Shown here: piece after piece, positions 1-64,000 of the stretch
Position numbering within the stretch: position 1 is the stretch's first letter
Layout of the letters: every line of letters begins with the position of its first letter
Origin: Auanema rhodensis
Taxonomy: Eukaryota; Animalia; Nematoda
Direction: 5' to 3'
NCBI GenBank assembly: GCA_964057225.1
Contig: OZ059894.1
Span: forward strand, 11,284,001-11,348,000
Length of the DNA stretch: 64,000 nt
Position numbers and translations under genes: made by a program
Notes under the pieces: model-generated
Told to the model about the DNA's origin: nothing
The model's database searches: none
What the model saw: the letters and a program-made list of their open reading frames with translations, nothing else

Positions 1-77
1 TACTAACCGGGCCCAACGTTGCTTGACTTGCCAGATCGGACGGGATGGCGTACTTTCAACGTGGTATGGTCGTAAGC
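1..77 (-). rRNA. 5S: 5S rRNA gene, 3' part cut by window edge
   Basis: Minus strand begins GCTTACGACCATACCACGTTGAAAGTACGCCATCCCGTCCGATCTGG; identical to the full copies. Confidence 0.93.
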
Positions 78-219
78 AATGTCATATTCTTCATTATCAG
101 TTATATCACTCTAAATCTTGTTGTTAATAGATACGACCACAAAGAAAACAACAGGAACAGTAACAATAACAAAAAAAATTTTTTTTTCACCTATGTGTCT
201 AAAGGTTAGCCATGTATCC

Positions 220-223
<4 letters not shown>

Positions 224-273
<50 letters not shown>
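224..273. repeat. (AT)25 microsatellite; one per unit, about (AT)16 to (AT)35 across the window
   Basis: Read directly, e.g. 33392-33461 (AT)35 and 58863-58894 (AT)16. Confidence 0.95.
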
Positions 274-275
<2 letters not shown>

Positions 276-1089
276 ACAGTAAAAAGTCCAATCAAGAGAG
301 AAATTTTTTCAACACATAGTTGTTTTTTTTTAAAATATCATTGTTTTTCCTCATAACTCGGTTTAAACTCGTTCTAACCCGTTGAAATACGTCTAGAAAG
401 TCTTTATAACATGCATATGTATGATAGAACTTCATATTTATTGTAATAGAAAATTTTATTTTCAGACGTCTTGGTTAACAATGATATGTTTTACCCCCTT
501 ATAATTTTTATCATAATGTTCCTTATACGGAACGCTCAATGAAACTTGCTTCCAGAAAAATTTCTTTCTATTTGTTCTTCATATGTACGTAGATACTATA
601 GAGAACTATGATAGAAAACTTTAACATTCACGAAATCATCATTTCTCATTACGCTACGGAGGTTTAAAAAGCTGTGTTTTACTTTATAATAGACCGGAAA
701 ACCCTTGTGTTAAAACTGGACCGTTTTTACACATATAAAAATGTCCCGTATTCGGGACCCTAATGTAACTTTTGATTCCCTATATTTTTTTTCATGAAAT
801 TTACAATCTACTGTAGAAAGAAGAATTATTTTTATAAAAACTGTAAATTTTTGAAAAATGAAAACAAAACGAAAACAAAAACAACTTTTTTTTGAACATT
901 TTCTCACACAAGGGTCCCCCCTTACCTACTTTTTTTCTCATTACTCGTTTCAACCTCATCCGATCACTCTGCAAACATGTTTAATCGTTCTAACTTGTTG
1001 AAATACGTCTTAAAAGTCTAAACAACATGCATATGCATAATAGAAACCACCCGAATAGGCCCCCACGCACTAAACGAGATATATACATT

Positions 1090-1140
1090 ACCAGTATAGT
1101 AATAGAACACATATTGAAGATTAATTCGATAAGAACAATT
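1090..1140 (-). pseudogene. Decayed U2 fragment (nt 39-79) plus CTATACTGGT, present in the spacer of every unit (representative copy)
   Basis: 46/51 identity to 55228-55278; all 5 mismatches are C>T or G>A. Confidence 0.85.
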
Positions 1141-1457
1141 TATTGACGTAGAGAATGTTTGTTCCGAAAAACTACAATATTAAACTATAAAAGTAACAAA
1201 AGCGTAGAGGCAGCAAAGACATGAATAAACATAAATGTAAATACAGAATTACCAGGTAGTACATAAGTATGACAAAAAATTATAAGAAAGCCATGAAAAT
1301 AGAAGGTTTGTGAACAAATGAGAGGTACATCTTTGATCGTATAGTCATTTCTAAACCGTTCGTATGCTGCAGCATCGTCATAAGCGTCACTCAAGTTGAA
1401 TTTCCATGTGTACTACACGATTTTCATTCTTATTGTTACATTCTTTCCCTGAGGGAA

Positions 1458-1604
1458 TGGGCCGTTCCCGCCAGCAGTGCAAGAGCGGGTCGACCCGTGA
1501 GGTGGAGCTAGCAAGCCAGCATCTACCTCAAGTCTCAAAAATCGGTTAACCTTATTGTGAACCAATGGAACACATATCGAAGGTTAATTCGATAAGAACG
1601 ATTA
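1458..1604 (-). pseudogene. U2: U2 snRNA 3' part (nt 38-184) left after retrotransposon insertion
   Basis: Matches intact U2 up to ...gaacgatta, then switches to the element 3' end. Confidence 0.93.
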
Positions 1605-4600
1605 ATGGTTTATTGAATAACTAATGTTATGAAACAATAAATAACCAATAAAAAAGAGCCCAGAATCGGGGAGACGGTATTACCAGTACAACTTAAAACA
1701 GCAAGTGATTAAAAAGTACAAAATAAAACACATTACCAACAGAGGCTAAAACGACTCAAGAGTCGGGGGAGTGGGTTAAAAAAAGTAATGAATAACAAAA
1801 AAAATGAATAATAAAGCAGAACAGTGAAAAGTAAATATCAAGTGCCGCTATGATCAAACAATTTGAGTGCCTACGGCAATAGTGTTAAAAATAAAAAACA
1901 AAATACATGTACCAATGAAGGTCAGAAAGAGAGAAAGAAAAAAGACAAAAATAAGTAATACAAAAAGTAAAAAATATATTACAATCAAATCACAAACAAG
2001 TCAATGGATAATTTCTTCTTCATATTGCCTTACACCAGAAACATGTTCCACGTAGATATTCCTGGCCCACTTGATGGTATCGGCGACGACGAGCTTCTCC
2101 ATTAGCCGGTTGTAGTGGCTGCTGATCTTGAGTGATCGGAGGGCTTGTACGTTGAGCGGGTCCATAGTTCCAAGCATTCCTACGACATATGCTTCTACAC
2201 TAGTCTTATAACCAAGACATTGGTATTGGCTGGCTATGTCAGCATATTTCCTCTCCTTTATCATACGCGCGGCTATCATGGCTTGACGGCGGTTTTCATA
2301 GCTCACTGTAACATCAACGATACTACAGTGTTTTGCGTCATGATCGACCACTACTATGTCAGGTCGGAGTGTACTATTAATGCCAGGAAGAGGCTGGTTA
2401 GTGTAAACTTCTCCGTTTTTAGGCTCTGGCAGGGCTTTGATAAGACGGTCCACGATGTTGTTGTGGCGGAGTTGGATTGCTCTCGTGTGAGAGTGGCAGT
2501 GTCCAAGAACATGTGCAGCAGTTTCGTTGGAGTAACTACACCTGCGGCACTGTTTGTTTCCTTCTCCGTGTCTTCTACAGCCATTGAGCTGGAGAGTATT
2601 AAGTCGAGCCTTGTGGATGAATCGCCAATCAGCAAACCGTATGAAATCTCCCTTCGCCATAAAGTGATTGGACGCTTTGTTGAGCATTGTGACATCAAAG
2701 ACTTTCCCTTGATCCGGTTTTTGAAGAAGGATCCGAAGGTCTTTCAGCCATAATGCACGTCGCAGGCTTCTGTGGCATAGTGAAGGTGTTAACAGTTGGT
2801 TGTTTAGATTGAGTTCTAAACCACTTTCGAGGCATGTCCAGTTAGCGTTGATGAGTTTCTTGAGTTGACGCATCGCTACTCTTACTCTAGTCCAGATGGA
2901 GGAAACATCAGATGTTTCGGTGTCGAAAATGCCATCAACGGAACCGTTGTAATATGCAGCTGTCTCATCGTTACTGGCTTGACGTTTAATCCTTTTTGAT
3001 GCTACTTTTATTGAGTCTTGATGCGCAATATCAGCTACTACAAGATCAGATGACTTCAAAAGTTGGTAGGCATGAGTGACTTCACAGACGTCTGACAGGT
3101 GTTGGAGTCGAGAGAGACCAAGTCCGCCGTAGTTAGTTGGCAGGTAGATTGGTTCAGCACTGGCGTTTGGAGGATAGTGCATCCATCTACGGGCACAGCG
3201 TTTGAGTTCTTTGTCAAAGGCGACTAGTTTACTCTTTGGGACGTGGCCATTCGTCATATGAAAATTAAGGCAGGGCATCAGGAAGGTGCGTACTGCGTCA
3301 GCTTTCTGCCATTCAGCCAGTAAGGATTTGTCAATTTTTTCCAAGTGTTGACTCATGATATTCACTGTTGGAACCGCAGACTTATGTAAATGCATTCCAG
3401 TAGGGATTCCCAGGTGGGAGTAGCTGTCAAATTTGCTGAGAGCGGGTAGAAAGCAGCTCTGAAGCATGTATGAGGCTGTTGATATTTTCCCTTTGTCGAT
3501 CGTCAAAGTGGCGCATTTCGCTGGTTTGAAGGTCAAGCCTGTGAAATTAGCCGCATTTGATGCTGCGTCCAACATTTTCTGTAGATCTTCTGATGATGAG
3601 GAGACCAGGGCAAGGTCATCGGCGTACGCTAGCACAGCGATGTTGTGATTGTGTAGCTTATAGCCTGTAGAGGTTTCCAAGATGGTTTTAATTAGAGGTT
3701 CAATGGCAAGGTTGAACAGGATCGGAGATAGTGGGGATCCTTGTAACACACCTGCGTGAACTGGAATGGTCGAAGTGAGTCCGGAGCCTGTCTGGATTCT
3801 TGTAGAGGCATCTGTGTATAGAGCTCGTACTCGGGATATTGAGGCTTCAGCCATTCCTGACCATCTTAGAACGTCTAGCAGAGTTTCGTGTGGCAGCGAT
3901 CCAAAAGCGTTTGCGAGATCAAGCCAAGCAATTGCAATTTTCTCACGTTTACGTTTAGCGTCTGCAATGGTACTTTGCAACAAAAAGTTGTGTTCCATGC
4001 ATCCAGCTTTGGCCACAAAGCCCTTTTGGGAGGGAGAAAGTCTTTTTTCTGCTCTTGCCCATGTTAGCAGTCGATGCGTAAGACAAGCTGAGTACGTCTT
4101 ACCAATTGTGCACGAAAGTGCTATTGGTCGCCAGTTGTTAATGTCAGCTTTATCACCTTTCTTATGGATGAGGACGGTGGTCGACTCTTTCCAGGAAAAA
4201 GGGATGTGTCCTAGCTTGTGTACGGTGTTAAATATCGCTGCTAATATGTGACCTCCTTGGTCAAATTTCTTCCAGTGCGAGTATCGAAGTCCATCAGCTC
4301 CTGGAGCCGTATCGCTGCAACGTCGTATGCGTTCCCAGACTTCCAAAGGGGTGAAAACACCTTCTAATGGGTCGGTACTAGTTGGCAAATCCGGTCTGGT
4401 GACTGTGATGGGGAGGGCTGGGCCTTGACTGCTGTGAACAGAAAGGAAGTGTTTTTCAACATCTGCAGATGGTATGGTGCAGGTTTCACTTTGTTCTCCG
4501 AGCAGTTGTCGAAAGGCTTTCTTCTTGTTGGCCCTCCAAAGCTTCTGGATCTTCATCGCCTGGGTTTTTTGGTCTTCCTCAGGTTGTGTGTGTGGTCGGC

Positions 4601-5331
4601 GCCTTTGTCGGAAGTTGGGAACTTTGATCATAATGTCAAGAGACTTTCTGATTGTGTCTATCAACTCTTCCAGGACCTGCTCGAGCTCACTTTTGCACAC
4701 TACCTTTTTAATTCTATCCACCCAAATATTTTCAGAGTTTCTATTCGGATCAGGGTCGGCAAAAGATGGTTCTGTACTCGGAACCCTGATCTCGTTGAAT
4801 ATTTCACTCTCTCGCGGAAGGGGGGAAACTTCGGCCTCTGGGGACAAGTCCAGAATTGGGGCCTCAAACAAGCGTACCGTTGATGGAGATCCTTGTTCCT
4901 GTCCACTGGATGATGTTTCCTCCATTGTACGCTCCTCCACGGGCGGGGTGGTCGTCCTTGTGCCTGGTGGGCGGGTGTTCCTGATCCTCCGCAATATAGG
5001 GCGGGAACTGGGCTCTCTCGGAGATAGAGGTGAGATCACCACAGTTTCCTCTATGATGCGGAGGCATCCTTCAGCTTTTTTCTGATGGCTTTTAACGGCC
5101 TTCAGATTGCTGGTGAGGCCACAGGCACGGCACTCAAATTCTACTCCGACCTCATGTTCTCTCCGAAGATGGCGGACGAGACCATTGTGGTCTGAGTAGG
5201 ATCGCGGAATAGGAGCGCAGATTGAACAAGAAAAAGGGCTCTGAAGAGGCACCTTTAGCTTGTAAAGCCCTTGCTCCATCTCTAGCAGATCTAAAGACTT
5301 ACGTAGTACAGTTGCAATATCGATTTAGCCA
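1605..5331 (-). mobile_element. Full-length intact U2-targeting RLE non-LTR retrotransposon (Utopia-like), 3727 bp
   Basis: Single ORF with RT and RLE, 52-nt leader, 396-nt 3' UTR ending AATAAACCAT without poly(A); flanked by U2 sequence on both sides. Confidence 0.95.
2001..5279 (-). CDS. 1092-aa retrotransposon protein: C2H2 and C2HC zinc fingers, reverse transcriptase, CCHC knuckle, PD-(D/E)xK restriction-like endonuclease
   Basis: Motifs CSIC..HLRREH, CRAC..H..C, APGADG, WRPIAL, QKGF, WLDLANAFGS, GVLQGSPLSP, YADD, CRRC..HVLGHC, RHN, RPD..DVTV..K.KY. Confidence 0.96.
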   Translation of the reverse strand: MEQGLYKLKVPLQSPFSCSICAPIPRSYSDHNGLVRHLRREHEVGVEFECRACGLTSNLKAVKSHQKKAEGCLRIIEETVVISPLSPREPSSRPILRRIRNTRPPGTRTTTPPVEERTMEETSSSGQEQGSPSTVRLFEAPILDLSPEAEVSPLPRESEIFNEIRVPSTEPSFADPDPNRNSENIWVDRIKKVVCKSELEQVLEELIDTIRKSLDIMIKVPNFRQRRRPHTQPEEDQKTQAMKIQKLWRANKKKAFRQLLGEQSETCTIPSADVEKHFLSVHSSQGPALPITVTRPDLPTSTDPLEGVFTPLEVWERIRRCSDTAPGADGLRYSHWKKFDQGGHILAAIFNTVHKLGHIPFSWKESTTVLIHKKGDKADINNWRPIALSCTIGKTYSACLTHRLLTWARAEKRLSPSQKGFVAKAGCMEHNFLLQSTIADAKRKREKIAIAWLDLANAFGSLPHETLLDVLRWSGMAEASISRVRALYTDASTRIQTGSGLTSTIPVHAGVLQGSPLSPILFNLAIEPLIKTILETSTGYKLHNHNIAVLAYADDLALVSSSSEDLQKMLDAASNAANFTGLTFKPAKCATLTIDKGKISTASYMLQSCFLPALSKFDSYSHLGIPTGMHLHKSAVPTVNIMSQHLEKIDKSLLAEWQKADAVRTFLMPCLNFHMTNGHVPKSKLVAFDKELKRCARRWMHYPPNASAEPIYLPTNYGGLGLSRLQHLSDVCEVTHAYQLLKSSDLVVADIAHQDSIKVASKRIKRQASNDETAAYYNGSVDGIFDTETSDVSSIWTRVRVAMRQLKKLINANWTCLESGLELNLNNQLLTPSLCHRSLRRALWLKDLRILLQKPDQGKVFDVTMLNKASNHFMAKGDFIRFADWRFIHKARLNTLQLNGCRRHGEGNKQCRRCSYSNETAAHVLGHCHSHTRAIQLRHNNIVDRLIKALPEPKNGEVYTNQPLPGINSTLRPDIVVVDHDAKHCSIVDVTVSYENRRQAMIAARMIKERKYADIASQYQCLGYKTSVEAYVVGMLGTMDPLNVQALRSLKISSHYNRLMEKLVVADTIKWARNIYVEHVSGVRQYEEEIIH

Positions 5332-5426
5332 TTAACCTTATTGTGAACCAATGGAACACATATCGAAGGTTAATTCGATAAGAACGATTACTACACTTTG
5401 ATCTTAGCCAAAAGGCCGAGAAGCGA
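5332..5426 (-). pseudogene. U2: U2 nt 2-96 fused to the element 5' end, without the U2 promoter; abuts an A15 run (5426-5440)
   Basis: ttaaccttatt...gagaagcga, then A run, then spacer ctacaatatt. Confidence 0.92.
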
Positions 5427-5726
5427 AAAAAAAAAAAAAACTACAATATTAAACTATAAAAGTAACAAAAGCGTAGAGGCAGCAAAGACATGAATAAACA
5501 TAAATGTAAATACAGAATTACCAGGTAGTACATAAGTATGACAAAAAATTATAAGAAAGCCATGAAAATAGAAGGTTTGTGAACAAATGAGAGGTACATC
5601 TTTGATCGTATAGTCATTTCTAAACCGTTCGTATGCTGCAGCATCGTCATAAGCGTCACTCAAGTTGAATTTCCATGTGTACTACACGATTTTCATTCTT
5701 ATTGTTACATTCTTTCCCTGAGGGAA

Positions 5727-5910
5727 TGGGCCGTTCCCGCCAGCAGTGCAAGAGCGGGTCGACCCGTGAGGTGGAGCTAGCAAGCCAGCATCTACCTCAA
5801 GTCTCAAAAATCGGTTAACCTTATTGTGAACCAATGGAACACATATCGAAGGTTAATTCGATAAGAACGATTACTACACTTTGATCTTAGCCAAAAGGCC
5901 GAGAAGCGAT
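5727..5910 (-). ncRNA. U2: U2 snRNA gene
   Basis: ATCGCTTCTCGGCCTTTTGGCTAAGATCAAAGTGTAGTA start; stem IIa TATCGAA/TTCGATA with loop complement AAGGTTAA; Sm site ATTTTTG; stem IV with TTGCAC loop. 3' end approximate. Confidence 0.96.
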
Positions 5911-5990
5911 ACAGCATAGCCATGAGTATCAAAGACATCAAGCAAATGTATCGTACTTGTTACGAGTGCACTCTCTCATTTGAATATAAA
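5911..5990 (-). promoter_or_regulatory. Expected U2 upstream promoter (PSE) region, representative copy
   Basis: Position only: snRNA Pol II promoters are external, about -40 to -70. No motif recognised. Confidence 0.4.
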
Positions 5991-6352
5991 AGTGTGGTTT
6001 GACAATCTTGACTGTACAGGTCATAAATGGCTCATATAAACTGTGGATTTACTCAACTTTTGGACTTATTTTTTTCTTATTCGAAGCGCTGCACTTTTTT
6101 CTATTCTTTTTATTCAAATACTTGTATATAGTTTTATATGTACGGTTGCAAAGTTTCCGAATATTTTATATATTTTTATACAATAATTAGGAGAAGGTTA
6201 ATACAATGAAATCTCCCAACTTTACAGTGTTTGTATTGCTTACAGTATCTAGAACAACCACTCTTGTAATATTAGAGCACATATCAATCAACAACTTTTT
6301 CTAGTTATCAAAGCTTTTTTATTTCTTCAAGATATTTCAAATAAAATATAAA

Positions 6353-6471
6353 AGCTTACGACACCCGGGATTCCCAAGCCGTCTCCGATCCAAGTACTAA
6401 CCGGGCCCAACGTTGCTTGACTTGCCAGATCGGACGGGATGGCGTACTTTCAACGTGGTATGGTCGTAAGC
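6353..6471 (-). rRNA. 5S: 5S rRNA gene
   Basis: 119 nt, GCTTAC...GTAAGCT terminal helix, CCATCCCGTCCGATC and TTAGTACTTGGAT motifs, T4 Pol III terminator, TATAA near -26. Confidence 0.97.
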
Positions 6472-6712
6472 AATGTTATATTCTTCATTATCAGTTATAT
6501 CACTCTAAATCTTGTTGTTAATAGTTAGGACCACAAAGAAAACAACAGGAACAGTAACAAATGAAATGCCCAAACTTTACAGTGTTCGAGTTATTTACAG
6601 TATCTAAGACTACCTCTGTCGTGTTATTAGAGCAAACATTCGATTAACAACAACTTTGTTTTAGTTATCAAAGCTTTTTTATTTCTTCAAAAAATTTCAA
6701 ATAAAATATAAA

Positions 6713-6831
6713 AGCTTACGACACCCGGGATTCCCAAGCCGTCTCCGATCCAAGTACTAACCGGGCCCAACGTTGCTTGACTTGCCAGATCGGACGGGAT
6801 GGCGTACTTTCAACGTGGTATGGTCGTAAGC
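6713..6831 (-). rRNA. 5S: 5S rRNA gene (second copy in unit)
   Basis: Identical to 6353-6471, 360 bp away. Confidence 0.97.
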
Positions 6832-6973
6832 AATGTCATATTCTTCATTATCAGTTATATCACTCTAAATCTTGTTGTTAATAGATACGACCACAAAGAA
6901 AACAACAGGAACAGTAACAATAACAAAAAAATTTTTTTTTTCACCTATGTGTCTAAAGGTTAGCCATGTATCC

Positions 6974-7027
<54 letters not shown>

Positions 7028-8209
7028 ACAGTAAAAAGTCCAATCAAGAGAGAAATTTTTTCAACACATAGTTGTTTTTTTTTTAAATATCATTGTTTTT
7101 CCTCATAACTCGGTTTAAACTCGTTCTAACCCGTTGAAATACGTCTAGAAAGTCTTTATAACATGCATATGTATGATAGAACTTCATATTTATTGTAATA
7201 GAAAATTTTATTTTCAGACGTCTTGGTTAACAATGATATGTTTTACCCCCTTATAATTTTTATCATAATGTTCCTTATACGGAACGCTCAATGAAACTTG
7301 CTTCCAGAAAAATTTCTTTCTATTTTTTCTTCATATGTACGTAGATACTATAGAGAACTATGATAGAAAACTTTAACATTCACGAAATCATCATTTCTCA
7401 TTACGCTACGGAGGTTTAAAAAGCTGTGTTTTACCTTATAATAGACCGGAAAACCCTTGTGTTAAAACTGGACCGTTTTTACACATATAAAAATGTCCCG
7501 TATTCGGGACCCTAATGTAACTTTTGATTCCCTATATTTTTTTTCATGAAATTTACAATCTACTGTAGAAAGAAGAATTATTTTTATAAAAACTGTAAAT
7601 TTTTGAAAAATGAAAACAAAACGAAAACAAAAACAACTTTTTTTTGAACATTTTCTCACACAAGGGTCCCCCCTTACCTACTTTTTTTCTCATTACTCGT
7701 TTCAACCTCATCCGATCACTCTGCAAACATGTTTAATCGTTCTAACTTGTTGAAATACGTCTTAAAAGTCTAAACAACATGCATATGCATAATAGAAACC
7801 ACCCGAATAGGCCCCCACGCACTAAACGAGATATATACATTACCAGTATAGTAATAGAACACATATTGAAGATTAATTCGATAAGAACAATTTATTGACG
7901 TAGAGAATGTTTGTTCCGAAAAACTACAATATTAAACTATAAAAGTAACAAAAGCGTAGAGGCAGCAAAGACATGAATAAACATAAATGTAAATACAGAA
8001 TTACCAGGTAGTACATAAGTATGACAAAAAATTATAAGAAAGCCATGAAAATAGAAGGTTTGTGAACAAATGAGAGGTACATCTTTGATCGTATAGTCAT
8101 TTCTAAACCGTTCGTATGCTGCAGCATCGTCATAAGCGTCACTCAAGTTGAATTTCCATGTGTACTACACGATTTTCATTCTTATTGTTACATTCTTTCC
8201 CTGAGGGAA

Positions 8210-8393
8210 TGGGCCGTTCCCGCCAGCAGTGCAAGAGCGGGTCGACCCGTGAGGTGGAGCTAGCAAGCCAGCATCTACCTCAAGTCTCAAAAATCGGTTA
8301 ACCTTATTGTGAACCAATGGAACACATATCGAAGGTTAATTCGATAAGAACGATTACTACACTTTGATCTTAGCCAAAAGGCCGAGAAGCGAT
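8210..8393 (-). ncRNA. U2: U2 snRNA gene
   Basis: Matches 5727-5910. Confidence 0.96.
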
Positions 8394-8836
8394 ACAGCAT
8401 AGCCATGAGTATCAAAGACATCAAGCAAATGTATCGTACTTGTTACGAGTGCACTCTCTCATTTGAATATAAAAGTGTGGTTTGACAATCTTGACTGTAC
8501 AGGTCATAAATGGCTCATATAAACTGTGGATTTACTCAACTTTTGGACTTATTTTTTTCTTATTCGAAGCGCTGCACTTTTTTCTATTCTTTTTATTCAA
8601 ATACTTGTATATAGTTTTATATGTACGGTTGCAAAGTTTCCGAATATTTTATATATTTTTATACAATAATTAGGAGAAGGTTAATACAATGAAATCTCCC
8701 AACTTTACAGTGTTTGTATTGCTTACAGTATCTAGAACAACCACTCTTGTAATATTAGAGCACATATCAATCAACAACTTTTTTTTAGTTATCAAAGCTT
8801 TTTTATTTCTTCAAAAAATTTCAAATAAAATATAAA

Positions 8837-8955
8837 AGCTTACGACACCCGGGATTCCCAAGCCGTCTCCGATCCAAGTACTAACCGGGCCCAACGTTGC
8901 TTGACTTGCCAGATCGGACGGGATGGCGTACTTTCAACGTGGTATGGTCGTAAGC
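8837..8955 (-). rRNA. 5S: 5S rRNA gene (unit with a single 5S)
   Basis: Same 119-mer; the 360-bp sub-repeat is collapsed. Confidence 0.97.
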
Positions 8956-9097
8956 AATGTCATATTCTTCATTATCAGTTATATCACTCTAAATCTTGTT
9001 GTTAATAGATACGACCACAAAGAAAACAACAGGAACAGTAACAATAACAAAAAAAATTTTTTTTTCACCTATGTGTCTAAAGGTTAGCCATGTATCC

Positions 9098-9161
<64 letters not shown>

Positions 9162-10343
9162 ACAGTAAAAAGTCCAATCAAGAGAGAAATTTTTTCAACA
9201 CATAGTTGTTTTTTTTTTAAATATCATTGTTTTTCCTCATAACTCGGTTTAAACTCGTTCTAACCCGTTGAAATACGTCTAGAAAGTCTTTATAACATGC
9301 ATATGTATGATAGAACTTCATATTTATTGTAATAGAAAATTTTATTTTCAGACGTCTTGGTTAACAATGATATGTTTTACCCCCTTATAATTTTTATCAT
9401 AATGTTCCTTATACGGAACGCTCAATGAAACTTGCTTCCAGAAAAATTTCTTTCTATTTTTTCTTCATATGTACGTAGATACTATAGAGAACTATGATAG
9501 AAAACTTTAACATTCACGAAATCATCATTTCTCATTACGCTACGGAGGTTTAAAAAGCTGTGTTTTACCTTATAATAGACCGGAAAACCCTTGTGTTAAA
9601 ACTGGACCGTTTTTACACATATAAAAATGTCCCGTATTCGGGACCCTAATGTAACTTTTGATTCCCTATATTTTTTTTCATGAAATTTACAATCTACTGT
9701 AGAAAGAAGAATTATTTTTATAAAAACTGTAAATTTTTGAAAAATGAAAACAAAACGAAAACAAAAACAACTTTTTTTTGAACATTTTCTCACACAAGGG
9801 TCCCCCCTTACCTACTTTTTTTCTCATTACTCGTTTCAACCTCATCCGATCACTCTGCAAACATGTTTAATCGTTCTAACTTGTTGAAATACGTCTTAAA
9901 AGTCTAAACAACATGCATATGCATAATAGAAACCACCCGAATAGGCCCCCACGCACTAAACGAGATATATACATTACCAGTATAGTAATAGAACACATAT
10001 TGAAGATTAATTCGATAAGAACAATTTATTGACGTAGAGAATGTTTGTTCCGAAAAACTACAATATTAAACTATAAAAGTAACAAAAGCGTAGAGGCAGC
10101 AAAGACATGAATAAACATAAATGTAAATACAGAATTACCAGGTAGTACATAAGTATGACAAAAAATTATAAGAAAGCCATGAAAATAGAAGGTTTGTGAA
10201 CAAATGAGAGGTACATCTTTGATCGTATAGTCATTTCTAAACCGTTCGTATGCTGCAGCATCGTCATAAGCGTCACTCAAGTTGAATTTCCATGTGTACT
10301 ACACGATTTTCATTCTTATTGTTACATTCTTTCCCTGAGGGAA

Positions 10344-10527
10344 TGGGCCGTTCCCGCCAGCAGTGCAAGAGCGGGTCGACCCGTGAGGTGGAGCTAGCAA
10401 GCCAGCATCTACCTCAAGTCTCAAAAATCGGTTAACCTTATTGTGAACCAATGGAACACATATCGAAGGTTAATTCGATAAGAACGATTACTACACTTTG
10501 ATCTTAGCCAAAAGGCCGAGAAGCGAT
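10344..10527 (-). ncRNA. U2: U2 snRNA gene
   Basis: Matches 5727-5910. Confidence 0.96.
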
Positions 10528-10969
10528 ACAGCATAGCCATGAGTATCAAAGACATCAAGCAAATGTATCGTACTTGTTACGAGTGCACTCTCTCATTTGA
10601 ATATAAAAGTGTGGTTTGACAATCTTGACTGTACAGGTCATAAATGGCTCATATAAACTGTGGATTTACTCAACTTTTGGACTTATTTTTTTCTTATTCG
10701 AAGCGCTGCACTTTTTTCTATTCTTTTTATTCAAATACTTGTATATAGTTTTATATGTACGGTTGCAAAGTTTCCGAATATTTTATATATTTTTATACAA
10801 TAATTAGGAGAAGGTTAATACAATGAAATCTCCCAACTTTACAGTGTTTGTATTGCTTACAGTATCTAGAACAACCACTCTTGTAATATTAGAGCACATA
10901 TCAATCAACAACTTTTTCTAGTTATCAAAGCTTTTTTATTTCTTCAAGATATTTCAAATAAAATATAAA

Positions 10970-11088
10970 AGCTTACGACACCCGGGATTCCCAAGCCGTC
11001 TCCGATCCAAGTACTAACCGGGCCCAACGTTGCTTGACTTGCCAGATCGGACGGGATGGCGTACTTTCAACGTGGTATGGTCGTAAGC
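10970..11088 (-). rRNA. 5S: 5S rRNA gene
   Basis: Same 119-mer. Confidence 0.97.
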
Positions 11089-11329
11089 AATGTTATATTC
11101 TTCATTATCAGTTATATCACTCTAAATCTTGTTGTTAATAGTTAGGACCACAAAGAAAACAACAGGAACAGTAACAAATGAAATGCCCAAACTTTACAGT
11201 GTTCGAGTTATTTACAGTATCTAAGACTACCTCTGTCGTGTTATTAGAGCAAACATTCGATTAACAACAACTTTTTTTTAGTTATCAAAGCTTTTTTATT
11301 TCTTCAAAAAATTTCAAATAAAATATAAA

Positions 11330-11448
11330 AGCTTACGACACCCGGGATTCCCAAGCCGTCTCCGATCCAAGTACTAACCGGGCCCAACGTTGCTTGACTT
11401 GCCAGATCGGACGGGATGGCGTACTTTCAACGTGGTATGGTCGTAAGC
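11330..11448 (-). rRNA. 5S: 5S rRNA gene
   Basis: Same 119-mer. Confidence 0.97.
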
Positions 11449-11590
11449 AATGTCATATTCTTCATTATCAGTTATATCACTCTAAATCTTGTTGTTAATA
11501 GATACGACCACAAAGAAAACAACAGGAACAGTAACAATAACAAAAAAAATTTTTTTTTCACCTATGTGTCTAAAGGTTAGCCATGTATCC

Positions 11591-11653
<63 letters not shown>

Positions 11654-12840
11654 TATCAACAGTAAAAAGTCCAATCAAGAGAGAAATTTTTTCAACACAT
11701 AGTTGTTTTTTTTTAAAATATCATTGTTTTTCCTCATAACTCGGTTTAAACTCGTTCTAACCCGTTGAAATACGTCTAGAAAGTCTTTATAACATGCATA
11801 TGTATGATAGAACTTCATATTTATTGTAATAGAAAATTTTATTTTCAGACGTCTTGGTTAACAATGATATGTTTTACCCCCTTATAATTTTTATCATAAT
11901 GTTCCTTATACGGAACGCTCAATGAAACTTGCTTCCAGAAAAATTTCTTTCTATTTTTTCTTCATATGTACGTAGATACTATAGAGAACTATGATAGAAA
12001 ACTTTAACATTCACGAAATCATCATTTCTCATTACGCTACGGAGGTTTAAAAAGCTGTGTTTTACCTTATAATAGACCGGAAAACCCTTGTGTTAAAACT
12101 GGACCGTTTTTACACATATAAAAATGTCCCGTATTCGGGACCCTAATGTAACTTTTGATTCCCTATATTTTTTTTCATGAAATTTACAATCTACTGTAGA
12201 AAGAAGAATTATTTTTATAAAAACTGTAAATTTTTGAAAAATGAAAACAAAACGAAAACAAAAACAACTTTTTTTTGAACATTTTCTCACACAAGGGTCC
12301 CCCCTTACCTACTTTTTTTCTCATTACTCGTTTCAACCTCATCCGATCACTCTGCAAACATGTTTAATCGTTCTAACTTGTTGAAATACGTCTTAAAAGT
12401 CTAAACAACATGCATATGCATAATAGAAACCACCCGAATAGGCCCCCACGCACTAAACGAGATATATACATTACCAGTATAGTAATAGAACACATATTGA
12501 AGATTAATTCGATAAGAACAATTTATTGACGTAGAGAATGTTTGTTCCGAAAAACTACAATATTAAACTATAAAAGTAACAAAAGCGTAGAGGCAGCAAA
12601 GACATGAATAAACATAAATGTAAATACAGAATTACCAGGTAGTACATAAGTATGACAAAAAATTATAAGAAAGCCATGAAAATAGAAGGTTTGTGAACAA
12701 ATGAGAGGTACATCTTTGATCGTATAGTCATTTCTAAACCGTTCGTATGCTGCAGCATCGTCATAAGCGTCACTCAAGTTGAATTTCCATGTGTACTACA
12801 CGATTTTCATTCTTATTGTTACATTCTTTCCCTGAGGGAA

Positions 12841-12987
12841 TGGGCCGTTCCCGCCAGCAGTGCAAGAGCGGGTCGACCCGTGAGGTGGAGCTAGCAAGCC
12901 AGCATCTACCTCAAGTCTCAAAAATCGGTTAACCTTATTGTGAACCAATGGAACACATATCGAAGGTTAATTCGATAAGAACGATTA
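12841..12987 (-). pseudogene. U2: U2 3' part (nt 38-184), interrupted
   Basis: Same 3' junction as 1604/1605. Confidence 0.93.
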
Positions 12988-15706
12988 ATGGTTTATTGAA
13001 TAACTAATGTTATGAAACAATAAATAACCAATAAAAAAGAGCCCAGAATCGGGGAGACGGTATTACCAGTACAACTTAAAACAGCAAGTGATTAAAAAGT
13101 ACAAAATAAAACACATTACCAACAGAGGCTAAAACGACTCAAGAGTCGGGGGAGTGGGTTAAAAAAAGTAATGAATAACAAAAAAAATGAATAATAAAGC
13201 AGAACAGTGAAAAGTAAATATCAAGTGCCGCTATGATCAAACAATTTGAGTGCCTACGGCAATGGTGTTAAAAATAAACAACAAAATACATGTACCAATG
13301 AAGGTCAGAAAGAGAGAAAGAAAAAAGACAAAAATAAGTAATACAAAAAGTAAAAAATATATTACAATCAAATCACAAACAAGTCAATGGATAATTTCTT
13401 CTTCATACTGCCTTACACCAGAAACATGTTCCACGTAGATATTCCTGGCCCACTTGATGGTATCGGCGACGACGAGCTTCTCCATTAGCCGGTTGTAGTG
13501 GCTGCTGATCTTGAGTGATCGGAGGGCTTGTACGTTGAGCGGGTCCATAGTTCCAAGCATTCCTACGACATACGCTTCTACACTAGTCTTATAACCAAGA
13601 CATTGGTATTGGCTGGCTATGTCAGCATATTTCCTCTCCTTTATCATACGCGCGGCTATCATGGCTTGTCGGCGGTTTTCATAGCTCACTGTAACATCAA
13701 CGATACTACAGTGTTTTGCGTCATGATCGACCACTACTATGTCAGGTCGGAGTGTACTATTAATGCCAGGAAGAGGCTGGTTAGTGTAAACTTCTCCGTT
13801 TTTAGGCTCTGGCAGGGCTTTGATAAGACGGTCCACGATGTTGTTGTGGCGGAGTTGGATTGCTCTCGTGTGAAAGTGGCAGTGTCCAAGAACATGTGCA
13901 GCAGTTTCGTTGGGGTAACTACACCTGCGGCACTGTTTGTTTCCTTCTCCGTGTCTTCTACAGCCATTGAGCTGGAGAGTATTAAGTCGAGCCTTGTGGA
14001 TGAATCGCCAATCAGCAAACCGTATGAAATCTCCCTTCGCCATAAAGTGATTGGACGCTTTGTTGAGCATTGTGACATCAAAGACTTTCCCTTGATCCGG
14101 TTTTTGAAGAAGGATCCGAAGGTCTTTCAGCCATAATGCACGTCGCAGGCTTCTGTGGCATAGTGAAGGTGTTAACAGTTGGTTGTTTAGATTGAGTTCT
14201 AAACCACTTTCGAGGCATGTCCAGTTAGCGTTGATGAGTTTCTTGAGTTGACGCATCGCTACTCTTACTCTAGTCCAGATGGAGGAAACATCAGATGTTT
14301 CGGTGTCGAAAATGCCATCAACGGAACCGTTGTAATATGCAGCTGTCTCATCGTTACTGGCTTGACGTTTAATCCTTTTTGATGCTACTTTTATTGAGTC
14401 TTGATGCGCAATATCAGCTACTACAAGATCAGATGACTTCAAAAGTTGGTAGGCATGAGTGACTTCACAGACGTCTGACAGGTGTTGGAGTCGAGAGAGA
14501 CCAAGTCCGCCGTAGTTAGTTGGCAGGTAGATTGGTTCAGCACTGGCGTTTGGAGGATAGTGCATCCATCTACGGGCACAGCGTTTGAGTTCTTTGTCAA
14601 AGGCGACTAGTTTACTCTTTGGGACGTGGCCATTCGTCATATGAAAATTAAGGCAGGGCATCAGGAAGGTGCGTACTGCGTCAGCTTTCTGCCATTCAGC
14701 CAGTAAGGATTTGTCAATTTTTTCCAAGTGTTGACTCATGATATTCACTGTTGGAACCGCAGACTTATGTAAATGCATTCCAGTAGGGATTCCCAGGTGG
14801 GAGTAGCTGTCAAATTTGCTGAGAGCGGGTAGAAAGCAGCTCTGAAGCATGTATGAGGCTGTTGATATTTTCCCTTTGTCGATCGTCAAAGTGGCGCATT
14901 TCGCTGGTTTGAAGGTCAAGCCTGTGAAATTAGCCGCATTTGATGCTGCGTCCAACATTTTCTGTAGATCTTCTGATGATGAGGAGACCAGGGCAAGGTC
15001 ATCGGCGTACGCTAGCACAGCGATGTTGTGATTGTGTAGCTTATAGCCTGTAGAGGTTTCCAAGATGGTTTTAATTAGAGGTTCAATGGCAAGGTTGAAC
15101 AGGATCGGAGATAGTGGGGATCCTTGTAACACACCTGCGTGAACTGGAATGGTCGAAGTGAGTCCGGAGCCTGTCTGGATTCTTGTAGAGGCATCTGTGT
15201 ATAGAGCTCGTACTCGGGATATTGAGGCTTCAGCCATTCCTGACCATCTTAGAACGTCTAGCAGAGTTTCGTGTGGCAGCGATCCAAAAGCGTTTGCGAG
15301 ATCAAGCCAAGCAATTGCAATTTTCTCACGTTTACGTTTAGCGTCTGCAATGGTACTTTGCAACAAAAAGTTGTGTTCCATGCATCCAGCTTTGGCCACA
15401 AAGCCCTTTTGGGAGGGAGAAAGTCTTTTTTCTGCTCTTGCCCATGTTAGCAGTCGATGCGTAAGACAAGCTGAGTACGTCTTACCAATTGTGCACGAAA
15501 GTGCTATTGGTCGCCAGTTGTTAATGTCAGCTTTATCACCTTTCTTATGGATGAGGACGGTGGTCGACTCTTTCCAGGAAAAAGGGATGTGTCCTAGCTT
15601 GTGTACGGTGTTAAATATCGCTGCTAATATGTGACCTCCTTGGTCAAATTTCTTCCAGTGCGAGTATCGAAGTCCATCAGCTCCTGGAGCCGTATCGCTG
15701 CAACGT
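12988..15706 (-). mobile_element. 5'-truncated Utopia-like copy (2.7 kb)
   Basis: Colinear with 1605-4323; ends at ...gctgcaacgt. Confidence 0.94.
13384..15706 (-). pseudogene. Truncated RT-RLE coding region lacking the N-terminus
   Basis: ORF track 13384-15399 matches the C-terminal 671 aa. Confidence 0.9.
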
Positions 15707-15767
15707 AGTAATCGTTCTTATCGAATTAACCTTCGATATGTGTTCCATTGGTTCACAATAAGGTTAA
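15705..15767 (+). pseudogene. U2: U2 nt 34-96 heading the inverted element
   Basis: gtagtaatcgttc...aaggttaa, then tggctaaatcg. Confidence 0.9.
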
Positions 15768-18700
15768 TGGCTAAATCGATATTGCAACTGTACTACGTAA
15801 GTCTTTAGATCTGCTAGAGATGGAGCAAGGGCTTTACAAGCTAAAGGTGCCTCTTCAGAGCCCTTTTTCTTGTTCAATCTGCGCTCCTATTCCGCGATCC
15901 TACTCAGACCACAATGGTCTCGTCCGCCATCTTCGGAGAGAACATGAGGTCGGAGTAGAATTTGAGTGCCGTGCCTGTGGCCTCACCAGCAATCTGAAGG
16001 CCGTTAAAAGCCATCAGAAAAAAGCTGAAGGATGCCTCCGCATCATAGAGGAAACTGTGGTGATCTCACCTCTATCTCCGAGAGAGCCCAGTTCCCGCCC
16101 TATATTGCGGAGGATCAGGAACACCCGCCCACCAGGCACAAGGACGACCACCCCGCCCGTGGAGGAGCGTACAATGGAGGAAACATCATCCAGTGGACAG
16201 GAACAAGGATCTCCATCAACGGTACGCTTGTTTGAGGCCCCAATTCTGGACTTGTCCCCAGAGGCCGAAGTTTCCCCCCTTCCGCGAGAGAGTGAAATAT
16301 TCAACGAGATCAGGGTTCCGAGTACAGAACCATCTTTTGCCGACCCTGATCCGAATAGAAACTCTGAAAATATTTGGGTGGATAGAATTAAAAAGGTAGT
16401 GTGCAAAAGTGAGCTCGAGCAGGTCCTGGAAGAGTTGATAGACACAATCAGAAAGTCTCTTGACATTATGATCAAAGTTCCCAACTTCCGACAAAGGCGC
16501 CGACCACACACACAACCTGAGGAAGACCAAAAAACCCAGGCGATGAAGATCCAGAAGCTTTGGAGGGCCAACAAGAAGAAAGCCTTTCGACAACTGCTCG
16601 GAGAACAAAGTGAAACCTGCACCATACCATCTGCAGATGTTGAAAAACACTTCCTTTCTGTTCACAGCAGTCAAGGCCCAGCCCTCCCCATCACAGTCAC
16701 CAGACCGGATTTGCCAACTAGTACCGACCCATTAGAAGGTGTTTTCACCCCTTTGGAAGTCTGGGAACGCATACGACGTTGCAGCGATACGGCTCCAGGA
16801 GCTGATGGACTTCGATACTCGCACTGGAAGAAATTTGACCAAGGAGGTCACATATTAGCAGCGATATTTAACACCGTACACAAGCTAGGACACATCCCTT
16901 TTTCCTGGAAAGAGTCGACCACCGTCCTCATCCATAAGAAAGGTGATAAAGCTGACATTAACAACTGGCGACCAATAGCACTTTCGTGCACAATTGGTAA
17001 GACGTACTCAGCTTGTCTTACGCATCGACTGCTAACATGGGCAAGAGCAGAAAAAAGACTTTCTCCCTCCCAAAAGGGCTTTGTGGCCAAAGCTGGATGC
17101 ATGGAACACAACTTTTTGTTGCAAAGTACCATTGCAGACGCTAAACGTAAACGTGAGAAAATTGCAATTGCTTGGCTTGATCTCGCAAACGCTTTTGGAT
17201 CGCTGCCACACGAAACTCTGCTAGACGTTCTAAGATGGTCAGGAATGGCTGAAGCCTCAATATCCCGAGTACGAGCTCTATACACAGATGCCTCTACAAG
17301 AATCCAGACAGGCTCCGGACTCACTTCGACCATTCCAGTTCACGCAGGTGTGTTACAAGGATCCCCACTATCTCCGATCCTGTTCAACCTTGCCATTGAA
17401 CCTCTAATTAAAACCATCTTGGAAACCTCTACAGGCTATAAGCTACACAATCACAACATCGCTGTGCTAGCGTACGCCGATGACCTTGCCCTGGTCTCCT
17501 CATCATCAGAAGATCTACAGAAAATGTTGGACGCAGCATCAAATGCGGCTAATTTCACAGGCTTGACCTTCAAACCAGCGAAATGCGCCACTTTGACGAT
17601 CGACAAAGGGAAAATATCAACAGCCTCATACATGCTTCAGAGCTGCTTTCTACCCGCTCTCAGCAAATTTGACAGCTACTCCCACCTGGGAATCCCTACT
17701 GGAATGCATTTACATAAGTCTGCGGTTCCAACAGTGAATATCATGAGTCAACACTTGGAAAAAATTGACAAATCCTTACTGGCTGAATGGCAGAAAGCTG
17801 ACGCAGTACGCACCTTCCTGATGCCCTGCCTTAATTTTCATATGACGAATGGCCACGTCCCAAAGGGAAAGTCTTTGATGTCACAATGCTCAACAAAGCG
17901 TCCAATCACTTTATGGCGAAGGGAGATTTCATACGGTTTGCTGATTGGCGATTCATCCACAAGGCTCGACTTAATACTCTCCAGCTCAATGGCTGTAGAA
18001 GACACGGAGAAGGAAACAAACAGTGCCGCAGGTGTAGTTACCCCAACGAAACTGCTGCACATGTTCTTGGACACTGCCACTTTCACACGAGAGCAATCCA
18101 ACTCCGCCACAACAACATCGTGGACCGTCTTATCAAAGCCCTGCCAGAGCCTAAAAACGGAGAAGTTTACACTAACCAGCCTCTTCCTGGCATTAATAGT
18201 ACACTCCGACCTGACATAGTAGTGGTCGATCATGACGCAAAACACTGTAGTATCGTTGATGTTACAGTGAGCTATGAAAACCGCCGACAAGCCATGATAG
18301 CCGCGCGTATGATAAAGGAGAGGAAATATGCTGACATAGCCAGCCAATACCAATGTCTTGGTTATAAGACTAGTGTAGAAGCGTATGTCGTAGGAATGCT
18401 TGGAACTATGGACCCGCTCAACGTACAAGCCCTCCGATCACTCAAGATCAGCAGCCACTACAACCGGCTAATGGAGAAGCTCGTCGTCGCCGATACCATC
18501 AAGTGGGCCAGGAATATCTACGTGGAACATGTTTCTGGTGTAAGGCAGTATGAAGAAGAAATTATCCATTGACTTGTTTGTGATTTGATTGTAATATATT
18601 TTTTACTTTTTGTATTACTTATTTTTGTCTTTTTTCTTTCTCTCTTTCTGACCTTCATTGGTACATGTATTTTGTTTTTTATTTTTAACACTATTGCCGT

Positions 18701-18968
18701 AGGCACTCAAATTGTTTGATCATAGCGGCACTTGATATTTACTTTTCACTGTTCTGCTTTATTATTCATTTTTTTTGTTATTCATTACTTTTTTTAACCC
18801 ACTCCCCCGACTCTTGAGTCGTTTTAGCCTCTGTTGGTAATGTGTTTTATTTTGTACTTTTTAATCACTTGCTGTTTTAAGTTGTACTGGTAATACCGTC
18901 TCCCCGATTCTGGGCTCTTTTTTATTGGTTATTTATTGTATCATAACATTAGTTATTCAATAAACCAT
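15768..18968 (+). mobile_element. Utopia-like copy with both ends intact and a 526-bp internal deletion
   Basis: Junction cccaaag/ggaaagtc near 17865 with AAG microhomology. Confidence 0.94.
15820..18572 (+). pseudogene. Frameshifted retrotransposon ORF
   Basis: ORFs 15820-18219 and 17886-18572; 2753 nt versus 3279 nt in the intact copy. Confidence 0.92.
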
Positions 18969-19115
18969 TAATCGTTCTTATCGAATTAACCTTCGATATG
19001 TGTTCCATTGGTTCACAATAAGGTTAACCGATTTTTGAGACTTGAGGTAGATGCTGGCTTGCTAGCTCCACCTCACGGGTCGACCCGCTCTTGCACTGCT
19101 GGCGGGAACGGCCCA
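18969..19115 (+). pseudogene. U2: U2 3' part (nt 38-184), inverted
   Basis: aataaaccat/taatcgttctt junction. Confidence 0.93.
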
Positions 19116-20293
19116 TTCCCTCAGGGAAAGAATGTAACAATAAGAATGAAAATCGTGTAGTACACATGGAAATTCAACTTGAGTGACGCTTATGACGATG
19201 CTGCAGCATACGAACGGTTTAGAAATGACTATACGATCAAAGATGTACCTCTCATTTGTTCACAAACCTTCTATTTTCATGGCTTTCTTATAATTTTTTG
19301 TCATACTTATGTACTACCTGGTAATTCTGTATTTACATTTATGTTTATTCATGTCTTTGCTGCCTCTACGCTTTTGTTACTTTTATAGTTTAATATTGTA
19401 GTTTTTCGGAACAAACATTCTCTACGTCAATAAATTGTTCTTATCGAATTAATCTTCAATATGTGTTCTATTACTATACTGGTAATGTATATATCTCGTT
19501 TAGTGCGTGGGGGCCTATTCGGGTGGTTTCTATTATGCATATGCATGTTGTTTAGACTTTTAAGACGTATTTCAACAAGTTAGAACGATTAAACATGTTT
19601 GCAGAGTGATCGGATGAGGTTGAAACGAGTAATGAGAAAAAAAGTAGGTAAGGGGGGACCCTTGTGTGAGAAAATGTTCAAAAAAAAGTTGTTTTTGTTT
19701 TCGTTTTGTTTTCATTTTTCAAAAATTTACAGTTTTTATAAAAATAATTCTTCTTTCTACAGTAGATTGTAAATTTCATGAAAAAAAATATAGGGAATCA
19801 AAAGTTACATTAGGGTCCCGAATACGGGACATTTTTATATGTGTAAAAACGGTCCAGTTTTAACACAAGGGTTTTCCGGTCTATTATAAGGTAAAACACA
19901 GCTTTTTAAACCTCCGTAGCGTAATGAGAAATGATGATTTCGTGAATGTTAAAGTTTTCTATCATAGTTCTCTATAGTATCTACGTACATATGAAGAAAA
20001 AATAGAAAGAAATTTTTCTGGAAGCAAGTTTCATTGAGCGTTCCGTATAAGGAACATTATGATAAAAATTATAAGGGGGTAAAACATATCATTGTTAACC
20101 AAGACGTCTGAAAATAAAATCAACAACAGGAACAGTAACAAATGAAATGCCCAAACTTTACAGTGTTCGAGTTATTTACAGTATCTAAGACTACCTCTGT
20201 CGTGTTATTAGAGCAAACATTCGATTAACAACAACTTTTTTTTAGTTATCAAAGCTTTTTTATTTCTTCAAAAAATTTCAAATAAAATATAAA

Positions 20294-20412
20294 AGCTTAC
20301 GACACCCGGGATTCCCAAGCCGTCTCCGATCCAAGTACTAACCGGGCCCAACGTTGCTTGACTTGCCAGATCGGACGGGATGGCGTACTTTCAACGTGGT
20401 ATGGTCGTAAGC
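20294..20412 (-). rRNA. 5S: 5S rRNA gene
   Basis: Same 119-mer. Confidence 0.97.
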
Positions 20413-20554
20413 AATGTCATATTCTTCATTATCAGTTATATCACTCTAAATCTTGTTGTTAATAGATACGACCACAAAGAAAACAACAGGAACAGTAACA
20501 ATAACAAAAAAAATTTTTTTTTCACCTATGTGTCTAAAGGTTAGCCATGTATCC

Positions 20555-20602
<48 letters not shown>

Positions 20603-21784
20603 ACAGTAAAAAGTCCAATCAAGAGAGAAATTTTTTCAACACATAGTTGTTTTTTTTTTAAATATCATTGTTTTTCCTCATAACTCGGTTTAAACTCGTT
20701 CTAACCCGTTGAAATACGTCTAGAAAGTCTTTATAACATGCATATGTATGATAGAACTTCATATTTATTGTAATAGAAAATTTTATTTTCAGACGTCTTG
20801 GTTAACAATGATATGTTTTACCCCCTTATAATTTTTATCATAATGTTCCTTATACGGAACGCTCAATGAAACTTGCTTCCAGAAAAATTTCTTTCTATTT
20901 TTTCTTCATATGTACGTAGATACTATAGAGAACTATGATAGAAAACTTTAACATTCACGAAATCATCATTTCTCATTACGCTACGGAGGTTTAAAAAGCT
21001 GTGTTTTACCTTATAATAGACCGGAAAACCCTTGTGTTAAAACTGGACCGTTTTTACACATATAAAAATGTCCCGTATTCGGGACCCTAATGTAACTTTT
21101 GATTCCCTATATTTTTTTTCATGAAATTTACAATCTACTGTAGAAAGAAGAATTATTTTTATAAAAACTGTAAATTTTTGAAAAATGAAAACAAAACGAA
21201 AACAAAAACAACTTTTTTTTGAACATTTTCTCACACAAGGGTCCCCCCTTACCTACTTTTTTTCTCATTACTCGTTTCAACCTCATCCGATCACTCTGCA
21301 AACATGTTTAATCGTTCTAACTTGTTGAAATACGTCTTAAAAGTCTAAACAACATGCATATGCATAATAGAAACCACCCGAATAGGCCCCCACGCACTAA
21401 ACGAGATATATACATTACCAGTATAGTAATAGAACACATATTGAAGATTAATTCGATAAGAACAATTTATTGACGTAGAGAATGTTTGTTCCGAAAAACT
21501 ACAATATTAAACTATAAAAGTAACAAAAGCGTAGAGGCAGCAAAGACATGAATAAACATAAATGTAAATACAGAATTACCAGGTAGTACATAAGTATGAC
21601 AAAAAATTATAAGAAAGCCATGAAAATAGAAGGTTTGTGAACAAATGAGAGGTACATCTTTGATCGTATAGTCATTTCTAAACCGTTCGTATGCTGCAGC
21701 ATCGTCATAAGCGTCACTCAAGTTGAATTTCCATGTGTACTACACGATTTTCATTCTTATTGTTACATTCTTTCCCTGAGGGAA

Positions 21785-21968
21785 TGGGCCGTTCCCGCCA
21801 GCAGTGCAAGAGCGGGTCGACCCGTGAGGTGGAGCTAGCAAGCCAGCATCTACCTCAAGTCTCAAAAATCGGTTAACCTTATTGTGAACCAATGGAACAC
21901 ATATCGAAGGTTAATTCGATAAGAACGATTACTACACTTTGATCTTAGCCAAAAGGCCGAGAAGCGAT
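21785..21968 (-). ncRNA. U2: U2 snRNA gene
   Basis: Matches 5727-5910. Confidence 0.96.
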
Positions 21969-22410
21969 ACAGCATAGCCATGAGTATCAAAGACATCAAG
22001 CAAATGTATCGTACTTGTTACGAGTGCACTCTCTCATTTGAATATAAAAGTGTGGTTTGACAATCTTGACTGTACAGGTCATAAATGGCTCATATAAACT
22101 GTGGATTTACTCAACTTTTGGACTTATTTTTTTCTTATTCGAAGCGCTGCACTTTTTTCTATTCTTTTTATTCAAATACTTGTATATAGTTTTATATGTA
22201 CGGTTGCAAAGTTTCCGAATATTTTATATATTTTTATACAATAATTAGGAGAAGGTTAATACAATGAAATCTCCCAACTTTACAGTGTTTGTATTGCTTA
22301 CAGTATCTAGAACAACCACTCTTGTAATATTAGAGCACATATCAATCAACAACTTTTTCTAGTTATCAAAGCTTTTTTATTTCTTCAAGATATTTCAAAT
22401 AAAATATAAA

Positions 22411-22529
22411 AGCTTACGACACCCGGGATTCCCAAGCCGTCTCCGATCCAAGTACTAACCGGGCCCAACGTTGCTTGACTTGCCAGATCGGACGGGATGG
22501 CGTACTTTCAACGTGGTATGGTCGTAAGC
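22411..22529 (-). rRNA. 5S: 5S rRNA gene
   Basis: Same 119-mer. Confidence 0.97.
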
Positions 22530-22770
22530 AATGTTATATTCTTCATTATCAGTTATATCACTCTAAATCTTGTTGTTAATAGTTAGGACCACAAAGAAAA
22601 CAACAGGAACAGTAACAAATGAAATGCCCAAACTTTACAGTGTTCGAGTTATTTACAGTATCTAAGACTACCTCTGTCGTGTTATTAGAGCAAACATTCG
22701 ATTAACAACAACTTTTTTTTAGTTATCAAAGCTTTTTTATTTCTTCAAAAAATTTCAAATAAAATATAAA

Positions 22771-22889
22771 AGCTTACGACACCCGGGATTCCCAAGCCGT
22801 CTCCGATCCAAGTACTAACCGGGCCCAACGTTGCTTGACTTGCCAGATCGGACGGGATGGCGTACTTTCAACGTGGTATGGTCGTAAGC
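22771..22889 (-). rRNA. 5S: 5S rRNA gene
   Basis: Same 119-mer. Confidence 0.97.
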
Positions 22890-23031
22890 AATGTCATATT
22901 CTTCATTATCAGTTATATCACTCTAAATCTTGTTGTTAATAGATACGACCACAAAGAAAACAACAGGAACAGTAACAATAACAAAAAAAATTTTTTTTTC
23001 ACCTATGTGTCTAAAGGTTAGCCATGTATCC

Positions 23032-23079
<48 letters not shown>

Positions 23080-24261
23080 ACAGTAAAAAGTCCAATCAAG
23101 AGAGAAATTTTTTCAACACATAGTTGTTTTTTTTTTAAATATCATTGTTTTTCCTCATAACTCGGTTTAAACTCGTTCTAACCCGTTGAAATACGTCTAG
23201 AAAGTCTTTATAACATGCATATGTATGATAGAACTTCATATTTATTGTAATAGAAAATTTTATTTTCAGACGTCTTGGTTAACAATGATATGTTTTACCC
23301 CCTTATAATTTTTATCATAATGTTCCTTATACGGAACGCTCAATGAAACTTGCTTCCAGAAAAATTTCTTTCTATTTTTTCTTCATATGTACGTAGATAC
23401 TATAGAGAACTATGATAGAAAACTTTAACATTCACGAAATCATCATTTCTCATTACGCTACGGAGGTTTAAAAAGCTGTGTTTTACCTTATAATAGACCG
23501 GAAAACCCTTGTGTTAAAACTGGACCGTTTTTACACATATAAAAATGTCCCGTATTCGGGACCCTAATGTAACTTTTGATTCCCTATATTTTTTTTCATG
23601 AAATTTACAATCTACTGTAGAAAGAAGAATTATTTTTATAAAAACTGTAAATTTTTGAAAAATGAAAACAAAACGAAAACAAAAACAACTTTTTTTTGAA
23701 CATTTTCTCACACAAGGGTCCCCCCTTACCTACTTTTTTTCTCATTACTCGTTTCAACCTCATCCGATCACTCTGCAAACATGTTTAATCGTTCTAACTT
23801 GTTGAAATACGTCTTAAAAGTCTAAACAACATGCATATGCATAATAGAAACCACCCGAATAGGCCCCCACGCACTAAACGAGATATATACATTACCAGTA
23901 TAGTAATAGAACACATATTGAAGATTAATTCGATAAGAACAATTTATTGACGTAGAGAATGTTTGTTCCGAAAAACTACAATATTAAACTATAAAAGTAA
24001 CAAAAGCGTAGAGGCAGCAAAGACATGAATAAACATAAATGTAAATACAGAATTACCAGGTAGTACATAAGTATGACAAAAAATTATAAGAAAGCCATGA
24101 AAATAGAAGGTTTGTGAACAAATGAGAGGTACATCTTTGATCGTATAGTCATTTCTAAACCGTTCGTATGCTGCAGCATCGTCATAAGCGTCACTCAAGT
24201 TGAATTTCCATGTGTACTACACGATTTTCATTCTTATTGTTACATTCTTTCCCTGAGGGAA

Positions 24262-24445
24262 TGGGCCGTTCCCGCCAGCAGTGCAAGAGCGGGTCGACCC
24301 GTGAGGTGGAGCTAGCAAGCCAGCATCTACCTCAAGTCTCAAAAATCGGTTAACCTTATTGTGAACCAATGGAACACATATCGAAGGTTAATTCGATAAG
24401 AACGATTACTACACTTTGATCTTAGCCAAAAGGCCGAGAAGCGAT
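24262..24445 (-). ncRNA. U2: U2 snRNA gene
   Basis: Matches 5727-5910. Confidence 0.96.
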
Positions 24446-24887
24446 ACAGCATAGCCATGAGTATCAAAGACATCAAGCAAATGTATCGTACTTGTTACGA
24501 GTGCACTCTCTCATTTGAATATAAAAGTGTGGTTTGACAATCTTGACTGTACAGGTCATAAATGGCTCATATAAACTGTGGATTTACTCAACTTTTGGAC
24601 TTATTTTTTTCTTATTCGAAGCGCTGCACTTTTTTCTATTCTTTTTATTCAAATACTTGTATATAGTTTTATATGTACGGTTGCAAAGTTTCCGAATATT
24701 TTATATATTTTTATACAATAATTAGGAGAAGGTTAATACAATGAAATCTCCCAACTTTACAGTGTTTGTATTGCTTACAGTATCTAGAACAACCACTCTT
24801 GTAATATTAGAGCACATATCAATCAACAACTTTTTCTAGTTATCAAAGCTTTTTTATTTCTTCAAGATATTTCAAATAAAATATAAA

Positions 24888-25006
24888 AGCTTACGACACC
24901 CGGGATTCCCAAGCCGTCTCCGATCCAAGTACTAACCGGGCCCAACGTTGCTTGACTTGCCAGATCGGACGGGATGGCGTACTTTCAACGTGGTATGGTC
25001 GTAAGC
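24888..25006 (-). rRNA. 5S: 5S rRNA gene
   Basis: Same 119-mer. Confidence 0.97.
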
Positions 25007-25247
25007 AATGTTATATTCTTCATTATCAGTTATATCACTCTAAATCTTGTTGTTAATAGTTAGGACCACAAAGAAAACAACAGGAACAGTAACAAATGAA
25101 ATGCCCAAACTTTACAGTGTTCGAGTTATTTACAGTATCTAAGACTACCTCTGTCGTGTTATTAGAGCAAACATTCGATTAACAACAACTTTTTTTTAGT
25201 TATCAAAGCTTTTTTATTTCTTCAAAAAATTTCAAATAAAATATAAA

Positions 25248-25366
25248 AGCTTACGACACCCGGGATTCCCAAGCCGTCTCCGATCCAAGTACTAACCGGG
25301 CCCAACGTTGCTTGACTTGCCAGATCGGACGGGATGGCGTACTTTCAACGTGGTATGGTCGTAAGC
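25248..25366 (-). rRNA. 5S: 5S rRNA gene
   Basis: Same 119-mer. Confidence 0.97.
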
Positions 25367-25508
25367 AATGTCATATTCTTCATTATCAGTTATATCACTC
25401 TAAATCTTGTTGTTAATAGATACGACCACAAAGAAAACAACAGGAACAGTAACAATAACAAAAAAAATTTTTTTTTCACCTATGTGTCTAAAGGTTAGCC
25501 ATGTATCC

Positions 25509-25556
<48 letters not shown>

Positions 25557-26738
25557 ACAGTAAAAAGTCCAATCAAGAGAGAAATTTTTTCAACACATAG
25601 TTGTTTTTTTTTTAAATATCATTGTTTTTCCTCATAACTCGGTTTAAACTCGTTCTAACCCGTTGAAATACGTCTAGAAAGTCTTTATAACATGCATATG
25701 TATGATAGAACTTCATATTTATTGTAATAGAAAATTTTATTTTCAGACGTCTTGGTTAACAATGATATGTTTTACCCCCTTATAATTTTTATCATAATGT
25801 TCCTTATACGGAACGCTCAATGAAACTTGCTTCCAGAAAAATTTCTTTCTATTTTTTCTTCATATGTACGTAGATACTATAGAGAACTATGATAGAAAAC
25901 TTTAACATTCACGAAATCATCATTTCTCATTACGCTACGGAGGTTTAAAAAGCTGTGTTTTACCTTATAATAGACCGGAAAACCCTTGTGTTAAAACTGG
26001 ACCGTTTTTACACATATAAAAATGTCCCGTATTCGGGACCCTAATGTAACTTTTGATTCCCTATATTTTTTTTCATGAAATTTACAATCTACTGTAGAAA
26101 GAAGAATTATTTTTATAAAAACTGTAAATTTTTGAAAAATGAAAACAAAACGAAAACAAAAACAACTTTTTTTTGAACATTTTCTCACACAAGGGTCCCC
26201 CCTTACCTACTTTTTTTCTCATTACTCGTTTCAACCTCATCCGATCACTCTGCAAACATGTTTAATCGTTCTAACTTGTTGAAATACGTCTTAAAAGTCT
26301 AAACAACATGCATATGCATAATAGAAACCACCCGAATAGGCCCCCACGCACTAAACGAGATATATACATTACCAGTATAGTAATAGAACACATATTGAAG
26401 ATTAATTCGATAAGAACAATTTATTGACGTAGAGAATGTTTGTTCCGAAAAACTACAATATTAAACTATAAAAGTAACAAAAGCGTAGAGGCAGCAAAGA
26501 CATGAATAAACATAAATGTAAATACAGAATTACCAGGTAGTACATAAGTATGACAAAAAATTATAAGAAAGCCATGAAAATAGAAGGTTTGTGAACAAAT
26601 GAGAGGTACATCTTTGATCGTATAGTCATTTCTAAACCGTTCGTATGCTGCAGCATCGTCATAAGCGTCACTCAAGTTGAATTTCCATGTGTACTACACG
26701 ATTTTCATTCTTATTGTTACATTCTTTCCCTGAGGGAA

Positions 26739-26922
26739 TGGGCCGTTCCCGCCAGCAGTGCAAGAGCGGGTCGACCCGTGAGGTGGAGCTAGCAAGCCAG
26801 CATCTACCTCAAGTCTCAAAAATCGGTTAACCTTATTGTGAACCAATGGAACACATATCGAAGGTTAATTCGATAAGAACGATTACTACACTTTGATCTT
26901 AGCCAAAAGGCCGAGAAGCGAT
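26739..26922 (-). ncRNA. U2: U2 snRNA gene
   Basis: Matches 5727-5910. Confidence 0.96.
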
Positions 26923-27364
26923 ACAGCATAGCCATGAGTATCAAAGACATCAAGCAAATGTATCGTACTTGTTACGAGTGCACTCTCTCATTTGAATATA
27001 AAAGTGTGGTTTGACAATCTTGACTGTACAGGTCATAAATGGCTCATATAAACTGTGGATTTACTCAACTTTTGGACTTATTTTTTTCTTATTCGAAGCG
27101 CTGCACTTTTTTCTATTCTTTTTATTCAAATACTTGTATATAGTTTTATATGTACGGTTGCAAAGTTTCCGAATATTTTATATATTTTTATACAATAATT
27201 AGGAGAAGGTTAATACAATGAAATCTCCCAACTTTACAGTGTTTGTATTGCTTACAGTATCTAGAACAACCACTCTTGTAATATTAGAGCACATATCAAT
27301 CAACAACTTTTTCTAGTTATCAAAGCTTTTTTATTTCTTCAAGATATTTCAAATAAAATATAAA

Positions 27365-27483
27365 AGCTTACGACACCCGGGATTCCCAAGCCGTCTCCGA
27401 TCCAAGTACTAACCGGGCCCAACGTTGCTTGACTTGCCAGATCGGACGGGATGGCGTACTTTCAACGTGGTATGGTCGTAAGC
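27365..27483 (-). rRNA. 5S: 5S rRNA gene
   Basis: Same 119-mer. Confidence 0.97.
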
Positions 27484-27724
27484 AATGTTATATTCTTCAT
27501 TATCAGTTATATCACTCTAAATCTTGTTGTTAATAGTTAGGACCACAAAGAAAACAACAGGAACAGTAACAAATGAAATGCCCAAACTTTACAGTGTTCG
27601 AGTTATTTACAGTATCTAAGACTACCTCTGTCGTGTTATTAGAGCAAACATTCGATTAACAACAACTTTTTTTTAGTTATCAAAGCTTTTTTATTTCTTC
27701 AAAAAATTTCAAATAAAATATAAA

Positions 27725-27843
27725 AGCTTACGACACCCGGGATTCCCAAGCCGTCTCCGATCCAAGTACTAACCGGGCCCAACGTTGCTTGACTTGCCAG
27801 ATCGGACGGGATGGCGTACTTTCAACGTGGTATGGTCGTAAGC
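27725..27843 (-). rRNA. 5S: 5S rRNA gene
   Basis: Same 119-mer. Confidence 0.97.
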
Positions 27844-27985
27844 AATGTCATATTCTTCATTATCAGTTATATCACTCTAAATCTTGTTGTTAATAGATAC
27901 GACCACAAAGAAAACAACAGGAACAGTAACAATAACAAAAAAAATTTTTTTTTCACCTATGTGTCTAAAGGTTAGCCATGTATCC

Positions 27986-28035
<50 letters not shown>

Positions 28036-29217
28036 ACAGTAAAAAGTCCAATCAAGAGAGAAATTTTTTCAACACATAGTTGTTTTTTTTTTAAATATCA
28101 TTGTTTTTCCTCATAACTCGGTTTAAACTCGTTCTAACCCGTTGAAATACGTCTAGAAAGTCTTTATAACATGCATATGTATGATAGAACTTCATATTTA
28201 TTGTAATAGAAAATTTTATTTTCAGACGTCTTGGTTAACAATGATATGTTTTACCCCCTTATAATTTTTATCATAATGTTCCTTATACGGAACGCTCAAT
28301 GAAACTTGCTTCCAGAAAAATTTCTTTCTATTTTTTCTTCATATGTACGTAGATACTATAGAGAACTATGATAGAAAACTTTAACATTCACGAAATCATC
28401 ATTTCTCATTACGCTACGGAGGTTTAAAAAGCTGTGTTTTACCTTATAATAGACCGGAAAACCCTTGTGTTAAAACTGGACCGTTTTTACACATATAAAA
28501 ATGTCCCGTATTCGGGACCCTAATGTAACTTTTGATTCCCTATATTTTTTTTCATGAAATTTACAATCTACTGTAGAAAGAAGAATTATTTTTATAAAAA
28601 CTGTAAATTTTTGAAAAATGAAAACAAAACGAAAACAAAAACAACTTTTTTTTGAACATTTTCTCACACAAGGGTCCCCCCTTACCTACTTTTTTTCTCA
28701 TTACTCGTTTCAACCTCATCCGATCACTCTGCAAACATGTTTAATCGTTCTAACTTGTTGAAATACGTCTTAAAAGTCTAAACAACATGCATATGCATAA
28801 TAGAAACCACCCGAATAGGCCCCCACGCACTAAACGAGATATATACATTACCAGTATAGTAATAGAACACATATTGAAGATTAATTCGATAAGAACAATT
28901 TATTGACGTAGAGAATGTTTGTTCCGAAAAACTACAATATTAAACTATAAAAGTAACAAAAGCGTAGAGGCAGCAAAGACATGAATAAACATAAATGTAA
29001 ATACAGAATTACCAGGTAGTACATAAGTATGACAAAAAATTATAAGAAAGCCATGAAAATAGAAGGTTTGTGAACAAATGAGAGGTACATCTTTGATCGT
29101 ATAGTCATTTCTAAACCGTTCGTATGCTGCAGCATCGTCATAAGCGTCACTCAAGTTGAATTTCCATGTGTACTACACGATTTTCATTCTTATTGTTACA
29201 TTCTTTCCCTGAGGGAA

Positions 29218-29364
29218 TGGGCCGTTCCCGCCAGCAGTGCAAGAGCGGGTCGACCCGTGAGGTGGAGCTAGCAAGCCAGCATCTACCTCAAGTCTCAAAA
29301 ATCGGTTAACCTTATTGTGAACCAATGGAACACATATCGAAGGTTAATTCGATAAGAACGATTA
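29218..29364 (-). pseudogene. U2: U2 3' part (nt 38-184), interrupted
   Basis: Same 3' junction. Confidence 0.93.
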
Positions 29365-31339
29365 ATGGTTTATTGAATAACTAATGTTATGAAACAATAA
29401 ATAACCAATAAAAAAGAGCCCAGAATCGGGGAGACGGTATTACCAGTACAACTTAAAACAGCAAGTGATTAAAAAGTACAAAATAAAACACATTACCAAC
29501 AGAGGCTAAAACGACTCAAGAGTCGGGGGAGTGGGTTAAAAAAAGTAATGAATAACAAAAAAAATGAATAATAAAGCAGAACAGTGAAAAGTAAATATCA
29601 AGTGCCGCTATGATCAAACAATTTGAGTGCCTACGGCAATAGTGTTAAAAATAAAAAACAAAATACATGTACCAATGAAGGTCAGAAAGAGAGAAAGAAA
29701 AAAGACAAAAATAAGTAATACAAAAAGTAAAAAATATATTACAATCAAATCACAAACAAGTCAATGGATAATTTCTTCTTCATACTGCCTTACACCAGAA
29801 ACATGTTCCACGTAGATATTCCTGGCCCACTTGATGGTATCGGCGACGACGAGCTTCTCCATTAGCCGGTTGTAGTGGCTGCTGATCTTGAGTGATCGGA
29901 GGGCTTGTACGTTGAGCGGGTCCATAGTTCCAAGCATTCCTACGACATACGCTTCTACACTAGTCTTATAACCAAGACATTGGTATTGGCTGGCTATGTC
30001 AGCATATTTCCTCTCCTTTATCATACGCGCGGCTATCATGGCTTGTCGGCGGTTTTCATAGCTCACTGTAACATCAACGATACTACAGTGTTTTGCGTCA
30101 TGATCGACCACTACTATGTCAGGTCGGAGTGTACTATTAATGCCAGGAAGAGGCTGGTTAGTGTAAACTTCTCCGTTTTTAGGCTCTGGCAGGGCTTTGA
30201 TAAGACGGTCCACGATGTTGTTGTGGCGGAGTTGGATTGCTCTCGTGTGAAAGTGGCAGTGTCCAAGAACATGTGCAGCAGTTTCGTTGGGGTAACTACA
30301 CCTGCGGCACTGTTTGTTTCCTTCTCCGTGTCTTCTACAGCCATTGAGCTGGAGAGTATTAAGTCGAGCCTTGTGGATGAATCGCCAATCAGCAAACCGT
30401 ATGAAATCTCCCTTCGCCATAAAGTGATTGGACGCTTTGTTGAGCATTGTGACATCAAAGACTTTCCCTTGATCCGGTTTTTGAAGAAGGATCCGAAGGT
30501 CTTTCAGCCATAATGCACGTCGCAGGCTTCTGTGGCATAGTGAAGGTGTTAACAGTTGGTTGTTTAGATTGAGTTCTAAACCACTTTCGAGGCATGTCCA
30601 GTTAGCGTTGATGAGTTTCTTGAGTTGACGCATCGCTACTCTTACTCTAGTCCAGATGGAGGAAACATCAGATGTTTCGGTGTCGAAAATGCCATCAACG
30701 GAACCGTTGTAATATGCAGCTGTCTCATCGTTACTGGCTTGACGTTTAATCCTTTTTGATGCTACTTTTATTGAGTCTTGATGCGCAATATCAGCTACTA
30801 CAAGATCAGATGACTTCAAAAGTTGGTAGGCATGAGTGACTTCACAGACGTCTGACAGGTGTTGGAGTCGAGAGAGACCAAGTCCGCCGTAGTTAGTTGG
30901 CAGGTAGATTGGTTCAGCACTGGCGTTTGGAGGATAGTGCATCCATCTACGGGCACAGCGTTTGAGTTCTTTGTCAAAGGCGACTAGTTTACTCTTTGGG
31001 ACGTGGCCATTCGTCATATGAAAATTAAGGCAGGGCATCAGGAAGGTGCGTACTGCGTCAGCTTTCTGCCATTCAGCCAGTAAGGATTTGTCAATTTTTT
31101 CCAAGTGTTGACTCATGATATTCACTGTTGGAACCGCAGACTTATGTAAATGCATTCCAGTAGGGATTCCCAGGTGGGAGTAGCTGTCAAATTTGCTGAG
31201 AGCGGGTAGAAAGCAGCTCTGAAGCATGTATGAGGCTGTTGATATTTTCCCTTTGTCGATCGTCAAAGTGGCGCATTTCGCTGGTTTGAAGGTCAAGCCT
31301 GTGAAATTAGCCGCATTTGATGCTGCGTCCAACATTTTC
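29365..31339 (-). mobile_element. 5'-truncated Utopia-like copy (1975 bp; ORF remnant 29761-31339, YADD absent)
   Basis: Ends aacattttc/acggagg, fused to spacer. Confidence 0.94.
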
Positions 31340-32140
31340 ACGGAGGTTTAAAAAGCTGTGTTTTACCTTATAATAGACCGGAAAACCCTTGTGTTAAAAC
31401 TGGACCGTTTTTACACATATAAAAATGTCCCGTATTCGGGACCCTAATGTAACTTTTGATTCCCTATATTTTTTTCATGAAATTTACAATCTACTGTAGA
31501 AAGAAGAATTATTTTTATAAAAACTGTAAATTTTTGAAAAATGAAAACAAAACGAAAACAAAAACAACTTTTTTTTGAACATTTTCTCACACAAGGGTCC
31601 CCCCTTACCTACTTTTTTTCTCATTACTCGTTTCAACCTCATCCGATCACTCTGCAAACATGTTTAATCGTTCTAACTTGTTGAAATACGTCTTAAAAGT
31701 CTAAACAACATGCATATGCATAATAGAAACCACCCGAATAGGCCCCCACGCACTAAACGAGATATATACATTACCAGTATAGTAATAGAACACATATTGA
31801 AGATTAATTCGATAAGAACAATTTATTGACGTAGAGAATGTTTGTTCCGAAAAACTACAATATTAAACTATAAAAGTAACAAAAGCGTAGAGGCAGCAAA
31901 GACATGAATAAACATAAATGTAAATACAGAATTACCAGGTAGTACATAAGTATGACAAAAAATTATAAGAAAGCCATGAAAATAGAAGGTTTGTGAACAA
32001 ATGAGAGGTACATCTTTGATCGTATAGTCATTTCTAAACCGTTCGTATGCTGCAGCATCGTCATAAGCGTCACTCAAGTTGAATTTCCATGTGTACTACA
32101 CGATTTTCATTCTTATTGTTACATTCTTTCCCTGAGGGAA

Positions 32141-32324
32141 TGGGCCGTTCCCGCCAGCAGTGCAAGAGCGGGTCGACCCGTGAGGTGGAGCTAGCAAGCC
32201 AGCATCTACCTCAAGTCTCAAAAATCGGTTAACCTTATTGTGAACCAATGGAACACATATCGAAGGTTAATTCGATAAGAACGATTACTACACTTTGATC
32301 TTAGCCAAAAGGCCGAGAAGCGAT
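32141..32324 (-). ncRNA. U2: U2 snRNA gene
   Basis: Matches 5727-5910. Confidence 0.96.
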
Positions 32325-32766
32325 ACAGCATAGCCATGAGTATCAAAGACATCAAGCAAATGTATCGTACTTGTTACGAGTGCACTCTCTCATTTGAATA
32401 TAAAAGTGTGGTTTGACAATCTTGACTGTACAGGTCATAAATGGCTCATATAAACTGTGGATTTACTCAACTTTTGGACTTATTTTTTTCTTATTCGAAG
32501 CGCTGCACTTTTTTCTATTCTTTTTATTCAAATACTTGTATATAGTTTTATATGTACGGTTGCAAAGTTTCCGAATATTTTATATATTTTTATACAATAA
32601 TTAGGAGAAGGTTAATACAATGAAATCTCCCAACTTTACAGTGTTTGTATTGCTTACAGTATCTAGAACAACCACTCTTGTAATATTAGAGCACATATCA
32701 ATCAACAACTTTTTCTAGTTATCAAAGCTTTTTTATTTCTTCAAGATATTTCAAATAAAATATAAA

Positions 32767-32885
32767 AGCTTACGACACCCGGGATTCCCAAGCCGTCTCC
32801 GATCCAAGTACTAACCGGGCCCAACGTTGCTTGACTTGCCAGATCGGACGGGATGGCGTACTTTCAACGTGGTATGGTCGTAAGC
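32767..32885 (-). rRNA. 5S: 5S rRNA gene
   Basis: Same 119-mer. Confidence 0.97.
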
Positions 32886-33126
32886 AATGTTATATTCTTC
32901 ATTATCAGTTATATCACTCTAAATCTTGTTGTTAATAGTTAGGACCACAAAGAAAACAACAGGAACAGTAACAAATGAAATGCCCAAACTTTACAGTGTT
33001 CGAGTTATTTACAGTATCTAAGACTACCTCTGTCGTGTTATTAGAGCAAACATTCGATTAACAACAACTTTTTTTTAGTTATCAAAGCTTTTTTATTTCT
33101 TCAAAAAATTTCAAATAAAATATAAA

Positions 33127-33245
33127 AGCTTACGACACCCGGGATTCCCAAGCCGTCTCCGATCCAAGTACTAACCGGGCCCAACGTTGCTTGACTTGCC
33201 AGATCGGACGGGATGGCGTACTTTCAACGTGGTATGGTCGTAAGC
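33127..33245 (-). rRNA. 5S: 5S rRNA gene
   Basis: Same 119-mer. Confidence 0.97.
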
Positions 33246-33387
33246 AATGTCATATTCTTCATTATCAGTTATATCACTCTAAATCTTGTTGTTAATAGAT
33301 ACGACCACAAAGAAAACAACAGGAACAGTAACAATAACAAAAAAAATTTTTTTTTCACCTATGTGTCTAAAGGTTAGCCATGTATCC

Positions 33388-33463
<76 letters not shown>

Positions 33464-34645
33464 ACAGTAAAAAGTCCAATCAAGAGAGAAATTTTTTCAA
33501 CACATAGTTGTTTTTTTTTTAAATATCATTGTTTTTCCTCATAACTCGGTTTAAACTCGTTCTAACCCGTTGAAATACGTCTAGAAAGTCTTTATAACAT
33601 GCATATGTATGATAGAACTTCATATTTATTGTAATAGAAAATTTTATTTTCAGACGTCTTGGTTAACAATGATATGTTTTACCCCCTTATAATTTTTATC
33701 ATAATGTTCCTTATACGGAACGCTCAATGAAACTTGCTTCCAGAAAAATTTCTTTCTATTTTTTCTTCATATGTACGTAGATACTATAGAGAACTATGAT
33801 AGAAAACTTTAACATTCACGAAATCATCATTTCTCATTACGCTACGGAGGTTTAAAAAGCTGTGTTTTACCTTATAATAGACCGGAAAACCCTTGTGTTA
33901 AAACTGGACCGTTTTTACACATATAAAAATGTCCCGTATTCGGGACCCTAATGTAACTTTTGATTCCCTATATTTTTTTTCATGAAATTTACAATCTACT
34001 GTAGAAAGAAGAATTATTTTTATAAAAACTGTAAATTTTTGAAAAATGAAAACAAAACGAAAACAAAAACAACTTTTTTTTGAACATTTTCTCACACAAG
34101 GGTCCCCCCTTACCTACTTTTTTTCTCATTACTCGTTTCAACCTCATCCGATCACTCTGCAAACATGTTTAATCGTTCTAACTTGTTGAAATACGTCTTA
34201 AAAGTCTAAACAACATGCATATGCATAATAGAAACCACCCGAATAGGCCCCCACGCACTAAACGAGATATATACATTACCAGTATAGTAATAGAACACAT
34301 ATTGAAGATTAATTCGATAAGAACAATTTATTGACGTAGAGAATGTTTGTTCCGAAAAACTACAATATTAAACTATAAAAGTAACAAAAGCGTAGAGGCA
34401 GCAAAGACATGAATAAACATAAATGTAAATACAGAATTACCAGGTAGTACATAAGTATGACAAAAAATTATAAGAAAGCCATGAAAATAGAAGGTTTGTG
34501 AACAAATGAGAGGTACATCTTTGATCGTATAGTCATTTCTAAACCGTTCGTATGCTGCAGCATCGTCATAAGCGTCACTCAAGTTGAATTTCCATGTGTA
34601 CTACACGATTTTCATTCTTATTGTTACATTCTTTCCCTGAGGGAA

Positions 34646-34792
34646 TGGGCCGTTCCCGCCAGCAGTGCAAGAGCGGGTCGACCCGTGAGGTGGAGCTAGC
34701 AAGCCAGCATCTACCTCAAGTCTCAAAAATCGGTTAACCTTATTGTGAACCAATGGAACACATATCGAAGGTTAATTCGATAAGAACGATTA
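34646..34792 (-). pseudogene. U2: U2 3' part (nt 38-184), interrupted
   Basis: Same 3' junction. Confidence 0.93.
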
Positions 34793-36767
34793 ATGGTTTA
34801 TTGAATAACTAATGTTATGAAACAATAAATAACCAATAAAAAAGAGCCCAGAATCGGGGAGACGGTATTACCAGTACAACTTAAAACAGCAAGTGATTAA
34901 AAAGTACAAAATAAAACACATTACCAACAGAGGCTAAAACGACTCAAGAGTCGGGGGAGTGGGTTAAAAAAAGTAATGAATAACAAAAAAAATGAATAAT
35001 AAAGCAGAACAGTGAAAAGTAAATATCAAGTGCCGCTATGATCAAACAATTTGAGTGCCTACGGCAATAGTGTTAAAAATAAAAAACAAAATACATGTAC
35101 CAATGAAGGTCAGAAAGAGAGAAAGAAAAAAGACAAAAATAAGTAATACAAAAAGTAAAAAATATATTACAATCAAATCACAAACAAGTCAATGGATAAT
35201 TTCTTCTTCATACTGCCTTACACCAGAAACATGTTCCACGTAGATATTCCTGGCCCACTTGATGGTATCGGCGACGACGAGCTTCTCCATTAGCCGGTTG
35301 TAGTGGCTGCTGATCTTGAGTGATCGGAGGGCTTGTACGTTGAGCGGGTCCATAGTTCCAAGCATTCCTACGACATACGCTTCTACACTAGTCTTATAAC
35401 CAAGACATTGGTATTGGCTGGCTATGTCAGCATATTTCCTCTCCTTTATCATACGCGCGGCTATCATGGCTTGTCGGCGGTTTTCATAGCTCACTGTAAC
35501 ATCAACGATACTACAGTGTTTTGCGTCATGATCGACCACTACTATGTCAGGTCGGAGTGTACTATTAATGCCAGGAAGAGGCTGGTTAGTGTAAACTTCT
35601 CCGTTTTTAGGCTCTGGCAGGGCTTTGATAAGACGGTCCACGATGTTGTTGTGGCGGAGTTGGATTGCTCTCGTGTGAAAGTGGCAGTGTCCAAGAACAT
35701 GTGCAGCAGTTTCGTTGGGGTAACTACACCTGCGGCACTGTTTGTTTCCTTCTCCGTGTCTTCTACAGCCATTGAGCTGGAGAGTATTAAGTCGAGCCTT
35801 GTGGATGAATCGCCAATCAGCAAACCGTATGAAATCTCCCTTCGCCATAAAGTGATTGGACGCTTTGTTGAGCATTGTGACATCAAAGACTTTCCCTTGA
35901 TCCGGTTTTTGAAGAAGGATCCGAAGGTCTTTCAGCCATAATGCACGTCGCAGGCTTCTGTGGCATAGTGAAGGTGTTAACAGTTGGTTGTTTAGATTGA
36001 GTTCTAAACCACTTTCGAGGCATGTCCAGTTAGCGTTGATGAGTTTCTTGAGTTGACGCATCGCTACTCTTACTCTAGTCCAGATGGAGGAAACATCAGA
36101 TGTTTCGGTGTCGAAAATGCCATCAACGGAACCGTTGTAATATGCAGCTGTCTCATCGTTACTGGCTTGACGTTTAATCCTTTTTGATGCTACTTTTATT
36201 GAGTCTTGATGCGCAATATCAGCTACTACAAGATCAGATGACTTCAAAAGTTGGTAGGCATGAGTGACTTCACAGACGTCTGACAGGTGTTGGAGTCGAG
36301 AGAGACCAAGTCCGCCGTAGTTAGTTGGCAGGTAGATTGGTTCAGCACTGGCGTTTGGAGGATAGTGCATCCATCTACGGGCACAGCGTTTGAGTTCTTT
36401 GTCAAAGGCGACTAGTTTACTCTTTGGGACGTGGCCATTCGTCATATGAAAATTAAGGCAGGGCATCAGGAAGGTGCGTACTGCGTCAGCTTTCTGCCAT
36501 TCAGCCAGTAAGGATTTGTCAATTTTTTCCAAGTGTTGACTCATGATATTCACTGTTGGAACCGCAGACTTATGTAAATGCATTCCAGTAGGGATTCCCA
36601 GGTGGGAGTAGCTGTCAAATTTGCTGAGAGCGGGTAGAAAGCAGCTCTGAAGCATGTATGAGGCTGTTGATATTTTCCCTTTGTCGATCGTCAAAGTGGC
36701 GCATTTCGCTGGTTTGAAGGTCAAGCCTGTGAAATTAGCCGCATTTGATGCTGCGTCCAACATTTTC
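34793..36767 (-). mobile_element. 5'-truncated Utopia-like copy, same truncation as 29365-31339
   Basis: Identical junction and 526-aa ORF remnant. Confidence 0.94.
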
Positions 36768-37568
36768 ACGGAGGTTTAAAAAGCTGTGTTTTACCTTATA
36801 ATAGACCGGAAAACCCTTGTGTTAAAACTGGACCGTTTTTACACATATAAAAATGTCCCGTATTCGGGACCCTAATGTAACTTTTGATTCCCTATATTTT
36901 TTTCATGAAATTTACAATCTACTGTAGAAAGAAGAATTATTTTTATAAAAACTGTAAATTTTTGAAAAATGAAAACAAAACGAAAACAAAAACAACTTTT
37001 TTTTGAACATTTTCTCACACAAGGGTCCCCCCTTACCTACTTTTTTTCTCATTACTCGTTTCAACCTCATCCGATCACTCTGCAAACATGTTTAATCGTT
37101 CTAACTTGTTGAAATACGTCTTAAAAGTCTAAACAACATGCATATGCATAATAGAAACCACCCGAATAGGCCCCCACGCACTAAACGAGATATATACATT
37201 ACCAGTATAGTAATAGAACACATATTGAAGATTAATTCGATAAGAACAATTTATTGACGTAGAGAATGTTTGTTCCGAAAAACTACAATATTAAACTATA
37301 AAAGTAACAAAAGCGTAGAGGCAGCAAAGACATGAATAAACATAAATGTAAATACAGAATTACCAGGTAGTACATAAGTATGACAAAAAATTATAAGAAA
37401 GCCATGAAAATAGAAGGTTTGTGAACAAATGAGAGGTACATCTTTGATCGTATAGTCATTTCTAAACCGTTCGTATGCTGCAGCATCGTCATAAGCGTCA
37501 CTCAAGTTGAATTTCCATGTGTACTACACGATTTTCATTCTTATTGTTACATTCTTTCCCTGAGGGAA

Positions 37569-37715
37569 TGGGCCGTTCCCGCCAGCAGTGCAAGAGCGGG
37601 TCGACCCGTGAGGTGGAGCTAGCAAGCCAGCATCTACCTCAAGTCTCAAAAATCGGTTAACCTTATTGTGAACCAATGGAACACATATCGAAGGTTAATT
37701 CGATAAGAACGATTA
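37569..37715 (-). pseudogene. U2: U2 3' part (nt 38-184), interrupted
   Basis: Same 3' junction. Confidence 0.93.
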
Positions 37716-39690
37716 ATGGTTTATTGAATAACTAATGTTATGAAACAATAAATAACCAATAAAAAAGAGCCCAGAATCGGGGAGACGGTATTACCAGTAC
37801 AACTTAAAACAGCAAGTGATTAAAAAGTACAAAATAAAACACATTACCAACAGAGGCTAAAACGACTCAAGAGTCGGGGGAGTGGGTTAAAAAAAGTAAT
37901 GAATAACAAAAAAAATGAATAATAAAGCAGAACAGTGAAAAGTAAATATCAAGTGCCGCTATGATCAAACAATTTGAGTGCCTACGGCAATAGTGTTAAA
38001 AATAAAAAACAAAATACATGTACCAATGAAGGTCAGAAAGAGAGAAAGAAAAAAGACAAAAATAAGTAATACAAAAAGTAAAAAATATATTACAATCAAA
38101 TCACAAACAAGTCAATGGATAATTTCTTCTTCATACTGCCTTACACCAGAAACATGTTCCACGTAGATATTCCTGGCCCACTTGATGGTATCGGCGACGA
38201 CGAGCTTCTCCATTAGCCGGTTGTAGTGGCTGCTGATCTTGAGTGATCGGAGGGCTTGTACGTTGAGCGGGTCCATAGTTCCAAGCATTCCTACGACATA
38301 CGCTTCTACACTAGTCTTATAACCAAGACATTGGTATTGGCTGGCTATGTCAGCATATTTCCTCTCCTTTATCATACGCGCGGCTATCATGGCTTGTCGG
38401 CGGTTTTCATAGCTCACTGTAACATCAACGATACTACAGTGTTTTGCGTCATGATCGACCACTACTATGTCAGGTCGGAGTGTACTATTAATGCCAGGAA
38501 GAGGCTGGTTAGTGTAAACTTCTCCGTTTTTAGGCTCTGGCAGGGCTTTGATAAGACGGTCCACGATGTTGTTGTGGCGGAGTTGGATTGCTCTCGTGTG
38601 AAAGTGGCAGTGTCCAAGAACATGTGCAGCAGTTTCGTTGGGGTAACTACACCTGCGGCACTGTTTGTTTCCTTCTCCGTGTCTTCTACAGCCATTGAGC
38701 TGGAGAGTATTAAGTCGAGCCTTGTGGATGAATCGCCAATCAGCAAACCGTATGAAATCTCCCTTCGCCATAAAGTGATTGGACGCTTTGTTGAGCATTG
38801 TGACATCAAAGACTTTCCCTTGATCCGGTTTTTGAAGAAGGATCCGAAGGTCTTTCAGCCATAATGCACGTCGCAGGCTTCTGTGGCATAGTGAAGGTGT
38901 TAACAGTTGGTTGTTTAGATTGAGTTCTAAACCACTTTCGAGGCATGTCCAGTTAGCGTTGATGAGTTTCTTGAGTTGACGCATCGCTACTCTTACTCTA
39001 GTCCAGATGGAGGAAACATCAGATGTTTCGGTGTCGAAAATGCCATCAACGGAACCGTTGTAATATGCAGCTGTCTCATCGTTACTGGCTTGACGTTTAA
39101 TCCTTTTTGATGCTACTTTTATTGAGTCTTGATGCGCAATATCAGCTACTACAAGATCAGATGACTTCAAAAGTTGGTAGGCATGAGTGACTTCACAGAC
39201 GTCTGACAGGTGTTGGAGTCGAGAGAGACCAAGTCCGCCGTAGTTAGTTGGCAGGTAGATTGGTTCAGCACTGGCGTTTGGAGGATAGTGCATCCATCTA
39301 CGGGCACAGCGTTTGAGTTCTTTGTCAAAGGCGACTAGTTTACTCTTTGGGACGTGGCCATTCGTCATATGAAAATTAAGGCAGGGCATCAGGAAGGTGC
39401 GTACTGCGTCAGCTTTCTGCCATTCAGCCAGTAAGGATTTGTCAATTTTTTCCAAGTGTTGACTCATGATATTCACTGTTGGAACCGCAGACTTATGTAA
39501 ATGCATTCCAGTAGGGATTCCCAGGTGGGAGTAGCTGTCAAATTTGCTGAGAGCGGGTAGAAAGCAGCTCTGAAGCATGTATGAGGCTGTTGATATTTTC
39601 CCTTTGTCGATCGTCAAAGTGGCGCATTTCGCTGGTTTGAAGGTCAAGCCTGTGAAATTAGCCGCATTTGATGCTGCGTCCAACATTTTC
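37716..39690 (-). mobile_element. 5'-truncated Utopia-like copy, same truncation
   Basis: Identical junction; 2923 bp after the previous copy. Confidence 0.94.
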
Positions 39691-40491
39691 ACGGAGGTTT
39701 AAAAAGCTGTGTTTTACCTTATAATAGACCGGAAAACCCTTGTGTTAAAACTGGACCGTTTTTACACATATAAAAATGTCCCGTATTCGGGACCCTAATG
39801 TAACTTTTGATTCCCTATATTTTTTTCATGAAATTTACAATCTACTGTAGAAAGAAGAATTATTTTTATAAAAACTGTAAATTTTTGAAAAATGAAAACA
39901 AAACGAAAACAAAAACAACTTTTTTTTGAACATTTTCTCACACAAGGGTCCCCCCTTACCTACTTTTTTTCTCATTACTCGTTTCAACCTCATCCGATCA
40001 CTCTGCAAACATGTTTAATCGTTCTAACTTGTTGAAATACGTCTTAAAAGTCTAAACAACATGCATATGCATAATAGAAACCACCCGAATAGGCCCCCAC
40101 GCACTAAACGAGATATATACATTACCAGTATAGTAATAGAACACATATTGAAGATTAATTCGATAAGAACAATTTATTGACGTAGAGAATGTTTGTTCCG
40201 AAAAACTACAATATTAAACTATAAAAGTAACAAAAGCGTAGAGGCAGCAAAGACATGAATAAACATAAATGTAAATACAGAATTACCAGGTAGTACATAA
40301 GTATGACAAAAAATTATAAGAAAGCCATGAAAATAGAAGGTTTGTGAACAAATGAGAGGTACATCTTTGATCGTATAGTCATTTCTAAACCGTTCGTATG
40401 CTGCAGCATCGTCATAAGCGTCACTCAAGTTGAATTTCCATGTGTACTACACGATTTTCATTCTTATTGTTACATTCTTTCCCTGAGGGAA

Positions 40492-40675
40492 TGGGCCGTT
40501 CCCGCCAGCAGTGCAAGAGCGGGTCGACCCGTGAGGTGGAGCTAGCAAGCCAGCATCTACCTCAAGTCTCAAAAATCGGTTAACCTTATTGTGAACCAAT
40601 GGAACACATATCGAAGGTTAATTCGATAAGAACGATTACTACACTTTGATCTTAGCCAAAAGGCCGAGAAGCGAT
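40492..40675 (-). ncRNA. U2: U2 snRNA gene
   Basis: Matches 5727-5910. Confidence 0.96.
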
Positions 40676-41117
40676 ACAGCATAGCCATGAGTATCAAAGA
40701 CATCAAGCAAATGTATCGTACTTGTTACGAGTGCACTCTCTCATTTGAATATAAAAGTGTGGTTTGACAATCTTGACTGTACAGGTCATAAATGGCTCAT
40801 ATAAACTGTGGATTTACTCAACTTTTGGACTTATTTTTTTCTTATTCGAAGCGCTGCACTTTTTTCTATTCTTTTTATTCAAATACTTGTATATAGTTTT
40901 ATATGTACGGTTGCAAAGTTTCCGAATATTTTATATATTTTTATACAATAATTAGGAGAAGGTTAATACAATGAAATCTCCCAACTTTACAGTGTTTGTA
41001 TTGCTTACAGTATCTAGAACAACCACTCTTGTAATATTAGAGCACATATCAATCAACAACTTTTTCTAGTTATCAAAGCTTTTTTATTTCTTCAAGATAT
41101 TTCAAATAAAATATAAA

Positions 41118-41236
41118 AGCTTACGACACCCGGGATTCCCAAGCCGTCTCCGATCCAAGTACTAACCGGGCCCAACGTTGCTTGACTTGCCAGATCGGAC
41201 GGGATGGCGTACTTTCAACGTGGTATGGTCGTAAGC
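41118..41236 (-). rRNA. 5S: 5S rRNA gene
   Basis: Same 119-mer. Confidence 0.97.
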
Positions 41237-41477
41237 AATGTTATATTCTTCATTATCAGTTATATCACTCTAAATCTTGTTGTTAATAGTTAGGACCACA
41301 AAGAAAACAACAGGAACAGTAACAAATGAAATGCCCAAACTTTACAGTGTTCGAGTTATTTACAGTATCTAAGACTACCTCTGTCGTGTTATTAGAGCAA
41401 ACATTCGATTAACAACAACTTTTTTTTAGTTATCAAAGCTTTTTTATTTCTTCAAAAAATTTCAAATAAAATATAAA

Positions 41478-41596
41478 AGCTTACGACACCCGGGATTCCC
41501 AAGCCGTCTCCGATCCAAGTACTAACCGGGCCCAACGTTGCTTGACTTGCCAGATCGGACGGGATGGCGTACTTTCAACGTGGTATGGTCGTAAGC
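41478..41596 (-). rRNA. 5S: 5S rRNA gene
   Basis: Same 119-mer. Confidence 0.97.
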
Positions 41597-41738
41597 AATG
41601 TCATATTCTTCATTATCAGTTATATCACTCTAAATCTTGTTGTTAATAGATACGACCACAAAGAAAACAACAGGAACAGTAACAATAACAAAAAAAATTT
41701 TTTTTTCACCTATGTGTCTAAAGGTTAGCCATGTATCC

Positions 41739-41796
<58 letters not shown>

Positions 41797-42978
41797 ACAG
41801 TAAAAAGTCCAATCAAGAGAGAAATTTTTTCAACACATAGTTGTTTTTTTTTTAAATATCATTGTTTTTCCTCATAACTCGGTTTAAACTCGTTCTAACC
41901 CGTTGAAATACGTCTAGAAAGTCTTTATAACATGCATATGTATGATAGAACTTCATATTTATTGTAATAGAAAATTTTATTTTCAGACGTCTTGGTTAAC
42001 AATGATATGTTTTACCCCCTTATAATTTTTATCATAATGTTCCTTATACGGAACGCTCAATGAAACTTGCTTCCAGAAAAATTTCTTTCTATTTTTTCTT
42101 CATATGTACGTAGATACTATAGAGAACTATGATAGAAAACTTTAACATTCACGAAATCATCATTTCTCATTACGCTACGGAGGTTTAAAAAGCTGTGTTT
42201 TACCTTATAATAGACCGGAAAACCCTTGTGTTAAAACTGGACCGTTTTTACACATATAAAAATGTCCCGTATTCGGGACCCTAATGTAACTTTTGATTCC
42301 CTATATTTTTTTTCATGAAATTTACAATCTACTGTAGAAAGAAGAATTATTTTTATAAAAACTGTAAATTTTTGAAAAATGAAAACAAAACGAAAACAAA
42401 AACAACTTTTTTTTGAACATTTTCTCACACAAGGGTCCCCCCTTACCTACTTTTTTTCTCATTACTCGTTTCAACCTCATCCGATCACTCTGCAAACATG
42501 TTTAATCGTTCTAACTTGTTGAAATACGTCTTAAAAGTCTAAACAACATGCATATGCATAATAGAAACCACCCGAATAGGCCCCCACGCACTAAACGAGA
42601 TATATACATTACCAGTATAGTAATAGAACACATATTGAAGATTAATTCGATAAGAACAATTAATTGACGTAGAGAATGTTTGTTCCGAAAAACTACAATA
42701 TTAAACTATAAAAGTAACAAAAGCGTAGAGGCAGCAAAGACATGAATAAACATAAATGTAAATACAGAATTACCAGGTAGTACATAAGTATGACAAAAAA
42801 TTATAAGAAAGCCATGAAAATAGAAGGTTTGTGAACAAATGAGAGGTACATCTTTGATCGTATAGTCATTTCTAAACCGTTCGTATGCTGCAGCATCGTC
42901 ATAAGCGTCACTCAAGTTGAATTTCCATGTGTACTACACGATTTTCATTCTTATTGTTACATTCTTTCCCTGAGGGAA

Positions 42979-43162
42979 TGGGCCGTTCCCGCCAGCAGTG
43001 CAAGAGCGGGTCGACCCGTGAGGTGGAGCTAGCAAGCCAGCATCTACCTCAAGTCTCAAAAATCGGTTAACCTTATTGTGAACCAATGGAACACATATCG
43101 AAGGTTAATTCGATAAGAACGATTACTACACTTTGATCTTAGCCAAAAGGCCGAGAAGCGAT
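42979..43162 (-). ncRNA. U2: U2 snRNA gene
   Basis: Matches 5727-5910. Confidence 0.96.
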
Positions 43163-43604
43163 ACAGCATAGCCATGAGTATCAAAGACATCAAGCAAATG
43201 TATCGTACTTGTTACGAGTGCACTCTCTCATTTGAATATAAAAGTGTGGTTTGACAATCTTGACTGTACAGGTCATAAATGGCTCATATAAACTGTGGAT
43301 TTACTCAACTTTTGGACTTATTTTTTTCTTATTCGAAGCGCTGCACTTTTTTCTATTCTTTTTATTCAAATACTTGTATATAGTTTTATATGTACGGTTG
43401 CAAAGTTTCCGAATATTTTATATATTTTTATACCATAATTAGGAGAAGGTTAATACAATGAAATCTCCCAACTTTACAGTGTTTGTATTGCTTACAGTAT
43501 CTAGAACAACCACTCTTGTAATATTAGAGCACATATCAATCAACAACTTTTTCTAGTTATCAAAGCTTTTTTATTTCTTCAAGATATTTCAAATAAAATA
43601 TAAA

Positions 43605-43723
43605 AGCTTACGACACCCGGGATTCCCAAGCCGTCTCCGATCCAAGTACTAACCGGGCCCAACGTTGCTTGACTTGCCAGATCGGACGGGATGGCGTACT
43701 TTCAACGTGGTATGGTCGTAAGC
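43605..43723 (-). rRNA. 5S: 5S rRNA gene
   Basis: Same 119-mer. Confidence 0.97.
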
Positions 43724-43964
43724 AATGTTATATTCTTCATTATCAGTTATATCACTCTAAATCTTGTTGTTAATAGTTAGGACCACAAAGAAAACAACAG
43801 GAACAGTAACAAATGAAATGCCCAAACTTTACAGTGTTCGAGTTATTTACAGTATCTAAGACTACCTCTGTCGTGTTATTAGAGCAAACATTCGATTAAC
43901 AACAACTTTTTTTTAGTTATCAAAGCTTTTTTATTTCTTCAAAAAATTTCAAATAAAATATAAA

Positions 43965-44083
43965 AGCTTACGACACCCGGGATTCCCAAGCCGTCTCCGA
44001 TCCAAGTACTAACCGGGCCCAACGTTGCTTGACTTGCCAGATCGGACGGGATGGCGTACTTTCAACGTGGTATGGTCGTAAGC
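43965..44083 (-). rRNA. 5S: 5S rRNA gene
   Basis: Same 119-mer. Confidence 0.97.
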
Positions 44084-44225
44084 AATGTCATATTCTTCAT
44101 TATCAGTTATATCACTCTAAATCTTGTTGTTAATAGATACGACCACAAAGAAAACAACAGGAACAGTAACAATAACAAAAAAAATTTTTTTTTCACCTAT
44201 GTGTCTAAAGGTTAGCCATGTATCC

Positions 44226-44277
<52 letters not shown>

Positions 44278-45459
44278 ACAGTAAAAAGTCCAATCAAGAG
44301 AGAAATTTTTTCAACACATAGTTGTTTTTTTTTTAAATATCATTGTTTTTCCTCATAACTCGGTTTAAACTCGTTCTAACCCGTTGAAATACGTCTAGAA
44401 AGTCTTTATAACATGCATATGTATGATAGAACTTCATATTTATTGTAATAGAAAATTTTATTTTCAGACGTCTTGGTTAACAATGATATGTTTTACCCCC
44501 TTATAATTTTTATCATAATGTTCCTTATACGGAACGCTCAATGAAACTTGCTTCCAGAAAAATTTCTTTCTATTTTTTCTTCATATGTACGTAGATACTA
44601 TAGAGAACTATGATAGAAAACTTTAACATTCACGAAATCATCATTTCTCATTACGCTACGGAGGTTTAAAAAGCTGTGTTTTACCTTATAATAGACCGGA
44701 AAACCCTTGTGTTAAAACTGGACCGTTTTTACACATATAAAAATGTCCCGTATTCGGGACCCTAATGTAACTTTTGATTCCCTATATTTTTTTTCATGAA
44801 ATTTACAATCTACTGTAGAAAGAAGAATTATTTTTATAAAAACTGTAAATTTTTGAAAAATGAAAACAAAACGAAAACAAAAACAACTTTTTTTTGAACA
44901 TTTTCTCACACAAGGGTCCCCCCTTACCTACTTTTTTTCTCATTACTCGTTTCAACCTCATCCGATCACTCTGCAAACATGTTTAATCGTTCTAACTTGT
45001 TGAAATACGTCTTAAAAGTCTAAACAACATGCATATGCATAATAGAAACCACCCGAATAGGCCCCCACGCACTAAACGAGATATATACATTACCAGTATA
45101 GTAATAGAACACATATTGAAGATTAATTCGATAAGAACAATTTATTGACGTAGAGAATGTTTGTTCCGAAAAACTACAATATTAAACTATAAAAGTAACA
45201 AAAGCGTAGAGGCAGCAAAGACATGAATAAACATAAATGTAAATACAGAATTACCAGGTAGTACATAAGTATGACAAAAAATTATAAGAAAGCCATGAAA
45301 ATAGAAGGTTTGTGAACAAATGAGAGGTACATCTTTGATCGTATAGTCATTTCTAAACCGTTCGTATGCTGCAGCATCGTCATAAGCGTCACTCAAGTTG
45401 AATTTCCATGTGTACTACACGATTTTCATTCTTATTGTTACATTCTTTCCCTGAGGGAA

Positions 45460-45643
45460 TGGGCCGTTCCCGCCAGCAGTGCAAGAGCGGGTCGACCCGT
45501 GAGGTGGAGCTAGCAAGCCAGCATCTACCTCAAGTCTCAAAAATCGGTTAACCTTATTGTGAACCAATGGAACACATATCGAAGGTTAATTCGATAAGAA
45601 CGATTACTACACTTTGATCTTAGCCAAAAGGCCGAGAAGCGAT
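45460..45643 (-). ncRNA. U2: U2 snRNA gene
   Basis: Matches 5727-5910. Confidence 0.96.
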
Positions 45644-46085
45644 ACAGCATAGCCATGAGTATCAAAGACATCAAGCAAATGTATCGTACTTGTTACGAGT
45701 GCACTCTCTCATTTGAATATAAAAGTGTGGTTTGACAATCTTGACTGTACAGGTCATAAATGGCTCATATAAACTGTGGATTTACTCAACTTTTGGACTT
45801 ATTTTTTTCTTATTCGAAGCGCTGCACTTTTTTCTATTCTTTTTATTCAAATACTTGTATATAGTTTTATATGTACGGTTGCAAAGTTTCCGAATATTTT
45901 ATATATTTTTATACAATAATTAGGAGAAGGTTAATACAATGAAATCTCCCAACTTTACAGTGTTTGTATTGCTTACAGTATCTAGAACAACCACTCTTGT
46001 AATATTAGAGCACATATCAATCAACAACTTTTTCTAGTTATCAAAGCTTTTTTATTTCTTCAAGATATTTCAAATAAAATATAAA

Positions 46086-46204
46086 AGCTTACGACACCCG
46101 GGATTCCCAAGCCGTCTCCGATCCAAGTACTAACCGGGCCCAACGTTGCTTGACTTGCCAGATCGGACGGGATGGCGTACTTTCAACGTGGTATGGTCGT
46201 AAGC
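46086..46204 (-). rRNA. 5S: 5S rRNA gene
   Basis: Same 119-mer. Confidence 0.97.
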
Positions 46205-46445
46205 AATGTTATATTCTTCATTATCAGTTATATCACTCTAAATCTTGTTGTTAATAGTTAGGACCACAAAGAAAACAACAGGAACAGTAACAAATGAAAT
46301 GCCCAAACTTTACAGTGTTCGAGTTATTTACAGTATCTAAGACTACCTCTGTCGTGTTATTAGAGCAAACATTCGATTAACAACAACTTTTTTTTAGTTA
46401 TCAAAGCTTTTTTATTTCTTCAAAAAATTTCAAATAAAATATAAA

Positions 46446-46564
46446 AGCTTACGACACCCGGGATTCCCAAGCCGTCTCCGATCCAAGTACTAACCGGGCC
46501 CAACGTTGCTTGACTTGCCAGATCGGACGGGATGGCGTACTTTCAACGTGGTATGGTCGTAAGC
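46446..46564 (-). rRNA. 5S: 5S rRNA gene
   Basis: Same 119-mer. Confidence 0.97.
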
Positions 46565-46706
46565 AATGTCATATTCTTCATTATCAGTTATATCACTCTA
46601 AATCTTGTTGTTAATAGATACGACCACAAAGAAAACAACAGGAACAGTAACAATAACAAAAAAAATTTTTTTTTCACCTATGTGTCTAAAGGTTAGCCAT
46701 GTATCC

Positions 46707-46746
<40 letters not shown>

Positions 46747-47928
46747 ACAGTAAAAAGTCCAATCAAGAGAGAAATTTTTTCAACACATAGTTGTTTTTTT
46801 TTTAAATATCATTGTTTTTCCTCATAACTCGGTTTAAACTCGTTCTAACCCGTTGAAATACGTCTAGAAAGTCTTTATAACATGCATATGTATGATAGAA
46901 CTTCATATTTATTGTAATAGAAAATTTTATTTTCAGACGTCTTGGTTAACAATGATATGTTTTACCCCCTTATAATTTTTATCATAATGTTCCTTATACG
47001 GAACGCTCAATGAAACTTGCTTCCAGAAAAATTTCTTTCTATTTTTTCTTCATATGTACGTAGATACTATAGAGAACTATGATAGAAAACTTTAACATTC
47101 ACGAAATCATCATTTCTCATTACGCTACGGAGGTTTAAAAAGCTGTGTTTTACCTTATAATAGACCGGAAAACCCTTGTGTTAAAACTGGACCGTTTTTA
47201 CACATATAAAAATGTCCCGTATTCGGGACCCTAATGTAACTTTTGATTCCCTATATTTTTTTTCATGAAATTTACAATCTACTGTAGAAAGAAGAATTAT
47301 TTTTATAAAAACTGTAAATTTTTGAAAAATGAAAACAAAACGAAAACAAAAACAACTTTTTTTTGAACATTTTCTCACACAAGGGTCCCCCCTTACCTAC
47401 TTTTTTTCTCATTACTCGTTTCAACCTCATCCGATCACTCTGCAAACATGTTTAATCGTTCTAACTTGTTGAAATACGTCTTAAAAGTCTAAACAACATG
47501 CATATGCATAATAGAAACCACCCGAATAGGCCCCCACGCACTAAACGAGATATATACATTACCAGTATAGTAATAGAACACATATTGAAGATTAATTCGA
47601 TAAGAACAATTTATTGACGTAGAGAATGTTTGTTCCGAAAAACTACAATATTAAACTATAAAAGTAACAAAAGCGTAGAGGCAGCAAAGACATGAATAAA
47701 CATAAATGTAAATACAGAATTACCAGGTAGTACATAAGTATGACAAAAAATTATAAGAAAGCCATGAAAATAGAAGGTTTGTGAACAAATGAGAGGTACA
47801 TCTTTGATCGTATAGTCATTTCTAAACCGTTCGTATGCTGCAGCATCGTCATAAGCGTCACTCAAGTTGAATTTCCATGTGTACTACACGATTTTCATTC
47901 TTATTGTTACATTCTTTCCCTGAGGGAA

Positions 47929-48112
47929 TGGGCCGTTCCCGCCAGCAGTGCAAGAGCGGGTCGACCCGTGAGGTGGAGCTAGCAAGCCAGCATCTACCTC
48001 AAGTCTCAAAAATCGGTTAACCTTATTGTGAACCAATGGAACACATATCGAAGGTTAATTCGATAAGAACGATTACTACACTTTGATCTTAGCCAAAAGG
48101 CCGAGAAGCGAT
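47929..48112 (-). ncRNA. U2: U2 snRNA gene
   Basis: Matches 5727-5910. Confidence 0.96.
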
Positions 48113-48554
48113 ACAGCATAGCCATGAGTATCAAAGACATCAAGCAAATGTATCGTACTTGTTACGAGTGCACTCTCTCATTTGAATATAAAAGTGTGGT
48201 TTGACAATCTTGACTGTACAGGTCATAAATGGCTCATATAAACTGTGGATTTACTCAACTTTTGGACTTATTTTTTTCTTATTCGAAGCGCTGCACTTTT
48301 TTCTATTCTTTTTATTCAAATACTTGTATATAGTTTTATATGTACGGTTGCAAAGTTTCCGAATATTTTATATATTTTTATACAATAATTAGGAGAAGGT
48401 TAATACAATGAAATCTCCCAACTTTACAGTGTTTGTATTGCTTACAGTATCTAGAACAACCACTCTTGTAATATTAGAGCACATATCAATCAACAACTTT
48501 TTCTAGTTATCAAAGCTTTTTTATTTCTTCAAGATATTTCAAATAAAATATAAA

Positions 48555-48673
48555 AGCTTACGACACCCGGGATTCCCAAGCCGTCTCCGATCCAAGTACT
48601 AACCGGGCCCAACGTTGCTTGACTTGCCAGATCGGACGGGATGGCGTACTTTCAACGTGGTATGGTCGTAAGC
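48555..48673 (-). rRNA. 5S: 5S rRNA gene
   Basis: Same 119-mer. Confidence 0.97.
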
Positions 48674-48914
48674 AATGTTATATTCTTCATTATCAGTTAT
48701 ATCACTCTAAATCTTGTTGTTAATAGTTAGGACCACAAAGAAAACAACAGGAACAGTAACAAATGAAATGCCCAAACTTTACAGTGTTCGAGTTATTTAC
48801 AGTATCTAAGACTACCTCTGTCGTGTTATTAGAGCAAACATTCGATTAACAACAACTTTTTTTTAGTTATCAAAGCTTTTTTATTTCTTCAAAAAATTTC
48901 AAATAAAATATAAA

Positions 48915-49033
48915 AGCTTACGACACCCGGGATTCCCAAGCCGTCTCCGATCCAAGTACTAACCGGGCCCAACGTTGCTTGACTTGCCAGATCGGACGGG
49001 ATGGCGTACTTTCAACGTGGTATGGTCGTAAGC
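48915..49033 (-). rRNA. 5S: 5S rRNA gene
   Basis: Same 119-mer. Confidence 0.97.
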
Positions 49034-49175
49034 AATGTCATATTCTTCATTATCAGTTATATCACTCTAAATCTTGTTGTTAATAGATACGACCACAAAG
49101 AAAACAACAGGAACAGTAACAATAACAAAAAAAATTTTTTTTTCACCTATGTGTCTAAAGGTTAGCCATGTATCC

Positions 49176-49221
<46 letters not shown>

Positions 49222-50403
49222 ACAGTAAAAAGTCCAATCAAGAGAGAAATTTTTTCAACACATAGTTGTTTTTTTTTTAAATATCATTGTTTTTCCTCAT
49301 AACTCGGTTTAAACTCGTTCTAACCCGTTGAAATACGTCTAGAAAGTCTTTATAACATGCATATGTATGATAGAACTTCATATTTATTGTAATAGAAAAT
49401 TTTATTTTCAGACGTCTTGGTTAACAATGATATGTTTTACCCCCTTATAATTTTTATCATAATGTTCCTTATACGGAACGCTCAATGAAACTTGCTTCCA
49501 GAAAAATTTCTTTCTATTTTTTCTTCATATGTACGTAGATACTATAGAGAACTATGATAGAAAACTTTAACATTCACGAAATCATCATTTCTCATTACGC
49601 TACGGAGGTTTAAAAAGCTGTGTTTTACCTTATAATAGACCGGAAAACCCTTGTGTTAAAACTGGACCGTTTTTACACATATAAAAATGTCCCGTATTCG
49701 GGACCCTAATGTAACTTTTGATTCCCTATATTTTTTTTCATGAAATTTACAATCTACTGTAGAAAGAAGAATTATTTTTATAAAAACTGTAAATTTTTGA
49801 AAAATGAAAACAAAACGAAAACAAAAACAACTTTTTTTTGAACATTTTCTCACACAAGGGTCCCCCCTTACCTACTTTTTTTCTCATTACTCGTTTCAAC
49901 CTCATCCGATCACTCTGCAAACATGTTTAATCGTTCTAACTTGTTGAAATACGTCTTAAAAGTCTAAACAACATGCATATGCATAATAGAAACCACCCGA
50001 ATAGGCCCCCACGCACTAAACGAGATATATACATTACCAGTATAGTAATAGAACACATATTGAAGATTAATTCGATAAGAACAATTTATTGACGTAGAGA
50101 ATGTTTGTTCCGAAAAACTACAATATTAAACTATAAAAGTAACAAAAGCGTAGAGGCAGCAAAGACATGAATAAACATAAATGTAAATACAGAATTACCA
50201 GGTAGTACATAAGTATGACAAAAAATTATAAGAAAGCCATGAAAATAGAAGGTTTGTGAACAAATGAGAGGTACATCTTTGATCGTATAGTCATTTCTAA
50301 ACCGTTCGTATGCTGCAGCATCGTCATAAGCGTCACTCAAGTTGAATTTCCATGTGTACTACACGATTTTCATTCTTATTGTTACATTCTTTCCCTGAGG
50401 GAA

Positions 50404-50550
50404 TGGGCCGTTCCCGCCAGCAGTGCAAGAGCGGGTCGACCCGTGAGGTGGAGCTAGCAAGCCAGCATCTACCTCAAGTCTCAAAAATCGGTTAACCTTA
50501 TTGTGAACCAATGGAACACATATCGAAGGTTAATTCGATAAGAACGATTA
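50404..50550 (-). pseudogene. U2: U2 3' part (nt 38-184), interrupted
   Basis: Same 3' junction. Confidence 0.93.
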
Positions 50551-53500
50551 ATGGTTTATTGAATAACTAATGTTATGATACAATAAATAACCAATAAAAA
50601 AGAGCCCAGAATCGGGGAGACGGTATTACCAGTACAACTTAAAACAGCAAGTAATTAAAAAGTACATAATAAGACACATTGCCAACAGAGGCTAAAACGA
50701 CTCAAGAGTCGGGGGAGTGGGTTAAAAAAAAATGAACAAAAAAAATGAATATTAAAGCAGAACAATGAGAAATCAAGTGCCGCTATGATCAAACAATTTG
50801 AGTGCCTACGGCAATGATGTTAAAAATAAACAACAAAATACATGTACCAATGAAGGTCAGAAAGAAAGAAACAAAAGACAAAATAAGTAATACAAAAAGT
50901 AAATACATTACAATCAAATCACAAACAAGTCAATTGATAATTTCTTCTTCATATTGCCTTACACCAGAAACATGTTCCACGTAGATATTCCTGGCCCACT
51001 TGATGGTATCGGCGACGACGAGCTTCTCCATTAGCCGGTTGTAGTGGCTGCTGATCTTGAGTGATCGGAGGGCTTGTCCGTTGAGCGGGTCCATAGTTCC
51101 AAGCATTCCTACGACATACGCTTCTACACTAGTCTTATAACCAAGACATTGGTATTGGCTGGCTATGTCAGCATATTTCCTCTCCTTTATCATACGCGCG
51201 GCTATCATGGCTTGACGGCGGTTTTCATAGCTCACTGTAACATCAACGATACTACAGTGTTTTGCGTCATGATCGACCACTACTATGTCAGGTCGGAGTG
51301 TACTATTAATGCCAGGAAGAGGCTGGTTAGTGTAAACTTCTCCGTTTTTAGGCTCTGGCAGGGCTTTGATAAGACGGTCCACGATGTTGTTGTGGCGGAG
51401 TTGGATTGCTCTCGTGTGAGAGTGGCAGTGTCCAAGAACATGTGCAGCAGTTTCGTTGGAGTAACTACACCTGCGGCACTGTTTGTTTCCTTCTCCGTGT
51501 CTTCTACAGCCATTGAGCTGGAGAGTATTGAGTCGAGCCTTGTGGATGAATCGCCAATCAGCAAACCGTATGAAATCTCCCTTCGCCATAAAGTGATTGG
51601 ACGCTTTGTTGAGCATTGTGACATCAAAGACTTTCCCTTGATCCGGTTTTTAAAGAAGGATCCGAAGGTCTTTCAGCCATAATGCACGTCGCAGGCTTCT
51701 GTGGCATAGTGAAGGTGTTAACAGTTGGTTGTTTAGATTGAGTTCTAAACCACTTTCGAGGCATGTCCAGTTAGCGTTGATGAGTTTCTTGAGTTGACGC
51801 ATCGCTACTCTTACTCTAGTCCAGATGGAGGAAACATCAGATGTTTCGGTGTCGAAAATGCCATCAACGGAACCGTTGTAATATGCAGCTGTCTCATCGT
51901 TACTGGCTTGACGTTTAATCCTTTTTGATGCTACTTTTTTTGAGTCTTGATGCGCAATATCAGCTACTACAAGATCAGATGACTTCAAAAGTTGGTAGGC
52001 ATGAGTGACTTCACAGACGTCTGACAGGTGTTGGAGTCGAGAGAGACCAAGTCCGCCGTAGTTAGTTGGCAGGTAGATTGGTTCAGCACTGGCGTTTGGA
52101 GGATAGTGCATCCATCTACGGGCACAGCGTTTGAGTTCTTTGTCAAAGGCGACTAGTTTACTCTTTGGGACGTGGCCATTCGTCATATGAAAATTAAGGC
52201 AGGGCATCAGGAAGGTGCGTACTGCGTCAGCTTTCTGCCATTCAGCAAGTAAGGATTTGTCAATTTTTTCCAAGTGTTGACTCATAATATTCACTGTTGG
52301 AACCGCAGACTTATGTAAATGCATTCCAGTAGGGATTCCCAGGTGGGAGTAGCTGTCAAATTTGCTAAGAGCGGGTAGAGAGGAGCTCTGTAGCATGTAT
52401 GAGGCTGTTGATATTTTCCCTATGTCGATCGTCAAGGTGGCGCATTTCGCTGGTTTGAAGGTCAAGCCTGTGAAATTAGCCGCATTTGATGCTGCGTCCA
52501 ACATTTTCTGTAGATCTTCTGATGATGAGGAGACCAGGGCAAGGTCATCGGCGTACGCTAGCACAGCGATGTTGTGGTTGTGTAGCTTATAGCCTGTAGA
52601 GGTTTCCAAGATGGTTTTAATTAGAGGTTCAATGGCAAGGTTGAACAGGATCGGAGATAGTGGGGATCCTTGTAACACACCTGCGTGAACTGGAATGGTC
52701 GAAGTGAGTCCGGAGCCTGTCTGGATTCTTGTAGAGGCATCTGTGTATAGAGCTCGTACTCGGGATATTGAGGCTTCAGCCATTCCTGACCATCTTAGAA
52801 CGTCTAGCAGAGTTTCGTGTGGCAGCGATCCAAAAGCGTTTGCGAGATCAAGCCAAGCAATTGCAATTTTCTCACGTTTACGTTTAGCGTCCGCAATGGT
52901 ACTTTGCAACATAAAGTTGTGTTCCATGCATCCAGCTTTGGCCACAAAGCCCTTTTGGGAGGGAGAAAGTCTTTTTTCTGCTCTTGCCCATGTTAGCAGT
53001 CGATGCGTAAGACAAGCTGAGTACGTCTTACCAATTGTGCACGAAAGTGCTATTGGTCGCCAGTTGTTAATGTCAGCTTTATCACCTTTCTTATGGATGA
53101 GGACGGTGGTCGACTCTTTCCAGGAAAAAGGGATGTGTCCTAGCTTGTGTACGGTGTTAAATATCGCTGCTAATATGTGACCTCCTTGGTCAAATTTCTT
53201 CCAGTGCGAGTATCGAAGTCCATCAGCTCCTGGAGCCGTATCGCTGCAACGTCGTATGCGTTCCCAGACTTCCAAAGGGGTGAAAACACCTTCTAGTGGG
53301 TCGGTACTAGCTGGCAAATCCGGTCTGGTGACTGTGATGGGGAGGGCTGGGCCTTGACTGCTGTGAACAGAAAGGAAGTGTTTTTCAACCTCTGCAGATG
53401 GTATGGTGCAGGTTTCACTTTGTTCTCCGAGCAGTTGTCGAAAGGCTTTCTTCTTGTTGGCCCTCCAAAGCTTCTGGAGCTTCATCGCCTGGGTTTTTTG

Positions 53501-54260
53501 GTCTTCCTCAGGTTGTGTGTGTGGTCGGCGCCTTTGTCGGAAGTTGGGAACTTTGATCATAATGTCAAGAGACTTTCTGATTGTGTCTACCAACTCTTCC
53601 AGGACCTGCTCGAGCTCACTTTTGCACACTACCTTTTTAATTCTATCCACCCAAATATTTTCAGAGTTTCTATTCGGATCAGGGTCGGCAAAAGATGGTT
53701 CTGTACTCGGAACCCTGATCTCGTTGAATATTTCACTCTCTCGCGGAAGGGGGGAAACTTCGGCCTCTGGGGACAAGTCCAGAATTGGGGCCTCAAACAA
53801 GCGTACCGTTGATGGAGATCCTTGTTCCTGTCCACTGGATGATGTTTCCTCCATTGTACGCTCCTCCACGGGCGGGGTGGTCGTCCTTGTGCCTGGTGGG
53901 CGGGTGTTCCTGATCCTCCGCAATATAGGGCGGGAACTGGGCTCTCTCGGAGATAGAGGTGAGATCACCACAGTTTCCTCTATGATGCGGAGACATCCTT
54001 CAGCTTTTTTCTGATGGCTTTTAACGGCCTTCAGATTGCTGGTGAGGCCACAGGCACGGCACTCAAATTCTACTCTGACCTCATGTTCTCTCCGAAGATG
54101 GCGGACGAGACCATTGTGGTCTGAGTAGGATCGCGGAATAGGAGCGCAGATTGAACACGAAAAAGGGCTCTGAAGAGGCACCTTTAGCTTGTAAAGCCCT
54201 TGCTCCATCTCTAGCAGATCTAAAGACTTACGTAGTACAGTTGCAATATCGATTTAGCCA
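50551..54260 (-). mobile_element. Full-length, more diverged Utopia-like copy with a nonsense mutation
   Basis: Both ends intact; 3' UTR indels; several amino-acid changes relative to the 1605 copy. Confidence 0.95.
50930..54208 (-). pseudogene. Retrotransposon ORF split by CAA>TAA at 51650-51652 (codon 853), which removes the endonuclease
   Basis: ORFs 51650-54208 and 50930-51616 are in the same frame; total 3279 nt. Confidence 0.93.
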
Positions 54261-54319
54261 TTAACCTTATTGTGAACCAATGGAACACATATCGAAGGTT
54301 AATTCGATAAGAACGATTA
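54261..54319 (-). pseudogene. U2: U2 nt 38-96 between two tandem insertions
   Basis: Exact 59-bp U2 segment. Confidence 0.92.
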
Positions 54320-55237
54320 ATGGTTTATTGGATAACTAATGTTATGAAACAATAAATAACCAATAAAAAAGAGCCCAGAATCGGGGAGACGGTATTACCA
54401 GTACAACTTAAAACAACAAGTGATTAAAAAGTACAAAATAAAACACATTACCAACAGAGGCTAAAACGACTCAAGAGTCGGGGGAGTGGGTTAAAAAATT
54501 ACTGAAGCCCGAAGGCAGCGAGAAATAGTAAGGATACTACCTGCACTGAGTGCGTCGTATCATAAAAAAAGAGATAGCTAATGGGCAAGTTGAAGAGCTT
54601 GAAATTAACAATGACGTCACTAGAAGTAAAGTTTTCTATCTGCAGCTGCGGGTAAAGAGGGTCAGCGTAAGCAGAATTCAATTCTACCAACAATTAGTGG
54701 GAACATTGAGAGAACAGATGAAGGAGGAAATTGTAACTTCAAGTAAAATAGATTATATCTTCAGCTGCGGGTAAAGAGAGTCAGCTTTGTACAGATTACT
54801 AGTTTACATAAGAAGTGGTAACATTTCAAAAAAGGAGCACAACATAAAAAACGAGACTACGGACTATGAGGTAAATGTTATCATTGTCTGGATCGATGAT
54901 TCGGCATTTGATTGCAGCTGCGGATTGAGTGGATCAGCTTGCATGGCGTCCGCATTCGACATCAGGGAAAATGATGAGTTTCTTGAGGTCCGGCTCGGCG
55001 GGCTGTTATGTCCTATTCCCTGTTGATGGTGTTGTTGTCCTTGAGCTTGTTCTTCTTCCCAGAAAAAAAAAACTGTGAAGCTGAAGAGTCCTATTAAACG
55101 TCTTTAAACGCAAGATTAATAAGAAGCTACTACAGCTAACACAGGACCGCCTCAAGGCCTGGTAGATCAACCAGTGTTGCTTCAATCACCAAGTATTGCG
55201 GCCTGGGCCCTTGGATCAATTCACAACACCAGTATAG
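54320..55237 (-). mobile_element. Putative non-autonomous passenger retroelement: 739-bp unique body plus the 179-bp Utopia-like 3' tail
   Basis: 3' junction at U2 nt 37/38; 54320-54498 matches the element 3' UTR; 54499-55237 occurs once in the window and has no credible ORF. Confidence 0.7.
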
Positions 55238-55316
55238 CAATGGAACACATATCGAAGGTTAATTCGATAAGAACGATTACTACACTTTGATCTTAGCCAA
55301 AAGGCCGAGAAGCGAT
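55238..55316 (-). pseudogene. U2: U2 nt 1-79 with normal upstream flank, heading the passenger insert
   Basis: caatggaacac...gagaagcgat followed by the usual acagcatagcc. Confidence 0.92.
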
Positions 55317-55758
55317 ACAGCATAGCCATGAGTATCAAAGACATCAAGCAAATGTATCGTACTTGTTACGAGTGCACTCTCTCATTTGAATATAAAAGTG
55401 TGGTTTGACAATCTTGACTGTACAGGTCATAAATGGCTCATATAAACTGTGGATTTACTCAACTTTTGGACTTATTTTTTTCTTATTCGAAGCGCTGCAC
55501 TTTTTTCTATTCTTTTTATTCAAATACTTGTATATAGTTTTATATGTACGGTTGCAAAGTTTCCGAATATTTTATATATTTTTATACAATAATTAGGAGA
55601 AGGTTAATACAATGAAATCTCCCAACTTTACAGTGTTTGTATTGCTTACAGTATCTAGAACAACCACTCTTGTAATATTAGAGCACATATCAATCAACAA
55701 CTTTTTCTAGTTATCAAAGCTTTTTTATTTCTTCAAGATATTTCAAATAAAATATAAA

Positions 55759-55877
55759 AGCTTACGACACCCGGGATTCCCAAGCCGTCTCCGATCCAAG
55801 TACTAACCGGGCCCAACGTTGCTTGACTTGCCAGATCGGACGGGATGGCGTACTTTCAACGTGGTATGGTCGTAAGC
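55759..55877 (-). rRNA. 5S: 5S rRNA gene
   Basis: Same 119-mer. Confidence 0.97.
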
Positions 55878-56118
55878 AATGTTATATTCTTCATTATCAG
55901 TTATATCACTCTAAATCTTGTTGTTAATAGTTAGGACCACAAAGAAAACAACAGGAACAGTAACAAATGAAATGCCCAAACTTTACAGTGTTCGAGTTAT
56001 TTACAGTATCTAAGACTACCTCTGTCGTGTTATTAGAGCAAACATTCGATTAACAACAACTTTTTTTTAGTTATCAAAGCTTTTTTATTTCTTCAAAAAA
56101 TTTCAAATAAAATATAAA

Positions 56119-56237
56119 AGCTTACGACACCCGGGATTCCCAAGCCGTCTCCGATCCAAGTACTAACCGGGCCCAACGTTGCTTGACTTGCCAGATCGGA
56201 CGGGATGGCGTACTTTCAACGTGGTATGGTCGTAAGC
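56119..56237 (-). rRNA. 5S: 5S rRNA gene
   Basis: Same 119-mer. Confidence 0.97.
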
Positions 56238-56379
56238 AATGTCATATTCTTCATTATCAGTTATATCACTCTAAATCTTGTTGTTAATAGATACGACCAC
56301 AAAGAAAACAACAGGAACAGTAACAATAACAAAAAAAATTTTTTTTTCACCTATGTGTCTAAAGGTTAGCCATGTATCC

Positions 56380-56429
<50 letters not shown>

Positions 56430-57611
56430 ACAGTAAAAAGTCCAATCAAGAGAGAAATTTTTTCAACACATAGTTGTTTTTTTTTTAAATATCATTGTTT
56501 TTCCTCATAACTCGGTTTAAACTCGTTCTAACCCGTTGAAATACGTCTAGAAAGTCTTTATAACATGCATATGTATGATAGAACTTCATATTTATTGTAA
56601 TAGAAAATTTTATTTTCAGACGTCTTGGTTAACAATGATATGTTTTACCCCCTTATAATTTTTATCATAATGTTCCTTATACGGAACGCTCAATGAAACT
56701 TGCTTCCAGAAAAATTTCTTTCTATTTTTTCTTCATATGTACGTAGATACTATAGAGAACTATGATAGAAAACTTTAACATTCACGAAATCATCATTTCT
56801 CATTACGCTACGGAGGTTTAAAAAGCTGTGTTTTACCTTATAATAGACCGGAAAACCCTTGTGTTAAAACTGGACCGTTTTTACACATATAAAAATGTCC
56901 CGTATTCGGGACCCTAATGTAACTTTTGATTCCCTATATTTTTTTTCATGAAATTTACAATCTACTGTAGAAAGAAGAATTATTTTTATAAAAACTGTAA
57001 ATTTTTGAAAAATGAAAACAAAACGAAAACAAAAACAACTTTTTTTTGAACATTTTCTCACACAAGGGTCCCCCCTTACCTACTTTTTTTCTCATTACTC
57101 GTTTCAACCTCATCCGATCACTCTGCAAACATGTTTAATCGTTCTAACTTGTTGAAATACGTCTTAAAAGTCTAAACAACATGCATATGCATAATAGAAA
57201 CCACCCGAATAGGCCCCCACGCACTAAACGAGATATATACATTACCAGTATAGTAATAGAACACATATTGAAGATTAATTCGATAAGAACAATTTATTGA
57301 CGTAGAGAATGTTTGTTCCGAAAAACTACAATATTAAACTATAAAAGTAACAAAAGCGTAGAGGCAGCAAAGACATGAATAAACATAAATGTAAATACAG
57401 AATTACCAGGTAGTACATAAGTATGACAAAAAATTATAAGAAAGCCATGAAAATAGAAGGTTTGTGAACAAATGAGAGGTACATCTTTGATCGTATAGTC
57501 ATTTCTAAACCGTTCGTATGCTGCAGCATCGTCATAAGCGTCACTCAAGTTGAATTTCCATGTGTACTACACGATTTTCATTCTTATTGTTACATTCTTT
57601 CCCTGAGGGAA

Positions 57612-57795
57612 TGGGCCGTTCCCGCCAGCAGTGCAAGAGCGGGTCGACCCGTGAGGTGGAGCTAGCAAGCCAGCATCTACCTCAAGTCTCAAAAATCGGT
57701 TAACCTTATTGTGAACCAATGGAACACATATCGAAGGTTAATTCGATAAGAACGATTACTACACTTTGATCTTAGCCAAAAGGCCGAGAAGCGAT
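57612..57795 (-). ncRNA. U2: U2 snRNA gene
   Basis: Matches 5727-5910. Confidence 0.96.
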
Positions 57796-58237
57796 ACAGC
57801 ATAGCCATGAGTATCAAAGACATCAAGCAAATGTATCGTACTTGTTACGAGTGCACTCTCTCATTTGAATATAAAAGTGTGGTTTGACAATCTTGACTGT
57901 ACAGGTCATAAATGGCTCATATAAACTGTGGATTTACTCAACTTTTGGACTTATTTTTTTCTTATTCGAAGCGCTGCACTTTTTTCTATTCTTTTTATTC
58001 AAATACTTGTATATAGTTTTATATGTACGGTTGCAAAGTTTCCGAATATTTTATATATTTTTATACAATAATTAGGAGAAGGTTAATACAATGAAATCTC
58101 CCAACTTTACAGTGTTTGTATTGCTTACAGTATCTAGAACAACCACTCTTGTAATATTAGAGCACATATCAATCAACAACTTTTTCTAGTTATCAAAGCT
58201 TTTTTATTTCTTCAAGATATTTCAAATAAAATATAAA

Positions 58238-58356
58238 AGCTTACGACACCCGGGATTCCCAAGCCGTCTCCGATCCAAGTACTAACCGGGCCCAACGTTG
58301 CTTGACTTGCCAGATCGGACGGGATGGCGTACTTTCAACGTGGTATGGTCGTAAGC
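58238..58356 (-). rRNA. 5S: 5S rRNA gene
   Basis: Same 119-mer. Confidence 0.97.
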
Positions 58357-58597
58357 AATGTTATATTCTTCATTATCAGTTATATCACTCTAAATCTTGT
58401 TGTTAATAGTTAGGACCACAAAGAAAACAACAGGAACAGTAACAAATGAAATGCCCAAACTTTACAGTGTTCGAGTTATTTACAGTATCTAAGACTACCT
58501 CTGTCGTGTTATTAGAGCAAACATTCGATTAACAACAACTTTTTTTTAGTTATCAAAGCTTTTTTATTTCTTCAAAAAATTTCAAATAAAATATAAA

Positions 58598-58716
58598 AGC
58601 TTACGACACCCGGGATTCCCAAGCCGTCTCCGATCCAAGTACTAACCGGGCCCAACGTTGCTTGACTTGCCAGATCGGACGGGATGGCGTACTTTCAACG
58701 TGGTATGGTCGTAAGC
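58598..58716 (-). rRNA. 5S: 5S rRNA gene
   Basis: Same 119-mer. Confidence 0.97.
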
Positions 58717-58858
58717 AATGTCATATTCTTCATTATCAGTTATATCACTCTAAATCTTGTTGTTAATAGATACGACCACAAAGAAAACAACAGGAACAGT
58801 AACAATAACAAAAAAAATTTTTTTTTCACCTATGTGTCTAAAGGTTAGCCATGTATCC

Positions 58859-58896
<38 letters not shown>

Positions 58897-60078
58897 ACAG
58901 TAAAAAGTCCAATCAAGAGAGAAATTTTTTCAACACATAGTTGTTTTTTTTTTAAATATCATTGTTTTTCCTCATAACTCGGTTTAAACTCGTTCTAACC
59001 CGTTGAAATACGTCTAGAAAGTCTTTATAACATGCATATGTATGATAGAACTTCATATTTATTGTAATAGAAAATTTTATTTTCAGACGTCTTGGTTAAC
59101 AATGATATGTTTTACCCCCTTATAATTTTTATCATAATGTTCCTTATACGGAACGCTCAATGAAACTTGCTTCCAGAAAAATTTCTTTCTATTTTTTCTT
59201 CATATGTACGTAGATACTATAGAGAACTATGATAGAAAACTTTAACATTCACGAAATCATCATTTCTCATTACGCTACGGAGGTTTAAAAAGCTGTGTTT
59301 TACCTTATAATAGACCGGAAAACCCTTGTGTTAAAACTGGACCGTTTTTACACATATAAAAATGTCCCGTATTCGGGACCCTAATGTAACTTTTGATTCC
59401 CTATATTTTTTTTCATGAAATTTACAATCTACTGTAGAAAGAAGAATTATTTTTATAAAAACTGTAAATTTTTGAAAAATGAAAACAAAACGAAAACAAA
59501 AACAACTTTTTTTTGAACATTTTCTCACACAAGGGTCCCCCCTTACCTACTTTTTTTCTCATTACTCGTTTCAACCTCATCCGATCACTCTGCAAACATG
59601 TTTAATCGTTCTAACTTGTTGAAATACGTCTTAAAAGTCTAAACAACATGCATATGCATAATAGAAACCACCCGAATAGGCCCCCACGCACTAAACGAGA
59701 TATATACATTACCAGTATAGTAATAGAACACATATTGAAGATTAATTCGATAAGAACAATTTATTGACGTAGAGAATGTTTGTTCCGAAAAACTACAATA
59801 TTAAACTATAAAAGTAACAAAAGCGTAGAGGCAGCAAAGACATGAATAAACATAAATGTAAATACAGAATTACCAGGTAGTACATAAGTATGACAAAAAA
59901 TTATAAGAAAGCCATGAAAATAGAAGGTTTGTGAACAAATGAGAGGTACATCTTTGATCGTATAGTCATTTCTAAACCGTTCGTATGCTGCAGCATCGTC
60001 ATAAGCGTCACTCAAGTTGAATTTCCATGTGTACTACACGATTTTCATTCTTATTGTTACATTCTTTCCCTGAGGGAA

Positions 60079-60262
60079 TGGGCCGTTCCCGCCAGCAGTG
60101 CAAGAGCGGGTCGACCCGTGAGGTGGAGCTAGCAAGCCAGCATCTACCTCAAGTCTCAAAAATCGGTTAACCTTATTGTGAACCAATGGAACACATATCG
60201 AAGGTTAATTCGATAAGAACGATTACTACACTTTGATCTTAGCCAAAAGGCCGAGAAGCGAT
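60079..60262 (-). ncRNA. U2: U2 snRNA gene
   Basis: Matches 5727-5910. Confidence 0.96.
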
Positions 60263-60704
60263 ACAGCATAGCCATGAGTATCAAAGACATCAAGCAAATG
60301 TATCGTACTTGTTACGAGTGCACTCTCTCATTTGAATATAAAAGTGTGGTTTGACAATCTTGACTGTACAGGTCATAAATGGCTCATATAAACTGTGGAT
60401 TTACTCAACTTTTGGACTTATTTTTTTCTTATTCGAAGCGCTGCACTTTTTTCTATTCTTTTTATTCAAATACTTGTATATAGTTTTATATGTACGGTTG
60501 CAAAGTTTCCGAATATTTTATATATTTTTATACAATAATTAGGAGAAGGTTAATACAATGAAATCTCCCAACTTTACAGTGTTTGTATTGCTTACAGTAT
60601 CTAGAACAACCACTCTTGTAATATTAGAGCACATATCAATCAACAACTTTTTCTAGTTATCAAAGCTTTTTTATTTCTTCAAGATATTTCAAATAAAATA
60701 TAAA

Positions 60705-60823
60705 AGCTTACGACACCCGGGATTCCCAAGCCGTCTCCGATCCAAGTACTAACCGGGCCCAACGTTGCTTGACTTGCCAGATCGGACGGGATGGCGTACT
60801 TTCAACGTGGTATGGTCGTAAGC
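60705..60823 (-). rRNA. 5S: 5S rRNA gene
   Basis: Same 119-mer. Confidence 0.97.
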
Positions 60824-61064
60824 AATGTTATATTCTTCATTATCAGTTATATCACTCTAAATCTTGTTGTTAATAGTTAGGACCACAAAGAAAACAACAG
60901 GAACAGTAACAAATGAAATGCCCAAACTTTACAGTGTTCGAGTTATTTACAGTATCTAAGACTACCTCTGTCGTGTTATTAGAGCAAACATTCGATTAAC
61001 AACAACTTTTTTTTAGTTATCAAAGCTTTTTTATTTCTTCAAAAAATTTCAAATAAAATATAAA

Positions 61065-61183
61065 AGCTTACGACACCCGGGATTCCCAAGCCGTCTCCGA
61101 TCCAAGTACTAACCGGGCCCAACGTTGCTTGACTTGCCAGATCGGACGGGATGGCGTACTTTCAACGTGGTATGGTCGTAAGC
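61065..61183 (-). rRNA. 5S: 5S rRNA gene
   Basis: Same 119-mer. Confidence 0.97.
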
Positions 61184-61326
61184 AATGTCATATTCTTCAT
61201 TATCAGTTATATCACTCTAAATCTTGTTGTTAATAGATACGACCACAAAGAAAACAACAGGAACAGTAACAATAACAAAAAAAATTTTTTTTTCACCTAT
61301 GTGTCTAAAGGTTAGCCATGTATCCG

Positions 61327-61382
<56 letters not shown>

Positions 61383-62564
61383 ACAGTAAAAAGTCCAATC
61401 AAGAGAGAAATTTTTTCAACACATAGTTGTTTTTTTTTTAAATATCATTGTTTTTCCTCATAACTCGGTTTAAACTCGTTCTAACCCGTTGAAATACGTC
61501 TAGAAAGTCTTTATAACATGCATATGTATGATAGAACTTCATATTTATTGTAATAGAAAATTTTATTTTCAGACGTCTTGGTTAACAATGATATGTTTTA
61601 CCCCCTTATAATTTTTATCATAATGTTCCTTATACGGAACGCTCAATGAAACTTGCTTCCAGAAAAATTTCTTTCTATTTTTTCTTCATATGTACGTAGA
61701 TACTATAGAGAACTATGATAGAAAACTTTAACATTCACGAAATCATCATTTCTCATTACGCTACGGAGGTTTAAAAAGCTGTGTTTTACCTTATAATAGA
61801 CCGGAAAACCCTTGTGTTAAAACTGGACCGTTTTTACACATATAAAAATGTCCCGTATTCGGGACCCTAATGTAACTTTTGATTCCCTATATTTTTTTTC
61901 ATGAAATTTACAATCTACTGTAGAAAGAAGAATTATTTTTATAAAAACTGTAAATTTTTGAAAAATGAAAACAAAACGAAAACAAAAACAACTTTTTTTT
62001 GAACATTTTCTCACACAAGGGTCCCCCCTTACCTACTTTTTTTCTCATTACTCGTTTCAACCTCATCCGATCACTCTGCAAACATGTTTAATCGTTCTAA
62101 CTTGTTGAAATACGTCTTAAAAGTCTAAACAACATGCATATGCATAATAGAAACCACCCGAATAGGCCCCCACGCACTAAACGAGATATATACATTACCA
62201 GTATAGTAATAGAACACATATTGAAGATTAATTCGATAAGAACAATTTATTGACGTAGAGAATGTTTGTTCCGAAAAACTACAATATTAAACTATAAAAG
62301 TAACAAAAGCGTAGAGGCAGCAAAGACATGAATAAACATAAATGTAAATACAGAATTACCAGGTAGTACATAAGTATGACAAAAAATTATAAGAAAGCCA
62401 TGAAAATAGAAGGTTTGTGAACAAATGAGAGGTACATCTTTGATCGTATAGTCATTTCTAAACCGTTCGTATGCTGCAGCATCGTCATAAGCGTCACTCA
62501 AGTTGAATTTCCATGTGTACTACACGATTTTCATTCTTATTGTTACATTCTTTCCCTGAGGGAA

Positions 62565-62748
62565 TGGGCCGTTCCCGCCAGCAGTGCAAGAGCGGGTCGA
62601 CCCGTGAGGTGGAGCTAGCAAGCCAGCATCTACCTCAAGTCTCAAAAATCGGTTAACCTTATTGTGAACCAATGGAACACATATCGAAGGTTAATTCGAT
62701 AAGAACGATTACTACACTTTGATCTTAGCCAAAAGGCCGAGAAGCGAT
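62565..62748 (-). ncRNA. U2: U2 snRNA gene
   Basis: Matches 5727-5910. Confidence 0.96.
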
Positions 62749-63190
62749 ACAGCATAGCCATGAGTATCAAAGACATCAAGCAAATGTATCGTACTTGTTA
62801 CGAGTGCACTCTCTCATTTGAATATAAAAGTGTGGTTTGACAATCTTGACTGTACAGGTCATAAATGGCTCATATAAACTGTGGATTTACTCAACTTTTG
62901 GACTTATTTTTTTCTTATTCGAAGCGCTGCACTTTTTTCTATTCTTTTTATTCAAATACTTGTATATAGTTTTATATGTACGGTTGCAAAGTTTCCGAAT
63001 ATTTTATATATTTTTATACAATAATTAGGAGAAGGTTAATACAATGAAATCTCCCAACTTTACAGTGTTTGTATTGCTTACAGTATCTAGAACAACCACT
63101 CTTGTAATATTAGAGCACATATCAATCAACAACTTTTTCTAGTTATCAAAGCTTTTTTATTTCTTCAAGATATTTCAAATAAAATATAAA

Positions 63191-63309
63191 AGCTTACGAC
63201 ACCCGGGATTCCCAAGCCGTCTCCGATCCAAGTACTAACCGGGCCCAACGTTGCTTGACTTGCCAGATCGGACGGGATGGCGTACTTTCAACGTGGTATG
63301 GTCGTAAGC
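63191..63309 (-). rRNA. 5S: 5S rRNA gene
   Basis: Same 119-mer. Confidence 0.97.
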
Positions 63310-63550
63310 AATGTTATATTCTTCATTATCAGTTATATCACTCTAAATCTTGTTGTTAATAGTTAGGACCACAAAGAAAACAACAGGAACAGTAACAAAT
63401 GAAATGCCCAAACTTTACAGTGTTCGAGTTATTTACAGTATCTAAGACTACCTCTGTCGTGTTATTAGAGCAAACATTCGATTAACAACAACTTTTTTTT
63501 AGTTATCAAAGCTTTTTTATTTCTTCAAAAAATTTCAAATAAAATATAAA

Positions 63551-63669
63551 AGCTTACGACACCCGGGATTCCCAAGCCGTCTCCGATCCAAGTACTAACC
63601 GGGCCCAACGTTGCTTGACTTGCCAGATCGGACGGGATGGCGTACTTTCAACGTGGTATGGTCGTAAGC
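63551..63669 (-). rRNA. 5S: 5S rRNA gene
   Basis: Same 119-mer. Confidence 0.97.
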
Positions 63670-63811
63670 AATGTCATATTCTTCATTATCAGTTATATCA
63701 CTCTAAATCTTGTTGTTAATAGATACGACCACAAAGAAAACAACAGGAACAGTAACAATAACAAAAAAAATTTTTTTTTCACCTATGTGTCTAAAGGTTA
63801 GCCATGTATCC

Positions 63812-63857
<46 letters not shown>

Positions 63858-64000
63858 ACAGTAAAAAGTCCAATCAAGAGAGAAATTTTTTCAACACATA
63901 GTTGTTTTTTTTTTAAATATCATTGTTTTTCCTCATAACTCGGTTTAAACTCGTTCTAACCCGTTGAAATACGTCTAGAAAGTCTTTATAACATGCATAT

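Follow-up and report, generated by a model that had tools for sequence, protein, structure and literature searches.

A decayed U2–insert junction fragment in the spacer of a homogenised U2–5S gene array

Results

The U2–5S Array and Its Utopia Insertions

The window, the whole stretch of 64 kb of Auanema rhodensis DNA analyzed here, contains 14 intact 190-nt U2 genes, 9 partial U2 matches, and 30 5S rRNA genes as identified with Rfam, and all but one of these U2 and 5S matches lie on the minus strand. Self-comparison of the window resolved a tandem unit of 2483 bp that carries one U2 and two 5S genes; the units are 99.0–99.8% identical to each other, with 97.9% identity across a shorter unit that has a single 5S gene (Table 1). 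Positions in U2 are numbered on the 190-nt U2 as defined by Rfam; the U2 of this array has one extra A at nt 31.

A 3.7-kb element with an ORF of 1092 aa interrupts several U2 genes in the window. The ORF contains a Pfam RVT_1 domain (E = 5e-28) and matches solved R2 proteins in two stretches (E = 3.5e-67), a similarity at the level of the whole protein; together these place it with the reverse transcriptases of the R2/NeSL group. In a protein word search its closest relatives, which are 55–56% identical, lie on metagenome contigs of 3.6–4.6 kb, and its named nematode relatives, including proteins of Globodera, Panagrolaimus, and Diploscapter, are 44–53% identical. Utopia elements are non-LTR retrotransposons that are specific for U2 snRNA genes and carry a restriction-like endonuclease (Kojima and Jurka 2015, PMC4640811), and their insertion site in Phytophthora is U2 nt 39 (PMC4640811). 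In the window, the element tail ends in ...CCAT, and the first U2 base after the tail is nt 38 in each of the eight 3′ junctions, which matches the published Utopia site to within 1–2 nt. The Utopia 5′ end comes directly after U2 nt 96, at 5331/5332 and at 54260/54261, and the two full-length copies (50551–54260 and 1605–5331), which are 1.5% different overall, have an identical 30-base 5′ end immediately after this nucleotide.

The array bears further traces of insertion and rearrangement. In front of the first full-length Utopia, region 5332–5435 holds U2 nt 2–96 and then some additional bases, after which the unit coordinates jump by ~2 kb. A 5′-truncated Utopia of ~1975 bp is present in three units (29365–31339, 34793–36767, and 37716–39690) with the same joining point to the spacer, and all three units lack the U2 5′ half together with about 1.5 kb of spacer; these represent one dead insertion multiplied by array exchange, not three insertions. 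There is also an inverted segment at 12988–20120, in which a minus-strand truncated Utopia stands head to head with a U2 fragment (15705–15767) and a plus-strand Utopia (ORF 15820–18219), followed by an inverted U2 3′ part (18969–19121) and 1 kb of inverted spacer that includes an inverted copy (19474–19483) of the spacer relic described below.

A Non-Coding Rider in Tandem with Utopia

One U2 gene at 50.5–55.3 kb holds two tandem insertions, a Utopia and a 918-bp non-coding insert, which we call the rider. The order of the segments is Utopia (50551–54260), U2 nt 38–96 (54261–54319), rider (54320–55237), and U2 nt 1–79 (55238–55316), such that the stretch of U2 found on both sides of the insertion is 59 bp for Utopia and 42 bp for the rider. 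This is the one live rider copy in the window. Its longest stop-free stretch is 83 codons and its 739-bp body is unrelated to Utopia. The remaining 179 bp form a tail (54320–54498) that is 98.9% identical to the tail of the distant Utopia (1605–1783) and only 96.1% identical to that of the Utopia it adjoins (50551–50729). When the rider was scanned against Rfam at E values up to 1, U2 was the sole match, and no ribozyme family, HDV-like ribozymes included, was detected. The rider body also holds a 53-nt direct repeat (54616–54785; rider 453–505 and 572–622, 81% identity). A weak inverted similarity between rider 599–634 and spacer 446–479 has p of about 0.03 and loses significance once the number of tests is taken into account.

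Table 1. Coordinates of the array features, insertions, and relic copies in the 64-kb window
Feature	Position	Strand	Remarks
First-10-rider-bases copy in spacer	1090–1099	−	10/10 to 55228–55237
Decayed U2 nt 39–79 in spacer	1100–1140	−	36/41, five G/C-to-A/T transitions
Site equivalent to U2 nt 38	1141	−	sense A in 19 units, T (= U2 nt 38) in unit at 42662
Spacer between U2 3′ end and relic	1142–1451	−	no detectable relation to U2, rider, or Utopia
69-bp spacer block	979–1045	.	84% like 361–429, 44 nt from relic
U2 nt 38–190, gene split by Utopia	1452–1604	−	identical to intact U2
Full-length Utopia-type retrotransposon	1605–5331	−	ORF 2001–5279, 1092 aa
Single-5S unit	8204–10337		2134 bp, one 5S gene where other units have two
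Relic starts, other copies (1–6)	7842, 9976, 12473, 19474(+), 21417, 23894		
Relic starts, other copies (7–12)	26371, 28850, 31773, 34278, 37201, 40124		
Relic starts, other copies (13–18)	45092, 47561, 50036, 57244, 59711, 62197		
Variant relic copy, U2 nt 38–79	42611–42662	−	
Second full-length Utopia	50551–54260	−	in tandem with rider
Live tandem junction, U2 nt 38–96 between rider tail and next Utopia 5′ end	54261–54319	−	
Rider, 918 bp, non-coding	54320–55237	−	739-bp own body + 179-bp tail
Live reference junction: U2 nt 39–79, then first 10 rider bases	55228–55278	−	
U2 nt 1–79 in front of rider	55238–55316	−	identical to intact U2; Rfam match

The Spacer Contains a Decayed Copy of the U2–Rider Junction

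A 51-base piece of the spacer, hereafter the relic, aligns without gaps to the live junction between U2 and the rider, with 46 of the 51 bases identical (1090–1140 against 55228–55278; on the U2-sense strand, 1140–1090 against 55278–55228). The alignment reproduces both observations of an earlier, sequence-only reading of this DNA, namely the 46/51 match and mismatches that are all C>T or G>A. The U2-derived part of the relic, 1100–1140, is the sole significant U2-like piece of the spacer (blastn E = 1e-9, nhmmer E = 1e-4). At the breakpoint, U2 nt 79, which the relic and the live junction have in common, the relic departs from the gene: beyond it, intact U2 agrees with the spacer at only 3 of 10 positions, whereas the start of the rider agrees at all 10, just as that reading had described for U2 nt 39–79 and the first 10 bases of the insert. 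A 10/10 match at one fixed position has a chance probability of about 5e-7. Moreover, the 10-mer occurs 21 times in the window, in 20 relics and in the live junction, against an expectation of 0.06 from shuffles, and allowing one mismatch added no sites in the window. The rarity of the 10-mer and its complete match beyond the breakpoint thus indicate that the shared breakpoint reflects homology and not chance. At the level of sequence, these data support the view that the spacer piece is homologous to the junction between U2 nt 79 and the insert and not to intact U2. A U2 retropseudogene, in contrast, would hold the U2 5′ or 3′ end and short direct repeats, while the relic has only nt 38/39–79 and no other U2 pieces were found in the spacer.

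The five differences, at U2 nt 42, 59, 64, 75, and 79, are all transitions, and at each of them the live junction, like the intact U2 gene, has G or C and the spacer has A or T. Changes thus affect 5 of the 18 G/C sites and none of the 33 A/T sites of the spacer copy (Fisher p = 0.004). Because the live junction and the functional gene share the same U2 sequence without a difference, the comparison supports the spacer copy as the derived, decayed one. At nt 64 the G-to-A change disrupts a base pair in stem-loop IIa and has no compensating change, and so no RNA constraint is visible in the relic.

The Relic Is Fixed in the Array and Ends at the Utopia Site

In 20 of the 21 units the relic is found at a constant distance of 311 nt below the U2 3′ end, and its 51 bases are identical in all 20 copies. 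The remaining unit has a deletion of roughly 2 kb at 5427–5435, next to the Utopia 5′ end; the statement of the sequence-only reading that every array unit carries the relic is accordingly fair for the window, with this one deleted unit as the exception.

The left edge of the relic falls at U2 nt 38/39, which is where U2 resumes after all eight element tails, a coincidence with a chance of about 3/79. The neighboring site, equivalent to U2 nt 38, differs in a single unit (Table 1), and this T at 42662 is the sole substitution among 20 copies of about 666 nt each (~13,000 bases, ungapped). For the only variant to fall on that site and with that base has a chance of about 1/666 × 1/3, and the simplest account is that it may be the ancestral state kept in one unit. 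Given the position of the left edge and the restoration of nt 38 at 42662, the relic most likely consisted originally of U2 nt 38–79 and the start of the rider. Within the window, a left edge at nt 38 together with an element 5′ end on the right is found only in tandem junctions, such as that at 54261–54319.

The Flanks of the Relic Do Not Resemble the Elements above Chance

The similarity does not extend beyond the relic. Wide local alignments under lenient and strict scoring, each with shuffles, of spacer 1141–1451 and 78–1079 against the rider, Utopia, and the rest of U2 found nothing beyond the 51 bases, the shuffle z scores of the flanks against the insert lying between −1.3 and 0.7. Extensions anchored at both edges of the relic gave no significant match to the rider body, to the tails, or to U2 nt 1–38, and there is no similarity to the rider body after base 10. 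Confined to the terminal 30–60 nt, the upstream flank gave p = 0.03–0.1 against the Utopia tail, in two short matches that need a 7-nt gap, and p = 0.1–0.4 against the rider tail. The alignment of spacer to insert and Utopia with a shuffle test, which the sequence-only reading had proposed, thus left the flanks at the chance level (z about 0), and its impression that the continuation of the relic (tattga...aatgtt) weakly resembles the element 3′ end was not confirmed: the likeness reaches p of about 0.03–0.4 with the 7-nt gap and is absent in the wider searches. A 10-base seed formed by the relic plus 3 bases against the Utopia tail was rejected as a chance match (extension test p = 0.56–0.95). 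Searches elsewhere in the spacer found no second, older relic, and tblastn with the ORF and 90 relatives found no remnants of Utopia protein.

The relic island is truly 51–52 bases long. As it is only 9.8% decayed, flanks of the same family and the same age should be obvious, yet none is recognizable; their absence calls for deletions, another lineage of elements, or the insertion of a short piece. One feature of the spacer bears on this choice. The 69-bp block close to the relic is one copy of an old direct repeat, the other copy of which lies at 361–429 (Table 1), and the sequence flanking the lower copy, 436–461, aligns with 1138–1164 just beyond the relic at 20 of 26 positions (p about 0.01). 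Judged from this alignment, the upper copy may contain an additional stretch of about 92 nt, 1046–1137, that takes in the relic, in which case the paralogue at 361–429 would show the site without a relic.

Discussion

Collectively, these comparisons make it probable that the relic is a neutral, decayed piece of a U2(38–79)/rider junction that derives, most simply, from a tandem insertion and was spread by concerted evolution. The source would have been a piece composed of U2 nt 38–79 and the first rider bases, a form that is found in the array only between tandem elements at the Utopia site. Such a piece would have come to lie 311 nt downstream of an intact U2 in one unit, where it would have lost its neighbors by deletion and gathered G/C-to-A/T transitions. 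Unequal exchange and gene conversion among units, and not transposition, would then have carried it to essentially every unit. Three routes into the spacer fit the data: decay in place of a dead, element-filled U2 copy combined with deletions, capture of a short piece, and insertion of rider RNA in a manner that spared U2. The sequence-only reading had proposed that the homogenized unit descends from one that held a tandem insertion junction; the tandem junction itself fares well, as it is the only configuration seen in the window that has both edges of the relic, whereas an origin in place is weakened by flanks that resemble no element above chance.

Within the alternatives to a tandem insertion in the spacer, the one that survives best, although we regard it as unlikely, is that no element was ever present there and that the repair of a break took up a short stretch of rider DNA or cDNA as filler. 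The captured piece would have comprised U2 nt 38–79 and the start of the rider, perhaps with the next 44 nt. In favor of this model, both flanks of the relic are unrelated to any element, and the alignment of the paralogue flank (436–461) with 1138–1164 reads as though 1046–1137 were extra; a possible empty-site paralogue of this kind (979–1045/361–429) favors capture of a short piece over a tandem insertion in place. However, the alignment that suggests an empty site was picked post hoc and is short and AT-rich. The rider has no match to the 44 nt that separate the relic from the block, and neither a target duplication nor any other mark of the event is visible.

A second alternative, which we consider improbable, is that a rider RNA whose first base was U2 nt 38 integrated below an intact U2, sparing the gene and generating a target duplication of roughly 460 bp, and that a later deletion removed what followed the first 10 bases of the rider. 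The RNA is conjectured to have come from the downstream member of a tandem, freed where the upstream element forms its 3′ end, so that the left edge of the relic would be the RNA 5′ end. Such an insertion explains both a left edge at nt 38 without an upstream tail and the intact U2 that lies 311 nt upstream, but it would take two rare events, neither the duplicated flank nor U2 nt 80–190 has left a trace below the relic, the RNA 5′ end is itself conjectural, and no ribozyme family matched the rider. The more general form of this idea, that rider RNA truly begins at U2 nt 38, as the left edge of the relic would then record, and that tandem riders are freed from a U2-promoted cotranscript by cleavage at the 3′ end of the upstream element and are able to integrate outside U2, is doubtful. 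If it were true, the relic, together with whether sister species have or lack it, would date a long-lived partnership of Utopia with non-coding riders, the riders sharing one inherited U2 head.

It is very unlikely that a diverged U2 paralogue natively carried the ten bases after nt 79 and was the ancestor of both the rider front and the spacer piece. In the Rfam alignment a stem of four pairs, replacing stem-loop IIb, can still be formed by the bases that follow nt 79, as would suit such a paralogue, but the rider has no Sm site or 3′ stem-loops after nt 79 and Rfam aligns nothing further, and the start of the spacer piece at nt 38, the Utopia site, would not be explained by a pseudogene of a paralogue. 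The sequence-only reading had itself named a native U2 paralogue as the explanation that would overturn it, and no such variant is present among the 24 U2 hits in the window. Least credible of all is that the likeness beyond U2 is due to chance or that the spacer was the source of the bases at the live 55.2-kb junction, the second a conversion that the same reading had already thought less likely: nothing but the shortness of the 10-base match speaks for either, chance is opposed by the 10/10 agreement at a fixed position, and copying is excluded for 41 of the 51 bases, as the live U2 part has the undecayed sequence of the gene and the spacer copy does not.

The relic carries implications for the age of the join between U2 and the rider. 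It is 9.8% decayed, the two full Utopia copies are 1.5% apart, and the rider tail is 1.1% from a Utopia tail. Since the relic is fixed in the homogenized unit, the junction is older than the present elements, and the contrast of 9.8% with 1.5% and 1.1% indicates that the join of head and body is much older than the tails now in use; by this measure of divergence, the join between U2 nt 79 and the rider is several times older than the present Utopia and rider copies. These values suggest that the join is inherited, not made anew at each insertion, and that in riders an old front persists while the tail is renewed. The earlier view of the passenger family as old and as having a defined 5′ end is therefore upheld with regard to age, the junction predating the present elements, while a defined 5′ end of the family stays putative, with two instances, one live and one relic.

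Tandem Utopia insertions in U2 genes and nematode hosts of these elements have been published (PMC4640811). The elements described here resemble those families in their R2-type reverse transcriptase protein and in a precise 3′ junction within the branch-site-binding region of U2. They differ in that the published families have no target duplication or one of 20 bp, as opposed to 59 bp or 42 bp here, and that paper mentions neither a non-coding partner nor a homogenized spacer relic (PMC4640811). No published report of a Utopia rider was found in the literature. The closest parallels come from R2. The R2 SIDEs are short R2 elements that have internal deletions and are non-autonomous (Eickbush and Eickbush 2012, PMC3414825), and the rider is like them in being non-coding, in keeping the 3′ end of a site-specific element, and in sitting at the target of that element. 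However, its 739-bp body has no relation to Utopia, and the rider is thus not a simple internal deletion. Uniform 5′ junctions of R2 are set by host-gene sequence carried on the element RNA (Eickbush et al. 2013, PMC3774820). In both systems the join stays constant between copies as host sequence travels along, and the relic shows the nt 79 join to be inherited; in contrast to R2, the rider has no HDV-like ribozyme, and the host sequence overlaps the downstream side of the target. Finally, in Bacillus rossius dead R2 copies are reported to be spread by rDNA turnover (PMC4370867). This is similar to the multiplication of a dead remnant by array dynamics and not by transposition proposed here, although the remnants in that insect lie in the target gene, whereas here a 51-base remnant lies in the spacer of nearly all units.

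The relic is real but modest. It adds one more case to a familiar class, that of transposon scars, here brought to light by homogenization of the array, and is not a new kind of system. What it provides is a time order inside an array that otherwise erases its own history, for the join between U2 and the rider predates the last homogenization of the spacer. As a marker, it would date the rider family once scored as present or absent at the corresponding position of the spacer in related worms.

Follow-up and report, generated by a model that had tools for sequence, protein, structure and literature searches.

The retrotransposon termed element E in this study, which has a length of 3,727 bp, interrupts U2 snRNA genes of a tandem array, and the U2 sequence in front of its 5'-intact copies always ends at the same nucleotide, nt 96. 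We consider it on balance probable that E uses the promoter of the U2 gene it has entered for its transcription, and that a head comprising U2 nt 1-96 is carried by the resulting RNA and forms the 5' junction of new inserts by annealing.

The window, that is the whole stretch of 64 kb that was analysed, represents a minus-strand tandem array with a repeat unit of 2,477 bp, within which a single U2 snRNA gene is accompanied by two genes for 5S rRNA. Searching the window with Rfam models yielded 14 intact U2 genes on the minus strand, each with a score of 148 bits, along with numerous 5S genes, and a BLAST comparison of one reference unit with the window revealed that the array units are 99-100% identical to one another. 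Junctions were mapped by BLAST of this reference unit and of element E against the window. In the Rfam alignment, an additional A was noted near nt 31 of the array U2. Nucleotides 89-96 of this U2 (AAGGTTAA) represent the complement of the loop of stem-loop IIa (nt 55-62), and the Sm site (A100-G106) starts 3 nt past nt 96. Some variation was observed among the units: the one located at 8394-10527 is 2,134 bp long and contains one 5S gene rather than two, and a dinucleotide repeat at unit position 1369-1411 differs in length from unit to unit.

The best copy of E (copy 1) occupies positions 5331-1605 on the minus strand. It is composed of a 5' UTR of 52 nt (5280-5331), an intact ORF encoding a protein of 1,092 amino acids (2001-5279) and a 3' UTR of 396 nt without a poly(A) tail (1605-2000), the last 179 nt of which are common to a second, non-coding element referred to here as the rider. 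The deduced protein comprises N-terminal zinc fingers, a reverse transcriptase domain (Pfam RVT_1 at residues 371-593) and, at the C terminus, a CCHC motif of the form C-x2-C-x8-H-x4-C that is followed by RPD...DV...K, the PD-(D/E)xK signature of a restriction-like endonuclease (RLE). Both C-terminal motifs were recognized in the translation and are conserved in an alignment of 15 sequences. An APE domain was not found in the ORF by Pfam, which returned no match to Exo_endo_phos. The solved structures closest to the E protein are those of R2 proteins (3.5e-67), and its closest relatives in the database were found in scorpion, bark beetle (Dendroctonus), Daphnia, turtles and nematodes, the ORF being absent from the contig collection searched.

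As judged from its sequence, E appears to have neither a detectable promoter nor a detectable ribozyme of its own. A self-cleaving ribozyme had been listed by an earlier, sequence-only reading of this DNA among the features that would speak against a U2-driven chimeric RNA. In the interval 1605-5390 no Rfam family apart from the U2 head was detected at E <= 5, and divergent HDV-like folds can escape the Rfam models used for this search. The 5' UTR includes the motif UACUAC, the complement of the branch-point-binding GUAGUA of U2, and in the predicted fold of U2 nt 34-96 together with the first 70 nt of E these two motifs pair with each other and a helix of the IIc type forms. With a z-score of -2.36 and 4 of 200 shuffled sequences folding as well, this modelled structure is suggestive only; the rider cannot form it. 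An origin of the 5' UTR as a decayed U2 fragment was considered and rejected, the local alignment score being at the level of shuffled sequences (p = 0.33). The segment 5280-5300 (minus strand) contains the sequence UCUUUAG|A, located 13 nt before the ATG of the ORF, which resembles a nematode 3' splice or trans-splice acceptor, with the motif GUAAGU just upstream. Spliced-leader trans-splicing in the 5' UTR, if it occurred, would strip the U2 head from the mRNA form of the element and leave it on the template form.

BLAST placed the 5' junction between U2 nt 96 and E nt 1 in each of the three 5'-intact copies of the window, namely at 5332/5331 (copy 1, minus strand), 15767/15768 (copy 2, plus strand) and 54261/54260 (copy 3, minus strand). 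At the opposite side, E nt 3727 adjoins U2 nt 38 at all eight element 3' ends in the window (1604/1605, 12987/12988, 18968/18969, 29364/29365, 34792/34793, 37715/37716, 50550/50551 and 54319/54320). The junction coordinates given in the sequence-only reading, with nt 96 on the 5' side and nt 38 on the 3' side, thus proved to be exact, and the 59-bp duplication of nt 38-96 that it had described is borne out by these counts. Moreover, its placement of the cut directly behind the strand complementary to loop IIa and 3 nt before the Sm site agrees with the positions of nt 89-96 and A100-G106. Since nt 38-39 of this U2 are TA, the 3' junction can be written as 37/38 or as 39/40. Owing to the extra A near nt 31, the latter position corresponds to the canonical Utopia/Keno site; the junction of E is therefore identical with that site if the TA is derived from the element and lies 2 nt upstream of it otherwise.

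Copy 1 is followed by U2 nt 38-190 (1452-1604, minus strand). Copy 2 (15768-18968, plus strand) is present in inverted orientation and has an internal deletion of E nt 2099-2621; its head (15705-15767, plus strand) extends from about U2 nt 34-36 to nt 96 and abuts an inverted, 5'-truncated E. Copy 3 (50551-54260, minus strand) is 98.5% identical to copy 1, its ORF being split into parts of 852 and 228 amino acids, and its head (U2 nt 38-96; 54261-54319, minus strand) forms the linker between the tail of the rider and copy 3. The earlier claim that an uncut target remains upstream of the element therefore applies to copy 1 but not to copy 2, with its head from about nt 34-36 next to an inverted E, nor to copy 3, with its head from nt 38 next to the rider. 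With respect to diagnostic substitutions, the three full-length copies fall into at least three sequence lineages, so that independent insertion is plausible, though unproven. The heads of E do not differ from the host U2 (100% identity) and consequently offer no diagnostic variants that could prove inheritance through RNA. None of the three full-length copies in the window is located directly behind a U2 promoter, and the master copies would therefore reside elsewhere.

The upstream side of copy 1 carries a junction at the start site of U2. By BLAST and by reading of the sequence, the head of this copy (5332-5426, minus strand) was identified as U2 nt 2-96 with 100% identity to the array U2. 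The span 5280-5426 given in the sequence-only reading thus comprises the 5' UTR (5280-5331) in addition to the head (5332-5426), and U2 nt 1 is missing. Further upstream, positions 5436-5910 (minus strand) contain an intact U2 gene (5910-5721) and 285 nt of its downstream spacer, which match unit positions 1-475 at 100% in the BLAST comparison. The sequence upstream of copy 1 is hence that of the preceding unit up to spacer position 475, and about 2 kb, including both 5S genes, the U2 promoter and U2 nt 1, are missing. Comparison of the units revealed nine extra T residues (A on the plus strand; 5427-5435) between the T5 of the spacer itself (5436-5440, unit position 471-475) and U2 nt 2. The T-run before the head of copy 1 amounts to T15, compared with T5 in all 20 of the other units of the window. 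We read the nine extra T residues as untemplated A residues at the 3' end of a cDNA or as the result of slippage. The junction would then represent the footprint of a full-length cDNA that was copied from a template with its 5' end at the U2 start site and was linked to a remote T-run through microhomology. According to a rough estimate, a random breakpoint lies no more than 1 nt from the U2 start at about 3 of about 2,040 positions, corresponding to a chance of about 0.15%. Copy 1 provides the only start-site junction in the window.

The rider (54320-55237, minus strand) is 918 nt long and consists of 739 nt of non-coding sequence and the 179-nt tail, which is 98.9% identical to the 3' end of E. 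It is preceded by a head of U2 nt 1-79 (55238-55316, minus strand) that follows the native upstream region of the gene, its 5' junction being located at nt 79 and not at nt 96. An intact target site is contained in this head (U2 nt 1-79, 55316-55238). Since the last 179 nt are shared at such a high level of identity, the rider is probably served by the protein of E, and since it joins U2 at nt 79 despite the shared tail, the length of the head tracks the element and not the enzyme. A fossil of the nt-79 junction was detected in every unit of the array; the example at 1101-1160 (minus strand) is composed of a decayed 3' end of the element type, U2-like nt 41-79 and the start of the rider sequence. 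In front of copy 3, the elements are stacked in the order U2(1-79)-rider-U2(38-96)-copy 3, an arrangement that fits the self-regenerating target envisaged in the sequence-only reading.

Truncated elements and rearrangements of the array were mapped by the same BLAST comparisons. A 5'-truncated E comprising nt 1753-3727 (29365-31339, minus strand) meets spacer position 986 in a blunt joint and lacks U2 on its upstream side, and this junction is repeated at 34793-36767 and at 37716-39690. Since the spacer-986 junction is identical at three places, it goes back to one event that was amplified as DNA. The region 29365-40675 constitutes a higher-order repeat of about 2.9 kb that is present three times with identical junctions, each copy consisting of the truncated E (nt 1753-3727) and unit positions 38-986; here, a dead insert has been amplified as DNA by the array. 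Another 5'-truncated E (about nt 1008-3727; 12988-15708, minus strand) has the normal 3' junction at U2 nt 38. An inverted segment of 4.4 kb is located at 15705-20121 and contains copy 2 as well as the sequence from U2 nt 38 to spacer position 1189. At its left end, the truncated E (about nt 1008) is joined to U2 nt 34-36, near the cleavage site, and at its right end unit position 1189 (plus) is joined to unit position 1847 (minus). The inverted segment may have arisen by a complex rearrangement or may be an error of the assembly, and the break at U2 nt 34-36 would fit a top-strand cleavage near the bottom-strand nick. A 13-nt homology at the inverted junction of copy 2 was rejected as an over-extension by BLAST, the real overlap being 2-4 nt.

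Heads resembling U2 are also present in relatives of E from other organisms. A first scan of metagenomes with the single E protein as query resulted in no match, and a second scan with an alignment as query delivered 80 loci, among which U2 was found only in L004, L006, L008 and L013. In Rfam scans, these four loci proved to have conserved 5' ends of U2. The short flanks of L001 and L002, the nearest relatives at the protein level (55-56% identity), contained no U2. Locus L008 (1-7307) originates from a freshwater metagenome and is situated within a mixed cluster of small-RNA genes (U2, U1, tRNA, U4, U5 and 5S). The L008 element shares 31% amino acid identity with E and has its 3' junction at the canonical U2 site. 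Its 5' side is arranged in the order host U2 nt 1-56 (100%), a 10-nt filler that matches U2 nt 9-18 exactly, a U2-like head with 86% identity to the host U2 that starts from nt 1, and the element itself, and the target duplication comprises 18 bp (U2 nt 39-56). In L006, further degenerate copies resembling U2(2-48) are located in the 5' UTR. Diverged heads with U2 nt 1 as their first nucleotide must have been passed on as part of the element. U2 sequence from canonical nt 39 flanks L004, L006 and L008 and also L083 and L084, two loci of scorpion (Centruroides) relatives. The scorpion loci contain tandem elements with a constant 21-nt U2(39-59) linker (L083, 1373-2120 and 6409-6429; L084, 2148-2168 and 6327-6347), which is compatible with a second nick as well as with an RNA-borne head. 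Most of the scorpion linkers share one A-to-G variant (GCTTGAT), which suggests either co-transfer of the linker with the element or insertion of elements into linkers already in place.

In the mechanism that we propose, transcription of E would be driven from outside, by the promoter of the U2 gene that it interrupts, yielding an RNA that starts at U2 +1 and has U2 nt 1-96 as its leader. In an intact U2 gene, the E protein would nick the bottom strand at 37/38 (or 39/40), the nick would prime reverse transcription at the 3' end of E, and the cDNA would be extended to the U2 start site. The U2-complementary end of this cDNA would pair with target nt 1-37, upstream of the nick, where the top strand could prime the synthesis of the second strand. 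The result would be a uniform junction, with nt 38-96 being copied into each new insert, and the copied segment would rebuild both a usable target and a promoter-proximal leader ahead of E. If annealing failed, the cDNA end would be joined elsewhere, as may have occurred in copy 1. The junction positions, the aberrant start-site junction, the head lengths specific to each family and the heads of the relatives are observations, whereas the U2-E transcript, the annealing step and a contribution of either the cap or the absent Sm site are inferred. The U2(1-96)-element chimera that had been predicted by the sequence-only reading, starting at the U2 start and carrying a head that aids the 5' junction, gains indirect support from the nt 2 junction of copy 1 with its nine T residues and 2-kb deletion, from the rider, and from L008 and L006. 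The accompanying term promoter capture is a misnomer, as the head contains no promoter and the external promoter of the interrupted gene would be borrowed instead. What was said about an m7G cap, export and the avoidance of Sm assembly by the E RNA is speculation. A search for sequencing runs yielded four small, low-share runs, none of them recorded as RNA. Promoters of the snRNA type are normally coupled to short transcripts with Integrator-dependent 3' ends, and an E transcript of 3.8 kb would therefore be unusual.

A canonical insertion looks alike whether the head is carried by the RNA or generated by a second nick, so that only aberrant or comparative cases discriminate between these models. 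With a second nick, the duplication would be a true long target-site duplication, produced by nicks at 37/38 on the bottom strand and 96/97 on the top strand, with the target serving as template for nt 38-96 at each insertion and the retrotransposed RNA lacking the head. Target duplications can reportedly be very long, a value of 126 bp being quoted for the rotifer element R9, and the constancy of the junctions on both sides of E and of the 21-nt U2(39-59) linker in the scorpion relatives would be accounted for. In reptile Utopia elements, duplications that measure about 20 bp and are specific to the family have likewise been interpreted as the outcome of staggered nicks (PMC4640811). However, a duplication of the R9 type would be the same in all inserts of one enzyme, whereas the rider, which has the same tail and presumably uses the same protein, duplicates U2 only to nt 79, and two independent 5'-truncated inserts (31339 and about 15708) have no U2-to-nt-96 sequence upstream. 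A second nick would also leave unexplained why the head of copy 1 begins at U2 nt 2 beside foreign sequence and extra T residues, and the L008 head is diverged from the host U2 and located behind a separate 18-bp target duplication. Because of the start-site footprint of copy 1, the differing head of the rider and the diverged head of L008, a head carried by the RNA is favoured over a fixed second nick, and a staggered cleavage of this kind is regarded as unlikely.

Descent at the DNA level only, in which one old insertion was spread by unequal crossing-over and gene conversion and its contexts were rearranged later, is regarded as quite unlikely. The array provides the means for such a process, as indicated by the threefold occurrence of the truncated E at spacer position 986 with identical junctions, by the 99-100% identity of the units and by the inverted segment, which points to active rearrangement. 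The copies of E differ, however, in lineage-specific substitutions and in their truncation points, and the presence of one intact ORF indicates recent retrotransposition. Moreover, a breakpoint at the U2 start combined with untemplated T residues is a signature of the RNA type, and relatives in other organisms share the same architecture. Very improbable is a template switch in which the reverse transcriptase passed from the 5' end of the E RNA to U2 snRNA, comparable to U6/L1 chimeras and to the switch proposed as the origin of the snRNA heads of SINEU (PMC4494074), that was fixed once and involves no co-transcription: the short U2 fillers and the stacked degenerate heads of L008 and L006 do look like repeated 5' additions, but a switch onto mature U2 is expected to begin at its 3' end rather than at nt 96, head and target are exactly colinear, the head lengths of E and the rider differ in an orderly way, and the transcription of a promoterless element would be left unexplained.

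According to its architecture and target, E can be assigned to Utopia, a group of U2 snRNA gene-specific, RLE-encoding non-LTR retrotransposons (Kojima & Jurka 2015, PMC4640811). Like Utopia elements, E has a single ORF with zinc fingers, RT, CCHC motif and RLE and no APE domain, shows a precise 3' junction at the Utopia/Keno site, where the downstream U2 starts from canonical nt 39 (with an ambiguity of 2 nt in the case of E), and forms occasional tandem inserts. The top homologues of E come from Dendroctonus, Daphnia and turtles, which are listed hosts of Utopia (PMC4640811), a correspondence judged from the hosts. The 5' duplications of Utopia, with none in arthropods and 20 bp in reptiles, were treated as the result of staggered cleavage, and transcription was not discussed (PMC4640811). 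E is distinguished from the published Utopia elements by the upstream U2 sequence that reaches nt 96 (59 bp), by the start-site footprint and by the non-coding rider with a U2(1-79) head. All three of these features are new for the Utopia family.

By comparison of the known systems, the closest precedent for the proposed strategy of E is R2. Uniform 5' junctions arise via heteroduplex formation when R2 RNAs retain upstream 28S sequence (Eickbush et al. 2013, PMC3774820), and in earwig R2 all copies begin with 22 bp of downstream 28S, which was explained as an aberrant junction propagated through RNA (PMC3774820). Precise junctions formed by annealing and imprecise, end-joined ones have both been shown experimentally (PMC11331408). 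R2 resembles E, as proposed here, in being a promoterless RLE element that is co-transcribed with its target and in combining a target-derived leader with cDNA annealing and the propagation of aberrant junctions through RNA. The two systems differ in that the 5' end of the R2 RNA is released by an HDV-like ribozyme from a Pol I transcript, whereas no ribozyme was detected in E with Rfam and its 5' end is apparently the Pol II snRNA start; in addition, the 96-nt leader of E would be an entire structured domain of an snRNA. The principle of riding on the transcript of the target gene is thus already known from R2, and presumably it is realized in SLACS as well. SLACS and CZAR, which reside in the spliced-leader RNA genes of trypanosomatids, are said to have a 49-bp target duplication and transcripts starting from the host +1. 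We take them to be, like E, RLE elements within a small Pol II-transcribed RNA gene, but of another clade, with another target and with two ORFs. With respect to the rider, the SINEU families are SINEs with U1/U2-derived heads that reflect recurrent 5' addition of snRNA sequence (Kojima 2015, PMC4494074). They share their non-autonomous nature and snRNA-derived 5' heads with the rider and with the stacked heads of L006 and L008. In contrast to the rider, which has a tail of the Utopia type and is located in U2 genes, SINEU are polyadenylated, dispersed and linked to Tx1-type (APE) elements.

It is conceivable, though rather doubtful, that the 5' domain of U2 was selected as a capped and structured leader that replaces the ribozyme fold of R2. 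Such a leader would end before the Sm site so that the RNA is not packaged into an snRNP, and its GUAGUA would be masked by the UACUAC of E; the rider would then be the first SINE-like rider on an external Pol II snRNA promoter. More generally, the data on E would extend the R2 principle, in which a promoterless element on the transcript of its target uses a target-derived leader to form a clean 5' junction, to a Pol II snRNA gene. They also offer an alternative reading of the family-specific target-site duplications of Utopia, and copy 1 may serve as a natural record of a full-length cDNA end with untemplated nucleotides. For RNA-templated gene insertion, the combination of a structured snRNA domain with target homology would represent a natural 5' module that is unlike the ribozyme folds in present use.

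What the first reader, a model, noticed from the sequence alone, without database searches (positions are those of the whole stretch)
54320..55316. Candidate U2-headed non-autonomous retroelement parasitising the U2-specific element
Seen: U2 nt 1-79 head (a different breakpoint from nt 96, also short of the Sm site), 739-bp non-coding body, and 179-bp near-identical element tail, inserted precisely at nt 37/38 with the promoter intact. Its 5' junction is fossilised in all units. Known: SINEs and R2 SIDEs borrow a partner's 3' tail. Inference: a SINE/SIDE-like family living only in U2 genes and using the external snRNA promoter, giving a three-tier host/parasite/hyperparasite system. It also shows the machinery can deliver unrelated cargo.
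Basis: partly seen in the sequence, partly recalled or inferred. Interest (0 to 1): 0.85.

Follow-up and report, generated by a model that had tools for sequence, protein, structure and literature searches.

The report
Non-coding rider at Utopia's U2 site
One U2 snRNA gene in this nematode-type U2/5S gene array carries a 918-base non-coding insert that ends in the last 179 bases of the resident U2-specific retrotransposon (Utopia type) and sits at that element's exact insertion point. It is most likely a passenger copied by Utopia's enzyme, though only one full copy and one old scar could be examined here.

Summary
On the minus strand the order is: intact U2 upstream region, U2 nt 1-79, a 739-bp body, a 179-bp tail, U2 nt 38-96, an older Utopia copy with a broken reading frame, then U2 nt 38-190.

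- **Body:** unique in the window and non-coding, with no match to Utopia, the array unit, Pfam or Rfam.
- **Tail:** differs from the ends of six of the seven Utopia copies at 2 of 179 positions.
- **Older occurrence:** every array unit holds a decayed scar with the same junction (U2 nt 79 followed by the first 10-15 body bases). The head-body junction has therefore arisen at least twice.
- **Leader:** the leader length is element-specific (79 for the rider, 96 for Utopia). One Utopia copy starts at U2 nt 2/3 next to non-U2 DNA. This argues that the U2 leader is part of the RNA, made from the U2 promoter, and is not a target duplication.

**Best reading (0.6):** a non-autonomous rider mobilised in trans by Utopia.

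**Not shown:** a second full copy, transcription, or whether the 179-nt tail is the family's usual tail or a one-off swap.

The scan has already flagged similar 783-865-bp riders elsewhere in this genome. I could not check those notes. I rate this a new variant of a known kind, of moderate interest.

The parts
55317..55400 (-). U2 upstream (promoter-side) flank, unchanged
   Evidence: 100% identical to the same stretch of all 14 canonical units (query positions 1-84).
55280..55316 (-). U2 nt 1-37, the upstream half of the target
   Evidence: Identical to canonical U2.
55238..55279 (-). U2 nt 38-79, the duplicated part of the U2 leader carried by the rider
   Evidence: 100% identical to U2 nt 38-79, and repeated at 54319..54278 after the tail.
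54499..55237 (-). 739-bp non-coding body of the rider
   Evidence: Unique in the window. No similarity to Utopia or the array unit, even with word size 7 or nhmmer. ORFs are 79 aa or shorter. No Pfam, Rfam or tRNA match. Folding energy is ordinary, z = -0.96.
54906..54938 (-). 33-nt motif, copy 3 of 3 (the others are at 54753-54785 and 54634-54666)
   Evidence: Direct-repeat family D1: 100%, 91% and 70% identity, spaced 119 and 153 nt apart. Each copy holds a CAGCTG palindrome.
54320..54498 (-). 179-nt tail, equal to the 3' end of the Utopia 3' UTR
   Evidence: Alignment A1: two private substitutions against all seven Utopia tails. Homology starts abruptly, with a ragged 8 nt further upstream. 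The tail folds into three hairpin domains, z = -3.36. An AATAAA hexamer lies 5 nt before the 3' junction.
54261..54319 (-). U2 nt 38-96, the remaining leader of the downstream Utopia copy and the 3' flank of the rider
   Evidence: 100% identical to U2 nt 38-96. The same nt-96 junction is seen in the other full-length copies at 5332 and 15767.
50551..54260 (-). Resident Utopia-type element, an older copy with an interrupted reading frame
   Evidence: 98.8% identical to the copy at 1605-5331, while the other copies are 99.7-99.9% alike. Its ORF is split into 852 aa and 228 aa, against one ORF of 1092 aa at 2001-5279.
50398..50550 (-). U2 nt 38-190, the downstream half of the original target gene
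   Evidence: unit positions 122 onward.
57244..57294 (-). Fossil junction, one example of the copy present in every unit: U2 nt 39-79 plus the first 10-15 body bases, preceded by tail-like AT-rich sequence
   Evidence: About 20 hits at 90% identity. No further body similarity follows. The upstream similarity to the tail is weak, reached by 4 of 200 shuffles.

Best explanation
The stretch is a non-autonomous, non-coding retroelement (a 'rider') that uses the reverse transcriptase and endonuclease of the resident U2-specific Utopia-type element.

**Proposed cycle**
1. The U2 promoter of an occupied gene transcribes U2 nt 1-79, the body and the tail, and probably runs on into the downstream U2 sequence.
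2. The Utopia protein binds the structured 3' tail.
3. The protein nicks the bottom strand of another U2 gene between nt 37 and 38. It primes cDNA synthesis there, exactly at the end of the tail.
4. The end of the cDNA, which is complementary to the U2 leader, pairs with the upstream half of the target. This rebuilds promoter-U2 1-79 in front of the new copy, so the copy is again under a U2 promoter and again offers a target site.

In this locus the rider landed in the rebuilt U2 1-96 leader of an older, now defective Utopia copy.

**Shown:** the anatomy, the shared tail, the identical site, an earlier occurrence of the same head-body junction, and leader lengths specific to each element.

**Inferred:** trans-mobilisation, transcription from the U2 promoter, annealing of the leader, and family status.
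For: **Tail and junctions**
- The tail matches six of the seven Utopia 3' ends at 177 of 179 positions. It abuts U2 nt 38 exactly as all seven Utopia copies do.
- The body has no coding capacity and no relation to Utopia.
- The 5' side is an uninterrupted promoter flank plus U2 1-79.

**An earlier occurrence**
- Every unit carries the same nt-79/body junction at 90% identity. That is an older and independent occurrence.

**The leader belongs to the RNA**
- The leader ends at nt 79 in the rider (twice) and at nt 96 in Utopia (at 5332, 15767 and 54261). One enzyme making staggered cuts should give a single duplication length.
- The Utopia copy at 5427 starts at U2 nt 2/3, after a run of extra T's, and is joined to spacer position about 559 rather than to a promoter. 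This is what a cDNA that reached an RNA 5' end at the U2 start site would leave.
- Utopia's ORF starts 52 nt after the leader. That leaves little room for a promoter of its own.

**The tail is not a local copy**
- The rider's tail has two private substitutions and is not a copy of its neighbour's tail, from which it differs at 7 positions. Local duplication is therefore unlikely.

**Wider presence and precedent**
- Words from the body and tail are held in 15 runs from 4 studies under 3 organism labels.
- R2 offers precedents. Only the 3' UTR is needed for trans-copying, in the non-autonomous SIDEs (PMC3414825). Target-derived 5' RNA leaders give uniform 5' junctions (PMC3774820).
Against: - Only one full copy was seen.
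- No genome was held, and the body was found nowhere else that I could search.
- Homology to Utopia starts abruptly and is near-identical. This fits a recent template switch as well as it fits a long-lived partnership.
- Unchecked notes from other windows describe riders that share only about 40 tail bases with Utopia. The 179-nt tail here may therefore be atypical.
- Tandem arrays spread variants by unequal exchange, so the fossil found in all units counts as one event.
Confidence: 0.6

Rival explanations
1. This is a one-off chimera. During one integration, the Utopia reverse transcriptase copied the last 179-188 nt of a Utopia RNA. It then jumped to a second RNA that already carried a U2 1-79 leader, namely a rider of another type or its progenitor. 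On this reading the copy is a dead-end hybrid, and the 179-nt tail is not a family trait.
For: The homology boundary is abrupt and the tail is near-identical. Template jumps by a related enzyme are documented for R2 (PMC3414825). No second copy with this tail is seen in 64 kb. Unchecked notes on 783-865-bp riders report about 40 shared tail bases.
Against: The tail has two substitutions absent from all seven Utopia tails, while currently similar Utopia copies differ by about 0.2%. At that rate about 0.36 differences are expected, so P is roughly 0.05. Even this scenario needs a pre-existing U2(1-79)-body transcript, so a rider lineage still exists, and the fossil supports that.
Confidence: 0.22
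2. The arrangement is a DNA-level rearrangement. Unequal exchange or gene conversion between array units, or with an old degenerate copy, assembled it without any new retrotransposition.
For: The array shows many rearrangements: an inverted Utopia pair, a triplicated deletion unit and a unit with a single 5S gene. The fossil offers 41 bp of U2-like homology in every unit.
Against: Both junctions are exactly those expected of target-primed reverse transcription: the tail end against nt 38, and a continuous U2 1-79. The U2 pieces are 100% canonical, whereas the fossil differs at 4 of 41 positions. The body is not present next to any fossil in the window.
Confidence: 0.1
3. The U2 nt 38-79 repeat is an ordinary target-site duplication made by staggered cuts, and the element's RNA has no U2 leader and does not depend on the U2 promoter.
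For: The product cannot be told apart from a 42-bp duplication. Utopia families of reptiles are reported to make 20-bp duplications (PMC4640811).
Against: The duplication would be 42 bp for the rider but 59 bp for Utopia, although the same enzyme made both. The Utopia copy at 5427 carries U2 nt 2/3-96 without a U2 target upstream.
Confidence: 0.08

Closest known systems
Utopia, the U2 snRNA gene-specific non-LTR retrotransposons of the NeSL clade (Kojima and Jurka 2015, PMC4640811)
   Same: The partner element here has N-terminal zinc fingers, an RT domain, and a C-terminal CCHC motif with a PD..D-type endonuclease motif. It inserts in the branch-site-binding region of U2 with a precise 3' junction. 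Its nearest named relatives come from taxa listed as Utopia hosts, such as Dendroctonus, Daphnia and turtles. Tandem insertion in U2 was reported for Nasonia.
   Different: The paper reports no non-coding partner: 'non-autonomous' occurs 0 times in it, and no held paper combines the terms. Arthropod families are said to make no duplication, whereas here a long U2 leader of 96 nt is rebuilt. The rider itself encodes nothing.
R2 SIDEs, short internally deleted non-autonomous elements of the 28S-specific R2 (Eickbush and Eickbush 2012, PMC3414825)
   Same: Both are non-autonomous elements confined to the same multicopy RNA-gene site as a restriction-like-endonuclease retrotransposon. Both keep the partner's 3' end, are co-transcribed with the target gene, and are rare.
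   Different: SIDEs consist of R2's own 5' ribozyme plus its 3' end. Here the body is unrelated to the partner, and no ribozyme is found. The 5' end is set by the host gene's transcription start rather than by self-cleavage.
SINEU, SINEs with U1- or U2-derived heads in crocodilians (Kojima 2015, PMC4494074)
   Same: Both have a U2-derived 5' head, internal T runs that exclude Pol III, and a suspected dependence on an upstream promoter.
   Different: SINEU elements are under 500 bp, dispersed (preferring a Mariner family), and mobilised by Tx1 elements that carry an AP-type endonuclease. This element is about 0.9-1 kb, sits only at the U2 site, and its head is continuous with a real U2 promoter.
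R2 RNAs with 28S-derived 5' leaders (Eickbush, Burke and Eickbush 2013, PMC3774820)
   Same: In both, target-gene sequence at the 5' end of the RNA is proposed to let the cDNA pair with the upstream target and give uniform 5' junctions.
   Different: In R2 the leader is up to 36 nt and is set by ribozyme cleavage. Here it is 79 or 96 nt and starts at the gene's transcription start.

Membership tests
Utopia (the autonomous partner, not the rider) | One ORF with N-terminal zinc fingers, an RT domain, and a C-terminal zinc finger plus restriction-like endonuclease | tested here: met
   RVT_1 scores E = 5e-28 at residues 371-593. C2H2-type motifs near the N terminus, and CCHC plus PD...D...K motifs near the C terminus, were read by eye in the translation.
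Utopia (the autonomous partner, not the rider) | A precise 3' junction at one site in the 5' part of U2 | tested here: met
   All seven 3' ends abut U2 nt 38. The site splits the GTAG/TA of the branch-site-binding region, which matches the target words quoted in PMC4640811.
Utopia (the autonomous partner, not the rider) | RT groups with Utopia in a phylogeny | not tested
   Only similarity ranking was done. The best hits are 55-56% identical metagenome proteins, followed by Globodera, Centruroides, Dendroctonus, Daphnia and turtles. No tree was built.
Non-autonomous partner of a non-LTR retrotransposon (general) | No coding capacity, and a 3' end shared with an autonomous element in the same genome | tested here: met
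Non-autonomous partner of a non-LTR retrotransposon (general) | Several independent insertions with the same ends | tested here: inconclusive
   One full copy plus one older junction scar. Other copies are known only from unchecked notes. No genome was held.
Non-autonomous partner of a non-LTR retrotransposon (general) | Transcribed | not testable with these tools
Four holders are only guessed to be RNA runs.
Classical SINE | A head derived from tRNA, 7SL or 5S with an internal Pol III promoter | tested here: not met
   No tRNA. No Rfam family other than U2 pieces. The body holds T10 and T7 runs.
SIDE (short internally deleted element) | Built from the 5' and 3' ends of the autonomous partner by internal deletion | tested here: not met
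   Only the 3' 179-188 nt and the U2 leader are shared. The 739-bp body has no similarity to Utopia.
SINEU | An snRNA-derived head on a short, dispersed retroposon | tested here: not met
   The head criterion is met (U2 1-79). The element is about 0.9-1 kb and sits at the U2 site itself, so it is not dispersed within the 64 kb examined.

The most novel reading that the evidence does not exclude
U2 genes of this nematode may host a small community of promoter-less retroelements built on one plan. The plan is a U2 leader supplied by the host snRNA promoter, which doubles as a 5' homing arm and rebuilds the target; then any cargo; then an exchangeable Utopia 3' module. This copy would be a rider that has recently taken a longer Utopia tail, which would show module swapping in action. 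It would be a natural counterpart of engineered templates for site-specific insertion, which combine a homology arm, a cargo and a 3' UTR.
Probability: 0.3. Interest if true: 0.7.

Novelty: new variant of a known kind. Interest (0 to 1): 0.55.

Why it matters
Site-specific retrotransposons with restriction-like endonucleases are being developed as tools for gene insertion, so the minimal RNA features needed for copying and for clean 5' joining matter.

- **Cargo:** if confirmed, this rider shows that a Utopia enzyme accepts unrelated cargo carrying about 180 nt of its 3' UTR.
- **Target size:** a U2 fragment ending at nt 96 is still a usable target, because the rider sits in the leader of a Utopia copy.
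- **Leader:** a host-derived 5' leader can give seamless upstream junctions.
- **Precedent:** it would be only the second kind of non-autonomous element known to share a multicopy RNA-gene niche with such a retrotransposon, after the R2 SIDEs.
- **Promoter:** it would also be a case of a mobile element that relies on an snRNA-type promoter.

Tried and rejected
**Searches and routes that gave nothing**
- **Whole-genome search for the body:** no genome is held for this window.
- **Reads:** Depth, joints and RNA starts are therefore unknown. They were used only in local scripts, and all later searches stopped at 55283.
- **Protein route to other assemblies:**
  - The 79-aa body ORF is not on record and has no homologue.
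  - Six other body ORFs and ten Utopia-region ORFs are not in the collection.
  - The nearest Utopia proteins are only 55-56% identical.
  - Their two contigs, L001 and L002, show no U2, body or tail similarity.
- **Metagenome scans:** the head-body junction and the tail-U2 junction both gave 0 hits.

**Ideas tested and not supported**
- **Body as a deletion derivative of Utopia, or as spacer DNA:** rejected.
- **Body as an mRNA or a known RNA:** no support.
- **A 'backwards copy of the U2 5' domain' at body nt 50-90:**
  - Locally unusual: 1 of 300 shuffles reach its score, and the duplex energy has z of about -2.9.
  - Not significant over the whole body, where 98 of 300 shuffles do as well. 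I leave it as unproven.
- **Extension of the fossil into the body beyond about 15 nt:** none found.
- **Similarity of the spacer upstream of the fossil to the tail or the end of the body:** marginal only.

Full report
**1. Setting**

The window is a head-to-tail array of 2.48-kb units, all on the minus strand. Each unit has one U2 snRNA gene and usually two 5S rRNA genes. There are 14 intact U2 genes and about 30 5S genes.

Seven U2 genes are interrupted between nt 37 and 38 by an element of about 3.7 kb. Its best copy carries a 1092-aa ORF at 2001-5279 with these features:
- an RT domain (Pfam RVT_1, E = 5e-28);
- N-terminal zinc-finger motifs;
- a C-terminal CCHC motif plus a PD..D..K endonuclease motif, read in the translation.

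Its nearest relatives are 55-56% identical metagenome proteins. After those come proteins of Globodera, Centruroides, Dendroctonus, Daphnia and turtles, and several of these taxa are listed as Utopia hosts (PMC4640811). The domain plan, the target gene and the precise 3' junction match Utopia as defined in that paper. I built no tree.

**2. The observation**

The minus strand reads:
- promoter-side flank, 55400..55317, identical to all canonical units;
- U2 nt 1-79, 55316..55238, identical to canonical U2;
- a 739-bp body, 55237..54499;
- a 179-bp tail, 54498..54320;
- U2 nt 38-96, 54319..54261;
- a Utopia copy, 54260..50551;
- U2 nt 38-190, 50550..50398.

**3. The body**

- It occurs once in the 64 kb.
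- It has no detectable similarity to Utopia or to the array unit on either strand, even with 7-base words or nhmmer.
- Its longest ORF is 79 aa. The ORFs hit no Pfam family.
- Rfam finds only the flanking U2 pieces, and there is no tRNA.
- It contains three copies of a 33-nt motif with a CAGCTG core, 119 and 153 nt apart.
- It holds T runs of up to 10, which speak against Pol III transcription.
- Its overall folding energy is ordinary, z = -0.96.

**4. The tail**

- It matches the last 179 nt of the 396-nt Utopia 3' UTR. Homology begins abruptly, with a ragged 8 nt further upstream.
- In alignment A1 it differs from six of the seven Utopia tails at two positions, and no Utopia tail in the window has the rider's base at either position. 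It differs from its neighbour's tail at seven positions.
- It folds into three hairpin domains, z = -3.36.
- An AATAAA hexamer lies 5 nt before the junction.

**5. Is the U2 leader a target duplication or part of the RNA?**

Three observations favour the RNA.
- **Leader length is element-specific.** It is nt 79 for the rider, both here and in the fossil. It is nt 96 for Utopia, at 5332, 15767 and 54261. One enzyme cutting with a fixed stagger should give one length.
- **One Utopia copy carries the leader without a target upstream.** The copy whose leader ends at 5427 is not joined to a promoter. It is joined to spacer position about 559 of the preceding unit, through a run of extra T's followed by U2 from nt 2 or 3. 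A breakpoint at the very first bases of U2 is what a cDNA reaching the 5' end of an RNA started at the U2 transcription start would leave.
- **Utopia has little room for its own promoter.** Its ORF begins only 52 nt after the leader.

This parallels R2 lineages in which a 28S-derived 5' leader on the RNA is thought to pair with the target and give uniform junctions (PMC3774820). Both leaders stop before the Sm site, which lies at nt 99-106 of this U2.

**6. One-off or recurrent?**

Every unit carries a 51-bp stretch, about 310 bp behind its U2 gene, that is 90% identical to U2 nt 39-79 plus the first ten body bases.
- 13 of the first 15 body bases match. After that, similarity is lost.
- The scar is preceded by AT-rich sequence with weak likeness to the tail.
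- A ten-of-ten match exactly at the junction is not chance.

The nt-79/body junction therefore existed earlier, in a tail/U2-piece/body arrangement like the one seen today. It then spread through the array with the unit, so it counts as one event.

Even the template-switch rival needs an RNA that already had U2 1-79 fused to this body. The rider is thus a lineage and not a first-time accident.

I could not see a second full copy. No genome is held.

Words from the body and tail are held by 15 public runs from 4 studies under 3 organism labels. Four of these runs are only guessed to be RNA. This shows persistence, not copy number.

**7. Order of events at this locus**

The downstream Utopia copy is the most diverged in the window. 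It is 98.8% identical to the others, which are 99.7-99.9% alike, and its ORF is split into 852 aa and 228 aa.

The piece between the rider's tail and that copy is exactly U2 nt 38-96. The simplest history has two steps:
1. Utopia entered a U2 gene and rebuilt U2 1-96 in front of itself.
2. Later the rider entered that leader at nt 37/38.

It follows that a U2 fragment ending at nt 96 is still a sufficient target.

**8. Earlier notes of this scan (leads, not evidence)**

Other windows of the same genome were noted to hold non-coding inserts of 783-788 bp and 865 bp at the same U2 nucleotide. These were said to share about 40 tail bases with Utopia, and one was said to be transcribed. One note calls the unit fossil the tail-to-head junction of the 788-bp element.

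If that is right, this body starts like that element, and the present copy (739 + 179 bp) is a long-tailed relative or a tail-swapped hybrid. I could not read those sequences.

A note on a backwards copy of the U2 5' domain behind the leader has a possible counterpart at body nt 50-90.
- Locally it is unusual: 1 of 300 shuffles reach its score, and the duplex energy is -33.9 against -23.3 ± 3.6 kcal/mol.
- Over the whole body it is not significant.

**9. Comparison with known systems**

- **It works like an R2 SIDE.** It shares the partner's niche and 3' end and is co-transcribed with the target (PMC3414825). It is not built from the partner's own ends, so it is not a SIDE.
- **It resembles SINEU** in having a U2 head and no Pol III promoter (PMC4494074). 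Unlike SINEU it is long, site-specific, and joined to a real U2 promoter.
- **No prior report found.** The Utopia paper mentions no non-coding partner, and no held paper combines Utopia, non-autonomous and U2 snRNA.

**10. Verdict**

The best reading is a non-autonomous rider of Utopia with a host-supplied U2 leader (0.6). The rivals are:
- a one-off tail-swap chimera (0.22);
- a DNA-level rearrangement (0.1);
- the view that the U2 repeat is a plain target duplication (0.08). This concerns the mechanism only and is not exclusive of the others.

I rate it a new variant of a known kind, with interest 0.55. The scan had already noted the same kind of element elsewhere in this genome.

Noticed in passing
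window 5300-5470 (-): The 5' end of the intact Utopia copy is joined to spacer position about 559 of the preceding unit. The join runs through about 10 extra T's followed by U2 from nt 2/3, not through a promoter. About 2 kb of the array unit is missing there. It looks like a full-length cDNA joined upstream by microhomology at a T run.
   Followed up: partly
window 12988-18968: Two Utopia copies lie head to head as an inverted pair. The join is near 15704/15705, where a 5'-truncated minus-strand copy meets U2 nt 34-96 of a plus-strand copy. The flanking array units are inverted as well (18969-20120).
   Followed up: no
window 29365-31339, 34793-36767, 37716-39690: The same 5'-truncated Utopia copy (526-aa ORF), joined to unit position 1070, appears three times. 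One truncated insertion with an upstream deletion was amplified as a higher-order repeat.
   Followed up: no
window 50930-54208 (-): The Utopia copy beside the rider has its reading frame split into 852 aa and 228 aa. It also has four small deletions confined to the 3' UTR, and it is the most diverged copy in the window (98.8%).
   Followed up: partly
window 8478-10611: One array unit is about 350 bp shorter and carries a single 5S gene instead of two. The two 5S repeats of a normal unit are 91-92% identical over 361 bp, flanks included.
   Followed up: no
window 55148-55188 (-), body nt 50-90: This segment resembles the reverse complement of about the first 43 nt of U2 and is predicted to pair with the leader. 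It is locally unusual but not significant over the whole body.
   Followed up: partly
L001 (JGI metagenome contig, 4586 bp) and L002 (ENA contig, 3637 bp): The closest Utopia-like proteins available (55-56% identity) lie on short metagenome contigs. By local BLAST these contigs show no U2, 5S, tail or body similarity to the window.
   Followed up: partly
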